This document shows, piece after piece, positions 1 through 64,000 of a stretch of DNA of 64,000 nt; the first letter of the stretch is position 1; every line of letters starts with the position of its first letter. The notes beneath the pieces were generated by a model. The model saw only the letters and a list, made by a program, of their open reading frames with translations. It had not been told where the DNA came from and made no database searches. Position numbers and translations under genes: made by a program. The stretch spans positions 160,001 through 224,000 of the forward strand of contig CAWJPJ010000005.1 of assembly GCA_963844715.1 (NCBI GenBank), in the 5' to 3' direction. This stretch comes from an uncultured Phycisphaerales bacterium. GTDB taxonomy: Bacteria > Planctomycetota > Phycisphaerae > Tepidisphaerales > Tepidisphaeraceae.

Positions 1-339
1 GATGACCTGGGGGGCTTTGTAGGGCTTGCCGATGAACTGATTTGCGCCGGCGTCCAAAGCCGCCTGGCGGGCCGTCTCGTGCGAGAGCGCGGAGATCACG
101 ATGATCGGCGTTGCGACCAGCTCCGGCTCGGCTCGCATGAGACGACAGACCTGGAGGCCGTCCATGCCGGGCATATTCACGTCCAGGACGATCACGCGCG
201 GCCGCAGCCGTTTAGCGGCGGCCCAGCCATCCATCCCACAATACGCGGTGTGGATGCTGTATCCGCAAACCTCCAAACGGATGCGAAGCGCTTCGACCAG
301 TCTCGGATCGTCGTCAATGATCAATACTTGGTCAGACAT
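1..339 (-). CDS. Response regulator receiver protein (3' end runs off the window)
   Basis: Not in the ORF track. Manual translation from ATG at 339 gives MSDQVLIIDDDPRL...VIVLDVNMPGMDG...IGKPYK, the CheY-like DD/D/K motifs. AAGGA lies upstream. Confidence 0.85.
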   Translation of the reverse strand, partial: MSDQVLIIDDDPRLVEALRIRLEVCGYSIHTAYCGMDGWAAAKRLRPRVIVLDVNMPGMDGLQVCRLMRAEPELVATPIIVISALSHETARQAALDAGANQFIGKPYKAPQVI

Positions 340-366
340 GAGCCATCCTTGCGTTAAGTGCTTCCA

Positions 367-1908
367 TTAGCGGCTGTATGCAGTTCGGGTTCTATCGCTG
401 TCGCGCGACCACGATCCGCCAACCTTGATTTCCAGCTCGGGACCCTGTTTCTCGATCGACCGATTAAATCGTGTCATTGCATCGCGAATTTTGTTGGACC
501 AGACCGTGGTGTCCCGGGACAGGCCCACGGCGTTTACGCCGTTCTGCTCGGGGTCCTCCAGGATCAGATCCATGGGTCGGCAGCAGGAAGAAATCACCCG
601 GCGCAAAGTCGAGACATCGGTGTCGGGCGGGGCGGCGATCTGCAGCAAGCGAACCTCGCCGATCTCTTCAAGCACGCCGAGGCAATCGATGAAGCGGGCG
701 AGAATCCGGGAGAGGTCATCGCCGGGCAACGTGAATCCGAAGGTGCTTCCCTTGCCCGGCTCGCTTTGGACATCGACGGTGCCCAGGTTGAGCCAGGTCA
801 ATTGTTTGACAATGCTTAAACCGAGTCCGAATCCCTTCGTGCCGGCCAGTTGCGGCTCTTCAAGCTGCTTGAACCGCTCGAAAATAACCTCCAGATCTTC
901 GGGCCTCATTCCGGGGCCCCGGTCGGTCACGGCGATGCGTACGTCGCCGTCATCGGTCGGCGCGGCGGACAATTCTATTGAGCCGCCCTGCGGCGATACC
1001 TTGATGGCGTTGACCGCCAGATTGATCAGCACTCGTCCGATTTTGGAAAGATCCCCAAAGAATCTTCCAGCGTCCTGGGAAACCGATTGCCTGATGGAAG
1101 CGTCTTTGGGCTTGGCCCGGACCTCGAGCAGGGGGACGACGGACTCGAATAATTCCTGAACCGTGTGCGAGGCGCGGTCGATCGCAAGCGCCTGCGCCTT
1201 CAGCTTGCTGGAATCCAGGAAGTCGTCGACCATTTCGGCCATATCGTGAGTTGCCTCGGAAATGGTCTCGAGATGCTTAACCTGACGAGGATTGACCGGG
1301 CCGCACAAACCCTCGGCGAGAATCGAGGCGTACTGATCGATGACCGTCAGCGGCGTGCGCAGATCGTGCGCGACGTCGTCGACGAAATGATGCGCCGTTT
1401 CGGTCAGTTCCTTGAGTCGCTCGTTCTTGGCCTCCAATTCGACATTGACGAGCTTGAGTTTGCGCGTGAGGGTGCTGTTTCGGGCTTCGAGGCGGTATCG
1501 ATGGACGGCTTCCCGGATGGTGCGCCCGAGGCGCTGATCGTCGGAAATGATGTCGGCCTTGGCCATGTAATCGGAAATGCCGGCTCGAAATGCCGCCGCG
1601 GCGATTTTCGCGTCATTCTGATTGGTGAGCAGAATAACCGGGCCGACGTTGGCCTTGACCAGATTGGGAATGAAATCCAGCCCCGTGCAGCCGGGCATGT
1701 TGTAATCGATGAAGACGACGGAGATTCCCTCGGCGGGCAGACTGACGGTCGCCTCGACCGGGTCTGAAAAGATGTGGATTTTAACCGGCCCCGAGGGGGC
1801 GTACTCCGCCTGCTGCGATTGCAATCTGCGCTCCACGACATGGAGAAAATCCAGGTCGTCGTCGATCAGGACGATGGAGCGAACAACCGTCGTGTCGTTG
1901 GATGCCAT
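367..1908 (-). CDS. Hybrid sensor histidine kinase (receiver-HisKA-HATPase)
   Basis: IDDDLD and FIDYNMPG receiver motifs; AHDLRTPL H-box; NLAVNAIK N-box; DRGPG and GFGLGL G-boxes. Start taken at MASNDTT. Confidence 0.9.
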   Translation of the reverse strand: MASNDTTVVRSIVLIDDDLDFLHVVERRLQSQQAEYAPSGPVKIHIFSDPVEATVSLPAEGISVVFIDYNMPGCTGLDFIPNLVKANVGPVILLTNQNDAKIAAAAFRAGISDYMAKADIISDDQRLGRTIREAVHRYRLEARNSTLTRKLKLVNVELEAKNERLKELTETAHHFVDDVAHDLRTPLTVIDQYASILAEGLCGPVNPRQVKHLETISEATHDMAEMVDDFLDSSKLKAQALAIDRASHTVQELFESVVPLLEVRAKPKDASIRQSVSQDAGRFFGDLSKIGRVLINLAVNAIKVSPQGGSIELSAAPTDDGDVRIAVTDRGPGMRPEDLEVIFERFKQLEEPQLAGTKGFGLGLSIVKQLTWLNLGTVDVQSEPGKGSTFGFTLPGDDLSRILARFIDCLGVLEEIGEVRLLQIAAPPDTDVSTLRRVISSCCRPMDLILEDPEQNGVNAVGLSRDTTVWSNKIRDAMTRFNRSIEKQGPELEIKVGGSWSRDSDRTRTAYSR

Positions 1909-1913
1909 CGTTT

Positions 1914-2408
1914 TCACCCCGTGAACTGGGAGGGCTCTGGTTCCGGAGATACCTGGAATCCGGGTTTGCATTCCGCGGAAGTTCCAGCGGCGGAACAGGC
2001 GCACCTGCCCTTGGAAGCCGAGTCGATCATCTTTAACAGCGCGGTGAGATTGAGCGGCTTGTGGATCAGTCCGAACGCGCCCAATTCCTCGGCCCGCAAC
2101 GCGAGCTGCGACGAGTTGTCCCCCGTCATGAAGATGACCGGGATTCCCGCAAGCTCGGGAAGCTTGCGCAAGCGTTCGATGATCCCGAAGCCGTCTCCTT
2201 TGGAACTCAGGATGTTTCGGCGTTCGACGTCCATTCGGATGTCGAGCACCATCACATCAGGTTTTTGCGTCTCGGCGTACGCGACCGCCAAGTCGGCGTT
2301 CGTGCAGGTCACAACTTCAATCCCGTAGGCTTGAAGCTGGATCTGCAGAACGGAAAGGAGACTCTCTTTATCATCCGCGATCAGAACCTTCACTTTGTCC
2401 ATATTCAT
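1914..2408 (-). CDS. Single-domain response regulator
   Basis: VLIADD, VLDIRM, FMTG and HKP receiver motifs. Confidence 0.85.
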   Translation of the reverse strand: MNMDKVKVLIADDKESLLSVLQIQLQAYGIEVVTCTNADLAVAYAETQKPDVMVLDIRMDVERRNILSSKGDGFGIIERLRKLPELAGIPVIFMTGDNSSQLALRAEELGAFGLIHKPLNLTALLKMIDSASKGRCACSAAGTSAECKPGFQVSPEPEPSQFTG

Positions 2409-2462
2409 ACCTCGAGGTTGAAGTCTTGCTCCTTATCCCATCGTTAGCGTGTTGAATCGGGT

Positions 2463-3705
2463 TTAGTTGATAGACGCGTTATTCGCCCTTTCGGATTGAT
2501 GGAGTGCCTCATCCTTGTTGGAAGATTCTGCCTTTGCAGGCGCGGCGCCTGGCGTTGCGAAGGGGTCGGGGCGGGAGACGGATTGCAGGACGTCCCCTAT
2601 CTCTTTTGCGGCCGCGACAACTTTGTCCAACTCCGCCAAATGGTCGCGGTCGCCGGTCGATTCCAACTGCTCGCGGAGGCGGCGGAAGTTCTCGCCGGCA
2701 TCGCTGAAGCGGGAAACAAACTTCAACATGTGAAGATTGTCGGCTTCCATGGCGGTCTGGTCGTTAAATGTGACCAGCACGCCCAGAGGGGTTCCATCGG
2801 GCGCGGGAATTGGCGATGCGTTGACGTTCAGGCGATGCGTGTGACGGCTGCCGACCTGGAGGCGCATCGATACGCCCCGCTGGCGCAGATTGGTCTGCTT
2901 GGCGGCTTTCCAGGGGAATAGCTCCGCATCCGCCTCGTCGTTGTCGGTCAACCAGGGCAACGAGGAAAGTGTGCGCCCGATCAATCTCTCCATGGGCAAA
3001 AAGGCCGTGCGGGCGAAGGATTCGTTGGCCATGACGATCTGGTCCTGCATGTCGAGAATCGCCATGCCTTCGACCAGCGTGTCCATCATCAGTTGCATGC
3101 GCTCGGGCACGGCGGCGGTGGGATCGAGTGTTCTGAGCATGCGCGACAGGAATATCCAGAAAAGCAGGAATACGCCGGCAAGGATGAACGTGTTGGACTG
3201 CACGGAGGGAGTGCGCCACCAGGCGAGCCAGGTTGCCGGGCGGGGCAGCGGCGCAAAGGCGATTTCCAACTCTCCCCAAGGTTTGCGCCCTTGATACAAC
3301 GCCACCTGAACGTGCGTCGGCGTGTTGGCGGATGACGCGGCCAGAGCCCAATATTTCTCGTGGCCGGCGGTCTGCATGACGAGGGTTCCATCGCGCTGCG
3401 CAGCCCGATCGACTGCAGGTCGGAATACCGCTGAACCATTGAGTCGAAGAAGCCGCCGGCGAAGCCATAGTTGTCATGGGCGATGGCGGAGGCCGCCTCC
3501 GAGGACGCCATCTCGGCCAGGAGCATTCGCTTTTGAAGGGACGCGTCGTCGGCATCCGGAAGAAGCGCAGTGCCTGTGCAAAAAGCAATACGCAACTCGT
3601 CAGAAGGACCAGACCCAGGACCATCTGCATGGGAGTCTGCACGCCGGCGCGCTCGAGCCAGCTTTGCGGCGAAATCCACGTTTTGTAGAACTGGCGAAGT
3701 CTCAT
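2463..3705 (-). CDS. Membrane-anchored PAS-domain sensor without kinase domain (two apparent frameshifts)
   Basis: Stitched from three frames: N-terminal TM (MVLGLVLLTSCVLLFAQAL), extracytoplasmic region, second TM, then PAS (DTLVEGMAILDMQDQIVMANESF...GVLVTFND). ATG overlaps the upstream stop (ATGA). Confidence 0.7.
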
Positions 3706-6700
3706 CTCAGCAACATTCCCAAAGTCGATGTGTCATCCTTGCCGGTCGCGTTTCGTTTCTTTCCTGGGCCCCGCCAGGACTTCAGAATCGGCACGGGGTC
3801 GAACCAGTGCCATTCAGGAAGGGTCGCCATGACGCCGGCCAGCATCGATCCGGGAAGCAGCAATCCCGCGACGACACCGGCGGTGATCGAAACTGTTGCA
3901 AATAGGACGCTTCTTGAAACCGTCGCTCCCGAGGAGAAGCCGGTCAGTTGTGCCGTGCCGGAGCCAATCGGCGCTCGCGGCGCTTGCGCGGCCGGGGGTT
4001 TGGCCGCCGGCGCGGTTACGAGTTTTGGAGGCGCGGGCGTCGGATCCGCGGCGGCGAAATTCTGCGTCGGCACTACCGGCACCGGAACGGGCGTCGGTCC
4101 CGGAGTCGGTCCGGGTGGAATTGGAATGACTGGCGGAATCGGGATCACCGGGGGAATCGGGACCACGGGCGGCGTCGGATTAATCGGCGGTGTCGGCACG
4201 ATGGGAGCGACGACCGGCTGGCCGACGGTCACCGCAGCGGTCCCGCTGACGAGAAGGCCGGCGCGGCGCGGACAGTCGCGGTTCCGGCGCTCCCCGGCGC
4301 GGTGTATAGCCCGCTGGAATTGATGTTGCCGACTCCAAGAGGATCGATCGACCAGATAAAGCTCGGCTGGGTAGCCATCGGATCGCCGAATTGATCGAGC
4401 GCGGTCGCGTTGAATTGCTGGGTCGCGCCGGCGTCGAGATTCGCGGTTGCGGGGCTCACCGTGACGCTCGTGGTCGTCTGTTCGACGGTGACGTTCACGC
4501 TGCTGGTCGTGCTTTGAATGCCATCCGAAATGGTCACGGTGAACGTGTAATTGCCGGCCTTATTGAACGTGACAAGGGAGACTTTCGAGGCGTTAGTGCC
4601 ATTGGCGCTGAAGGCCGGATCGGATCCGGCCGGTGAATTGGTCGCCAGCCAGGTGTAGGTGAGGCTTGCTTCGCCTTGCTCGTCACCGCCGAGCACACTC
4701 AGGAAGGTGGTTGTGCCGGTCACGGGGTTTGGCGTCGCGGATGCGGCGATGACCACGGTGGGCGGTGTGTCGCTGACGGTGACGGCTGCCGTGCCGCTGA
4801 TCAATACGTCGGCCGTGGCGCGAACGGTCGCGGTGCCCGTTGAATTCGGCGCGGTGTATAGGCCGTTGGAATTGACGCTGCCCACGCCCAGCGGATCGAT
4901 CGACCAGGTGAATGTGGGTTGAGTCGCCATGGCGCTCCCGAACTGGTCGAGGGCCGTGGCGGTGAATTGCTGGGTGGCATTGGGGAGGAGGCCGACGTTT
5001 GCCGGGGCAACGGTCACACTTGTGAATGTTTGATTGACGGTGACGTTCACGCTGCTGGTGGTCGAGAGCGATCCATCGCTGATGGTCGCGGTGAAGGTGT
5101 AATCCCCGGCCATGTTGAAAGTGACGACGGAGACTTGCGAGGCGTTGGTGCCGTTATCGCTGAAGACGGGATCGGATCCGGCCGGTGAACTGGTGGCGGA
5201 CCAGGTGTAAGTAAGGTCGAGCCCGGCGTCGGCGTCGGTCCCGAGGACGCTCAGCGTCGTAGTCGTGCCATTGACCGGGTTGGGAGTGGCGCTGGCCGCG
5301 ACAAGCACCGTTGGCGGTGTATTGCTGACGGTTACGGAAGCCGTGCCGATGTCGATGGTATCGGCCGTCCCGAGCACCGTGGCCGTGCCGGAAGTTGCCG
5401 GCGCCGTGTACAGGCCCGTGGAACTGATGCTGCCGGCGCTGAGGGGCGCCAGGGACCAGGTGAACGTGGGCTGCGTGTCCATCGCGTTTCCGAATTGGTC
5501 CAAGGCCGTGGCCGTGAACTGCTTGGTGGCGTTGGGGAGCAGAGTGACGGTTGCCGGAGTGACGCTTACGCGTGTCAGAGTCTGGTTGACGACAACGTTC
5601 ACGCTGCTGGTCGTGCTGAGGGACCCGTTCGAAATGGTCGCGGTGAAAGTGTAATCCCCGGCCATGTTGAAAGTGACGACGGAGACCGCTGAGAGGGCGG
5701 TCCCGTTGTCGCTGAATACGGGGTCGGAGCCCGCGGGGGAACTGGTGGCGGACCACGTATAAGTGAGATCGAGCCCGGCATCGGAATCGGTCCCGAGAAC
5801 GCTGAGTGTCGTCGTGGTTCCAGTTACCGGGTTGGGATTCGCCGATGCGGCGACTAGCACCGTTGGCGGCGTGGCGGCCACGGTTACCGAAGCCATTCCG
5901 ATGTCGATGGTGTTCGCAGTCGCGAGCACTGTCGCCGATCCGGAGTTTGCCGGCGCGGTGTATAAGCCTGACGAACTGATGGTGCCGGAGCTGAGGGCGC
6001 GAGCGACCAGGTGAACGTCGGCTGCGTATCCATCGCGTTTCCGAATTGGTCCAAAGCCGTGGCCGTGAACTGCTGGGTGGCGTTTGGAACCAAATCGGCG
6101 CTAGCGGGCGTGACGGTGACAGTCGTCACAGTTTGCTCGACCGTGACGTTCACACTGCTTGTCGTGCTAAGGGAGCCGTTCGAAATGGTCGCGGTGAAAG
6201 TGTAATCCCCGGCCATGTTGAAAGTGACGACGGACACCGCTGAGAGGGCGGTTCCGTTGTCGCTGAAGGTGGGGTCGGAGCCGGCGGGCGAGCTGGTCGC
6301 GGACCAGGTGTAAGTGAGATCAAGCCCGGCGTCGGCGTCTGTGCCAAGAACGCTTAGCGTTGTGGTCGTTCCGGTTACGGGGTTGGGAGTCGCGGCGGCG
6401 GCGACCAGCACCGTCGGCGGCGTGGCGGTGACGGTTACGGAAGCGGTGCCGATATCGATGGTGTTGGCGGTTGCCAGCACTGTGGCCGTGCCGGAGGTCG
6501 CGGGCGCGGTGTACAAACCGGAGGAGCTGATGGTACCGTCGCTGAGGGGCGCGAGGGACCAGGTGAACGAGGGTTGCGTGTCCATCGCGTTGCCGAATTG
6601 ATCTAAAGCGGTCGCGGTGAACTGCTGGGTGGCGTTGGGAAGCAAATTCGCACTGGCCGGCGTGACGCTGACGGTGGTCAGAGTTTGCTCAACCGTGACG

Positions 6701-7712
6701 TTCACGCTGCTGGTTGTGCTGACCGTCCCGTCGGAAATCGTCACTGTGAATGTGTAGTTCCCCGCCCGGTTGAAAGTGACGACCGAGACTTGCGAAAGAT
6801 TGGTTCCGTTGTCGCTGAACATCGGATCCGCGCCGTTCGGCAACGCCGTCGCCGCCCAAGTGTAGGTGAGATCGAGCCCGGCATCGGAGTCGGTCCCCAG
6901 AGCGCTGAGCGTGGTCGTTGTGCTGGTCACGGGATTGGGAACTGCCGTCGCGGCGAGCAGTATCGTCGGAGGCGGGTTGCTGGAGACGGACACTGAAGCG
7001 GTTCCGATGTCGATAGTATTGGCGGTGGCGAGCACCGTAGCGGTGCCGGAAGTCGCGGGCGCGGTGTATAGGCCTGTGGAACTGATGGTACCGGCACTCA
7101 GGGGCGCCAGCGACCATGTGAACGACGGCTGCGTGTCCATCGCGTTGCCAAATTGGTCGAGGGCCGTGGCGGCGAACTGCTGGGTCGTGCTGGGAAGAAG
7201 ATCGACCGTTGCGGGAGTGACAGTGACGGTCGTCAGCGTTTGCTCAACCGTCACATCCACGCTGCTGGTGGTGCTGAGGGCGCCATTCGAAATGGTAGCG
7301 GTGAAGGTGTAGTCGCCCGCCATGTCGAATGTGACGACGGACACGTCCGAAAGATCGGTGCCGTTGGTACTGAAAGTGGGATCGGACCCCGTGGGTGAAC
7401 TGGTGGCGGACCAGGTGTAGGTAAGGTCTAGCCCGGCGTCGGAATCGGTCCCGAGAACGCTGAGTGTGGTCGTTGTTCCAGTGACAGGATTGGGAAGAGC
7501 CGACGCGGCGACCAGCACCGTCGGCGGCGAGGCGGTGACGGTTACGGAAGCGGTGCCGATATCAATCGTGTTGGCGGTCGCCAGCACTGTGGCCGTCCCG
7601 GACGTTGCCGGCGCGGTGTAGAGGCCCGTGGAACTGATCGTGCCGGCACTCAGCGGCGCCAGGGACCAGGTGAACGAGGGCTGCGTGTCCATCGAATTGC
7701 CAAATTGATCTA

Positions 7713-9089
7713 GCAGGACGCTGAAAAACTCGGGAGTTGGCGCATTTTCCTGTCTGTTGGCCGCTTTTCAATGGCGGGTTCCATCTCGGATCGTTCCAAG
7801 GGCTTCAGTTCGTTCGAGTTCGTTGGCGGATTGCATGCCCAGGTTGAGTTTCACACGGTACTCAGGTTGCGCATCCGGATCAGATTGAACGCCGCCCCGG
7901 CCAGGTGGGCCTGCTGGCCGGTTTTTGAATGTCCGATCAACCGGGTGCGATACAGGCCGCCGATCGTCTTGGCCCAGCCGATCCATTCCTCGATCTTCTT
8001 GCGGCAACGCTGGCTGATGGCGTAACCGAGGGTCTTGGCGCGCCGACGCATCCGCTGGCGGGCCGCGATGTTGGCTCGGTTCTTCCAGCGATAGGCGGCG
8101 GTGTCGCCGCCGATCTTGCCCTCCTTCACCGCCACGTGCGGACGGATTCTTCTTCGCTCCAGCCCACGCAACAGCGGACCCTGGTCGTACCCCTTGTCGG
8201 CCCCAACCGTCTTGGGTTTGAGCCCAAAACGTTTCTTGACCCGATCGATCAGCGACAACGCGGTGACCGGCTCGCTGTTCTCCAGCGGCGAGTTGACTTC
8301 CACCGCCAGCACCAGCCCGTGGCGGTTCTCCACGATCGCGTGCAGCGCATGGCTGAGCAACGCCGGCTTGCCGTCGCTCTTGCGGACCAGCTTCGCGTCG
8401 GAATCGGTGGTTGATTCGTGGGTGTCGTTGGACCGCTTCTGGCCGTGGAAGTCCACCTCGGCGTTGCGGCCCTTAAAACCGTTGTTATCTCCCGCATCAT
8501 TGTCTTTTTTGTCCTTTTCATCCCTGGGTTTGAAGCTCTTGATCGACGCATACGCCTCGATCAGCGAGCCATCCACCGAGAAGTGGTCGGGGCTGACCAG
8601 TCCCGCGGCGATGGCCCGACGCACCGTGCCGTCGAAAAACGCGCCGATCAGCCCGTGCTCTTCCAGCCGCCCGCGATTGTGCGAGAAGACGGTGGCGTCG
8701 AATACCTCTTCGTCGATCCGCAGGTCCAAAAACCAACGGAACAGCAGGTCGTGATCAATCCGTTCCACGAGCTGCGCCTCGGAGCGAATCGAATAGATCG
8801 ATTGCAAAAGCAACGCCTTGATCAGCCGCTCCGGCGGCACGCTGGGCCGGCCTTCGGCCGCGTAGGCGGCATCAAAACGCCGACTCATGGCCTTCAAGTC
8901 TTCATCGACCATGCGCTTCACGGCCCGCAGCGGATGATCAGGACGGACGCGTTGTTCCAGATCGATGGCCGCGATGAACAAAATGGATTGGGGATCGGCC
9001 TTGCCTCGCATGAATGACCTCCGTGTCTGGGTGTCACACAGTTCAGCGCCACCGAGAACATTCGTCAAGAGGGTTTTTCAGCGTCCTGC
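7713..9089 (-). mobile_element. IS5/IS1182-like insertion sequence, 1377 bp
   Basis: Perfect 17-bp terminal IR GCAGGACGCTGAAAAAC. TA duplication at 7711-7712 and 9090-9091. Removal restores GATCTAAAGC, as in the sister repeat at ~6600. Confidence 0.92.
7851..9011 (-). CDS. DDE transposase (DUF772-type N-terminus)
   Basis: MRGKADPQ...DHPLRAVK, GRPSVPPE, SVDGSLIEA, ADKGYD and RKKIEE motifs. Confidence 0.9.
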   Translation of the reverse strand: MRGKADPQSILFIAAIDLEQRVRPDHPLRAVKRMVDEDLKAMSRRFDAAYAAEGRPSVPPERLIKALLLQSIYSIRSEAQLVERIDHDLLFRWFLDLRIDEEVFDATVFSHNRGRLEEHGLIGAFFDGTVRRAIAAGLVSPDHFSVDGSLIEAYASIKSFKPRDEKDKKDNDAGDNNGFKGRNAEVDFHGQKRSNDTHESTTDSDAKLVRKSDGKPALLSHALHAIVENRHGLVLAVEVNSPLENSEPVTALSLIDRVKKRFGLKPKTVGADKGYDQGPLLRGLERRRIRPHVAVKEGKIGGDTAAYRWKNRANIAARQRMRRRAKTLGYAISQRCRKKIEEWIGWAKTIGGLYRTRLIGHSKTGQQAHLAGAAFNLIRMRNLSTV

Positions 9090-11384
9090 TAAAGCCGTGG
9101 CGGTGAATTGCTGCGTGGCGTTGGCAAGCATACTGACGGTTGCTGGGGCGACGCTTACGCGAGTCAAGGTCTGGTTGACCGTGACATTGACGCTGCTGGT
9201 GCTCGAGAGCGATCCGTTGCTGATGGTCGCGGTGAACGTGTAATCCCCGGCCATGTTGAACGTGACGACCGACACCGCCGACAGGAGGGTCCCGTTGGCG
9301 CTGAAAAGTCGGGTCCGACCCGGCTGGTGAACTCGTGGCGGACCAGGTGTAAGTAAGATCAAGCCCGGCGTCGGCGTCGGTCCCGAGAACGCTCAAGGTC
9401 GTTGTGGTTCCTGTCACGGGATTGGGAGTCGCGGATGCCGCAACCAGCACGGTGGGAGGGGGGGCGTTGACCGTAACCGTAGCGGTTCCGATGTCGATGG
9501 TGTTGGCCGTGGCGAGCACCGTGGCCGAGCCGGAGGTTGCGGATGCGGTGTACAAGCCGGTCGAACTGATGCTCCCGGCGCTGAGGGGCGCCAGGGACCA
9601 GGTGAACGAGGGCTGGGTCGCCATCGCATTGCCGAACTGGTCGAGGGCCGTGGCGGTGAACTGTTGAGTCGCATCGGGGAGCAGATCGACGCTCGCGGGA
9701 GCGACGCTGACGCTGGTTAGGGTCTGATTTACCGTGACATTCACGCTGCTGGTGGTGGAGCGGGTCCCGTTGCTGATGGTCACGGTGAGGGTGTACTCGC
9801 CGGCCATGTTGAAGGTGACGATGGAGGCATCTGAGAGAAGGGTGCCGTTGGAACTGAAAGTGGGGTCAGACCCGGCCGGTGAACTCGTGGCGGACCACGT
9901 GTAAGTGAGATCCAGCCCGGCGTCGTCATCGGTCCCCAGGACGCTGAGCGCGGTGGTGGTTCCCGTTACGGGATTGGGGATGGCGCTGGCGGCTAGAACG
10001 ACCGTTGGAGTCGCGTTGGCGACGGTCACATTTGCCGTGCCGCTTACGGCCCCGCTGGTCGCCCGCACTACGGCGGTTCCTGTGGTGGTTCCGGCGGAAT
10101 AAAGACCGAGAGCGTCAACTGATCCTACTCCGCCGGAATCCACAGACCAGGTAAAGATTGGGGGAATCGTCAAGGCATTTCCGAATTGATCGTCGCCAGT
10201 CGCGGTGAAAAGCTGAGTTCCATCGCGATTCAACGAGGCGCTACTGGGCGAAACCGCGATGCTCGTGAGCGTCGAGTCCACGGTCACGGTGACGGCGCTG
10301 GTGGCAAAGAGGATTCCATCGGTACACGTGACCGTGAAGATGTATTCCCCGGCCTCGTTGAACGTGACCGTGGTGTTCTTGGCCGGGTTGCTGCCGTTGA
10401 TGCTGAAAACTGGCGTCGCGCCCAGCGGAGTCAGCGTTGCCGACCAGGTATAGGTAACGCGGGATTCGCCCTGCGTATCGGCAGCGAGCACGCTTAAATC
10501 AGTCGTCTTCCCGGTGACCGGAGAAGGATTGGCCGCGGCCGCGGTCTTGATCGTGACGAGGCCCAAATCCGCGGGGTAACTGGCCAGCAGGCTGGTGTCG
10601 AGGGGAAGCGGCTCGTTACCCGCGCCGGCTGATTCGGCGTCGAGCGTCCAGCCGCCATCCTTGCCGATGACATTGGTCGATCCGAATACGCCTGCGTTAG
10701 TCAGCGTGTGAATCTCGCCGAGCAGTTCCTCGCCCAAGGGACCGGAAGCGGTATTGCATGCGAATAATTCGATCGCGCCGCCGGGGGCGATTTCCGCGCC
10801 GAGCGCTTTCCAGTCAGCCGCCGTCGCGTTGAGCGTCTGGTTCGAAATGATGTTATCGCCCAACTCAAATTCGCCGGATGCGCCGTGGGTGAGAATGACG
10901 ACGGACTGAAAGTTCCCGCCCAGATTCTTGGCGATGCTGATCGTCCGTTGCAGAATGCTCGCCGCGGAATCCGTCGCCGGATTGAAGTAAATCTTCACCG
11001 CATTGGGCAGGCTTTGAGCCAAAAGCTGTTGATCCGGCAGAGCGACGTCGATGAGCGCCAGAACCGGCAGTTCTTGTTTGCTGGCGACGGGGTTTGCTGC
11101 GCCTGCAAGCGTGGCGCTGAGAAGTAGTCGCCGTTCCAACCGCTCCAGACCTGGCCGCCGGGCGATGTGATTTTCGGCCGATCGGGCGGATTTGGCGACA
11201 CTTTGAGGAGTCGCCGAGATTGGCAAAGCTCCAGTGTGCACTCCATTACAATCGGAAGATTCCGTGGGTGAATTATTTGACTAGTAAGTGGGTCAAATTG
11301 TCGGGTCTCGATCAACAACGTAAGTGGTTTTCGGGGGCCTGCACCGGCTTTTTCCGCTTTCTGGCAGCGCGGCAGGTCGCCTAG

Positions 11385-12269
11385 GGCCTGTCTGATGAAT
11401 CGCTTTTGGTTATAAATAGCGGTTTTCAGACGAGGTGTCACGGATGCGACGTTATGAGCTCACGGATGAGCAGTACGAGTTGATCGGCGATCTGCTGCCC
11501 GGCAACGGCAAGCGCGGCGGGCAGTGGAACGACCACCGCACCACGCTCAACGGCATGTTCTGGATTCTGCACTCGGGCGCTCAATGGCGCGAGATGCCCG
11601 AACGTTACGGCAGATGGCAAAGCGTCTACGACCGCTTCAACCGCTGGAGAAAGGACGGAACGATTGATCGAATCCTCCAGCGGCTGCAGATGAGGTTGGA
11701 CAAGCAAGGACGAATCGACTGGGACCTGTGGTGCATCGACGGCACCAATGTGCGAGCCAGTCGATCCGCCGCCGGAGCCAGAAAATCAAAACCGCCCCGG
11801 AAGAACCGGCGGATCACGCGTTGGGCCGCAGCCGAGGCGGGTGGGGCAGCAAGCTCCACCTGGTTACTGACGGCCAGGGAGTTCCGCTCGCCGTCGAGGC
11901 CAGCGCCGGCCAATGCCACGAGAGCCGGTACGTGGAGCCGGTGATGAACGCGATGCGCATCGGTCGCCGCCGTCGTCGCCCCAGGAGGCTGGCGGGCGAC
12001 AAGGGATACAGTTACGGAAATGTGCGGCGATGGCTGCGTCGCCACCGAATCCAAGCGGTGATCCCGGCGAAATCGAATCAGCCGCCGCAGGAGAACTTTG
12101 ATCGCAAGGCGTATCGCCGACGGAACGTGGTGGAGCGTTGCGTGAATTGGATGAAGGAGAATCGCCGCCTGGGCACGCGTTACGAGAAACTGGCGGTGAA
12201 CTTTCAGGCCATGGCCAAGCTCGCCATGATCCGTCGCTATTTCAGGATTTTGGATTCATCAGACAGGCC
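11385..12269 (+). mobile_element. IS5-family element, 885 bp, copy 1 of 3
   Basis: IR GGCCTGTCTGATGAATC; CTAG on both sides; same translated ORFs as the copies at 33507 and 37331. Confidence 0.95.
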
Positions 12270-12273
12270 CTAG
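11435..12273 (+). CDS. IS5-family transposase in two ORFs joined by a -1 frameshift
   Basis: orfA RRYELTDEQ...IDGTNVRA; orfB ALGRSRGG...DKGY...RNVVER...RYEK. Confidence 0.9.
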
Positions 12274-12690
12274 ATACCCTCCTTGTGAAAAGTCGCACAA
12301 TGTCCCCAGCTTCCAGCACGCGTTCCCTTTCTATGATGGCATTCATGCACGGCGGGACATACAACATTCGCGGGCGCGGCGCGATGGTGAATTATTGTTT
12401 TGTGTCCGCCTATGCCGACGGGGCGGTGCGTGAAGGAGCCGGGAAGTTTGAGTCAGCGCGCGGAACATGCCGCGTTGCACGAACGGAAGGAATGCCGGCC
12501 CTCGCTGGATCGGATGCCGCCATCTCTGCGGTCGGTCGTGGGGCGATGGCGAGCCGGCGAGTCGTCGTGGCGACTGTTGGAACTGATATCCGAGTACCGG
12601 TGCGGAATGGGGGGTGGGGTGTGAGGACGAATGACGCATAGGACCTGGGGACGCTGGACGGAGACTCGAATCGGCGGATGCCAGATCTTT

Positions 12691-13263
12691 TCACGTTGTC
12701 CCGCCAAGCGCGGCGTCGACGAACGCACCCTTGGCCGCAGTGTAGGCTTCGCGATCGTCGGGAGGCTGCTTGGCCAGGGTTTGTTTGAGGAATTCGTAAC
12801 GCTGCGCCAAAGCGTGGTCGCCGCGCAGGGCGTCGCGAAATGCGAGGCTTCGCCGCCAATTTACATCTCCGAAAATCACGAGATGAAGATGGTGGGTTCG
12901 TTGGCCGTCCTTATGGAGCATAAGCCAGCGGCGATCTTTTAGAGTGGCGTTGAATTCCTTTGATGTGTCGTAGCCGGCCTCGCAAAGGGGATCCAATAGT
13001 TCGTCGGCGACGCGCATTGATTCGACGCCGGCCAGAATGTCGATCACCGGCTTGGCGGCCAGGCCGGGCACCGCGGTGCTTCCGAAGTGTTCGATGCCGA
13101 GGAATGATTCCGGCAAAAGTTGAAGAAGTCGGGCGCGTTCGACTGCAAACCGGGCAGGCCATTGCGGATCGTAAGGCTGTATTTCAACGCGCGTGATGGA
13201 TGGCGGCGAGAAGCGAAGGATCGGGTGCTGGGTCCACCGGCTCGATTTTGCCACATACGGCAT
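12691..13263 (-). CDS. GrpB/UPF0157 family nucleotidyltransferase-like protein
   Basis: YDPQWPARF, IEHFGSTAVPGLAAKPVIDI, HHLH, FRDALR and YTAAK motifs. Confidence 0.9.
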   Translation of the reverse strand: MPYVAKSSRWTQHPILRFSPPSITRVEIQPYDPQWPARFAVERARLLQLLPESFLGIEHFGSTAVPGLAAKPVIDILAGVESMRVADELLDPLCEAGYDTSKEFNATLKDRRWLMLHKDGQRTHHLHLVIFGDVNWRRSLAFRDALRGDHALAQRYEFLKQTLAKQPPDDREAYTAAKGAFVDAALGGTT

Positions 13264-13323
13264 GATCTGTCATGCGATCTGCTTTTCTCCGATGCCGCAC
13301 CGAATGGGTGTAAAGGGGGGCTA

Positions 13324-13362
13324 AAGGGGACGTACCTCTTTAAAAAAGAGGTACGTCCCCTT
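13324..13362. repeat. Perfect 18-bp-arm intergenic palindrome (REP-like)
   Basis: AAGGGGACGTACCTCTTT-AAA-AAAGAGGTACGTCCCCTT. Confidence 0.85.
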
Positions 13363-13424
13363 AAATCGGGAAAATTGCGAACACGGCCCACGCATCGAAC
13401 TATCTTCGGCTTGTTGTAATGAAG

Positions 13425-14530
13425 TCAAAGGATACTGTTTGCACCGATGGTCTGCAGCAATCGGTCGGCGACGATTTGGTCCTCGCCGTGCTGGAGCAGA
13501 TTGGCGCGGATGGTGATTTTGCCGCCACGGCCGGAAAGCAGGATCGAAGGATCGGAGCTGAGCAGCGTGGCGGCGATTTGCTCGGTCTTCAGGGATACGA
13601 TTGTCGGATCCAATTCGATCTGCAGCGTGGGGCCGTGGGTCATGGAGATATACGCGCCGGGAGGTCTTTGAGCCGGTCGGCGATTGACGCCAGGAGTTTT
13701 CGTTCGCGGGAAACGGCGATGTGTTCGTCGGTTTCCGCGAAGAGTTTCAGGGCGGTAAAGATGCCGGCGAATTCTTCCTTGCCGACTTTCATTCCGCGGC
13801 CGATCCGCAGGTTGGGAGAGGCGTGGAATTTGCAGGCTTCGACAATCCACGATTTGCCGAGCACCAGGCCGGTCGATTGCGGGCCATGGATTGCTTTTCC
13901 GCCGCTGGCGACGAAGGCATCCGCGCCCAGGTCGCGGGTAAAATGCCAGAGGTTTTTCCTTGGAGGCAGCGCGCATGCGCCGTCAATGATGACCGGGATC
14001 CCGCGCTGGTGGGCGCCGGCGATCACGGCCGCGGCGTCGGACTGGCCTTCCGATTCGAATTCAACCAGGACGATGGCGGCGGTCTGGTCGGTGACGGCGG
14101 CGAATATTTCGTCGGGCCGGCCGGGGCGATCGGCGGGGCCGACGAAAACGATTCGTCCGCCGGCGGCGCGGACAACGGGATCGGCCTCCGTGCCGCGTGC
14201 GCAACGGCGCATAATAAACTCATTGCGCAGACCGCTGGAGTCCGGGAGTCTTTCGGCCTTCTCCGCATCAACGCCCGAGATGGCGGCGGCGGCGCACAGC
14301 AGCAAGCCCGAGGCGGCGCCGCAGGAGACGAAGGCGGCTTCGTTGTGAGTCAGCGCGGCGATGGCGCGTCCGACCTGGTCCTGAAGATCGAAGAGATTGA
14401 CGAATTGCCGGGATGCTTCGGCCATCGCCGCCAGCACGGCGTCCGGCATGATCGTCCCGCCATAACGGGTGTACATCGCACGGCCGGCGTTGATGAAAGG
14501 GCGGACGCCGACGTCGTCGTAGAAGCTCAT
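13425..14530 (-). CDS. SelA-like/DgaE-like PLP-dependent enzyme (apparent frameshift near 13660)
   Basis: GVRPFINAG, VSCGAASGL, IIDGA, SGGKAIHGPQSTG (PLP lysine) and GRGMKVGKEE. Confidence 0.8.
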
Positions 14531-14586
14531 GAGGGGGGATGTTATCCGATCGAAGAAGGGACCGTGGTGCGGGCTTTTCGCTATTC

Positions 14587-14698
14587 AATCCTGATCGTAA
14601 TCGTAATCGTGCGCATCGAAACGCCCGGACGTGAAATGCGAAAGCAAAAACACGATCGGGATTAAGATTAAGATTATGATTAAGAAGAGGAGTAGGAG
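14587..14698. repeat. Hexamer-repeat hairpin: (AATCGT)n facing (GATTAA/GATTAT)n, followed by GAG-rich hexamers
   Basis: Read directly; same architecture as 16790-17833. Confidence 0.7.
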
Positions 14699-14852
14699 AA
14701 GGTTCGAGAGCCGCGCGAGGCTTTCGAATGCGCAATTTTTGCGGTTGTAAAAATCCCATCTACATCGAAAATAAACACAATCCCGCGTACTTCTTAATGT
14801 AAAAGCATCAAGATGTGGGGGTTGTTTCGTCGGTCTTATAGGTTTTGCACGG

Positions 14853-16084
14853 ATGCATAGATCTTCGACCGAACTTATCGCGGCGGCGGTCAATGCCAGG
14901 CCCATCACGACCGGGCGAGGCATTCTCGACCGGCTTTTCAACCTTTCGTTCGGGGGATTCGTTTACAACCAGATCTGGGAAGATCCAGATGTCGATGCGG
15001 AGGCGCTGCGGCTGGACGCCAATTCTCGCCTGGTGACGATCTCCTCGGGCGGCTGCAATGTGCTGAACTATCTTGTCCACGACGTGGCCTCGATTGACGC
15101 GGTCGATCTGAATTCGAACCATTTACACCTGCTCAAACTCAAGCTCTGTGGCCTGAACAGCTTCTCCTGCCACGAAGACTTTTTCGCGTTCTTCGGAAAC
15201 GCCAGGGAGTCTGAGAACATTCGGCGTATGAAGTGTTTCTTCGCCCCAATCTGGATCACGCGGCCCGCCGGCATTGGGAAGGCGGCAAAGCGCGCAAGGG
15301 GCTGAAAAGAGAGCGCTACCGCTACTTCGAACAGGGGCTTTGGAAACATTCGTCGCTGGGCCGATTCCTTGGCTTCATGCGCGGGCTCGCTCGCGGCAAG
15401 GGGATGCGGCCGGCGCGTCTGCTGGAATGCACCACGGCGGCGCAGCAGGAAATTGTTTTCGCTGAGGAGATTGCGCCGTTCTTCAAAATGCGCACGGTGA
15501 GGGAGCTGGTGAAGCTGCCGTTTTTTCTTCATGGGCTGGGCGTTCCGCCGCGACAGTACGAGACTTTCAAGAACGAAGCGGCCGCCGGCGGGGTTCTCGA
15601 AGAATATTTCCGGCGCATCTGGCGGCTGGCGTGTCAGTTCCCGATCCAGGACAATTACTTCGCATGGCAAGCCTTTGGGGGGCGTTACGATACGACCAAT
15701 CGGCGGGCGATTCCGAGCTATCTCAAGGCGGAGAACTTCCCCGCACTCAAGGCCAGAGCGGGGCGCGTGAAGACGCATCTGACGTCGATGACCGGATTCC
15801 TGGCGACGCTGCCGTCGGGGTCGATGAACCGTTTCATCCTGCTCGACTCGCAGGATTGGATGACCCCCGAGCAGATCGGCGCCCTTTGGTCGCAGATCTG
15901 GCGCGTTGGGCAGCCTGGGACGCGGATCATTTTGCGCTCGGGGACGTCGGTGTCGCCGGTCCACGGGGCTTTGGCGCCGGAGTTGAAGGATAAATTTGCC
16001 TATCAGGAAAAGCTCTCTGGCGATCTTTTCCAGCGCGACCGCTCGGCCATTTATGGCGGATTCCACCTGTATGTCATGAATTAG
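14853..16084 (+). CDS. btaA: SAM:diacylglycerol 3-amino-3-carboxypropyl transferase (DUF3419), betaine lipid synthesis (apparent frameshift ~15240)
   Basis: FVYNQIWEDPDVD, ISSGGCNVLNYL, AVDLN, DNYFAWQAF, LLDSQDWM and DRSAIYGGFHLY; adjacent to btaB. Confidence 0.88.
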
Positions 16085-16100
16085 TCGCAGGGGCCCTGAG

Positions 16101-16907
16101 ATGACGCGATCTGTCACATCCGCGCAAATGCCGCCGCCGCAGGCGCAGTTGATGGACCGAATGTATCGCGTGCAACGCTACTTCTATGATATCACGCGTA
16201 AATACTATCTATTGGGGAGGGATCGGCTGATCGCGCGGATGGGGGTTTCGCCGTCGGACAAGGTTCTGGAAATCGGGTGCGGGACGGCGCGGAATCTGGT
16301 TGCGCTGGCGCGAAAACACCCGGGGGCGCAATTCTTCGGCGTGGACGCGGCCAATGTGATGATCGAGACGGCTTGCAAAAAAGTGGCGGGCAACGGACTG
16401 GACGGAAGAATCCATCTCCGCCAGGGGTTGGCGGAGGGACTTGACGCCGGCGGGTGGTTTGGTGTGCCCGCTTTCGATCGGATATTCTTTTCTTACTCGC
16501 TCTCGATGATCCCGACGTGGCAGGCGGCGCTGGAGGCGGCGCTCGGGAATCTCAAACCCGAGGGGGAACTGTGGATCGTCGATTTTTGGGATTTGGGAGG
16601 GTATCCCAGAGTGGCGGGGAAAGTCCTCGCGGCGTGGCTGGAGCTTTTCCACGTTCGGCATCGGCCGGAGCTTTTGGTTCATCTTAATGAGCTGCAATCG
16701 TCGGGGAGGGGGGAGCTGAGTTTGGAGCCGATCGGGCGACGGTATGCATACCTACGCGCGGTTCGTCAAAAGCGCGCAATTCGCTTCTCAATCTTAATCG
16801 TAATCATAATCATAATCTTAATCTTAATCCTTCACTCCGACTGCGCGGAGCTGAAAGACGAAGGCAAAAATATGATTACGATTAAGATTATGATTAAGAG
16901 CCTCTAA
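16101..16907 (+). CDS. btaB: SAM-dependent N-methyltransferase of betaine lipid (DGTS) synthesis; true stop probably near 16797
   Basis: MDRMYRVQRYFYDITRKYYLLGRD, VLEIGCGTARN and FSYSLSMIP. The Ile/Leu-rich tail is the translated hexamer repeat. Confidence 0.85.
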   Translation: MTRSVTSAQMPPPQAQLMDRMYRVQRYFYDITRKYYLLGRDRLIARMGVSPSDKVLEIGCGTARNLVALARKHPGAQFFGVDAANVMIETACKKVAGNGLDGRIHLRQGLAEGLDAGGWFGVPAFDRIFFSYSLSMIPTWQAALEAALGNLKPEGELWIVDFWDLGGYPRVAGKVLAAWLELFHVRHRPELLVHLNELQSSGRGELSLEPIGRRYAYLRAVRQKRAIRFSILIVIIIIILILILHSDCAELKDEGKNMITIKIMIKSL

Positions 16908-17791
16908 CAAAAATGCACTTCCCCATGTTTATGGTTGATCGGACAATACGGCTTGGTCTTAGCCATGGAGGGCTTTATGACCAAGCCGTTGGTGACCGAC
17001 GAGCTTTGGGAGTTGATCCGACCCCTGCTTCCCAAGCACCGCAGTGGTCCAGGAAAGCGCGGCCGGCCGCCGCTGGACGATCGCGCGGCGTTGTCGGGTA
17101 TTCTGTTCGTGCTCAAAACCGGCATTCCGTGGGAATACCTTCCCCAGGAGATGGGATGCGGCAGCGGCATGAGTTGCTGGCGTCGACTGCGCGATTGGAA
17201 CCATCGTGGGGTTTGGACGAAGCTGCACGGACTATTGCTGAATCGATTGCGGCGGTCGAATGCCATCGACTGGTCGCGGGCCTTGGTGGATTCTGCTTCC
17301 GTGCGGGCCGTGCACGGGGGAAAAAAACGGGTCCGAGCCCGGTAGATCGCAGGAAAAACGGTTCCAAGCACCATGTATTGACCGATGGCAACGGCACGCC
17401 GATGGTTGCCCTCCTGACGGCGGCCAACCGCCACGACATCACGCAACTGCTGCCGCTGATCGATGCGATTCCAAAGGTCTCGGGCAAACCGGGCCGGCCG
17501 CGCTGGCGGTTCGAGGTGGTGCAGGGAGACCGGGCGTATCACTCCGAACCGCACCGAAAGGCGTTGCGTCAGCGTGGCAGCCGCCCGTTGCTGGCCCGAC
17601 GCAACCGCCCGCACGGAAGTGGTCTTGGCAAAACCCGCTGGCCGGTGGAGCGTACGCTGAGTTGGTTGCATCAGAATCGCCGACTGCGAGTCCGTTACGA
17701 AAAACGGCCCGACATCCACGCCGCGTTCATGACCGTGGGTGAGGCAATGATCTGTTGGAACAGGCTTCATTCGCATTTTTGTTAGAGGCTC
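16898..17791 (+). mobile_element. IS5-family element, 894 bp
   Basis: 19-bp IR GAGCCTCTAACAAAAATGC; TAA duplication at 16895-16897 and 17792-17794. Confidence 0.93.
16977..17785 (+). CDS. IS5-family transposase, frameshift at G5A7 (17316-17327)
   Basis: VTDELWELIRPLLP...CWRRLRDW...VDSASVRA; GPSPVDRRKNGSKHH...GDRAY...RWPVER. Confidence 0.9.
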
Positions 17792-17845
17792 TAAGATTAT
17801 GAAGAGGAGTAAGAGCAGGAGTAAGAGTAAGAGAAGGATCGCGGC

Positions 17846-18436
17846 ATGAATAAGACGAATCCCAAGGTCGATGGGTTTTTACGAAAAGAAAAAAAGTGGC
17901 CGAAGGAAATGAGGGAACTGAGACGGATCGTCCTTGACTGCGGACTGGTCGAAGATGTGAAGTGGCGGCAGCCTTGTTACACCTTCGACGGGAAAAACAT
18001 CATCATCATTCATGGCTTCAAGGAATACTACGCGTTTTTGTTCTTCAAAGGCGCGCTGCTAAAGGATGCTCATCATATTCTGGTCAGGATCGGCCAGAAT
18101 ACGCAGGCCGGGCGGCAAATTCGGTTTACGAATGTTGAACAAATAATCGAGATGGAGCCGATCTTGAAGGCTTATATCGGCCAAGCCATCGAAGCGGAAA
18201 AAGCGGGGCTGAAAGTGCCGCTCAAGCGGACTTCAGATTACGCAATTCCCGAAGAGTTCCGAAGTAAGCTGAATAAAACCCCGGGCCTGAAGACTGCGTT
18301 CAAGGCCCTGACGCCCGGGCGGCAAAGGGCCTACATCCTGTATTTTTCCTCGGCCAAACAATCCAAAACCCGGGTAGCAAGGATCGAAAAATGCCTGCCG
18401 CGAATTCTCAGGGGGAAGGGATTGGATGATGAGTGA
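17846..18436 (+). CDS. YdeI/OmpD-associated family protein (DUF1801 + OmdA)
   Basis: NPKVD...LRRIVLDCGL...KWRQPCY...FFKGALL...LTPGRQRAY...AKQSKTR. Confidence 0.9.
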   Translation: MNKTNPKVDGFLRKEKKWPKEMRELRRIVLDCGLVEDVKWRQPCYTFDGKNIIIIHGFKEYYAFLFFKGALLKDAHHILVRIGQNTQAGRQIRFTNVEQIIEMEPILKAYIGQAIEAEKAGLKVPLKRTSDYAIPEEFRSKLNKTPGLKTAFKALTPGRQRAYILYFSSAKQSKTRVARIEKCLPRILRGKGLDDE

Positions 18437-18456
18437 AGCCGCCGGGGAGGCGATTT

Positions 18457-18472
18457 GATGGATGTCACCTTT
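18457..18472 (+). repeat. Junction motif copy 1
   Basis: GATGGATGTCACCTTT, followed by a reiterated CCTTTGATTTGTC. Confidence 0.85.
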
Positions 18473-18536
18473 GATTTGTCTCGCCTTTGATTTGTCAGCT
18501 CTGAAAACTTGTCGCGCTTCACGGACTTGATTCCGG

Positions 18537-19278
18537 TCAGGCGTTCGTTCCGCCATCTACTGTGAGGTTCGCGCCGGTGATATATCCTGCCTCGGGCCCG
18601 GCGACGAACGCGACCAGGGCGGCAACCTCGTCGACGTGCCCATAGCGGCCGAGCGAGGCATTGGCCTTCTGCCCGACGGACCAGTCGCCGGAAGCGGGGT
18701 TCAAATCGGTGTCGATGGGGCCCGGCTGGACCGTGTTGACGGTCACGCCACGCGCCCCCAGTTCGCGCCAAACCCTGGGCAAACATCTTGACCGCCCCTT
18801 TGGTTGCCGAATAGGGCGCCATGTCCGACATCATGACTCGCTCGCCGAGGCACGAGCCGATCATAATGATCCGGCCGCCCGGCTTGAGAAACTTGAGCGC
18901 GGTTTTTGTCGCGACAAAGGTCCCGCGGACGTTGATGGCAAAGAGGCGGTCGAAATCGGCGAGCGTGGTTTCCTCGACCTTGGCGGGAATCGCGGTGCCG
19001 GCGTTGTTCACGAGAACGTCGAGGCGCCCGAATGTGGCGGCTGTTTTCTCCACCGCGCTCTTGACCGCTTCCGCATCGGCAGCGTGGGCCTTAATCGCCA
19101 GCGCCTTTCTGCCGGCGAGTTCGATCGACTTAACAACCGCCATGGCGGCATCCGCGCTGTTCGTATAGGTGATGCACACGCCCGCGCCATCGGCGGCAAG
19201 CCGTTTTGCGATCGCGGCGCCGATGCCACGCGAGCCACCTGTGACCAGTGCGACTTTGTCCTTCAATGGCTGAGCCAT
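18537..19278 (-). CDS. Short-chain dehydrogenase/reductase (apparent frameshift ~18765)
   Basis: TGGSRGIG, NNAG, YSATK, VQPGPIDTD and LTVDGG. Confidence 0.9.
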
Positions 19279-19688
19279 GATCCCGCGCCTTTCTTTGAAT
19301 ATGCTTTGGTCCGGGGGGTGCTAGGACGCCGGCCGCGGCTTATCAATAAAATTATTCTCAGCGCGCCAACGAGCGCGCACCTTCGAATGAGCCTGACCGT
19401 GAGATAACTCAACGATATCAGGCAGATCGTCAGCATCAATATTTGAATCCATCGTGCGGCCGTGACGGAAATGCCCACGCCGGTGAATAGTGCGACGTAA
19501 GCCGCGACGCACAGCGGGCACTTGGGCATCAACACAAGCAGCGTGGTCGGGAACAGCCACTGGATTCCTCGCCAGGCGCGACGAAAAAGACCCGGCGGGC
19601 ATTTGCCATCGCATGGATTTGGGCGATCCGGTTTTGCCGCCAGCGACTCTGATGCGGATTCGTGATCGCAAAATGGGCAGTTGCTCAT
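19263..19688 (-). CDS. Small Cys-rich membrane protein with PKCPLC motif
   Basis: CPFC, CDGKC and LMPKCPLCVAAY with two hydrophobic segments; start overlaps the DUF899 stop. Confidence 0.65.
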   Translation of the reverse strand: MSNCPFCDHESASESLAAKPDRPNPCDGKCPPGLFRRAWRGIQWLFPTTLLVLMPKCPLCVAAYVALFTGVGISVTAARWIQILMLTICLISLSYLTVRLIRRCALVGALRIILLISRGRRPSTPRTKAYSKKGAGSWLSH

Positions 19689-20404
19689 GGGTGCTCCGCT
19701 CCTTCCTTGCCATATTCATCATGGCGGTGCCACCAGGTGCTCGCCTTGCTTCGCCGCCCACCGGCGGGGGAGTCTTGCCAATCCTCCTGACGGCCCAAAG
19801 GCGTGAGGTCGAGCAAGGTCCACATGTTCAACCCTTCGACGCCGCGGCCATTGGTATGGTAGGTGCGATAAACATCTTTATCGTCGTGAATGAACACGCT
19901 CAGGCCATATTTCTCGTACTCCTCGGTCGTGAGGCCGAGATCTTTGTTGAAGTCGGAGCCTTCGGAGGAGTACCAGGGATACACCCACCCCATCCGCTTT
20001 TTATATTTTTCGATATTCTTCAGAGGCGCCAGCGAGACCAGGCAGAAGGACGTATCGCGGGCGTGGAAATGCTCGATGTGGCCGAACTGATCCGTCACCA
20101 TCGAGCACCCGACGCACCCCGCGTCCGGCCAGCCTCTCACCGACGGCGCGAACATAAAATGATAGAGAAGGAGTTGCCGCCGGCCTTCGAACAGATCGAG
20201 AAGCGTCAGTTTGCCCTTCGGCCCGTCGAAGAGATATTTCTTTTCGATCCGCACCATCGGCAAGCGCCGCCGCTCCGCGGCCAGCGCGTCAAGCGCATGC
20301 GTGGCCTCCTTTTCCTTGACCAGAAGGGCGTCGCGCGCCTTTTGCCATTCGGCTTCACCGACGATTTTCGGGAATTTGATCGCGTTGTCGCCATGTGATT
20401 TCAT
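19685..20404 (-). CDS. DUF899 family thioredoxin-like protein
   Basis: RRRLPMV, LFEGRRQLLLYHFMF, GCVGCS, LDLTPLGRQE and WHRHDEY. Confidence 0.9.
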   Translation of the reverse strand: MKSHGDNAIKFPKIVGEAEWQKARDALLVKEKEATHALDALAAERRRLPMVRIEKKYLFDGPKGKLTLLDLFEGRRQLLLYHFMFAPSVRGWPDAGCVGCSMVTDQFGHIEHFHARDTSFCLVSLAPLKNIEKYKKRMGWVYPWYSSEGSDFNKDLGLTTEEYEKYGLSVFIHDDKDVYRTYHTNGRGVEGLNMWTLLDLTPLGRQEDWQDSPAGGRRSKASTWWHRHDEYGKEGAEHP

Positions 20405-20454
20405 AAATCCGATCCCTTTCATTTGCCTCTTGTCATGCCACGTTGCCGCAGCCA

Positions 20455-21216
20455 TCACCCGTCGTACTCGTTGTGGGGCGCCCCTAGCTACCCTTGCTGC
20501 GTCCCTTGGGCGCACGGTCGAGCCAGGGGTACTTGCCCCAGATCGCTTCCACTCCGCGCATAGGTGGAATACGTGTGGTAGACAACGCCGTCCTCGAGCG
20601 CGAACGCGCTCATGCCTTCCCGCTCGCGTGCATAGGTTCCCACATCGGTCCCCGTCGTGGCCGCGTTATTGGCAGGCGCAGAGGCCGCCGCTTCGGCCCG
20701 GGCGATATTCATCACGGGGTCGTCGCGGCGGAAGTTGTAATCAGCGCCGTCGCGCATTTGCTCGGCAGTGAACGAGACGTGGAAATCAAAATTAAAGTCG
20801 CTCCCGAACGAAGACGCCCAGGGGAAAGTCCAGCCCTTCTGCCGCTTATATGCCTGCAACTTCGCCAGCGGCGCTCGCGACACCGCCCAAAGCACCACGT
20901 CGTGATTCGCCAGGTGGCCGGTAATCCCGTTGAAGCCATCCGCGATGGATGAACACGACGGACACCCCGCCTTGTAGTCGGGCCCGAACATGAAGTGGTA
21001 AACCAGCAATTGCGAACGCCCTCTGAAGAGATCGGGGAGCGATGCTTTCCCTTCATCGGTCTCGAAGATGTATTCCTTCTCGACCCGAACCCACGGCAGC
21101 TCCTGCCGGCGACGCGCCACCTCGTCGCCGTGCCGTGTCAGATCCTTCTCCGCCTTGAGAAGATCGAGCCGGGCTGCAAGCCACTCTTCATGTGTTCCAG
21201 TCTTGTGTCGAGTCAT
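20455..21216 (-). CDS. DUF899 family protein with degenerate C-terminus (possible pseudogene)
   Basis: RRRQELPWV, LFRGRSQLLVYHFMFGP and GCPSCS; frameshift after STYAR and a TAG before the HNEYDG* end. Confidence 0.8.
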
Positions 21217-21315
21217 GGTTTTCCCTCATTTCAGTTTTCCGCCATTGGGTTACCGTTGACCGCGTTATAAGTTGGTTTAGTTTTGCGCCTTTCACTCATT
21301 TGACGCATCCGTTGA

Positions 21316-22040
21316 TTACGCCCTAGCCGGCTCGGGTTGGAGGTATGCCGCGAACTGGCGCTCCAGCGCCTTGACCGCGCCGTTGCGCCAACCCTCCGCC
21401 ACGGACTCTGACATGGGATCGGGGAAGATTTCCTCCTCGCCTTTCTCCACTCCATCGAGGATGGCCCGCGCAACCGACTCCGGAGAAGCCTTGGGTATGT
21501 CCAGGCCTCTTGTCATGTCCGTGTCCACGGGGCCGGGAAGGACCCTATGGACGCTGACGCCCCGTCCGGCCAACAAAGTGCGCAGCGACTGCGACAGCGA
21601 AAACGCGGCCGCTTTTGAGACGGAATAAGCCGGGCTGAACGGCACGGCGGCAAGGGACGACAACGACAGCACGTTGACAATGGCTCCCCGCGACCGAGTC
21701 AGCAACGGCAGGAAAGCCCGCGTCACATCGTAAGGGCCGAAAAGATTCACGGCGAGTTGCTGTTCGAGCACACGCCGATCGCTAAGGTCATCGAATGGCG
21801 ATACCCCGGCGTTGTTGATGAGCATATCGAGAGATTCGACCTTATCGGCGGCTTCCCGAATCTGCTCCGCCTCGGTCACGTCCAGGGTCAGAGCGATGAC
21901 CCGCCGATCCGAGTGAGCCGAGGCTTGGCGCATACCGGCATACACCCGATTCGCCCCTCTCCTCAACGCTTCCTCGACCAGCGCCGCCCAATCCCACGAT
22001 TAGCTCCAGTGATCAGGATTGTCTTGTTCGCGATTTGCAT
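21316..22040 (-). CDS. Short-chain dehydrogenase/reductase (apparent frameshift ~21985)
   Basis: MQIANKTILITGANRG start at 22040; INNAG, YSVSK and PGPVDTDM. Confidence 0.85.
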
Positions 22041-22186
22041 AAACGGTCCTTTCCAAAAATCGGGCGAGCCGCGTTCAGCGGAAGTTATTTTCAAACGTAA
22101 TTCGCTCGACGGAGACACAAGGATACGTCCATCCCTTTCGTTTCTTATAGCTCGCAGCGCTTATTACAGGAGCCAGGGATCCAGTT

Positions 22187-22612
22187 CTATCCGCGCTTTT
22201 TCTCCGCGGCGCTGCGAATCATCTCCAGCATCTCTCCCCAGCCTTTGCTGACATCTTGCTGGAGTTGGGGCGGGATGAGACCCATGGCCTGGTGCGTGAA
22301 TTTCAGCAACGTGCCGCCGTCCTGTTCGGTGAGGCGGTACTGGATGAACGAGATCGCCGGATAGGACATCATCGTCGGCCCGACGAGTTCCAAAAGTTTC
22401 GGCGGCTTGATGACCTGGACATGTCCCCACAGGTGCCCGGTGTTATTGCCCAGGTCTCGGAACCAGCGCCCGCCGGGCCACGGCTCGAGCTTCATCTTCA
22501 TTTCCTTCATCGGGCCGTGGGGTTCGAGGACGGTTTCGAAGACCACATCCGCCGGCGCGGCGATCTGCACTTCTTTGACGACGTTGAGGACTCTGATTTC
22601 TTCACTGGCCAT
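22187..22612 (-). CDS. SRPBCC/AHSA1 domain protein
   Basis: IAAPADVVF, LEPWPGGRW and TLLKFTH...GW; follows ArsR. Confidence 0.85.
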   Translation of the reverse strand: MASEEIRVLNVVKEVQIAAPADVVFETVLEPHGPMKEMKMKLEPWPGGRWFRDLGNNTGHLWGHVQVIKPPKLLELVGPTMMSYPAISFIQYRLTEQDGGTLLKFTHQAMGLIPPQLQQDVSKGWGEMLEMIRSAAEKKRG

Positions 22613-23000
22613 GACTCTGCTCCTTTAAACGGGGTTGATGTTTGGACGCGGCCGGATCGTGGGCCGCGCGTTGTTTGGCTTTTCGTTCGGCGGCTTCCTT
22701 GATGCCGTCGAGATGTTCGGTCCAGAAGCGCTCGAAGTTTTGAATCCAGTCGTGCACAGGTTTGAGCTCCTTCGGGTTGAGCCGATACAGGCGATGTTGC
22801 CCCGCTTTGTGAACCGCAACGACACCCACCTTTCGCAGCACGCCCAGGTGCTTCGAAACAGCCGGCTGGGGCAGGCCGAGCTTGATGACCAGCTCCGTCA
22901 CATTACGTTCGTCCCCCAGGGCCAGGTAATCGACAATCTCCCGCCGCCGGGGCTCGGCAATGGCGTTGAACACATCCGAGGTCGTGGCGGCTCGAGGCAT
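22602..23000 (-). CDS. ArsR/SmtB family transcriptional regulator
   Basis: DVFNAIAEPRRREI...QPAVSKHLGVLRKVG...RLYRL. Confidence 0.92.
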   Translation of the reverse strand: MPRAATTSDVFNAIAEPRRREIVDYLALGDERNVTELVIKLGLPQPAVSKHLGVLRKVGVVAVHKAGQHRLYRLNPKELKPVHDWIQNFERFWTEHLDGIKEAAERKAKQRAAHDPAASKHQPRLKEQSHGQ

Positions 23001-23006
23001 GGGATT

Positions 23007-23034
23007 AGTATATTCTCGTATGGGAATATGTCAA
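23007..23034 (-). promoter_or_regulatory. Sigma70 promoter with overlapping operator; probably leaderless
   Basis: TTGACA-N16-TATACT ending 6 nt before the ArsR ATG; palindrome ATATTC-N8-GAATAT at 23010-23029. Confidence 0.75.
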
Positions 23035-23270
23035 GGAAAAATATTTGGGTGGGTTGGAAATCCTCCATCGGGCTCGATCGGAACGCCGCTGGGCTCAACA
23101 TAGGGAAGTTATCGCACATGCCGTTTGGCTGGAACGAAAAGCCAGGTCGGCCACGCAGCGCGTCGATCCGGGCCGCTAACGGAAATCGAATTTTGTAGGA
23201 TTGTTCGACCGTTGCTCTTTGAGATTTGATCGGGCTACCATTACCTCGATCAATTTGGAGTGAATCCAAC

Positions 23271-24023
23271 ATGCCATCAAAACTTTCTCGAAAAGTCGCG
23301 GTTGTGACCGGTGCATCCAAAGGACTCGGTGCGGAAATTGCTCGGCAGCTTGCAAGCGAAGGAGCTTCGGTTGTCGTCAATTATTCGACCAGCCGGTCGG
23401 GCGCCGACAAAGTCGTAGCCGACATCACCTCCAAAGGCGGCAAGGCCATTGCCGTCCAGGCTGATGTATCGAAGGCTTCGGATGTAAAGCGATTGTTCGC
23501 GGAGACGAAGAAGGCGTTCGGGCGACTGGATGTGCTGGTCAACAACGCGGGCATTTATCAGTTTGCACCGCTGGAGGAAATCACCCCCGAAGATTTTCAC
23601 AAGCATTTCGACCTCAATGTACTGGGCGTGATCCTGACGACCCAGGAGGCGGTCAAGCTTTTCGGACCTGACGGGGGAAGCATCGTGAATATCAGTTCCA
23701 TGGCGTCCACCGAGTCGTTGCCCAGCTGCGGTGTCTACGCGGCGTCAAAAGCCGCCGTTAATTCCCTGACGCGGGTTTTCGCAGCCGAGCTAGGTGGCAG
23801 GAAAATCCGCGTCAACACGGTTGCCTGCGGCCCGGTAGCAACCGAAGGCGCCGTCGAATTCAGCGATCCCAACAGCGACTTTTATAAAATGTACGTGGCA
23901 AGGGCGAAGCTCGGCCGCATTGGTCAACCGAACGACATCGCTCCGGCCGTCGTCTATTTCGCGTCGGACGATTCGAAGTGGGTGACCGGCGAAACGCTTT
24001 TTGTCACGGGGGGATTCGGATAG
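23271..24023 (+). CDS. Short-chain dehydrogenase/reductase
   Basis: TGASKGLG, NNAG, YAASK and WVTGETL. Confidence 0.92.
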   Translation: MPSKLSRKVAVVTGASKGLGAEIARQLASEGASVVVNYSTSRSGADKVVADITSKGGKAIAVQADVSKASDVKRLFAETKKAFGRLDVLVNNAGIYQFAPLEEITPEDFHKHFDLNVLGVILTTQEAVKLFGPDGGSIVNISSMASTESLPSCGVYAASKAAVNSLTRVFAAELGGRKIRVNTVACGPVATEGAVEFSDPNSDFYKMYVARAKLGRIGQPNDIAPAVVYFASDDSKWVTGETLFVTGGFG

Positions 24024-24060
24024 CTCGCAAATTGCCTTGGCCATTCATCGGGAGAGATTC

Positions 24061-24507
24061 ATGCTCGCTGAAACTTCGAATCAGTCCCACTTGCGTCGCT
24101 CGGCACAGATCCTTGGGTATACGACACTCCGACTGGCGATGGGAATGAGCATGGCGATGCACGGGCTGGCCCGCATGCCCAAATATCGTGTGTTTATCGA
24201 CGGGACGCTGAAGCTCTTCGCCCATTCGCCGCTGCCGGCGCCGGCGGTACGCGCGTTCGCGGGAATCACGCCATTTGCCGAGCTGCTAATCGGCATTCTT
24301 GTTTTTTTCGGATTCCGGACCCTGTTAGGCCTTACGCTCGGGGGCCTCTGGATGGTCATCCTGATATTCGGCAGCACCCTCATCGAAAACTATGAGGTTG
24401 TCAGTATTCAGCTACTCTACTCCCTGATCTTCTTTCTTCTCCTCCAACATTTGGACCAAAATATCATTTCGGTCGACGGGCTGATTATTCGCCGACGGGC
24501 AACCTAA
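24061..24507 (+). CDS. DoxX family membrane protein
   Basis: LRLAMGMSMAMHG, ELLIGILVFFGFRT and SVD; four hydrophobic segments. Confidence 0.8.
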   Translation: MLAETSNQSHLRRSAQILGYTTLRLAMGMSMAMHGLARMPKYRVFIDGTLKLFAHSPLPAPAVRAFAGITPFAELLIGILVFFGFRTLLGLTLGGLWMVILIFGSTLIENYEVVSIQLLYSLIFFLLLQHLDQNIISVDGLIIRRRAT

Positions 24508-24519
24508 TAAACACGTAAT

Positions 24520-24651
24520 AAGGTGACATCCATAATTTCCATGGGATTTCGAAAACCACCGCCCGCGATGACCGGGTCAATCGTTGAAGATTTCGCCGAT
24601 AAATTGGCAATCGGATTTCGGCGGATACCGAATTGATGGATGTCACCTTTT
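24520..24651. repeat. Junction motif copies 2 and 3 as an inverted pair (MITE-like, 132 bp)
   Basis: AAGGTGACATCCAT at 24520-24533 and GATGGATGTCACCTTTT at 24635-24651. Confidence 0.8.
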
Positions 24652-25074
24652 AGCCTTTTCTGACTTGGAAGCAATACGGGCGCTCTATCAGCATCTGCAT
24701 CCTTCGGATCCAATGCTGCCGACCGGCGAATTGCGCGAGGCCTGGCATGCGCTGCTGGGAAATCCATCGGTTCATTGCCTTGTCGGAGAAATCGAAGGGG
24801 TCCTTGTTTCGACATGCACACTTGTGCTCGTACCCAACCTGACCCGATCGGCCCGCCCCTACGGTTTTATCGAGAATGTTGTCACGCACGAGGCGCACCG
24901 GCGAAAAGGTCTGGGAACTGCAATTCTAAAAGGCGCCTCGATCTGGCATGGGGCCAAGGCTGCTACAAAGTCATGCTGATGACCGGCTCGACCAAAGAGC
25001 AAACCCTGCGATTTTACGAGCATGCGGGATTTCGGCGAGGTGAAAAGACCGCGTTCGTCGCCCGCCCTGGCTGA
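24652..25074 (+). pseudogene. GNAT acetyltransferase lacking a normal start; frameshift ~24935
   Basis: FSDLEAIRALY...VPNLTRSARPYGFIENVVTH...RRKGLG...GCYKVMLMTG...FYEHAGF. Recognisable homology begins immediately after the motif. Confidence 0.75.
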
Positions 25075-25274
25075 CTCCAGACCGTTCCCCTCGCGGCAGC
25101 GTCCGCAAAACGGATTCGACCGTGACTTATCAGATCCGGGTGGCCGCACACCAATCGAACTGTTTGCCTGCTTTTTCGCGAAATTCGGAGGCTTCGGCTT
25201 CGTCACAATAACGGCCACGTAACGTCACGGCTGTCAATATCCGCCCATCGCGCTTCCCCGTCACATGGTTCTTC

Positions 25275-26210
25275 GTGCTGCTTTTCGCGCTCGCGGCAGT
25301 GCGGACGTCTCTCTTTCGTTTTGTCCCGCCATCTGTCGTTCCGTATGTCCTCTGGCCTTACTTATTTAGCCCGAGCCTCGTTGGTCTGATCATGATTCTG
25401 TGGCTGCAGGGCCTCCCGGGGATTCGAAGAGTAGTCCAAAAGCTGACTCCCCGGGCGGTTGGGCGAGCTTGGCCGATGCTGGCAATCTGCGTGCTTTTGC
25501 CATTGGCGTGCCTGCCGCTGTTCATCGCTCTCCTAGCCGCGTGCGGCACCCCCGCTCCGTCCCTGTGGAGGATCAACCTTTCAGCATATTTCTACGCCGC
25601 GTTCATCAGCAAGGGATTGCTCGGGCCGGGAATTATCGAGGAGATCGGCTGGCGCGGATTCGCTTTGCCATATCTTCAGCGTCGTTACACCGCCTTGGCA
25701 AGCAGCGTCATTATTGGCGTCGCGTGGGCGCTGTGGCACGTTCCGTTTCTCGTGAACGAAAGCCCCGTACCCTGGCGATACGTGGCGCTGTTCATCCCCC
25801 AAGTCATCGTATATTCGATCCTCTTCACGTGGGTTTACAACACAACCGGTGGAAGCCTGCTCGCGGTGATCCTGCTGCACGGAGCCATCAACGCCCGGCA
25901 ATTTCTGGCCGATTGGCGCCTTCTGCCGGACACGGCCACGACGCAAATCCTGGAGGGGATGCCGTTTCTCCTCATAGCGGTCGCCATATTGCGGCGATAT
26001 GGGCCTTCAACTCTGTCTCGATGCGAGCGTGTCGCGGCGCCATTACCTGAGTCGTTGAATTCGCGGGCGACACCAACATCGATGGATGTCACCTTTTACT
26101 CCCACCCTTTAGCCGCTTCTATTTTTGGCCGCGCCCGTGTTCCGCAACCGCCCAAAGGCGGAGGTCTCCGAAAAGTTTCGCGAGTGCCGCAGGCTGGTAG
26201 TGGGCGTTAA
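25275..26210 (+). CDS. CPBP/CAAX (Abi) intramembrane metalloprotease; start and end uncertain
   Basis: EEIGWRG, WALWHVP and ILLHGAIN motifs. The frame runs through the motif into convergent mug. Confidence 0.85.
   Translation: MLLFALAAVRTSLFRFVPPSVVPYVLWPYLFSPSLVGLIMILWLQGLPGIRRVVQKLTPRAVGRAWPMLAICVLLPLACLPLFIALLAACGTPAPSLWRINLSAYFYAAFISKGLLGPGIIEEIGWRGFALPYLQRRYTALASSVIIGVAWALWHVPFLVNESPVPWRYVALFIPQVIVYSILFTWVYNTTGGSLLAVILLHGAINARQFLADWRLLPDTATTQILEGMPFLLIAVAILRRYGPSTLSRCERVAAPLPESLNSRATPTSMDVTFYSHPLAASIFGRARVPQPPKGGGLRKVSRVPQAGSGR
26081..26097 (+). repeat. Junction motif copy 4
   Basis: GATGGATGTCACCTTTT. Confidence 0.85.
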
Positions 26211-26704
26211 TCCCGCTGGGGTTCGGAAGAACCCAGGCGTGGCTCCCGCCGAAAAGCGGCTTTTGCAGCCCGACGCGGGCGTCTTTGATGCCGGAGACGA
26301 CTCGATAGGGATGAATGCCGACAAACGCGACCACCGTCGGCCGCCAGCGCCTGACTTTCGCCTCAAGCCGCCGCCCGCCGGCGCGAAGTTCGTCGTCGGT
26401 CAGTTCATCCGCCCGCGCGGTCGCGCGCCGGACGATGTTGGTGATCCCGAACCCGAGGTCCAGAAGAAGCGATTCTTCAAACGGCGAGAACAGCCGCGGC
26501 GTGAATCCGCCGTCGTAAAGAGCCGGCCAGAATCGATTACCAGGCCGCCCGAAGTGACGCCCAATCGCGGTGGTGTACAGCCCGGGATTGATCCCCGCGA
26601 AAAGGACGATGAGGTCTTTGGCCGCAAGATCCGAGATGAACTTCCCGCGCGGCCAGGAGCTGCGCTTTCGTGGGTTTCCAGGGAGTGGGTAATGTCCGAT
26701 CCAT
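26119..26704 (-). CDS. mug: G/U mismatch-specific uracil-DNA glycosylase (apparent frameshift ~26645)
   Basis: GINPG, HFGRPGNRFW, GITN and LPNPSG. The N-terminus MDRTLPTPWKPTKAQLLAAR is in another frame. Confidence 0.88.
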
Positions 26705-26875
26705 AGGCCGGCGTCCTCGAAGGGCATCCTGCGGCAATCGGAAGACTGTAGCGGGGCAATCTCAGAAAGAGAATCCAGTTGGAGAATCCAGTTGACCTGC
26801 TGCGGCAAAAGTTACCGCCGGGACCGGGAATGAATCGGAGGGAATCAAAAAAAAGGGAGAAAAAAGGAGAAAGAA

Positions 26876-26892
26876 AAAAGGTGACATCCATC
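26876..26892 (-). repeat. Junction motif copy 5
   Basis: AAAAGGTGACATCCATC, preceded by reiterated AAAAAGG units. Confidence 0.85.
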
Positions 26893-26933
26893 ATTTCGAC
26901 GGTGCTCAAAATTCGCGGGCCTCTCACAGTGGG

Positions 26934-29769
26934 TCAATCGTCCAAGATTTCATCGATGAGTTGCGAATCCGGTGTCGTCGAACCGGTGTCCGCGTCGCTC
27001 GCGCCGCCTTGCGACGCCCTCGCCGCCACAAAAGCAGGCGAAATGGTGTCCGGCGTCTCCACCGCGGCCGGCGCTGCGGCGGGTTGCGTCGTCGTCGGCA
27101 CAACCGCCGGCGTGAGCGAAATCCACGAAAACCACTCGCGCCATTTCAGTGGAATAGCCAGGACTTCAAACGAGTTAGTCGAGCTTGCGGTAAGAGAGCC
27201 GTCCGTGAAGTTGAAGGTAAACGTGCCGCGTTGCGCGGGGTAGAGATTGTTGAAGTGTGCGTAGCCGCCGGCGACTTGGGCGGTGGTGTTGCCGTTGAGG
27301 GGGACGTCAGGGGTCGCGGTCACGCTCACCGTCGAGGCATCGTTCGTCGCCAGGTTCCCAAATTGATCCTCCAGCGCCAGAACCGTGTCCAGCGAGACGG
27401 GACCATATTGCCCGGCTACGAAATTCTGCGCCACGATCTGCATCTGTGTAGCCGCCCCGGCGGAGACGCTAAAACTGCTAGACGTAGCCACAGCGAGGGA
27501 GCCGTCCGTGGCTTCGACCGTATACGTGCCGGCTTTGGTGATCGTGAGATTGCCGAACGTCGCCTGCCCGCTGACGGCCGCGGCTGTGGTCGTGCCAGAT
27601 AAAGTTCCAGGGCCGCTGGCAACCGCGATCGTCACGCTCGACGAATCGCCGCCGATCACATTTCCAAACTGATCTTCAACATCAACCGTCACCGCCGGCG
27701 AGATCGCATCCCCCGCGACAACGTCCGTCGGTTGCTGCACAAACGCCAACCGTTCCGCCGTAGCCGGCGAGACCGTGAAGCCGACCGAAGTCGCGGCCGT
27801 CAGCGCGCCATCCGCGGCAGTGAGCGTGTAAGTTCCCGCTGCGTCGATGACAAGATTGCTGAAAGTCGCCACGCCGCTCACGGCCGCGACTGTTACGGTT
27901 CCGCTCACGGCCCCAGGCCCGGTCGCGACGGAAATCGTGACATTGGAATTGTTGGTCGTGACAAGATTCCCATCCGGGTCTTCCAAATCGACGACCAGCG
28001 CCGGCGCGATATCAGCCCCCGCGACAACATCGCTGGGTCCCTGCACAATAATCAACTGAGACGCGGCCGCGGCCGTAATGGTAAAGCTGTTGGAAGTCGC
28101 GCCGGCGAGCGACCCGTCGGCGCCCTCGAGGGTGTAAGCCCCAGGGTGGTTCACCGAAAGATTGCTGAATGTGGCCACACCGTCCACGGCGGCGACCGTC
28201 GTTGTGCCGGACAAAGTCCCCGAGCCGCTGGCCAGCGACAGGGTCACGTCCGACGAATCGGTGGTCACAACATTTCCGAATTGATCCTCGACATCGATGG
28301 TAACGGCGGGCGTGATAGACGCTCCAGCCGAGACGCCGGTCGGCTGCTGCGAAAACGCAAGTTGTGCGGCGGCGCCAGCCGAGACCGTGAAGCTGCTTGA
28401 TGTCGCTTTGTCGAGGCTATCGTCGCTTGCGGTGAGCGTATAAGTCCCGGCCTCGTCAATTTTGACATCGCTGAAAGTCGCCACGCCGTTCACCGCGTTA
28501 ACGGTTACCGTGCCGGTCAGCGTGCCTGGCCCGGTGTTCACGGCAAGGGTGACGCTCGAATCATCGGTCGTGACGATGTTGCCATTGGAATCCTCGACAT
28601 CGACGACCAGCGACGGCGAAATCGCGCTCCCGGCGGTTGCATTCGATGGCTGCACATTAAACGCCAATTCCGCGGCGACGGGTCCCGACCCGCCTTCGGT
28701 GATATTGCTGCCGACGAGAGCCGAGATAATTTTTTCGCCGATCGGGCTCCCCAGGCCGGTATTACCGAAGCCGGTGATGGCATTGAAATCCGTCGAAGGC
28801 AGCCCCTCGATATCCGGGATGGTTTGCGAAGGACCGTCGAGGGAAGAAAGCCCGAGGAGTGCCCGGCCCTGATCGGCCAGAGCGATAATGGCCGCCCACT
28901 GCGGCGTGCCGGCGCTGGTTCCGCCAACAACCTCCCATCCGGATTCGCCTTGATACTCGAGGGAATCGTAAACGAGAAAGCCCGTATTCGGGTCGGCATC
29001 ATAGGAAACGTCCGGCGTGGTCGTCCCCTCGTAGGGGCTGGTTCCGCCGCCGCTGTCGACCCACGGAGATTCGCTCAGCCAATTGCCCGAATTATCGACT
29101 TCCAATGTCGTTCCACCGACGGCCAAAACATTGGGGGACGTCGAAGGGAAATTCGTCTCCCCGTCATCCCCCGACGCGGCCAGGAAAGTAATGCCCGCGT
29201 GTCCGGAAGGCGTGGTGAAATCATGATCGTAAGCGGTCTCGCCCGAGAACTCGGGGGACGATCCCCAGCTCATGGAGACGGCCACCACGCCGGTCTGCGA
29301 GGCCGCCCAGGTTTCGGCCTGGGTGAGCGCCGAGATGCTCGTGGAATTCGCTTCGACGAGCATGATGTTGGCCTCGGGCGCAATGGCGTGGGCCCATTCA
29401 ACGTCGAGAGATTCTTCCAGCCCCCAGCCTGCGTCGGGGGAGACGGCGCCCTCGGGCGTTTCGACGGTCAGGACAAATTCCCCGTTGGCGTTGTCGTTGG
29501 TGATGCCGAAGTTGGCGTCGAAGGTTTCCAGATCGCTGACGATGTTGGGGTCCCCGTAGGCATCCACGATGGCGATCGTCTCCCCCGCCGCCGGTGGCGT
29601 TCACGGTCTGGCCGTTGTATCTGAATATGATGTCTTTGAGTTGGTACGCCTGCTCGATCATGGCGGGGGAGAGGCCGCCGGGCGAGCCGGACGTATCGAC
29701 GGAAAACAGCAGCCTCCGCTCGAGGCGCTCGATGGCGACCCTGGCATGCTTGCGCTGAAGCGGGATCAT
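26934..29769 (-). CDS. Secreted S53 (sedolisin-like) peptidase with LEPR-XLL signal and four or five Ig-like repeats (apparent frameshift ~29590)
   Basis: IERLERRLLFS; EESLDVEWAH, ASGDDG and GGTSAGTP catalytic motifs; LAFxQQP...VEDQFGN repeats. Confidence 0.85.
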
Positions 29770-29969
29770 GGACCCTCCCACGGGGGAGATTTTAGCAAAA
29801 AAGCCGGCCAGGGCCGCCACGGTAAACAAGGCCTGGGCAACACTACATAGGCCTGTGACGAATCCCTGACCGGTTGACTGAGGTTGGCAAATTAGGGGAT
29901 GCCGCCTTAAGAGATGGTGAAGAAGACAGGTATTTTTGAATCGAAGAATACTTTTTTTCGCCAGCCGGA

Positions 29970-29988
29970 TTCTTCATGTATTCTTAAG
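29970..29988 (+). promoter_or_regulatory. OmpR/QseB-type direct-repeat box
   Basis: TTCTTCAT and TTCTTAAG at 11-bp spacing upstream of an OmpR-family regulator. Confidence 0.45.
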
Positions 29989-30028
29989 GTGTGCGAACGT
30001 AAGGTGTGACTTCGTGTTAGAATACCTG

Positions 30029-30070
30029 CCCCCCCACCCCAACCCTCCCCCCGAGTACAGGTGGAGGGGG
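30029..30070 (+). repeat. REP-like element (CCCACCCCAACCCTCCCC-GAGTAC-GGAGGGGG)
   Basis: Hairpin; matches the reverse complement of 32318-32356 and resembles 58191-58235. Confidence 0.7.
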
Positions 30071-30120
30071 AAGAAGGCGAGCGCACTTTTAATGGGAAAT
30101 GAATAAGTGGGTCCAGGCTG

Positions 30121-30825
30121 ATGAGAGTATTGGTCGTAGAAGATGAAGTCGATTTGCGGCGCGTTCTGGCGAGCGCGCTTATGGAGCAGGGGTACGCCGT
30201 CGACACGGCCGGCACGGGCCGCGAGGGATTGTTCAAGGCAACCGGGTGGCCCTACGACGCGATCATTCTGGATCTCATGCTCCCGGAGTTGGACGGGTTC
30301 GAGGTTCTCAAATCGCTGCGCAGCCAGGGGCATCTGACGCCGGTACTGATTCTGACGGCCCGCGACGCGGTGCGCGATCGCGTGCAGGGGCTTGATTTGG
30401 GCGCGACGATTATCTGGCCAAGCCGTTTGAACTGGCAGAATTGCTGGCGCGCCTGCTGCGCCATGACGCGGCGCGCCGCAGGCAAGGCGAGCGCTGTCAT
30501 CGAAATCGACGACATCCGCATCGATACCGCTTCGCAATCGGTCTATCAATCGGGCGAGCCGGTCTCCCTCACGCCGCGCGAATACGCGCTGGTTCAATTG
30601 CTCGCACTGCACCGCGGCGAGTTGATCTCCCGGCCGGCGATTTACGACCACCTTTTCGACGAGGAGGACGACAGCCTGTCGAACCTTGTCGATGTGCACG
30701 TTTCCAATATTCGCAAAAAATTGGGCAAGGATTTCATCGTCACGCGCCGCGGGCAGGGCTATTTGATTCAGCAGGGGGAAACCGAGGCGGCGGTCAACGC
30801 CAGCTCAGGGCGGAAACATGTTTAA
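30121..30825 (+). CDS. OmpR-family response regulator (local frame disturbance ~30405-30455)
   Basis: MRVLVVEDE, LDLMLPELDG, LTPREY, VDVHVSNIRKK and TRRGQGY. Confidence 0.9.
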   Translation: MRVLVVEDEVDLRRVLASALMEQGYAVDTAGTGREGLFKATGWPYDAIILDLMLPELDGFEVLKSLRSQGHLTPVLILTARDAVRDRVQGLDLGATIIWPSRLNWQNCWRACCAMTRRAAGKASAVIEIDDIRIDTASQSVYQSGEPVSLTPREYALVQLLALHRGELISRPAIYDHLFDEEDDSLSNLVDVHVSNIRKKLGKDFIVTRRGQGYLIQQGETEAAVNASSGRKHV

Positions 30826-32279
30826 GTCGATCGGTTGGACGCTTCAGCTTTGGCACGCCGGCATTTTGCTCGCCGCGATGGCGGGCCTGGGGTCCACCCT
30901 TTATCTGACGGCTTACCGCACGACCTACACCCAAGTGGACAGCGAATTGGAAAGCGCGGCCAGGGTCTTTGCGGGGCCGGGGGTCGCGCAACCGGCAGCC
31001 GCGCCCGCGCATACGCGCATTGAACTGGCTCAAGACCGTGCCGCGGGACTGCCTGAATCGGCTCGGATGGGACGCCGGCGATCAGCCTTACTTTATTGTG
31101 TGGGGGGCGGATGGGTCGGTGATTCGCAGTTCCGATCCGACTCCGGCGATTGCGTATCCCGGAAAATCCCCCGCCGACGTGCCGGTGCGCCAGCGCGGGA
31201 ATCTTCGCGAAGCGGTCATGCCGGGAGCGGAAGATTCGACGATTCTCGTCGGACGGTCGGTTTTGCGCGAAGAGGGAAGCCTGGCGAGCTTGCGATGGAG
31301 CCTGGTGGGAGCGGGCGGCACAATTCTTGCGGTCGGATTAGTCGGCGGGTGGATCGTTTCGCGGCGGGTGCTCTCGCCCATCAAGCAGATCAGCGACGCG
31401 GCCCGGGCCATCTCGGGTTCTGATCTTTCGCGAAGAATCGATCTCGGCCGGATGAAGAGCGAACTCGCCTCTCTGGCGCAAACGCTGAACGAAACATTCG
31501 ACCGGCTCGAAGGGGCGTTTTACAGGCAGGTGCAGTTTGTCGCGGATGCGTCGCATGAATTGCGCACCCCGCTGTCCATCATCCATACCAGTAGCGAAGT
31601 CGCGCTCAATCGCCTGCGCACGCCGGATGAATATCGCGAAGCGATCGAGACCAATCTGCGGACGTCCCGGCGGATGAAGTCCCTGGTCGAGTCGCTGCTG
31701 ATCCTGGCCAGCGCCGATGCCGATGCGCTGGAACTGAAATACGACCGGGTGGACCTGCGACAAATTGCCAACGAATCCGCGATGATGCTCGCGCCGATGG
31801 CCATGCAGCGAAACGTGACCTTTCAAGTTGCGGGGGAATCCGTGGTTGTTTCAGCGGACCGGAACCGGATCGGGCAGCTCATCACCAATCTTTTCAGCAA
31901 CGCGATCAAGTATAATCGCCAGGGCGGCAGCGTGACGATCAGCGTGGCGGAGGGGGACACGGCCGCTTTGGTGAAAGTGATCGATACGGGGATCGGCATC
32001 TCCATGGAAGATCAGCCCCACGTTTTCGAGCGATTTTTCCGGGCCGACAAAGCCCGCTCGCGCGAGTCGGGCGGCTGCGGCCTCGGGCTGGCGATCTGCC
32101 AAAGCATCGTCCTGGCCCACGGCGGAAGCATCTCGTTCTCCAGCGAGCCGGGCAAAGGGACCCAATTCACGGTGAGATTGCCCATCTGCCGCGACGAACG
32201 CCCCATCTCAACCCCGGTCCCGGTATCAGCAGAAGGATCTGAACCATGCACAAACGAAAAAACTCCATCGAACGTGTAA
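30818..32279 (+). CDS. HAMP-domain sensor histidine kinase (apparent frameshift ~31010)
   Basis: Two TMs, HAMP, ASHELRTPL, NAIKY, DTGIG and GLGLAI. Confidence 0.9.
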
Positions 32280-33427
32280 AAGCGAATCTCGACGAAAGCG
32301 GCAACAATCCCTCCAGTCCCCTCCCTCTGTACTCAGGGGGAGGGCTAGGGAGGGGGTTCCGCGGCACGTTGACGAGACGTTCATCGCGCAATTCAATCTG
32401 CCCCGGCCACGACTTCCCCCTCATCGAGGCGATAGAAAGCCGAACTCTACTTTCGGGCGATGTATTTTTGGGCCATCTCGCCCTGGAAATTTCGCCGGAT
32501 GTCCGCGGCCCGGCATTGCATCTTTCGCACGAAATCCGCGTGGCCAACGCGACCGCGGTCACGCCGGATTTTGATGTCGCCCCGGTTCTTTCGGCCGGCC
32601 CCATCGCGCACGCGGCGGCGTTTGGCGGGCAATCGGGACAGGGCCAGGGTCTCTTCATTTCGCCAGGCGCCATCTTCGCGTATGAAACCGGTGGCGGGCA
32701 ATTCGCTTCTGGGCAGAACTGGTCGGACGATTCGTTTTATCTCAGCGGCTATCAGCGTCCCGAGCCGCCAATGATGGGCGGCGGATTCTTCGCCCCCCCG
32801 GGAATGGTCACCGGGATCACCATCACAATCAGTGAATCCGGAGGCTCGGTAACGACGGCTTCGCCCGTTGAGCCCGGCTCGCCGGTAGCGGCAGGCAGAC
32901 CCGCCTCGACTCCGAAAACGACCGCCGCCGCGCCGCTGCTGGCGGGGAACGCAACGACGCAAACCGTTCTGGCTTCGCCGCGCCCGGTGCAGAATGTCCT
33001 GAGTCAATCGGCTGCGCCCGTCGCTCCGCCCGCCGCCAGCGCGCCGAAACAGGATCCGTCAATTCCAGTCGCGGCTCCGAGCGCCGGTATCACGACCTAC
33101 GAACCTCGCCCGACGCAAAACGATCCCCCGAATTCCATTTTCACGATCGTCTCCTCCGAAATCGCCGACGCCGTCGCGGCCAGGCAAGTCACCCTGATGC
33201 AAGAAACCATCGCCCCCGCCGTGGAAACCACCGCGGCTGTGACCGAACAATTCCTCATAGCCGAGGCAGGCGCATTGGCTCGGGTCGCGAACAACGCCGC
33301 CGCCAGAATCCACTCCGAAAACAATCTGATCTGGTGGGAAACGGCCGCGTTGCTCGGATCCGTCCTGCTGATCAGCTACGCCGCCAATTTGAGATCGCCA
33401 CAAAAAGGCAATGGGGAGCCATTATAG
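32246..33427 (+). CDS. Secreted Pro/Ala-rich protein with LEPR-XLL-like motif and C-terminal TM
   Basis: IEAIESRTLLS; low-complexity linker; WWETAALLGSVLLISY. Confidence 0.65.
   Translation: MHKRKNSIERVKANLDESGNNPSSPLPLYSGGGLGRGFRGTLTRRSSRNSICPGHDFPLIEAIESRTLLSGDVFLGHLALEISPDVRGPALHLSHEIRVANATAVTPDFDVAPVLSAGPIAHAAAFGGQSGQGQGLFISPGAIFAYETGGGQFASGQNWSDDSFYLSGYQRPEPPMMGGGFFAPPGMVTGITITISESGGSVTTASPVEPGSPVAAGRPASTPKTTAAAPLLAGNATTQTVLASPRPVQNVLSQSAAPVAPPAASAPKQDPSIPVAAPSAGITTYEPRPTQNDPPNSIFTIVSSEIADAVAARQVTLMQETIAPAVETTAAVTEQFLIAEAGALARVANNAAARIHSENNLIWWETAALLGSVLLISYAANLRSPQKGNGEPL
32318..32356 (-). repeat. REP-like element within a reading frame
   Basis: Reverse complement is CCCCCTCCCTAGCCCTCCCCCTGAGTACAGAGGGAGGGG. 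Confidence 0.7.
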
Positions 33428-33430
33428 ATT

Positions 33431-33462
33431 TAACCACGGATGGGCGCGGATGAACGCGGATG
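33431..33462 (+). repeat. 10-bp-period short repeat (x-x-CGCGGATG)
   Basis: AACCACGGATG GGCGCGGATG AACGCGGATG; related copy at ~38277-38310. Confidence 0.6.
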
Positions 33463-33506
33463 GAATGGCGAGTTACCAGCCGCCCGCGAGTCGACGCCTT
33501 GACTAG

Positions 33507-34391
33507 GGCCTGTCTGATGAATCCAAAATCCTGAAATAGCGACGGATCATGGCGAGCTTGGCCATGGCCTGAAAGTTCACCGCCAGTTTCTCGTAACGCG
33601 TGCCCAGGCGGCGATTCTCCTTCATCCAATTCACGCAACGCTCCACCACGTTCCGTCGGCGATACGCCTTGCGATCAAAGTTCTCCTGCGGCGGCTGATT
33701 CGATTTCGCCGGGATCACCGCTTGGATTCGGTGGCGACGCAGCCATCGCCGCACATTTCCGTAACTGTATCCCTTGTCGCCCGCCAGCCTCCTGGGGCGA
33801 CGACGGCGGCGACCGATGCGCATCGCGTTCATCACCGGCTCCACGTACCGGCTCTCGTGGCATTGGCCGGCGCTGGCCTCGACGGCGAGCGGAACTCCCT
33901 GGCCGTCAGTAACCAGGTGGAGCTTGCTGCCCCACCCGCCTCGGCTGCGGCCCAACGCGTGATCCGCCGGTTCTTCCGGGGCGGTTTTGATTTTCTGGCT
34001 CCGGCGGCGGATCGACTGGCTCGCACATTGGTGCCGTCGATGCACCACAGGTCCCAGTCGATTCGTCCTTGCTTGTCCAACCTCATCTGCAGCCGCTGGA
34101 GGATTCGATCAATCGTTCCGTCCTTTCTCCAGCGGTTGAAGCGGTCGTAGACGCTTTGCCATCTGCCGTAACGTTCGGGCATCTCGCGCCATTGAGCGCC
34201 CGAGTGCAGAATCCAGAACATGCCGTTGAGCGTGGTGCGGTGGTCGTTCCACTGCCCGCCGCGCTTGCCGTTGCCGGGCAGCAGATCGCCGATCAACTCG
34301 TACTGCTCATCCGTGAGCTCATAACGTCGCATCCGTGACACCTCGTCTGAAAACCGCTATTTATAACCAAAAGCGATTCATCAGACAGGCC
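33507..34391 (-). mobile_element. IS5-family element, 885 bp, copy 2 (transposase 33503-34341)
   Basis: Same IRs, CTAG flanks and translated ORFs as copy 1. Confidence 0.95.
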
Positions 34392-34446
34392 CTAGCAACT
34401 GGCAACTAGCCGCAGGGCCGCCGTGGCGGCCAACTAGCAACTCAAC
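34392..34446 (+). repeat. Heptamer repeats CAACT(A/G)G around a GC hairpin
   Basis: CTAG CAACTGG CAACTAG ... GGCCGCC-GT-GGCGGCC AACTAG CAACT. Confidence 0.6.
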
Positions 34447-34777
34447 TCCTAATCTTCGAACCGCGTTTTTCGCACTGCCCAGCGTCGCCAAACCATTTGA
34501 CCACCAATGCCGATACTAAAGAACGCGTCTTCATCGCGAATCATCGCATGGTCCCGCGCTCTTCTCCTCCAACCTCCGCGTTCTCCGCGTCTCTGCGGTT
34601 CAATTCGCATTGAATTCCCGTCCGTTCAGCCCCCCAAAACCCCCCTCACCCCAATCGCCCCGGCTTGCCCCGGCCGCCGATCGCAGCGAAAGTGTCAACT
34701 TTTGTCCGATATTGTCCGCGGATAGAATGAATCGGCTATTGGCGTCATCGCGTTCCGGCGGTTCGGAACTCGAATTC

Positions 34778-34851
34778 GCCCGCGTAGCTCAGTTGGATAG
34801 AGCGCTGGTTTCCTAAACCGGAGGTCACAGGTTCGACTCCTGTCGCGGGTA
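34778..34851 (+). tRNA. tRNA-Arg (anticodon CCT), CCA not encoded
   Basis: Acceptor GCCCGCG/CGCGGGT; D arm GCTC-AGTTGGATA-GAGC; anticodon loop TTCCTAA; T arm ACAGG-TTCGACT-CCTGT. Confidence 0.95.
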
Positions 34852-34859
34852 TGATTGTG

Positions 34860-36303
34860 ATGGAACGAACAGCCAGATTGCGAGCCAGGCGAACCGCCGG
34901 GGCGGTTTTGCGCTATAGCATGGCCGTCGGGCTCTCCCTCCTGGCGGCGGGGATTGCCTGGCTAATGAACCCGATCGTCGGGCAGAGCACCGAGCCGATC
35001 TTTTTTGCCGCCGTCATGCTTGCCGCCTGGGTCGGGGGGTTAGGGCCGGGGCTCGTCGCCACCGCCGTGTCGGGATACCTCAGCGGGTACTATTTCTTTC
35101 TCAATCCCGTCGGCTCCGTCGGCTTTGGATGGGACGACATTCTGCGGCTGATCATCTTCTGTCTGGTCGCCTTGCTGATCAGTTCGCTCACCTCCCTGCG
35201 AAAGCGCGCCGAGGCGGCCTTGCAGCGGGCCAACGATCAGTTGGAAGTGCGCATCGAACAGCGGACCGCCGAATTGCGCCGATCCAACGAACTGCTTTTG
35301 CAAAGCGAGGAACGATTCCGCCTGCTGGTGGATGGCGTCGCCGACTACGCCCTGGTGATGCTCGACGCCGCGGGGCAGATCATAAGCTGGAATCCCGGCG
35401 CCGAGCGCATTTTCGCGTTTCAGCAGGAATTTGCCGTCGGGCGCGACTCCGCGGCGTTGTACATCCCCGAAGACATTTCCAAGGGAAAGCCCGCCGCAAA
35501 TTTGCGCGAGGCCCTTCAGCACAATCGCTATGAGGAAGAAGGATGGCGCGTGCGCGGCGATGGCCAGCGCTTCTGGGCCAACGTGATCACCACAACCCTG
35601 CGCGATGAGAGCGGCAAGCCCGCCGGTTTCGCGCAGGTCACGCGCGACATCACCGAGCTGCGCTCCCTCGAGCGCGAGCTGCTCGAGATCAGCGACCGCC
35701 AGCAAATGATCATCGGACACGAACTGCACGACGGCATCGGCCAGGAACTCACCGGCATCGCGCGTATTGACCCAGAATCTCCGCCAGCGTCTGGCCGCCT
35801 ACGATGAGACGGAGAGCGCCGAGGCGGGGAGAATCGCCAACCTGGCGAATCGAACCCTCGAGCAAGTGCGAAAACTGGCCCGCGGGCTTTCGGCCGTGGA
35901 CCTCGATCCCGAGGCGATGGTGGCCGCCTTGCGGGATATGGGGGTGAAAGTTCAGGCGTCGCTGGGCCGGCCGTGCGTGGTGACGATCAAAGGGATGCCG
36001 AAATGGACGGATACGTCGGTTTCCCTGCATTTGTTCCGAATTGCCCAGGAAGCGGTGAGCAATGCGGTTCGCCATGCGAATCCCAAGCAGATTCGCATCG
36101 AAATGGTTACAATGACTGACAGTGTGACGCTGGCGGTGCATGACGACGGCGTCGGGCTTCCTCCCGCCGGGAGTCGGCGCAAGGGGATGGGATTCAGCGT
36201 CATGCAATACCGCTCCCGCCTGATCGGAGCGGCGCCTGGAAATTCGCAGCGGCGCCGGCGGGACTTCGGTGATTTGTACCTGTCCGATCCAACAAAACGA
36301 TGA
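34860..36303 (+). CDS. DUF4118-PAS-HisKA_3 sensor histidine kinase (apparent frameshifts ~35765 and ~36235)
   Basis: AWVGGLGPGL TM domain; SWNPGAERIF...RFWANV PAS; HELHDGIGQEL, RIAQEAVSNAVRH and DDGVG. Confidence 0.88.
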
Positions 36304-37009
36304 CACAAACACCAACATCCGCAAAGAAACCGGTCATGGCGAAAGATCCGAACCAGGAGCGCTCTTGAGTTCTGCTGGTGGATGACCATCCAATCGTTCG
36401 CGAGGGCCTGATGGCCCGCATCGAATTGGAGGGGGATTTAACCGTCTGCGCCATGGCCGAATCGGCGCAGGAAGCCATGCGCAAGCTTCCGGAAACCAAT
36501 CCCGATCTGGTGGTGACGGACCTCTCTTTATCCGGAAAACCAGGGCTGGAATTGGTCAAGGAGATCCGCGCCGCCCGGCCGCTGCTGCCGATCCTGGTCC
36601 TCTCGATTCACGATGAAGAATTGTGGGCCGAGCGCGTGATTCGCGCCGGCGCCCAGGGTTACGTCATGAAAGCGCAGGCCACGGACAAGGTCATGGACGC
36701 GATCCGCCGCGTGCTGGCCGGCGGTTTGTGGCTAAGCGAAAAGATGAATGCGGCATTGCTGGGACGGATCGCCCAAGGACGCTCCCCGGCGCGGCCAGTC
36801 CCCTGGCGGGATTGTCTGATCGCGAGTTGGAAGTATTCCAGATGATCGGGCAAGGGCTCTCGATGAAGGAAATCGCCGCCCATCTATTTTCGAGCGCCAA
36901 GACGGTGGAGGTTCATCGAGAGCACATCAAGGAAAAACTGGGCCTCAAGAGCAGTGCCGATCTATTAAGGTATGCCGTAACCCACGCTTTGGGTGAACCA
37001 CAGGCATAA
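36300..37009 (+). CDS. NarL/FixJ-family response regulator (apparent frameshifts)
   Basis: VDDHPIVREG receiver; LSDRELEVF...KTVEVHREHIKEKL LuxR HTH. Confidence 0.88.
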
Positions 37010-37077
37010 GATTTTTCCCTATACACGGATAGGCAAAAAATACACCGGCATTCCGCAGCAATTTTATTTGTCGGCGT

Positions 37078-37238
37078 CAGAGTGTCGTGTATGTTTGCGT
37101 AGCCTGTTTGGGTGCCCTCTGCGTCCGGAACCCCAAGGGGGGGCCGGATTCGGAATCACTTCGGCAGGTTTTTTGGTCGGCCAGGGGTTCAAGTCTAATC
37201 TAATCGCGCGTCCCGAATTGGACCCAGCAGACACTCCG
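37078..37238. ncRNA. Candidate rod-shaped structured RNA (6S-like or sRNA); strand unknown
   Basis: Nested complementary pairs GAGTGTC/GACACTC, TGGGT/ACCCA, GAACCCC/GGGGTTC and GGCCGG/TCGGCC in an intergenic gap. Confidence 0.25.
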
Positions 37239-37330
37239 TACCAATTGGCGTTCCTGTGGGCTGGTAATCGCGCCTTTCTCACCTGCAACTGGTCCACCCT
37301 GAGCCACGTCGAAGGGCAACCAACAACTAG

Positions 37331-38215
37331 GGCCTGTCTGATGAATCCAAAATCCTGAAATAGCGACGGATCATGGCGAGCTTGGCCATGGCCTGAAAGT
37401 TCACCGCCAGTTTCTCGTAACGCGTGCCCAGGCGGCGATTCTCCTTCATCCAATTCACGCAACGCTCCACCACGTTCCGTCGGCGATACGCCTTGCGATC
37501 AAAGTTCTCCTGCGGCGGCTGATTCGATTTCGCCGGGATCACCGCTTGGATTCGGTGGCGACGCAGCCATCGCCGCACATTTCCGTAACTGTATCCCTTG
37601 TCGCCCGCCAGCCTCCTGGGGCGACGACGGCGGCGACCGATGCGCATCGCGTTCATCACCGGCTCCACGTACCGGCTCTCGTGGCATTGGCCGGCGCTGG
37701 CCTCGACGGCGAGCGGAACTCCCTGGCCGTCAGTAACCAGGTGGAGCTTGCTGCCCCACCCGCCTCGGCTGCGGCCCAACGCGTGATCCGCCGGTTCTTC
37801 CGGGGCGGTTTTGATTTTCTGGCTCCGGCGGCGGATCGACTGGCTCGCACATTGGTGCCGTCGATGCACCACAGGTCCCAGTCGATTCGTCCTTGCTTGT
37901 CCAACCTCATCTGCAGCCGCTGGAGGATTCGATCAATCGTTCCGTCCTTTCTCCAGCGGTTGAAGCGGTCGTAGACGCTTTGCCATCTGCCGTAACGTTC
38001 GGGCATCTCGCGCCATTGAGCGCCCGAGTGCAGAATCCAGAACATGCCGTTGAGCGTGGTGCGGTGGTCGTTCCACTGCCCGCCGCGCTTGCCGTTGCCG
38101 GGCAGCAGATCGCCGATCAACTCGTACTGCTCATCCGTGAGCTCATAACGTCGCATCCGTGACACCTCGTCTGAAAACCGCTATTTATAACCAAAAGCGA
38201 TTCATCAGACAGGCC
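37331..38215 (-). mobile_element. IS5-family element, 885 bp, copy 3 (transposase 37327-38165)
   Basis: Same IRs, CTAG flanks and translated ORFs as copy 1. Confidence 0.95.
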
Positions 38216-38661
38216 CTAGCAACTCGATCCAATCTTAATCCTAATCTCTGAGGGCGCTCTGCCGGGAAATTCAATTTAACCACGGATAGAGCACCGATGC
38301 GCACGGATTTAACTCCTTCGGATCCGCATTTTTAATCGGTGCGCAAGAATCGCTGTTTTTTTTCCGTGACCGACTCGCTAACTCAATTCGGACAAACTCA
38401 GGAAACCCTGGGGCAGACACGTGTTTAACGATTTCGACAAATAGGTGACTGTCCTTCCGGACGCGTCCCGTCGCTCCGGACGCGTCCCTCCGGACGGACT
38501 CTTCGGACTTAAAGTGTAACCTTTTGGCGAAAAATGTCCGCGGCTATTCCAAATCGCGCAGACAAGCGGCGTATTTCTGATCGTAGCGCGCACGACGTCC
38601 CACGGCGTTTGATTTCAGTTGCGCGTCGATCTATCTTGCCCACACTATCCAGGAAAAATCG

Positions 38662-39860
38662 ATGCAACAGGAGCAATCGGGGTTGGATTTTCTAAGCCGG
38701 TGGCTGGAGTCAATCGAACGGCGGTTCGGACGAGCAGGATCGCTCCTGATTATCGCGATTTGCATTTCCATCCTTTCGCTTTTCTTTGCCTATCCGGTCG
38801 AGCTCCTCAAGTCGTTTGTTGCAGCGACGGCGAGTCAAACGCCTAACGAACGATTTTCGAGGATCTACTTGCCGCTGAGCCGCGATCCCTGGCACACGAC
38901 ATTTTCGACCGCCGCGTATCAAGCGGTTCGGCATCGAATTTTGGGCCCGGTGATCGCCTGGTGCCTGGGGTTGCGCGGGCCGAGCAGCGCGGTGATTCCG
39001 ATTCTGGCCAATCCGCTGATCTACATGGCAAGCTTTGTTCTGCTGAAGAAAAAGACCAACGCAGTGATCGCGTTCTTATCGACGGCGATTCTCAGCCTGA
39101 CGCTGGTATGCGTGACCAGTCAGGTTTGGATGGGCTATCAAGACAGTCTGGCCAATTTGTTTCTGCTTCTGTCGCTGCTGATTGAATCGCCGGCCCTGTC
39201 GGCGCTGTGCGTCTTTGTGGGGATGCTCGCGGACGAGCGGATTCTGGCGGCGGGGATGCTGGTGCTCATGTGGCATGCCCAGGATCGCCAGACTTGGGCG
39301 GAGCGGCGCAGGGATGCCCTTCGGCGCGGCGCGTGGCTGGTGGCCAGCGCGGCGTTGTGGTGCATCTACATGATGGGCCAGAAGTATTTTACGGGACGAA
39401 CTTTCACGCCGGTTATTCCGCGGCCAGGCGTGACTTCATGAAGTATTTCTGGAACATCTGGCCGTCCTGGTATTACGCTTTGCGACTCGGTTGGTTGCTG
39501 CCGGCGCTGGCGGTTTGGGTTTGGGCGGCCTCGAAGAAGCGTTGGGCGGCGCCATTGCTGATCCTGTCGGTGCTCCCGGTTTTTGTGGCGGCGATCCAGG
39601 TGTACGACGTGAGCCGAGTGGGATCGTTCGCGTTTCCGGCCATGCTCATCGCGGTCGTCGCGCTGTATCGGCATCGCGTGCGATATTTGGAGCCGCTGCT
39701 GGCCATGGTGCTGCTGGGGCAAATTTTGTCGCCGAATTACATCGGTTATGGAGAATGGCTCCAGTTGGTTTCGCCGCTGCCGACGGTGATGGCGGATGAG
39801 CTTTCGCATCATTTCGATCCTTCCCCGAAATTGACGTCGGCAACCGTGCATGTTCGATGA
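38662..39860 (+). CDS. Polytopic membrane protein, possibly GT-C-fold (apparent frameshift ~39425)
   Basis: About ten hydrophobic segments with loop motifs RHRILGP, GYQDS, DER and DVSR. Confidence 0.55.
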
Positions 39861-39931
39861 GGAATTGGTCGGGTCTGGCGCGGGCTTTTCGATGAGATTA
39901 TCAGGCGGAAATGTGCGGGCGGCTAATTTCC

Positions 39932-39960
39932 TTGACAATGACAGGACCAGCACTTAACGT
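39932..39960 (+). promoter_or_regulatory. Putative sigma70 promoter of the TPS operon
   Basis: TTGACA-N17-TAACGT. Confidence 0.45.
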
Positions 39961-40073
39961 GATTTTTGCCCGGCTGCGGTGGTGTTGTTTGGGGCGGCCG
40001 GGCGATGGGGGAGTTCAAAGCGAAACCGACGGGTGGTTTCCCGCCATTTTTGAAACGGGAAACCGAGGACGAA

Positions 40074-42053
40074 ATGGCGTTACCTAGAAGCCTGTTTAGC
40101 AACGGCTACGGCAAACGTCGCGAATTCTCCTTGCGCCGGTTTGGGTCCGCGGCATCACTCTCCATTTCCATTTTTGCGATAGTCGGTTTCGGGTTCATTC
40201 GCCCGGCGAAGGCGACGGATCTGACCGACGATGAGAAGGCGCCGATATTGGGCGTTTCGAGCGTGCAGGTTCGCTACGCGGCAGCGGCGGCGGTGAGGAA
40301 AGAAGCGCTCCCGCCGATCGAGGATGTGGAAGATTTGCAAATCACGCTGGGGACGATCGACCGGCGCGAGGGGACGGTTTACGTCAAGGCATCGGGAAGT
40401 TCCTCAATCGAGGGAGGGGAACTGACGCAAATCCGGCTGGGGGACATTGGGACGCTGCCCGACCATCGATTCACGCCCAGCGCGATGCGGAGCATTTCAG
40501 AGCAGATCACGGCGTATTTGAATTCGCGGGGGATCGCGGGGGTGTATGTGGACCCGTCGGCGACGGATGTCGGGGCGGCGGAGCGCAACGAGGGAATGCG
40601 GCCGGTACTGGTGCACTTTGATATTCACGTGGCGGTGGTTCGGAAAGTTCAGACGGTGGAAGTTGGAGAGTACTACCCGGGGGTGGATTCAAATGGGCAT
40701 GGGAAAATCAACAACGCGCTGGATCAGACCATCGTCGATCATTCGCCGGTGCAATCGGCTACGCAGGACATCATGCATCAGAATGACGTGGACGATTATG
40801 TGCTGATGCTGAATCGGCAGCCGGGGCGCCAGGTTGATGCGACGCTGGAATCGGGGCAGGGGCCGGATTCGGTGAACCTGGATTATCTGGTTTCGCGCAG
40901 CAAGCCGTGGGACATTTATGGACAGGTTTCGAATACGGGGACGAAAGAGACGAACTCGTGGATCGAGCGGGTTGGTTTGATCGACAACCAACTCACGGGC
41001 AATGACGACACAATGAGCATCGATTATTCGACGGCGGGGTTTGACAAAGAAAACGATGTGAATGTTTTCTATGAAAAGCCGTTTTTGGGATTGCCGCGGA
41101 CGCGGGGGCGGATTTCGGTGGGGTATGAGCAATTCAACGCCTCGGATTTGGGCGACCAGAGCGTGAATTTTCACGGCGATACGACGTCGGTCGGGGCGCA
41201 GATCTCACAGAATATTTTTCAATATCGGGAATTGTTTCTGGATGTGATCGCGGGGACGCACTTTGAGGCGATTCACGTGGATAACACCACGGAGGATATT
41301 TCCGGGCGCGGGAACTTCTTCATGCCGTTCGTCACGCTGCATATGGAGCGGACCGTGCAGATCGATTCGGTTTCGGCGGATGTGACCAGCATGGGGAGCT
41401 TGTCTGATTCGAGCCAGGCGACTCGCGACGCGCTGGGGCGTGTGAGTGCGGTGCAGGATGCGCTGATTTATCAGGGGGATGTGGATTACTCGCTGTTTTT
41501 GGAGCCGCTGCTGGACGGCAAATCATTCGAGGCGGGGCGGAGCATTCTGGCCAATGAGTGCGCGTTCAGCTTGAAGGGGCAATACTCGTGCAATCAGCGA
41601 TTGATTGCCGAGGAGCAATACGTGGCCGGGGGTTTGTACACGGTTCGGGGTTATCCGCAGTCGATCGCGGCGGGAGACTCGGCGTGGGTGGCGACGGCGG
41701 AATATCGGCTGCATATCCCGCGCGTATTTGGCGTCGAGCCGCAACCGGGGCAGCTTTTCGGGGAACCGTTCCGATGGGCGCCGCAGCAGACCTATGGGAA
41801 GCCGGATTGGGATTGCATGTTCCGGGCATTTGTGGATTCGGGGCAGGTTTACAATTCGGGGCGGGAGGATTTTGAAACGAACGCGACGTTGGTCGGAATT
41901 GGCGTGGGCCTGGAATTGCAATACAAGGATAATGCGGACATTCGGGTGGATTTGGGGCGTGCGATGACGCCGATCAAGGATACGCAGACTGGGCAGACGT
42001 TGGTGAGCCGAGGCAGTCAGCAGGTGAATGTGGTTTTCACGTTGAAGCTTTAA
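40074..42053 (+). CDS. TpsB (ShlB/FhaC/HecB family) Omp85 transporter
   Basis: POTRA-like LMLNRQPG, SNTGT, DNQLTGNDD and GGLYTVRGY (Omp85 loop motif); beta-strand C-terminus. Start taken at MALPRS after GAGGA. Confidence 0.88.
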   Translation: MALPRSLFSNGYGKRREFSLRRFGSAASLSISIFAIVGFGFIRPAKATDLTDDEKAPILGVSSVQVRYAAAAAVRKEALPPIEDVEDLQITLGTIDRREGTVYVKASGSSSIEGGELTQIRLGDIGTLPDHRFTPSAMRSISEQITAYLNSRGIAGVYVDPSATDVGAAERNEGMRPVLVHFDIHVAVVRKVQTVEVGEYYPGVDSNGHGKINNALDQTIVDHSPVQSATQDIMHQNDVDDYVLMLNRQPGRQVDATLESGQGPDSVNLDYLVSRSKPWDIYGQVSNTGTKETNSWIERVGLIDNQLTGNDDTMSIDYSTAGFDKENDVNVFYEKPFLGLPRTRGRISVGYEQFNASDLGDQSVNFHGDTTSVGAQISQNIFQYRELFLDVIAGTHFEAIHVDNTTEDISGRGNFFMPFVTLHMERTVQIDSVSADVTSMGSLSDSSQATRDALGRVSAVQDALIYQGDVDYSLFLEPLLDGKSFEAGRSILANECAFSLKGQYSCNQRLIAEEQYVAGGLYTVRGYPQSIAAGDSAWVATAEYRLHIPRVFGVEPQPGQLFGEPFRWAPQQTYGKPDWDCMFRAFVDSGQVYNSGREDFETNATLVGIGVGLELQYKDNADIRVDLGRAMTPIKDTQTGQTLVSRGSQQVNVVFTLKL

Positions 42054-42078
42054 AGGTCGCTATTGGAGGTGGCCGGCG

Positions 42079-45000
42079 ATGGTAGTTGAATTTGGAAAAT
42101 TCGGGACGCGAGCCGGATCGGCGCGGAAAGCCCGATCGTGGATGGCGCTGTCGCTTGCGGCGGCGGCGGGGATCGCGGGAGCGAGCGTAGCGTATGGCGG
42201 AAACGTCGCGGTGAGTCGAGTTGTTTCGGGGTCGGCGACGTTTCAGCAGGCGGGGGCGGATACGATTATTCATGCGGCGAACAAGACGATCATCGATTAC
42301 ACGCAGTTCAACGTGGCGGCGGGGACGAAGGTGCAATTCATTCAGCCGGGGGCGACGAGCTGGGTGCTGAATCGGATTGTGACGGCATCGCCGTCGCAGA
42401 TCGACGGGACGCTGACGGCCAATGGGATCATCTATCTCGTGAATCCGGCGGGGGTGATGTTCGGCAAGAATTCCGTCATTAATGTGGGGCAGTTTTATGC
42501 GGCGGCGGCGCATATGTCGGATCAGGATGCGCTGGCGGGATTGAATCACTTTACGGGGGCGTCGGGGTCGGTGATTAACCAGGGAACCATCACAGCGGGT
42601 GACGTTTATCTGGTGGGATTGCATGTGGTGAACGGGGGATCGATTCTGGCGGGATCGGGAACCGTCGCGATGGTCGCGGGGCAGGATGTTTATCTTTCGA
42701 CGAGTTCGAGCGAGCCGGGATTGATGGTGAAGATCGCGGGGGGCGCGAAGCAGAGTTCATTGGCATCGGGCGTGGGGGTGGAAAACGACGGGAGTATCGC
42801 GGCGCAGGTTGCGGATATGTCGGCGGGGGATTTGTATTCGGTGGCGATTCGACACACGGGAGAAACCAGGGCCGCGAATATCACGCTCAGCGCCGAAGGA
42901 GCGGTCGATGTTTCGGGGACGCTCGATGCGTCGAACGCATCTGGGACGGGCGGGACGATCAAGGTGCTGGGCACTGATGTGGCCGTGAGCGGGGCGAAGA
43001 TTGAAGCGAACGGGAGCACCGGAGGCGGAACGATCTGGATCGGGGGCGGGCCGCACGGCGCCGGCGGGACGCCGACGGCTTTGGTTACGACGGTGGATTC
43101 GTCGTCGGCGATTGATGCCAATGCGCTCGCGGGCGGCGACGGGGGGACGGTGGTGGTGTGGTCGGAGGATCAAACGGTTTTTGACGGGTCGATTTCGATC
43201 CGCGGCGGAGAGAATTGGGGCAACGGCGGGTGGGCGGAAGTTTCCAGCGCGGATGTGCTCGGATTTGCCGGGCATGTCGATGCGGGGGCGCCGGATGGAT
43301 CTTTCGGGACGCTGCTCCTGGATCCGCACACGATCACGGTTGCCAGCGGAGGGGGCGCGTCACTGACCGATGTAAGCAGTTTCAGCAACACGGCCGACGA
43401 AACGATCGACGCGGGGACGATCGACGCGGCGGGGGCGAACGTCGTTCTGCAAGCCAATACCGATATCAATGTCAATCAGGCGATCAATATCACGACGTCG
43501 GGTGTGAGCCTGACGATGCAGGCGGGGCGCAGCATCGTGTTTGCGCCGGGGATAAGCGTGACCACCAATAACGGAGACGTGACGCTCAGCGCGAACGACA
43601 ACACCGCGACGGCTTCGGATCGAGACGCCGGGGTGGCGGTGATCACGATGGATGGTTCGAATACGATCAACGCCGGCAGCGGGGAGATCACGCTGACAAT
43701 CGGAACGCTGGGGCCGTCGGGGTCGCTGGCTGCGGGGAATCTTGTGACGACGGGAGATGTCACGCTGACGAACGCGGTGGGCGACGTGGATGTGGTCGGG
43801 ACCGTCAACGGGGGGACGTTTACCAGCTCGGGGAATAATTTCTTCAACTTTGGCGGGCCGATCACGACGAGCGGGGATATCAACATAAATCAGACCGGCG
43901 TGATCACCGTGGGGGCGGCGCTGAACGCTCAGGATGTGACGCTCACTTCGGCCAACGCGAATATTGTCATGGACCTGGAGTCGACGACGGCGAATCCGGC
44001 GGTTACGACTTCGGGGAATCAGTCCTATAGCAGCCCGGTGATTCTCGCGGCGGATACCGCGCTGAACAGCACCGGGGGCGGGACCATCGATTTCAATTCC
44101 ACCGTTGATGGTGCTTTTGGATTGACCGTCAACACGGGCGGGACGGCGGAGTTCGATAATCAGGTCGGGAGTGCAACGCCGATCACGAGCCTGGTGATCG
44201 ACGATCCGGCGTCGGGGGTGTCGGGCGGGAATATCAATATCAACGCGACGGGGACAACTGCTAGTCCCTCGATCGTTACAACGGCAGGGCAGACTTACAA
44301 CGCGCCGATCATCATCAATGAAGACACGACGCTGACGGATACGAACGGCGGGGACATCACGTTCAATTCCACCGTGGATGGCGGATTTGCCCTGACGATC
44401 AATACGGCGGGGACGACGACGTTCACGAATCAGGTGGGGCAGAATATTCAGATCACGACCCTGACGATCGACGACACGACTTCGGGGATCATCGGGGGGC
44501 CGGTGGATTGCGAATTCGACGGGGTCGCGACTCATCCCACGATTCTGACGGACATGGGGCAGGTCTATAACAGCCCGATCATCCTCAAGAATGAGACGGC
44601 GTTCGACGACGTGGGAAACGGGAATATCACGTTCAATTCGACCATCGACGGGGCGTTTGACCTGACGCTGAATACGACGGGGATCATGACGTTCAATGCG
44701 CGGGTCGGCGCGACGACGCCGGTGACGAGCATGACCACGGACGATCCGGCGACGCTGATTTCCGGGGGGACGATGGTGTTCAATGTTGCGGGCACCTCGG
44801 CGAGCCCCTCGCTGGTCACCTCGGGCGGCGGGCAGACTTACAACACGGCCGTTTTTCTTGAGGCAGATACCGTATTGACGGACACCGGGGGCGGAGCGAT
44901 CGCGTTTGAGGGGACCGTCGATGGAGCCGTCGCGCTGACGGTAAACACCGCGGGCAACACCACATTCGGCGACGTGGTGGGAAATAATTCGCCGCTGGCG

Positions 45001-47496
45001 AGTCTGATGATCGACGATCCGGCGTCGGGGATCACCGGGGGAACCACGACGTTTGCCGCCTCGGATTCCTCGTCTTCAACGCCGGCCGTGGCGACGGTGG
45101 GGACGCAGACGTACAACACTCCGGTTATACTGTCTGCGGATACGGATCTGGCGACAAACGGGGCGGATGTATTTTTCAATTCGACAATCGACGGCGACGG
45201 GAACGGGCCGTGGAATTTCTCGATCGATACCTCAACGTCGACGGGGAATTCGGGGAACATTCACTTTGGAAACGGGGGCCCGGATTACCTCGGATCGACG
45301 AACGAACTGGGCTCGCTGACGACGACGGCGAATACCTCCGATACATCCGGGTTGGAGGGAGAGACGATATTCGACATTTCTGGCAGCGGGCCGGGGCAGC
45401 CGGCGGTTCGGACGTCGGGCGGTCAGACGTACAACAATCCCGTTGAACTGATGGCGGATACGCTTCTGGCGGATGACGGGGGCGGGTCGATCGGATTTTT
45501 CGCTCCGATTGACGGGGATGGGAACGGGCCGTGGAATCTGTACATCGATACCTCGGCGTCGGCGGCGGGAAATATTGTGTTTGGAGACAACAGCGAGGCC
45601 TACGTGGGGGCGGCTAACGTGCTGAAGAGCTTGACGACGACGGCGACATCCTCGGGCGGCGGCGCGGACGGCGCGACTTTCTTCCAGGATAGCGACGAGA
45701 ATTTCGCGAGCGTGACGACGACGGAGGGGCAGACATACAACAATCCGGTAAGTTTGTCCGAAGGAGCGGTTCTCGTGGCGACGGGAGATGCGAGCGGGCC
45801 GGGCTTCATCACTTTTAACAATACCATCGACGGGACCAACGATCTGATCTTGAGCACTACCTACACGTTCACGGGTACCGGGGCACTGCCAAACGCTAAC
45901 GGAGGGACCATTACGTTCGGAAACGGAGGGGCGGATTACGTCGGCGGGACAGTGGCGATCGCGTCGCTGACCTGCCAGGCGAATCCGGTCGGGACAGGGT
46001 CGCCGGGAAATACGGTGTTCGACATTGTCGGAACGACGAGCCCGTCGATTACCGCGACGACCAACCTGTCTTTTGCCAGCCCGATCGTGCTGGAGACGGA
46101 TACGAAGATGAGCAGTACGGGGGGGAACATCAATTTTGCCGCGCCGGTGACGGGGGCGTTCAATCTGGATCTGGACACGACTCCGGGAGGACAGGGGATT
46201 CTGATGGGGGCGTCGATAAATGTGAGCAGTTTGACGGCTACAGCGGGGACCAGCATTCTGGTCTCGGACGTAACGACGACGGGGAACATCGTTCTGTCGC
46301 CGAACAGCGGAATTACCGTGGGGCCGGAGGGCCCCGGGGACAATCGGCCGGACGGGGTACTGGTGATGGAGGGGAATCTGACCAGCACGGACGGAGACGT
46401 CGAGCTATCGCCGGCTGGGCGGACCGAGGTGCCGTCGGTGGCGACGATCGCGGACGATCCGACGACGGGGAATAGCGCGACGATCGACGCGTTGGGATTG
46501 ACGATGGGCCCGCTGGAAAAGCTGACGGTGCTGGGCAATCTGACGATCAACGTTGGCTCGGGGACGGCGCTGCTGGGAGACATCAACACGGGGGGAAGCC
46601 TGAGCGTGACGGCGGGGCAGACGGTGTTCCAGCTTCGGCCCGCCGGGGAAATTCTGACTTCATCGGATACGCTGGTCAGCGAAGGGAATACGAATCCGCC
46701 GGGCGGGACGGACGTGGTGGTGTTGGGTCCGAACCTGACCTTTAACACGCCGGCGATTACGACGACTGGCAGCGGGACGCCGGTGCGATTTGCGACCACG
46801 ACGGGCAAGGGAAACGTTCCCGGTCAGCAGGTGCTGTTCTACTCGTTGTCTTTCGGGGCGGCGCTGAAGGATGCGGCGAACACGCCGCTGGATTTGCAGG
46901 CGCGATCCTTCACAATCGAGACGATCGCGTCATCGCTGCCCGTGCGCGGGCCGTCGGTTTATCGCGAGACGCGCGGATACGGGCCGAGCGAGACGATGGA
47001 CGTAGGCGTGGCGTGGGATCTGTTCCTGGGGACGTCGCTGGATCAGGCCGGGCCGCTGCGCGGCGACGACGCGATTTTCGTGCACACGCTTCAGGCGATA
47101 TACTGCCGCGAGGTGGGGCTGACCGGCGGAGGCGAGCCGATCTATTCGACCCAGATCGATCAGACAAAACTGGACGGCATCCACCGGGATTTGAGCGAGG
47201 CTCTGGACGATTACCGTTTAACCCAGCGAACGCAGGGGCTGGAGCCGACATTTTTCGAGTCTTATCTCGAGCATTCGAAATTGCCGGCCTCGGTTCGGAC
47301 TTATGATCGGTTTAGACAACTGAATTCGTTGCTTGAAATGGTTTCGAATTCAGATCTTTCGGACGAGGTCCAGGATCGGATTCGGCAGGCGATCGTGGAC
47401 CCGCTGCGGCCGGACAATGTCACCTACACGGATGTGATGCAGACGATTTTGGCGATCGGGCGGCCGCACGAATATCACCAGAGCTACGAGCCGTAG
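42079..47496 (+). CDS. TpsA: filamentous-haemagglutinin N-terminal domain protein, 1805 aa
   Basis: Signal peptide; VQFIQP...VLNRI...NPAGVMFG TPS domain; GNGGWAEVS...GTLLLDP; ~85-100-aa Q-x-YN-x-P...FNSTIDG repeats; distinct ~190-aa C-terminal domain. Confidence 0.92.
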   Translation: MVVEFGKFGTRAGSARKARSWMALSLAAAAGIAGASVAYGGNVAVSRVVSGSATFQQAGADTIIHAANKTIIDYTQFNVAAGTKVQFIQPGATSWVLNRIVTASPSQIDGTLTANGIIYLVNPAGVMFGKNSVINVGQFYAAAAHMSDQDALAGLNHFTGASGSVINQGTITAGDVYLVGLHVVNGGSILAGSGTVAMVAGQDVYLSTSSSEPGLMVKIAGGAKQSSLASGVGVENDGSIAAQVADMSAGDLYSVAIRHTGETRAANITLSAEGAVDVSGTLDASNASGTGGTIKVLGTDVAVSGAKIEANGSTGGGTIWIGGGPHGAGGTPTALVTTVDSSSAIDANALAGGDGGTVVVWSEDQTVFDGSISIRGGENWGNGGWAEVSSADVLGFAGHVDAGAPDGSFGTLLLDPHTITVASGGGASLTDVSSFSNTADETIDAGTIDAAGANVVLQANTDINVNQAINITTSGVSLTMQAGRSIVFAPGISVTTNNGDVTLSANDNTATASDRDAGVAVITMDGSNTINAGSGEITLTIGTLGPSGSLAAGNLVTTGDVTLTNAVGDVDVVGTVNGGTFTSSGNNFFNFGGPITTSGDININQTGVITVGAALNAQDVTLTSANANIVMDLESTTANPAVTTSGNQSYSSPVILAADTALNSTGGGTIDFNSTVDGAFGLTVNTGGTAEFDNQVGSATPITSLVIDDPASGVSGGNININATGTTASPSIVTTAGQTYNAPIIINEDTTLTDTNGGDITFNSTVDGGFALTINTAGTTTFTNQVGQNIQITTLTIDDTTSGIIGGPVDCEFDGVATHPTILTDMGQVYNSPIILKNETAFDDVGNGNITFNSTIDGAFDLTLNTTGIMTFNARVGATTPVTSMTTDDPATLISGGTMVFNVAGTSASPSLVTSGGGQTYNTAVFLEADTVLTDTGGGAIAFEGTVDGAVALTVNTAGNTTFGDVVGNNSPLASLMIDDPASGITGGTTTFAASDSSSSTPAVATVGTQTYNTPVILSADTDLATNGADVFFNSTIDGDGNGPWNFSIDTSTSTGNSGNIHFGNGGPDYLGSTNELGSLTTTANTSDTSGLEGETIFDISGSGPGQPAVRTSGGQTYNNPVELMADTLLADDGGGSIGFFAPIDGDGNGPWNLYIDTSASAAGNIVFGDNSEAYVGAANVLKSLTTTATSSGGGADGATFFQDSDENFASVTTTEGQTYNNPVSLSEGAVLVATGDASGPGFITFNNTIDGTNDLILSTTYTFTGTGALPNANGGTITFGNGGADYVGGTVAIASLTCQANPVGTGSPGNTVFDIVGTTSPSITATTNLSFASPIVLETDTKMSSTGGNINFAAPVTGAFNLDLDTTPGGQGILMGASINVSSLTATAGTSILVSDVTTTGNIVLSPNSGITVGPEGPGDNRPDGVLVMEGNLTSTDGDVELSPAGRTEVPSVATIADDPTTGNSATIDALGLTMGPLEKLTVLGNLTINVGSGTALLGDINTGGSLSVTAGQTVFQLRPAGEILTSSDTLVSEGNTNPPGGTDVVVLGPNLTFNTPAITTTGSGTPVRFATTTGKGNVPGQQVLFYSLSFGAALKDAANTPLDLQARSFTIETIASSLPVRGPSVYRETRGYGPSETMDVGVAWDLFLGTSLDQAGPLRGDDAIFVHTLQAIYCREVGLTGGGEPIYSTQIDQTKLDGIHRDLSEALDDYRLTQRTQGLEPTFFESYLEHSKLPASVRTYDRFRQLNSLLEMVSNSDLSDEVQDRIRQAIVDPLRPDNVTYTDVMQTILAIGRPHEYHQSYEP

Positions 47497-47543
47497 GGCG
47501 GGTCGGGCTTTCGCGGTGTGGGGGAAGCGCGCATAATCTGTGC

Positions 47544-48014
47544 ATGGCTAATCTCGGGGGTTGGTTTCGATCGATTCGGCCCTGGGTTCTGTCATTGGCG
47601 GTTACGGCGACGCTCGGGTTAAGCATTTGGTCGGATTATCAAGAGCGATTTGTCTCCGGGGCGGTGGACAATTCGGTCGCGCGGTACGCCGGGTTCGACG
47701 CGCAGATGGGGAGGGCGACTCAAGGGGACGGGGTGTTTCTTCATTTCGTAAATTTTCCGCCGGAATTGTCGTGGGTGGCGCTCGATTTCTATAGCCGGGC
47801 GGTTTACGCGCTGTATCCGCGGCGGGTCCTGGTTGCCGATCCGGGGACGCCGATTTTTGATTTTGATCAGTTGCGGGCCCGCAATTTGGATCCGGACGCG
47901 GCATGGCTGGCGCGGAACGGGACACCCGTGGAAGTGAGCTATTCAATCGATCCGGAGACGGGGGGTCTGGCGTGGACGGCGCAGCGGGTTTCGGGCGGGA
48001 TGGCGGGCAAGTAA
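47544..48014 (+). CDS. Small membrane-anchored protein
   Basis: N-terminal TM and RAVYALYPRRV; 4 nt upstream of the next gene. Confidence 0.6.
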   Translation: MANLGGWFRSIRPWVLSLAVTATLGLSIWSDYQERFVSGAVDNSVARYAGFDAQMGRATQGDGVFLHFVNFPPELSWVALDFYSRAVYALYPRRVLVADPGTPIFDFDQLRARNLDPDAAWLARNGTPVEVSYSIDPETGGLAWTAQRVSGGMAGK

Positions 48015-48018
48015 CGCA

Positions 48019-49417
48019 ATGTGGAGCTTGATCTACTGCATCTGTCTTCTGGTGATGGGGCTTGGGGCGGTGGCGGCATTGATGCCTCCCGATCCTGAGG
48101 AATCACCGCTGTTGCGGATCGGGCTGGGGATGAGCCTGGGGCCGGGGATCGGGGGGCTGGGGTTGATCGGGTTTTCGATGCTCGGGCGCTTGCCGTCGGC
48201 GGTGCTGATTTTCTTCCTGACGGCTCCCTTTGCGATTTTGCTTTGCGTGTACAGGTCGCGATTTTTCCGGCGGGGGAAAATTTCGTGGGGTTGGATCAAG
48301 GGGCGGTTCGGGTGGTTGAATATCATTTGTTTGGTTGCGATCGCGTATGGAGTCGGGGTGTCGATTCATTATGCGGTTGCGGATGGGGTGATCATGGGGG
48401 ACGCGTTTGCCATCTGGATGCTCAAGGCGAAGGTACTTGCGACGCAGGCGCTGTATCCGCGCCCGGATTATTTTACCGATGTTTCGCTGTCGTTCAGCCA
48501 TCTGCGATATCCGATTCTGGTTCCGATGATCGGCGCGGGGGTGCACGCGATGAGCGGGCGGCTGGAGGGGGATTTGGTGAGTGCACCATTTTTGCTCAGC
48601 TACTTTGGGCTGGTGATGGCGGTGTTTGGGGCGGTGCGATCGTGGGGGAATTGGACGAGCGGGCTGGCGGCGGCGGCGATGTTCATGACGACGCCGCTGG
48701 CGCTGTGCGCAGGCGGGCAATGGGATGGCGGACATGACGCTGACGGCGTTTTTCGGCTGCAGCCTGATCTCGATATTGAGATGGAGAAAATTGCGCCGGG
48801 TCGGCGATCTCATTCTGGCCATGATTTTTACGGGGTGCATGGCTTGGACGAAGAACGAGGGGGCGGCGATGGCGGCGGTGAATATTCTGCTGGTGCTGAT
48901 ATTCGTGCCGACGCCCCGGCGATTGAGGGCGCTGGCGTTTGGGGTGGGGGTGATTTTGATGTATTTGCCGTGGTATTTTTACGCTCGGCATTTGCCGCGC
49001 ACGGATGAGGATTACACGTCGCATTTGACCCTCGGGCAGTTGGCCGGGAATGTCCATCGGCTGGGTTATATTGTTGCGCAATTCGGGTGGAATCTGATCG
49101 ATCCGCATGCGTGGGGGATATTCTGGTTCCTTCCGGTCGCGGCGTTCATTTTCAAACCGCGCGGTGCGCGCGGGACTTTGTTTCTTTGGGTCGCTCTGCT
49201 ACTTCAAATTTTGATTTACATTCCGCCTTACATGGTTGCGCCGGGGGATCTGGCGCATTTGATGCGGTATTCGCTTGGCCGGCTGCTTTTGCATGCGACG
49301 CCGGCGGCGGCGCTGATTGTGGGACTCCAGTTTGCGGATTGCGGAGTCGGGAAACTATCCGGTGCAACGGGTTGCACCGGCTTCGCGGGAACTGGGGACG
49401 CGCGAAGTTCACGTTAA
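48019..49417 (+). CDS. Putative GT-C (GT39/ArnT-like) membrane glycosyltransferase (apparent frameshift ~48710)
   Basis: Many TMs; DAFAIWMLKAK, HLRYPILVP, GMAD and WTKNEG motifs. Confidence 0.6.
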
Positions 49418-49424
49418 TTCCAGA

Positions 49425-52400
49425 TTACTTGCCGGCGATGACGGTGATGAGGACGCGACCGCTGGGGGTGGCGGCGGGGGTGTATTGGGGGGCGACGACG
49501 CGGACGCGCTGGGAATAGGAGGAGAGGCTGCGTTGAAAGTAGCCGTCGACTACGTCGAGCCGGCGCTGGGCGATGTCCATGGCGGCGCCGCGGGTGCGGC
49601 GGCCGGCGAGCCGGGAGGAGCCAGGGCGCAACAGGTCGTAGAGTTCGTTGCAGGCGTTTTCCACGTCGGCTAACTGGCGCTCTATCTGGCGCAATTGGGC
49701 GATGGACTGATCGACATCGGCGGTCGAGACGGCGGCGAGTTGCCCGCGCAAAAGTCCGGCGAGTCTGGCCCGTTCGATGAACAAATCGGTTCGGCTGCTG
49801 GCGGAGTTGCTCGATCATGGCCATGGCGTCGGCCTCGTCCGGGTTGGCGCTGGGAGGCGAGCTGGATGTCATGAGTTCCGAGTTCCTGGCGGATGGTGAA
49901 TTGGAGATCGGGATTTCGGTGGGCGAGGAGGAGGAAACTCTGCACGAGGGTCAGGCCGGCGGAGTCCAGATCGGCCGAGCCCGGGGCGAAATCGACTTCA
50001 TAAGTTTCAGTATGCGGGGCGCCCTTCTGGCCGCCGATGCCGAAGATTCCGAGCGCGCCGCCGGCGAGCTTGAGGGGGGCGGAGGCGACGGCGGTGGCGA
50101 CGATCGGGCCGGTGGCGCCGATGGCGCCGGCGACGATGGCAGATTGGGAAATTTGTCCATTTTTTATTGTGAAGCTGATCGGGATGGTGATGGAACCATC
50201 GGGGGCCTGGAGGGCGAAGATGACGGTGTCGAGGGGGGCGGGCAATTTCAGGAATTTGGAGATCGCGCCGTTGGAGCCGTCGGAAATCTGAAGGTCGGTG
50301 AAGACGAATTTGCAATCGGTGTCGATGGAATCGGAGCCGTGGGGGCGGAGATCTACGTCCGCGTCGAAAACCCCGCCGCGAAGTTGAGCGCCGAATTCGG
50401 CGGCGACGCCCTGAAGGGCCGCGAGTTCGAGCCCGTTGAGGGCGAGCTTGATATAGCCGTCGGGCTGGGGATAGAGGGAGAACCTCCCGGAGGCGAGGGC
50501 CTGGGAGAAGAGGGTTCGCTGTTCGATGGGGCGCGTCGTGGGGCTTTTCGGCGAATAGATGGGGACTTTTCCGGCGGAGAGGAGAGCGGAGAATCGGATG
50601 ACTTTGGGTTCGGTGAAGGCTCGAGTCGTGAGGTCTCTAACCTCGACGTCTAGGCCGGTCAGCGGGGCAACGAATGGGGGTTGGGCGAGACGATCTTCTA
50701 TACGGACATCGAGGCCGCCGACGAGGAGATTGTCGATGCGTAATTCTCCGGATGGAGGCGGAGGCGCGGAGGCGATGGGCGCGGGCGGATCGGCCGCCGC
50801 GGCGGTGGCGGGGGCGCGAGCCGGGGGTTTTTTTTGCGGTGTTTTTGGCGCGGGAGTTTTGGGAGGAGCGCCTACTCGCGCGGGGCGAATGGCGAAGCCG
50901 CAGACGTGCACGCCGCCGGCGTCGCGGTAAATATAGGCTTGCGGGGTCTGAATCGTGACGGTTTTGAAGAGGGTGACGCCGGTGGTAGGGCGGATAAGTC
51001 CGTCCTGGAGATAGATTCCGGAAAGACCGGCCAGAACAGGGCCGTTGGGGGAATCACGCATGTCGATGCTGCGGACGTATCCGTTGACTTTGATTCCGCG
51101 CGAGACGTTGAAATCGGTGGGTCCACGGCGGGTGAAATCGAGAGTCAGTTTACTGGAGGCGGCGATGCGCCCGTCCGTCATTCCGGAGCCGTCGAGCATC
51201 GAGCTGAGTTGGGGAGCGATGTCGGTGACGCCTTGGCCGCGAATTCCGGTGACGGCTAAATCGGCGGTCAATACGGGTTGCTGCTGGAGGGGCGTGGCGG
51301 TGAAGTTGACGGTGAATTGTCCGACGACGGGGGTGACGGCGCCGGTTAGTTGCAGGGCAATAGGAGTCGAGTAGGGGGTTGCGCCGCCGAGGTCGATGAG
51401 CTGGGGATTGTGTAGGCGGATGTGCTCCAGGGCGAGGGGGACGGCGTTGGGCTGTGCGAGGTTGCGCATGGCGATGCGATCGAGATTGATGTCGAAATTC
51501 TGGATGGTGATGTGGGGGACGGTTTGGCCGGGTTTGGCGATGAGCTTGGCGAGATCGGCGGGCGCGGTGGCGGGCCGCCGAGTGGGGCGAGCGACGGGCT
51601 GGGTCGTTGGTGGATTCTGGCCCGGGGTGTTGCCGAGGGTGAGGCCCATGGAGTGCAGATTTCCATCCGTGTCGAGTTGGGCTTCGGTTTTGAGACCATC
51701 GAGCGAGATCTGGTCGATGGCGATGACCCCGCCGCGAGGATCGAATCTTGAGGCGATGAATTTGGCGCTGGTGATGGAGAAGATGGGCGCGCCGCCGGGA
51801 CCGTCGCGCCAGTCAAGATCGTGGAGGTTTATATTGACGGAGCGACCGCCGGCGGGGTTCACGGGGGCTTCGGCTTCGAGAGCGACTTTGAGTTGGCCGG
51901 CCAGGAGAGCCCATTTGTCGCCGCTGGGGAGGTAGGCGGGGATGATTCCGCCGCGCAGACCGCTGGCGGTCAGTTGAGCGGTGAGGCGCGGATGGTCGGG
52001 ATGAGCGTCGAGGGTCCCGAAGATGGAGAAATCGTCCAGAGTGCCGTCGATTTTGGTTTTGATTTGGTACGTGGCGGCGGGGGCGGAGAGGTCGCGCTTC
52101 ATTCCCTGCAACTGGACGTCAGTTTGGATGACTGCACTGACGGGTTTGGGGGTGGCCAGATCGTTCCACAGGATTTTGGCGTTGGTGACACGGAAATCGC
52201 CGAGGCCGATAGCCTGGGGGAAATTGAAATTTCCGGAGGAGGGTTGGGGTTGGTCGCTGGGGATGATGCGGATTCCGGCGATGCGCAGAATACGATCGGC
52301 GTCGCGCCCGGCGGAGATGCGCGGGTTGGCGATGGCCGCGGTGAGAATATCGTCACCGGCGGGATCGACATGGACGCCGGCGATGTGGATGGAATCGAGG

Positions 52401-54604
52401 CCGGCGAGTTCCGTGGACCCATCGCGGAGGGAGACGTTTTGGATATCGACCGAAGCCGTGGCGGGGGAATTGTTGCGGGAGACTTGGGCGGAGGCGTCGA
52501 GTTGGAAGGAGCCGTTCTGGATGGTGGGCTCGAAGCCGATGGTGCGGCCGAGGGGGGCGAGGTCGGTCAATTGCATTCCCCGGCCGCGGACGGAGAGATC
52601 GGCGTGGAAGAGATCGCGGGCGGAATGGGTTTTTCCTGTTACGGCCAGGGGACCGAGCCAGGCGCTGATTGTTCCGTCTTCGGCGGGGCCATCGGCGTCG
52701 AGATCGAAGCGGAAATTTTTGATATCGATACCGGCGTTGGTGAGGGTGAGGTCGGCTTTGGGCTGGGAGTATTCGTCGTGAAACGAGATATTGGGATCGT
52801 GCCAGAGGAAGCGGCCGATTTCTATGCGCGGGAGGGCGAAGGAGCCGAGCAAAGTGGAGCTTTCGGTGGACTCTTCGGCGGGGGGCGCGGGGACGGGGGT
52901 CGGAGTCCAACGGAAGTTGGCGACGGTGACTCGGCCATCGGCGTCGCGGCTGATCTGGAGATCGGGGCCGGTAAGTTCGAGGGATTCAATCTTAAAGCGG
53001 CCGGATTGAGAATCGAGACCGGCGCCGCGCAGGGCGAGATTTTTGAATGTGAAGAGGTTGCTGCCGTCGCCGAGAGTGATGGGGCCGCAGGCGGCGTCGG
53101 CGACGAGATCGCCCTGGGTGTCGGTACGCAAGTCGGCGGACATATCGGCGGCGAAATTTCCGTCGGACCAGAGGGATTCGAGATTATTGGCGGCGAGGTA
53201 CGGGCTGATTCCATCGGGGCGAATGTGCTGGGCGCGCATGCTGAGGGTCATGTCGCGCTTGGCGCCATTGGCGACGCCGGAGAAGTTGATGTTGCCGATG
53301 ATTCCGGGGAGGGAGATGGAGCCGGTGATGGGGATGGTGCCGCTCGAGTCATCGGCTTTGGCGCTGAGCTGGGGGATCAGGAAATGGAGTTCGTTCGGGG
53401 GGGAAACGGCGGAATCGCGGAAAGCGAAATCGACGTCGTTGATCGCGAACCAGCGCAAATCCAGGCCGAAGGGGGAAGGACTGGATGAAGACGTAGGGAC
53501 GGAGGCGACGGATGCGGGTTCTGTGGTGGGTCTGGTTGTGGGTGGGGCGGAGCCGACGGCGAAGCCGCCGAATTGGATGCCGGAGGCGGGGTCGCGCGTG
53601 ACGTTGACGCGCACGCCGTCAACTTCCACGGAATTGAGGAGGATTTTTTGCGGGCTGGCGGCGTTGGCGGTGAGGGCGAAATTCGAGACGGAGAAGGAAG
53701 ACTGTTCGTCGGACCAGAGGCCGATGTTATTCAGAGTGAGGGCGAGAGACATGCCGACGTCGGGTTTGGTAGCGGGTTGAATGACTAGGTCGGCATAGAG
53801 GTCGCCTGTGAGATTGGAGCCGACGGGGCGGATGCCCAGGGGCAGGAGATATCCGGCCAGCGGGCGCGGATGCAGGCCGCGCATGGTGAGGGTGGCGGTG
53901 GCGTGGAGGGTTTGCCCGTCGGCGAGGCTCTTGCCGGAGATGCGAAGGAGATCGAGGGCGGGGTCGCTCCAGGAATCGATTTCGAAATAGGTGGGCTGGC
54001 CGCGCATGCCGAAATTGCTGACGCGCAGGTCCATGGCGACGGTGGATTCGAATGGGGGCTGAACGCTTTCGTCCATGACCTTGGCTCTGACGTGGGAGAG
54101 GCGGAACGCTTCGACGGCCAGCGAGGGAGTGAAATCAAGCGAGAGGGGGCTTTGCTGCGCGGCGGGTTGCGCGGTGGGGGCGGGAGTGGAGGAGACGAGA
54201 TGCTCGAGTAGCGGGATGCGCCCGTCGGGGGTGCGGTCGAGCACGATTTCCGAGCCGTCGACTTCGGCGCGGCGGACGTAGAGGCGGCCTTCGAGCAGGG
54301 CGAGGGGGGCAATGTTTCCGCGGATGTAATCGGCGCTGAACAGCGGCGGTCCGCCGGCGGTGGGGGAAATTTTCAGGCCCCAGAGTCCGACGTCGCCGGC
54401 CAGAAGGGTCAGTTCCTGTCGATCGTAGGTCGCGGTGAAGCCGTAGCTCGCGGCGACTTTGGAGAGGACGGGGCCGAGGGCAAAAAAGAGAATGATGCGG
54501 AAGATGACGGCGATGCCGAGAAGGATGTAGACGGTGCGGCGAATGCGCGTGCGCGAGACGGCGCGGCGGGAGGCGGCGGAGTTGGAGGGCGCGGATTCGC
54601 TCAC
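49425..54604 (-). CDS. DUF748/AsmA-like repeat protein (~1700 aa) with OmpA-like C-terminal region (apparent frameshift ~49855)
   Basis: N-terminal TM; repeated beta-rich units separated by Pro linkers; LQAPDGSITIPI and DFAPGSADL. Confidence 0.75.
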
Positions 54605-56044
54605 GGGTTTCCCCCCTGCGAGGCGGAGAGGGCGTCGTAGGCTTTTTCCAGAGCGGCCTGGCGGTCATCGTGGGAGGCGAGGGGATCGTATCCGGCGGGC
54701 GCGGCGCCGTCGCGCGGTAAGCCAATCGAATGCGCGGGCGCGGGCGGCGGGGGAGTTGTCTTCGAGATAGTTGAAATTCTCGGCAACGGCGCGGACGAGG
54801 AAATCTTTGGAGTCGCGGGAATCATCGAGAATGTCGCTGAGCGAGTCGGAGTCCATGGCGGGTTCGCCGGCGGCGCGGATTAATACGGAGAGGAGTTCGG
54901 GCGGGAGCTTGCCGTCGGTTTGCATTTTGTTCATGAGCTTGAGGGCGGTGCCGTCCAGAGCCCATTGGACGGCGGCCTGGTTGTCGGTTGCTTCGGCGTC
55001 GGCGAGAAGGGGCTGTGCCGTGGCGACGAAATCGGAGAGGGCGTCGCCGGATGCGACGAGCGAGAAATCCTGGCAGATGGTGGCGCCGGTTCTGGCGGCG
55101 AGATAGCTGAGGCTGGCGCGGCGGCGCGCGGGGTCATTCAAACCGGATATGCCGACCTGAAGCGCGGACCAATACATGAGGCTGGTCAAGGATTGCTGAG
55201 ATGAAGCGACGGCGGCCTTGGCGGATTCGGCTAGATCAATTTGCGATTGAGACATCGCGGCGGAAAAACGCGGGTCGGTTGGCGGGATCGTGGAAGCGGT
55301 GAAGAGAACGAGCAGGGCTTTGAGACGCGGGTCGGAAAACTGGAAAGGGACGAGCATCGCGGAATCGACGGGCTTTTGGGAGGAGATGACGGGGAGAACG
55401 GAAAGTTCGGCGACGATTTTTGTGGGGGTGATTGGGTCGCCGGGGTCCTGGATCATGCCGGCGGCGGCGATGGCGGGCTCGAATTGATTGGCTTGCGGGC
55501 AACTAAGCAAGATTCGGACGCCAGTGATATGGCCGGGCTGCGGCGAAAGATTGGGATTGCCGACGGAGAGGACCGCGGTTGCGCCAGGCGGGACGGCGGC
55601 GGTGGTAAAGCCGATTAAGACACTGGGGCCGAATACGCCGGAGGCGAGATCTTTGGTGACCTGGTCGGCGGCGGGCCCGGTTGCCCAGAGGAAGCCGCTG
55701 GTGAGGTCGGCTGTGGAGAGGAGGGGTTGATCCGTGGGGGAGCGGACGATGAGGCGGGATTGAGAGACCAGCGGCGTCATTTGCGAAGCGGCGGCGTTTT
55801 GCACGGCGTAGACGTGGGCTTCGATGAAGACTGCGGTGGCCGGGCTCGACCAATCGGCGATGCGCGTGCTGGGGCCGCTAAGCGGCGCGCCGGTGAATTG
55901 GGAGGTGGTGAAGATTACGCCGGGGGAGAGGGCAGTGGATTGCGAGGCGCAGCCGGCAGCCGCGAGGGCGAGGAGAGTGAACGCCAAGACGATGGATCTG
56001 GATCGCACGCGGGTTAAGGGTAGCGACGGCGGGGAGCGCGTCAA
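54601..56044 (-). CDS. Predicted lipoprotein of unknown function (apparent frameshift ~54705)
   Basis: Lipobox LAAAG-C; stop overlaps the DUF748 start (GTGA). Confidence 0.65.
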
Positions 56045-56056
56045 AAGTATTTTGTT

Positions 56057-58117
56057 TCAGTTTGAAACAACGGTCCATATGCAGGAGTCGGAGCAATTTT
56101 CTTGCGATGGTGCGGAAGCGCGGAGGAGATTTTGGCCGGGGGTTAGATGGACATGGGGCCAGAGGAAGACATCGTCGTGGCCGGGTTTTGTGCCGAGCGA
56201 GCGATTGTTGAGGAACAATTCGACGGCAGGGCAATTGGAATAGATTTTGATATTTGCCTCGCCGGGCGAGCGGGGTGAAGCGGCGGGAGGTGATATAGAC
56301 GAACGGCGCGGTGGTCCAGTGGGCTTTGTAATAGTAGAAGGCGTCTTTCCTGGTTTGGCGGTCGTAGGTGACCAGGCCTTTGTCGTTGAGGGCGGGTTGG
56401 TCGCCTTCAAAGCGCTCGCTGGAGACAAAGTCGAACATGTTCCAGACGAAGGTCCCCCAGAGCCAGGGACATTTTTGCATCGCGGCGTAGGCGGATTCGT
56501 GAAATTGGGATTGCCATTCCTCGGGGTGCCAGTGACCTTTTGCGTCGGGCTCGATCGAGGGGATGGGCACGTGCTGGCGGATGCTGGCGCCGGCGCCGTA
56601 TTCGCTGATGCCGATGGGGCGTGTGGGGTTGTCGGCGTGGAGTTTTGGGAGTTCGACAGGCCAGTCGGCCAGAGACAGGAGCAACGATCCGAAGTAGCGA
56701 TTGAACCCGATGCCGTCGGGGATGAAGTTGACGGAGATGTCCGCCGGAAGATGGGAGGCGGCGACCGTGGGCGCGCGGGGTCGAGTTCGTGCGCCAGTTC
56801 GTTCATTTCGGTCACGAGACGCCAGTCGGTGTGGGTGTGGGGCCCGAGTTCGTTGAAGAGACTCCAGAGGCAGATACTGGGGTGGTTAAAATTTTGCTTG
56901 ATCAGCTCGCGGAGTTGCTGCTTGGCGCAGAGATAGAAGGCGTCGGTGTCGACGATGCGATTGATGAGGGGGACTTCGGCCCAGACGACCAGGCCGCGGC
57001 GATCGCAAAGGGAGTATTCGTAATCGCAGTGCTGATAATGGGCGAGGCGGACGGCGTTGGCGCCGATTTCATCGATGAACTGATAGTTCGTGTCAATGTC
57101 GGCGTGGGAGACGGCCCAGCCTTTTTTATAGAATTCCTGGTGAACGCCCACGCCGTGGAGGGGATAAGAGTTGCCGTTGAGGATGAAGCCTCGATTGGGA
57201 TCGAGGCGGATGGTGCGCAGGCCGAGAGGTTGGTCGACCTGGTCGAGGAGACGATTGGCTTGGTTGAGGGTGATCGTCGCTTGATAGATATAGGGATCAA
57301 GGCGGGCATTCCAAAGATGGGGGTGGAGGATAAGGATGGGGATGGCGGCCTCGCCTGATGAATGCGAGGGGAGGGATTGCAAATGCGAGGCACCGGCGAC
57401 GGGATTGCCGCTGGCATCGCGTACGGAGCAGGTTGCCGTGATCGTCTGCTTGAGATCGGAATCATTTCGGAGCATAACGATGGCGTCGATTCCGGCGGCG
57501 GCGGAATCCAGATGGGTCTGAGTCAGATAGACGCCACTGGACGCGTCGTCAGTGGGTGATATGCAAACGGAATTCAAATTCAAGAGATGAGCGTCGCGAT
57601 AGAGGCCGCCGAAGACGGTGAAGTCGCCGGAGATGGGGGGAATGTCTTCGGAGATGGAGTTGTCGACACGGACGGCGATGAGGTTATCCCCGGGGAGAAG
57701 GAATGGCGTAATGTTGAAGCAGAAAGCGGCGAAACCGCCCCGATGAGCGCCGGCGAGCTGGCCATTGACGAAGACTTTAGCGGCGAGTGAGGCGGCGTCG
57801 AAACGGAGATAGAGCTGGCGGTCGGCGGTTGTGGAGGGAAGAGTAAGATGGAGGCGGTACCAGGCGGGGCCGCGATAGTAATGATTGCCGGGGAGGGCGC
57901 CGTCCCGGGCGTTCCAAGTATGGGGGAGGGTAACGGGTTGCCAATTTGTGTCGTTGAATTGTGGGGACTGGGCGTTGGGGGCGTCGACGCGGAGGAATTT
58001 CCAGTTGGAGTCGAGGAGGGTTTCCTGGCGCGGGTTGGTGGGCGCGGTTTGGGATTGGCAGCCGAGAAGACTGCAAGCTGTGAGCAGGAATAGAACCCGC
58101 CATCCTCCGCAGCGCAT
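56057..58117 (-). CDS. GH2 beta-galactosidase/glucuronidase-like lipoprotein (several apparent frameshifts)
   Basis: LLGC lipobox, LPHTWN, GGLYRD, RLAHYQH, WSLFNE, SEYGAG and NDKGLVTYDR. Confidence 0.88.
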   Translation of the reverse strand: MRCGGWRVLFLLTACSLLGCQSQTAPTNPRQETLLDSNWKFLRVDAPNAQSPQFNDTNWQPVTLPHTWNARDGALPGNHYYRGPAWYRLHLTLPSTTADRQLYLRFDAASLAAKVFVNGQLAGAHRGGFAAFCFNITPFLLPGDNLIAVRVDNSISEDIPPISGDFTVFGGLYRDAHLLNLNSVCISPTDDASSGVYLTQTHLDSAAAGIDAIVMLRNDSDLKQTITATCSVRDASGNPVAGASHLQSLPSHSSGEAAIPILILHPHLWNARLDPYIYQATITLNQANRLLDQVDQPLGLRTIRLDPNRGFILNGNSYPLHGVGVHQEFYKKGWAVSHADIDTNYQFIDEIGANAVRLAHYQHCDYEYSLCDRRGLVVWAEVPLINRIVDTDAFYLCAKQQLRELIKQNFNHPSICLWSLFNELGPHTHTDWRLVTEMNELAHELDPARPRSPPPIFRRTSPSTSSPTASGSIATSDRCSCLWPTGLSNSQNSTPTTPHAPSASANTAPAPASASTCPSPRSSPTQKVTGTPRNGNPNFTNPPTPRCKNVPGSGGPSSGTCSTLSPASALKATNPPSTTKAWSPTTAKPGKTPSTITKPTGPPRRSSISPPAASPRSPGEANIKIYSNCPAVELFLNNRSLGTKPGHDDVFLWPHVHLTPGQNLLRASAPSQENCSDSCIWTVVSN

Positions 58118-58190
58118 TGGGGGGAAGTATAGAGGGCGTTCGGGGTTTGGTGAACGATTCACGCAGTCGGGGGTTAACTTGGCTTACCGT

Positions 58191-58235
58191 CCCTCACCCA
58201 TCCTGCGGAAACCAGCAGAGGACCGGGGAGAGGGG
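58191..58235 (+). repeat. Degenerate REP-like element
   Basis: CCCTCACCC...GGGGAGAGGGG. Confidence 0.45.
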
Positions 58236-58605
58236 TCATCGATAAAAGCTAGCCGCGTCTCAGTTTTTCTTCCGCGCACGATCTCTTCGATCGCCGAGAG
58301 AAACTTGCGGGGCGATCGTGGAAGTTCGCCAGATTGACATCCTTTATTGCGTCGGGTGCTGCCGGTTTTGCGACCGAATTCACGGTGCAGGACATGCTTG
58401 CCACGGCGGACGGCGGCTGGGCCTTTAACGGGCGATTTTTCGATAGCCGCCTTTCTATTTATTTTAATCCGCCGAAGGTCATTGCAGCGCGGGATACCCG
58501 TTGAATTGCGTGCGAAATATCTCATTTTGTGGACAAAGATCGGCGGTTTTTTATTGATCGACTTTGCGAGACAGGATTTACTCGAGGCCGCGAAATCGGA
58601 GGAAA

Positions 58606-59458
58606 ATGACGAGCGGAAAATTGCTTAAGGGAATGGTCGGCACGCACGCGTCGAGTGGGCTGGAAATCCGGCTGCCTTATCGTAACCTGTGCCGCGGTGC
58701 CAGCACGGGCGGCTCTCACGTCTGTCAACTTTTACGACAATATTACTTACACGCAAAGCAGTACCAGCGCCCGACGACTCCAGCGGGATACTTCTTTGAA
58801 ATGGGTGGGTCATTCCAGAATGTGGGGGACTTCGATTCCGTCTCAGCGGCCTATCCGGGACCTGGCGGCACAGGACCTTGCGATTCAGGGGACGAATTTT
58901 ATGTACGAAACCTCGTCTTACCCCTCTCTGAGCAGTCTGCACACAGCCTACCCATTTGGAACATACACTTTCACGGCGGCCAACTCTTCGACCATGACCT
59001 CCCAAAGTGCATCGATGAATTATTCGGCGGATTACTTCACCTCGGACATTCCGGCGTTTGCACCATCAAGCTACACCAGTTTACAGAGCTACAATCCGGC
59101 TAGCGCATTGACGGTGTCGTTCAACTCGTATGCCTCGAATCCCAGTGACACCAACGCCTACACATTCTTGACGATCTACAGCGGGCTTACCGGCGATGCA
59201 ATTCTTACCATCGGCGGATTGTCCAATACGGCGACTAGCGCGCTCATTCCGGCCGGTACGCTGGAACCCGACACGAGCTATGTGGCCCAACTGGATTTTA
59301 CCGATCGGATCGATGGAACATCCAGCGGCGTGTCCACCTTACAAGGCTCGGATGTGCGCACGACCGTCGACTTTACGACCTCCGTACCGGAACCGACAAC
59401 CGCGACGCTATTGGCCACCGGCTCCGTATTATTGCTCCGTAGAAAACGGAGGAATTAA
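58606..59458 (+). CDS. PEP-CTERM sorting domain protein (apparent frameshifts in the 5' third)
   Basis: GGAGG RBS; Ser/Thr-rich body; VPEPTTATLLATGSVLLLRRKRRN. Confidence 0.85.
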
Positions 59459-59663
59459 ACAGGGAAGGGGCGGGGGCATAAAAGGGGCGTCCGAATGCGA
59501 CCCAGGCGGGGTCGTCACCGACAAAACTCGGGCGCAATCCGGCACCGTCCCGATCTTGGGATTTCGCAGGGCGGACAATTTTAAGTTCCTCTTCTTCGAT
59601 CGCCGTAAATGAGTGATTGCAGGCGCGGGAGGATCGGCCACACTGGGGCACTGCGGAGAGTTA

Positions 59664-62317
59664 ATGCGGATTGGACGGATCATTGTACTTGCGGTGATTC
59701 TGCTGGCGCCCGCTGCGGCGCGGAAGTCGATTTCGATTTCGCTGGAAGATCATCCCGCGCCGCGCGTGCTGTATGGCGCGAGCGGGTAAAGGACGCGCTC
59801 GCGGCGGCAGGAATTGGGAGGCGCGTCGATCGTCGTGGGGAGAAGCGATTCCGATCTGGTTCGCAAAATAGTTGATGCCGGAGAGTTGAAACCCGAAGGA
59901 TTTTTGCTGGCGGCCCCTCCCGGCGGATCAATTGTGATCGCCGGGGCCGATGAATCCGGGGAGCTTTACGGGTGTTTGGAATTGGCGCGGCGGATCGAGG
60001 AGTTGGGGAAGATTCCGGAGGGGCTTCATTTTGTGGATGCCCCGGCATTTCGGATTGCGCGGGACCTGTATCGGGATGCAGAAGCCTTACATATTGCCAG
60101 GGCGGAAGGTTTATGAATATCCGTATACGCCCCAGCTATTTCCATTTTTTTATGACAAGGGATTCTGGACGGAGTATCTGAATTTTCTGGCTGATAATCG
60201 GATGAACACGTTGTACATCTGGTCGGGCCATCCGTTCGCGTCGCTGGTGGAACTGCCGGATTATCCATACGCGGTGGAGGTTTCGCCCGACGTGCTGGCG
60301 AAGAATGAGGCGATGTATCGGTTTATCGTCACGGAGGCGGACAAGCGCGGGATTTGGGTGGTGCAGGCGTTTTACAACATTCTGATGAGCAAGCCGTTCG
60401 CGGAGCACAACGGGATTTCTACGCAGTTGTCGGAGCCTACGCCGCTGGTGGCGGACTATACGCGGAAGTCGATCGCTAAATTCGTGGAGGAGTATCCGAA
60501 CGTGGGGCTGATGTTTTGTTTGGGGGAGGCGCTGCGGGGTTTGGACAATCAGAAATATTGGTGCACGCAGGTGATCTTGCCGGGGATCAAGGACGGGATG
60601 GCGGCGGCGCATCTCACGAAGGAGCCGCCGGTGATCATTCGGACGCATGCGACGGATTTGACGGTGATCATGCCGGAGGCGCTGAAGGTTTATAGAAATC
60701 TGTACACGATGGAGAAATTCAACGGGGAATCGCTGACGACCTGGGAGCCGCGCGGGAAAAGGCAGGCGTTGCACCTGGCGATGAGCAAACTGGGATCGAC
60801 GCACATCGTCAACGTTCATATTTTGGCGAATCTGGAGCCGTTTCGGTATGGGGATCAGGAGTTCATTCGCAAGTGCATGCTCGCGGCGCGGGATCGGCTG
60901 GGGGCGAAGGGGCTGCATCTTTATCCGCTGTCATATTGGAATTGGCCCGATGCGCCGGATGATGTCGATCCGCCGCTGAAGCAGTGGGATCGGGATTGGA
61001 TTTGGTTCGAGGCGTCGGCGCGATATGCGTGGAATCCGGATGTCGATCCGGCGGCGGATCATGCGTATTGGGTGGAACGAATTGCGGATCATTATGGTGA
61101 GCCGGCGGCGGAAAAGATTTTGGCGGCGTATGACGACTCGGGGGAATGCGCGCCGCGGCTGATTCGACGATTTGGGATTACCGAGGGGAATCGCCAGACG
61201 CTTTCGCTGGGGATGACTTTGGATGAACTGCTCGATCCGGACGAGTACGACGCGTTTGCGGAGTTGTGGGAGTCGCAGTCGCCGCCGGGGGAGCGGTTGC
61301 AGGAATATGTGGATAAGGAATGGAATCATCAGGCGCATGAAGGGGAGACGCCGCCCGAGATTATCAGGGAGGTTTTGGATTATTCGGAACGGGCGGTGGC
61401 GGAGATCGACGCGGCCGGCCCGATGGTGACGAAGGATCGAGACGAATTTCTGCGCTTGCGGAACGATATTTATTGCGTTCGTGCGATGTCGCAGTTTTAC
61501 GCCGAGAAGGCACAGGCGGCGATGGATGTGCTGCGCTATCGGCGTAGTCACGATATAGCCGACCTGGAGGACGCGCGAAAACATTTGCTGCTGAGCGTGG
61601 GGTATTTTGGGTCGCTCGCGAAATTGGGATCGTCGTATCGATTTGCGAATTCGATGCAGACGAGTCAGAGGCAGATTCCGGTGCCCGGAGCGGTGGAGGG
61701 GCGGCCGGCGAATTATTTGTGGTCGCAGGTGCTGCCGGTTTATCAGAATGAGTACGAGGATTTCGTGCGCGCGATTGGAAGCGTTGCGCGGGGGGACGAC
61801 GATGCCGTCGGATGAGACGGGTATTGCGGCTTGGCCGGGTGCGAGTTTTAAAACCTTGACGGGGGCGGCGAAAACTTATGTCGTGAAAGTCGGGGCGAAA
61901 GTGTTCAGCGATCGGGATTATTCGATCGAGTCCCTTGCGCCGGAGTTGAATGGGTTGACGGGGATTCTGGTTTCGCATTCTGAGGCCAACAAAGGGAAGT
62001 TTGCGGGGGTGGAGATTGAGACGACGGAGCCTGTGCGGGTGCTGATTGGGTATTTTCGGTCCGCGGACGAGCAGTGGCTGAAGCCGCCGGAGGCGGAGAC
62101 GGACGCCGCCGCGGCGGAGCGCGGAGAGAACGAGGCGATGATTCGGAATGGGGTGGAGATCGCGGGGCTCCCGGCGGTGGATGTTTATGTGCGGAACTAC
62201 GGGGCGGGGAGGAATAAGATTGAAGTGAATGGATCGGGGAGTTTTGTGATTTTGGGGGTGATTCCTCAAAGTGTGGCGCTGCATCCGCGGGACGCGCGGC
62301 GAAGTGGGTCGTTTTGA
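59664..62317 (+). CDS. GH138-like alpha-galacturonidase (several apparent frameshifts)
   Basis: Signal peptide MRIGRIIVLAVILLAP; LRGTCIGMQKPY...YEYPYTP, WSGHPFASLV, KFNGESLT, HILANLEPFRY and GITEGNRQT, recalled from Bacteroides RG-II alpha-galacturonidases. Confidence 0.65.
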
Positions 62318-62361
62318 AATTGGTCACGTCCAAGAGTCCTGGGACTTGGTGAGGGTAACAA

Positions 62362-63258
62362 TCAGGGCGGCAGCATTCCGAGCATTCCTACGGCGGCGAT
62401 GATCATCGTGGCCAGGAGCATTTCGATCGCCACGTTTCGCTGCAGGGCGGCCGCCGAGGCGCCGGTGGCCAGACGAGGCTTGAGGCGCAGGAGGTTGACC
62501 GCGCCGATTCCAATCGCGGCCAGGAAAATGGCGACTTTGATGAGCAGGAAACGGCCCCAAAATGTGGTGTAGAGATCGCTGGTGTCGACGATCAAGGAAT
62601 AGGTATTGACGACGCCGGTGAGGATCAGCAGACAGACAGCGACGAGACTGACAGCGGAGAATCGATAGACGAGCTGAGAGGCGGCCACCCAGTCGGCGGA
62701 TTTTCTAAACCGCCGTAGCAAGATCAATAGGGGATAGAGACCGGCGGGCCAGAGAGAGCAGGCGAGGAGATGGCCGACGTCGGCGGTAAGGTGGACGTTG
62801 GGGTAATCTCCGTCGCCGCCATGGCCGGACCAGGCAAGGCTCGCGACGAAGGCGGTCGCGATGGCGAGGTTCAGCCACGCAGCAATGCCGTGAACGAGTT
62901 TTTGTTTTATGCAAAGATAGATCAGCGAGGTGAGGCAAGCCGCGATCCAGATAACCGAGCGAAGTTGCCAGAGATGTCCGAACTGAGTTTGCGTCCACAC
63001 CAGCTTCATGGCGTCGAGATGGATCGCGTCGGCCAGTGAAAGCCCGCTCATGTTCATATCGACCAGCACAAACCACGCCAAGCCGGAGAGGAAGGCGACG
63101 GGGAGAAGAACGACAATCGTGCGCCGGGGTCTCCAAGTTTGACCGCGAGGAACTAAAAATCGGTCGAAGATCCAAATTGAAAGCAAAAGGATTGCCGCGG
63201 CGAAGTGAAACGCTCGCGCCGCGGCAATCCAGACGGAATTGAGTAGATCACTGTCCAA
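62362..63258 (-). CDS. copD: Copper resistance D family membrane protein
   Basis: QTQFGHLW, AWSGHG, HLLACSLW, RFS, TGVVN and GRFLLIK; follows copC. Confidence 0.88.
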   Translation of the reverse strand: MDSDLLNSVWIAAARAFHFAAAILLLSIWIFDRFLVPRGQTWRPRRTIVVLLPVAFLSGLAWFVLVDMNMSGLSLADAIHLDAMKLVWTQTQFGHLWQLRSVIWIAACLTSLIYLCIKQKLVHGIAAWLNLAIATAFVASLAWSGHGGDGDYPNVHLTADVGHLLACSLWPAGLYPLLILLRRFRKSADWVAASQLVYRFSAVSLVAVCLLILTGVVNTYSLIVDTSDLYTTFWGRFLLIKVAIFLAAIGIGAVNLLRLKPRLATGASAAALQRNVAIEMLLATMIIAAVGMLGMLPP

Positions 63259-63273
63259 AGCCTGTCAACTTTT

Positions 63274-63624
63274 CTATTTCAAGGTGAACTTGAAATCGCC
63301 ATGGGTGTGATGAGTGTCCTTTGAGACGACCGACCAAACGACTTTGTATTCTCCGGGTGAAATTGACGGCAGGGAGACGATCAAGAGCTTGGCGTCAGAC
63401 GAATCCATGTGGGAGTCCTTGGCGTCGATTTGCTTGCCATTTGAATCGAACACCTGAATGGAACTGAAGGCCGGCTCCAATTCCTGGGTGAACCAGATTT
63501 TCACCTGGGCCGGGGGCTGGATGATGTCCGCTCCGACGGCGGGCTGGGCGTGATCGAGAAACGCATGGGCGAACGCCGTGCCCGGCATGGCGAGCACGGC
63601 GGCAAAGATTAGGCGCGCGATCAT
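63274..63624 (-). CDS. copC: Periplasmic copper-binding protein
   Basis: Signal peptide, then HAFLDHAQP...EPAFS...WSVVSKDTH. Confidence 0.92.
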   Translation of the reverse strand: MIARLIFAAVLAMPGTAFAHAFLDHAQPAVGADIIQPPAQVKIWFTQELEPAFSSIQVFDSNGKQIDAKDSHMDSSDAKLLIVSLPSISPGEYKVVWSVVSKDTHHTHGDFKFTLK

Positions 63625-64000
63625 TAGTCACCTCCAAAAAGTGGATGTCCGAAGATGCTTGGGAAAATGTCGTCGATGAAAACCCAGACCTGGACGACGG
63701 CGCCGACATGAGCGCCGGAGTCTCGGTTGACGGGAACGATCGCCTCCGCGCCGAGTTCGAAGTAGTTCGTTTCCCAGAGGACGCCGGGATTGATTGTTCC
63801 GGTGGTCTGTCCGCTGGAGTCGCCGGTGTCGAGGGTCTGCATGGGGAACTCGACGAGAGGAATCATATTTTTCAGCGGGTCGGGGAGCCCGATGTCCTTG
63901 ATGTGCTGCTGGAGGTAGGGAAGGCTGTACTCGAGGGCCAAGCCCCATTGAAAGGCCTGAGGCTGATTGGAATCGGAGGGGATGGACTGGCCGAGGGTGC
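63624..64000 (-). CDS. C-terminal part of a putative outer-membrane beta-barrel protein upstream of copC (partial)
   Basis: WGLALEYSLPYL...GTINPGVLW...EAIVPVN...FIDDIFP; stop abuts the copC start. Confidence 0.6.
   Translation of the reverse strand, partial: TLGQSIPSDSNQPQAFQWGLALEYSLPYLQQHIKDIGLPDPLKNMIPLVEFPMQTLDTGDSSGQTTGTINPGVLWETNYFELGAEAIVPVNRDSGAHVGAVVQVWVFIDDIFPSIFGHPLFGGD

Follow-up and report, generated by a model that had tools for sequence, protein, structure and literature searches.

Possible Role of a TIRtron-Like Transposase at Gene Junctions of an Accessory-Gene Island in a Planctomycete

Introduction

A short motif that recurs at the gene boundaries of a patch of small stress and detoxification genes raises the question of whether an enzyme acting in trans has gathered these genes. 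The patch lies within 64,000 nucleotides of contig CAWJPJ010000005.1 (hereafter the window) of an uncultured bacterium of the Tepidisphaeraceae, and a previous sequence-only reading had taken the motif for the nicking and joining site of a transposase. We think, with confidence and doubt about evenly weighed, that the five motifs derive from a TIRtron, as copies of its terminal inverted repeat (TIR) that have become detached from it, and that its transposase likely produced, at the least, the junctions at which a GNAT gene and a CPBP gene are truncated. Since these two neighboring genes break off at the repeats, the enzyme likely helped to splice the accessory-gene patch. This class of enzyme has already been named, TIRYT, and is little studied; the papers that we found contain no biochemical test of the TIR-associated subclass, either of TIR binding or of cleavage.

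About one bacterial species in four is reported to have RAYT-family enzymes (PMC5581495, PMC6006769). If TIRYT enzymes do accrete genes, this would be an integron-like function of a RAYT-family HUH enzyme and a long-sought role for "domesticated" transposases. The locus offers base-resolved junctions, a cognate enzyme of 223 aa and a site of about 31 nt, and therefore the question of whether these enzymes move host genes is testable. Should the answer be positive, this would be a common gene-shuffling route in soil Planctomycetes, close relatives of the enzyme (E of 1e-40 or better) being present in 100 of 140 genomes of the family.

The Repeated Motif and Its Parent Element

The exact 14-mer occurs in the window at 18458(+), 24520(−), 24636(+), 26082(+) and 26878(−). 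The five positions reported before are real, to within 0–2 bases, and there is no further copy in the window even when one mismatch is allowed. Where CACCCCTTTAG had been written, the actual sequence is CACCCTTTAG. None of 100 shuffled windows gave a single copy. On its inner side the full repeat extends for about 6 nt, and on its outer side it reaches about 12 nt past the CACC. Across 108 motif contexts conservation drops to background some 12–13 nt after the CACC, so that the conserved edge stands about 11–13 nt beyond it instead of at the proposed CCTT|T step. No hairpin was detected at the five TIR regions, whose folding is no more stable than that of shuffled sequence (z from −0.8 to +0.7).

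The 14-mer is the TIR of a 776-bp element with the arrangement TIR-tnp-TIR, in which tnp is a Y1/HUH transposase gene. Two copies, identical over the 776 bp and with unrelated flanks, lie outside the window on contigs C6 and C8 of the same genome (G000), which bears out the suspicion that a Y1/RAYT transposase encoded elsewhere stands between copies of the motif; a profile search (PF01797) agrees that the window itself encodes none. The transposase has 223 aa and scores above the PF01797 cut-off, its NHWH motif being invariant and Y121 near-invariant among 49 aligned proteins. Its tyrosine motif reads YVEANP, of the Y---NP type, and its closest fold match is E. coli TnpA-REP (4ER8). Pfam finds only Y1_Tnp, and the modelled C-terminal tail has three short helices at 165–204. 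In the resident genome 7 of the 13 motif copies lie outside elements, and both elements contain a 28-bp TIR unit. Identical elements carry different tails (C6 against C8, and also at L393), so the tip is not one fixed cut. The window copies carry five different tails and have only 0–6 inner bases in common with the ends of the resident element, which means that the resident enzyme need not have placed them.

Two other readings of the motif lose nearly all their weight at this point. An ArsR regulator is encoded in the island along with stress genes, as a transcription-factor operator would suit, and comparison with short reads shows an assembly rich in frameshifts, from which an assembly or chance feature could arise. 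We consider both largely refuted: a transposase element ends in precisely this motif, four of the five copies adjoin gene 3' ends while one replaces a start codon, and orthologous operons are devoid of the motif; moreover, short reads confirm the second and third TIRs and, as mentioned, shuffling gives no copies.

Arrangement of the Island

The gene blocks described previously agree with a Pfam search. TIR 1 (18452–18496, +) is a solo copy with its core at 18458–18471 and an 11-nt tail to 18480; it has GATTTG in common with the right end of the element and, after the tail, tip and tail are copied again as a strict 13-nt repeat. On its inner side lies a YdeI/OmpD-associated (DUF1801) gene (17846–18436, +; Pfam). 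Block B (18497–24510), which encodes SDR1, a hypothetical protein, two DUF899 proteins, SDR2, AHSA1, ArsR, SDR3 and DoxX, stands between facing TIR tips. The 11-nt tail of TIR 2 (24511–24533, −) reaches to 3 nt from the stop codon of DoxX, on its downstream side. TIR 3 (24636–24658, +) consists of core and 11-nt tail and abuts codon 9 of the GNAT gene, in agreement with a short-read contig. The mug/UDG gene (26119–26704, −; Pfam) lies between the facing tips of two solo copies: TIR 4 (26070–26115, +; core 26082–26095), whose inner flank is left-end-like and whose tip is loosely re-copied, and TIR 5 (26845–26897, −; core 26878–26891), whose tail is pyrimidine-rich and loosely reiterated. Of the stuttered ends formerly seen at four copies, the one at 18458 stands as a strict repeat of at least 8 nt (one copy in five), those at 26082 and 26878 are loose, and that at 24636 is better read as the normal 11-nt TIR tail. 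A gene for a large secreted Ig-repeat protein (26934–29567, −), for which Pfam gives Ig-like matches only and whose motifs suggest a putative S53/sedolisin-like protein, ends 42 nt inside TIR 5. The G+C contents of blocks B, D and E are alike (0.585, 0.583 and 0.619; window 0.601), which counts against our reading.

Synteny at the Junctions

It had been anticipated that synteny would break at the motif, and it does so at all four TIR-bearing junctions, at two of them inside genes. TIRs mark four of the eight non-conserved junctions and none of the five conserved ones (Fisher p ~0.1); because they mark only half of the former, other processes must also shuffle the island. The opposite expectation, a block that is syntenic irrespective of the motif, holds for the six middle genes of block B (the DUF899–ArsR core), conserved in relatives without the window's TIR, but not for the TIR-bearing junctions. 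In G143 and in G153 the distance from the core to YdeI and mug is already no more than 3–12 kb, and G153 has no copy of the window's TIR. In G153, YdeI comes third in a run of ArsR, AHSA1 and YdeI genes, and the similarity of its 3'UTR to that in the window extends to about 6 nt before the motif. Core, YdeI, mug and GNAT are oriented to one another in the same way in G153 and in the window, an agreement that has a chance of 1 in 8 and is too weak to build on.

The island is not intact in the same-genus genomes G001 and G002, and no empty site was found in a close strain; the ispD-purA slot is a variable slot and not an empty site, because G002 holds a different gene there. The short-read check covered four soil DNA runs of one study, one of them possibly from the source sample, at low depth, and the pieces listed include no joints or loose ends at a TIR. 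Among the runs listed as containing the locus there is none of RNA. One short-read contig has a 5-base gap at 26868, which could stem from another TIR copy.

Truncated Genes and Their Source

The GNAT acetyltransferase gene (24659–25074, +) is devoid of codons 1–8 and of its upstream region. Its 81% nucleotide identity to the intact orthologue of G153 starts at 24659, 11 nt after the CACC and exactly at the outer tip of TIR 3. A short-read contig spanning 24483–25083 confirms the assembly at TIR 2/3 and at the GNAT start, and reveals an internal GNAT frameshift to be an assembly error. The loss of the start at a motif copy was thus rightly noticed: relative to the orthologue, it has been replaced. 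That the ATG of the TIR serves as a substitute start through a homopolymer error was rejected, since short reads match the assembly; so was an origin of the stutters in target-site duplication, in the GNAT case, since the tail is missing from the orthologue.

The CPBP/Rce1-like protease gene (25239–26210, +; Pfam, with the start codon at 25239 from the short-read contig) loses orthology at 26060, about 20 nt before TIR 4, and its frame continues through TIR 4 into antisense mug. This read-through, also noted earlier, is present in the assembly, and no listed short-read piece spans 26082. The informative orthologues come from other genera at 70–90% nucleotide identity, one each for GNAT (G153) and CPBP (G144). 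Each of the two is flanked by R2 repeats. In tRNA-Pro-linked arrays these repeats stand between individual genes, and in G153, G071 and G000 the R2 arrays are located downstream of tRNA-Pro; no integrase was found beside the R2 arrays of G000, G144 or G153. In the window, where tRNA-Pro is absent, a weak remnant of the right half of R2 (25148–25196, +; nhmmer E 0.086) lies between GNAT and CPBP and aligns to the R2 copy preceding the G144 CPBP gene. Because both genes sit in such arrays in relatives, the 1.4-kb GNAT-CPBP piece looks, from sequence comparison, captured from a tRNA-Pro-linked array.

The spacer between TIR 2 and TIR 3 (24534–24635, −) is a diverged copy of the 3' end of the secreted-protein gene ending at 26934, comprising its last ~13 codons and 3'UTR, and the two copies keep the same register relative to the TIR. 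They agree at 63 of 107 columns, with a score of 76.5 that none of 5000 null alignments attained (maximum 51.5). Gene end and TIR are therefore present twice, 2.36 kb apart, with interiors about 60% alike and cores identical at 14/14 positions. The pair was also considered as an internal-deletion MITE and rejected, the spacer having no match to element interiors. A comparable case is found in G005, where 423 bp of DNA that is not from the transposase are duplicated together with a TIR. After the stop codon of the G002 homologue of the secreted protein there is an 8-base resemblance to the TIR motif, too weak to use.

Proposed Mechanism

In the explanation that we favor, the transposase would act in trans on single-stranded DNA and recognize the TIR as sequence, without a hairpin. 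It would cut at or near the outer tip and join this fixed tip to a second cut whose position is only loosely selected. If the second cut is near, stutters and tandem TIR units of 28–85 bp would result; if it is far, adjacent DNA would be released with the TIR, as a linear piece or a circle, and be inserted at another TIR or next to it. Far cuts would thus account for the GNAT-CPBP piece, which is truncated and has a direct TIR on either side, as well as for the second copy of the gene end with its TIR. Over many rounds, small accessory genes would be gathered and rearranged round existing TIRs, an integron-like outcome blind to gene boundaries. Low-specificity cuts in single-stranded DNA more than 400 nt from its site, with strand transfer, are described for E. 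coli TnpA-REP (PMC3333891). The accreted cargo blocks of the sequence-only reading survive in part: two genes are truncated and the big block holds other breaks, so they are not clean cassettes, and their transport by the enzyme is what we infer.

A possible account, to which we give distinctly less credence, is that short TIRs or TIR doublets spread like REP/REPIN into a plastic, dispensable island built otherwise, and that adjacent deletions made by the enzyme then clipped GNAT and CPBP, genes which had arrived without its help. It agrees with the singles, dimers and clusters of TIRs described by Di Nocera 2013 (PMC3733652), with the ~12 short TIR doublets of G111, with the half of the non-conserved junctions that have no TIR, with core, YdeI and mug being already neighbors in G143 and G153, and with variable slots that draw other repeats and IS5 too. 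On the other hand, it has to assume that two insertions took place independently and that deletions occurred at either end of a single 1.4-kb piece, derived from an array and remote from any tRNA-Pro, and leaves the duplicated gene end with TIR and the G005 duplication unexplained.

Going beyond the favored explanation, it is conceivable, though we would sooner doubt it, that TIRYT enzymes form an in-trans gene-accretion system in Planctomycetes, which would circularize host DNA beside a TIR and integrate it at other TIRs kept intact by selection, and would in this way build up arrays of small accessory genes, here raiding a second, tRNA-Pro-linked cassette array.

Distribution in Relatives

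The motif is present in 10 of the 11 other genomes whose best transposase match is at least 57% identical, against 39 of 140 overall; a reversed-motif control gave one match in the genome survey. Of 53 related elements, 14 have extra TIRs at a distance of more than 300 bp, with 25 such copies in 0.5 Mb, where the control gave 0. G097 has eight TIR copies within 3.4 kb, partitioning small genes. In G069, an element, a HEPN gene and a solo TIR occupy the pgi-pgm gap, which measures about 200–350 nt between matches in G034, G073 and G074. G129 and G165 show TIR units of 66–85 bp and eight right-end-only fragments against one left-end-only; the one-ended fragments of G129 could be decay products. 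G129 contains nine two-ended copies, and clean empty sites were sought there through repeated target DNA, the flanks not being contiguous elsewhere in the 11 regions fetched.

These surroundings bear on decayed composite transposons, in which cargo moved between two full TIRtrons whose interiors were later lost, leaving solo TIRs. The translocatable units of IS26 offer a cargo-moving parallel. The many full and partial copies close together in G129, a second left-end copy 5.65 kb from the element at L048, and the arrangement of element, cargo and facing TIR at G000 C6 and G069 C4 speak for such a history. We nevertheless find it improbable, given that the solo copies of the window have retained no more than 6 inner bases of the resident element and no trace of a transposase, and that the TIR 2/3 spacer comes from a host gene and not from an element.

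A crude stutter test on 53 elements (from 76 loci, 71 long enough and 56 with inverted repeats) gave 24/106 outer against 10/106 inner ends, and is superseded by the analysis of 108 contexts. A metagenome pattern scan returned 119 loci, of which 117 were examined, none with a tblastn match to the transposase; most are chance 15-mers, and the scan is kept out of every count.

Comparison with Known Systems

The element belongs with the TIRtrons of PMC3733652: a Y1 HUH transposase gene lies between terminal inverted repeats unrelated to GTAG REPs, and further TIRs are scattered singly, as dimers or in clusters. The accessible part of that work makes no mention of stuttered tips, of recent transposition in several copies, of genes truncated at solo TIRs or of cargo; its GGGGWSAS motif, present in some TIRs only, is matched here at 6/8 positions on the inward strand. 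TnpA-Y1 subclass 2.1 (Quentin 2018, PMC6006769) corresponds to RAYT group 1 (Bertels 2017, PMC5581495), for which the highest duplication rate among RAYTs, 6.2%, is given (PMC5581495). The Y---NP motif, long C-terminal tail, missing REP hairpin and TIRYT link fit subclass 2.1 as described in PMC6006769, whereas its NH[VYF]H signature reads NHWH here and Pfam detects no HTH family in the tail, where the subclass has an HTH-like domain. Compared with what is described for subclass 2.1/group 1, there are two identical copies at different sites here, and the nine two-ended copies of G129.

With the E. coli REPtron there is likeness in fold (4ER8), in distant single-stranded DNA cleavage and strand transfer, and in a nick-primed amplification model that fits the stutters (PMC3333891, PMC8266576). 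REPtrons reportedly do not transpose as whole units, and the portions of these papers used here do not describe them as carriers of genes. In contrast to REPtrons (RAYT groups 2/3), neither a GTAG guide nor palindromic REPs are found here, and the NF047646 score of 65.5 is below the cut-off of 80. The Y---Q motif and subterminal hairpins of IS200/IS605 are likewise absent here. IS91 has a larger Y2 enzyme. IS91/ISCR elements are similar in having an HUH enzyme, one fixed and one variable end, and co-mobilization of adjacent DNA, but their oriIS and terIS ends are distinct and without TIRs, in place of the symmetrical inverted repeats seen here (PMC13181058). In addition, the cargo here lies at solo sites far from the transposase gene. 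In integrons, an enzyme acting in trans accumulates small accessory genes at repeated short sites. Here, unlike an integron, there is no adjacent integrase, the nearest PF00589 match being at C5:153171, about 25 kb from TIR 1; moreover, the sites stand in both orientations and two genes are cut inside their coding sequence.

Identity of the motif

The 14-mer that the sequence-only reading placed at five gene boundaries is present as exact matches at 18458(+), 24520(-), 24636(+), 26082(+) and 26878(-) (TIR 1 to TIR 5, for terminal inverted repeat), and the gene names given around it agree with the annotation. No extra copy exists in the window at one mismatch, and none of 100 shuffled windows yields one. 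In the whole genome (4.55 Mb, 8 contigs), RTGGATGTCACCTT has 13 copies. Two elements account for six of these, at their ends, the window for five, and single copies lie at C6:618714 and C7:682386. Of the seven non-element copies, five are clustered inside 8.4 kb, a density never reached when copies were placed at random 200,000 times.

The 14-mer stands, as an inverted repeat, at both ends of a 776-bp element, with identical copies at C6:612461–613236 and on C8 in unrelated flanks, which codes for a Y1 transposase of 223 amino acids (PF01797). Across an alignment of 49 transposases NHWH is invariant and the tyrosine of YVEANP nearly so; the structural model (mean pLDDT 91) is nearest to E. coli TnpA-REP, and the score lies under the NCBIfam RAYT cut-off. 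No hairpin formed at the TIR regions. The motif is the TIR of this recently copied element and a place where genes break. The element is a TIRtron, i.e., a Y1/HUH transposase gene between TIRs (its enzyme being a TIRYT), as this class appears in the main text of PMC3733652, and it probably falls in subclass 2.1 (PMC6006769), or RAYT group 1 (PMC5581495). Three further Y1 genes of the genome, at C7:855767–857078 (L004), C6:877806–878572 (L007) and C7:477037–477516 (L008), each have their own flanking repeat, unlike this TIR; L004 shows a third repeat copy 500 bp downstream, and an insertion sequence interrupts the right side of L008. Another DDE insertion sequence, with two copies in the window (11728–12273 and 33503–34341), is also found beside L008.

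Gene truncations at the motif

The GNAT gene had been said to lose its start at one copy of the motif, and this is borne out: similarity to the intact orthologue of the relative G153 (81% at nucleotide level), the only genome of the family's 140 with a close one, begins at 24659, exactly 11 nt past the CACC of the motif, so that codons 1–8 and the upstream region have been lost. A short-read contig confirms the sequence at this junction and shows that the GNAT frameshift is an assembly error. Over 14000–30000, short-read contigs differ from the assembly at several indels of 1–2 bases (e.g., 21984, 24936 and 26645), and apparent pseudogenes of this genome are thus often assembly errors. The read-through of the CPBP frame was also described correctly: the match to the G144 orthologue (80%) stops at 26060, about 13 codons before the orthologue itself ends, and in the window the gene meets TIR 4, its frame continuing across. 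Truncated ends of this kind could be scars accompanied by deletion of adjacent DNA, which we consider rather unlikely.

Both orthologues, GNAT in G153 and CPBP in G144, are single genes between copies of R2, a 55-bp direct repeat present in 48 of the 140 genomes, in several of them as co-oriented arrays, and found downstream of tRNA-Pro in G153, in G071 and twice in the genome of the window. R2 sites are located at L264:8290–16664 and L288:7874–14732 (fetched loci) and at C4:88840–90404 and C6:968011–971409 of the window's genome. Since a weak R2 remnant (25148–25196) lies between GNAT and CPBP in the window, where there is no tRNA-Pro, 24659–26060 looks like a fragment of an R2 array, cut within both genes and flanked by two TIRs in direct orientation. 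The left half of R2 resembles the reverse complement of the tRNA-Pro 3' end, and no tyrosine integrase adjoins the arrays in the three genomes checked (G144, G153 and G000, which is the genome of the window). The R2 arrays may be a separate cassette-accretion system.

Structure of the gene island

The 102-nt spacer between TIR 2 and TIR 3 matches the secreted-protein gene (presumably S53) inside TIR 5 over its final codons and 3'UTR, with the TIR in register (63 of 107 columns, a score that none of 5000 random segments equalled). The core agrees in 14 of 14 positions and the interior goes down to ~60%, with a probability of ~0.001 under neutral drift, calculated by hand. This unit of gene end and TIR is either an old duplication or an arrival from a donor's orthologous locus; whichever the origin, its TIR core has been preserved or renewed. 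At the other edge, the similarity of the YdeI 3'UTR to G153 extends to ~6 nt before TIR 1. Between the DUF3419-methyltransferase pair and YdeI there is a purine/pyrimidine hairpin-type repeat (16800–17845), interrupted by an IS5-family element (16895–17792) with high depth in all four short-read runs.

From YdeI to the secreted protein there are 13 junctions. Relatives share five of them, those of the hypothetical-DUF899-DUF899-SDR2-AHSA1-ArsR core, and none of these five has a TIR. The initially proposed partition of genes by the motif is thus not a tidy one: of the eight junctions unseen in the relatives' fetched loci, four have a TIR, one has R2 and three have neither (Fisher p ~0.1, by hand). 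YdeI and mug are already 3–12 kb or less from the core in G143 and G153; there is a TIR core at the start of the G143 contig and none in G153. Between mug and YdeI, G143 (C192, L263:1560–1690) has two TIRs, one stuttered and from another family, the other like a left end. The tails of the five window TIRs are all different, with 0–6 inner bases in common with the resident element, and the G+C of the blocks is unremarkable, YdeI excepted (0.50). None of the strains found was close enough to compare for an empty site.

Distribution among relatives

The motif was found in 39 of the 140 genomes (reversed control, 1 hit), and it is carried by 10 of the 11 genomes whose best transposase match is at least 57% identical, counts in which related genomes are not independent; the unpublished genome G004 enters the genome tallies only and supports no claim. 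Over 108 distinct contexts, ~30 of them from a single genome, conservation starts 6 nt inside the motif and ends 12–13 nt past CACC, which gives a true repeat of ~31 nt. In 14 of the 53 related loci that were usable, there are extra TIRs farther than 300 bp from the element, 25 copies in 0.5 Mb against 0 in the control; 13 have the orientation of the element and 12 the opposite one.

In G097 (C35, L392:3200–6580), eight TIR copies in 3.4 kb, arranged as stuttered doublets, separate small genes between facing tips, including an SMI1/KNR4 gene. This is the clearest cassette-like TIR array among the loci seen, and its geometry matches that of the sequence-only reading. On C6 of the window's genome, a slot with another gene in G002 is taken up by the element, 5.5 kb of cargo and a solo TIR in facing orientation. 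The pgi-pgm gap, short in G034, G073 and G074 and 1.5 kb in G024, is filled in G069 by the element, a HEPN gene and a solo left TIR. That the solo TIRs are decayed composites seems to us improbable. G069 also encodes, 700 bp from a TIRtron (C1, L399:682–3009), a 776-aa protein with weak Pfam hits to Cas12f1-like TNB and C2c1 RuvC-like.

Known systems and a possible mechanism

Integrons and IS26 serve as points of comparison. Passages of PMC3733652, PMC6006769, PMC5581495 and PMC8266576 offer scant evidence, or none, that TIRtrons, subclass 2.1 or RAYT group 1 move genes; the figures and supplements of these papers may list planctomycete TIRs. Nothing relevant on cargo, capture or one-ended activity of TIRYT enzymes was found in a mostly open-access literature judged from titles, in which the name TIRYT occurs in 3 records listed as two works. 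The element is of a known kind, to which a new behaviour is plausibly attached.

Strict tip-including repeats of at least 8 nt follow 29 of the 108 contexts (shuffled flanks, mean 0.96; inner side, 13 of 108), and in these stutters the tip and tail of the TIR have been copied again. Among the five copies in the window, only that at 18458 passes the strict test; the apparent stutter at 24636 is the 11-nt TIR tail. A target duplication as its source was rejected because the tail is missing from the GNAT orthologue. In G005, non-coding DNA and a TIR are duplicated over 423 bp, the inner 123 nt being identical and the tails different. Among the matches listed, G129 (= G165) has nine two-ended copies with one fixed tip, and eight right-end-only fragments (~64–660 bp) versus one left-end-only.

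We give an even chance to the idea that TIRYT joins one TIR tip to a second cut of variable position, moving neighbouring DNA to other TIRs. The products would form a continuum: at one end stutters, then 28–423-bp tandem units, then one-ended fragments, and at the other end stretches of adjacent DNA, kilobases long, put down at other TIRs. Exchange may also take place inside the core, as otherwise identical copies with different tails suggest. Passages of PMC3333891 describe low-specificity ssDNA nicks by TnpA-REP, as far as hundreds of bases away from its site, and strand transfer, and one-ended events of IS91 carry along adjacent DNA according to part of PMC13181058. With truncations resolved to the base, one block whose origin can be traced and a gene end present in duplicate, capture is more concrete than from position alone, yet not proven.

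The TIRtron family of G129/G165 (L347–L357) is highly active, with 30 TIR copies, and often adjoins another repeated sequence of 500–900 bp. Many contigs of G111 (e.g., L401:2935–2975) carry the same TIR as ~12 compact inverted doublets, REPIN-like in appearance.
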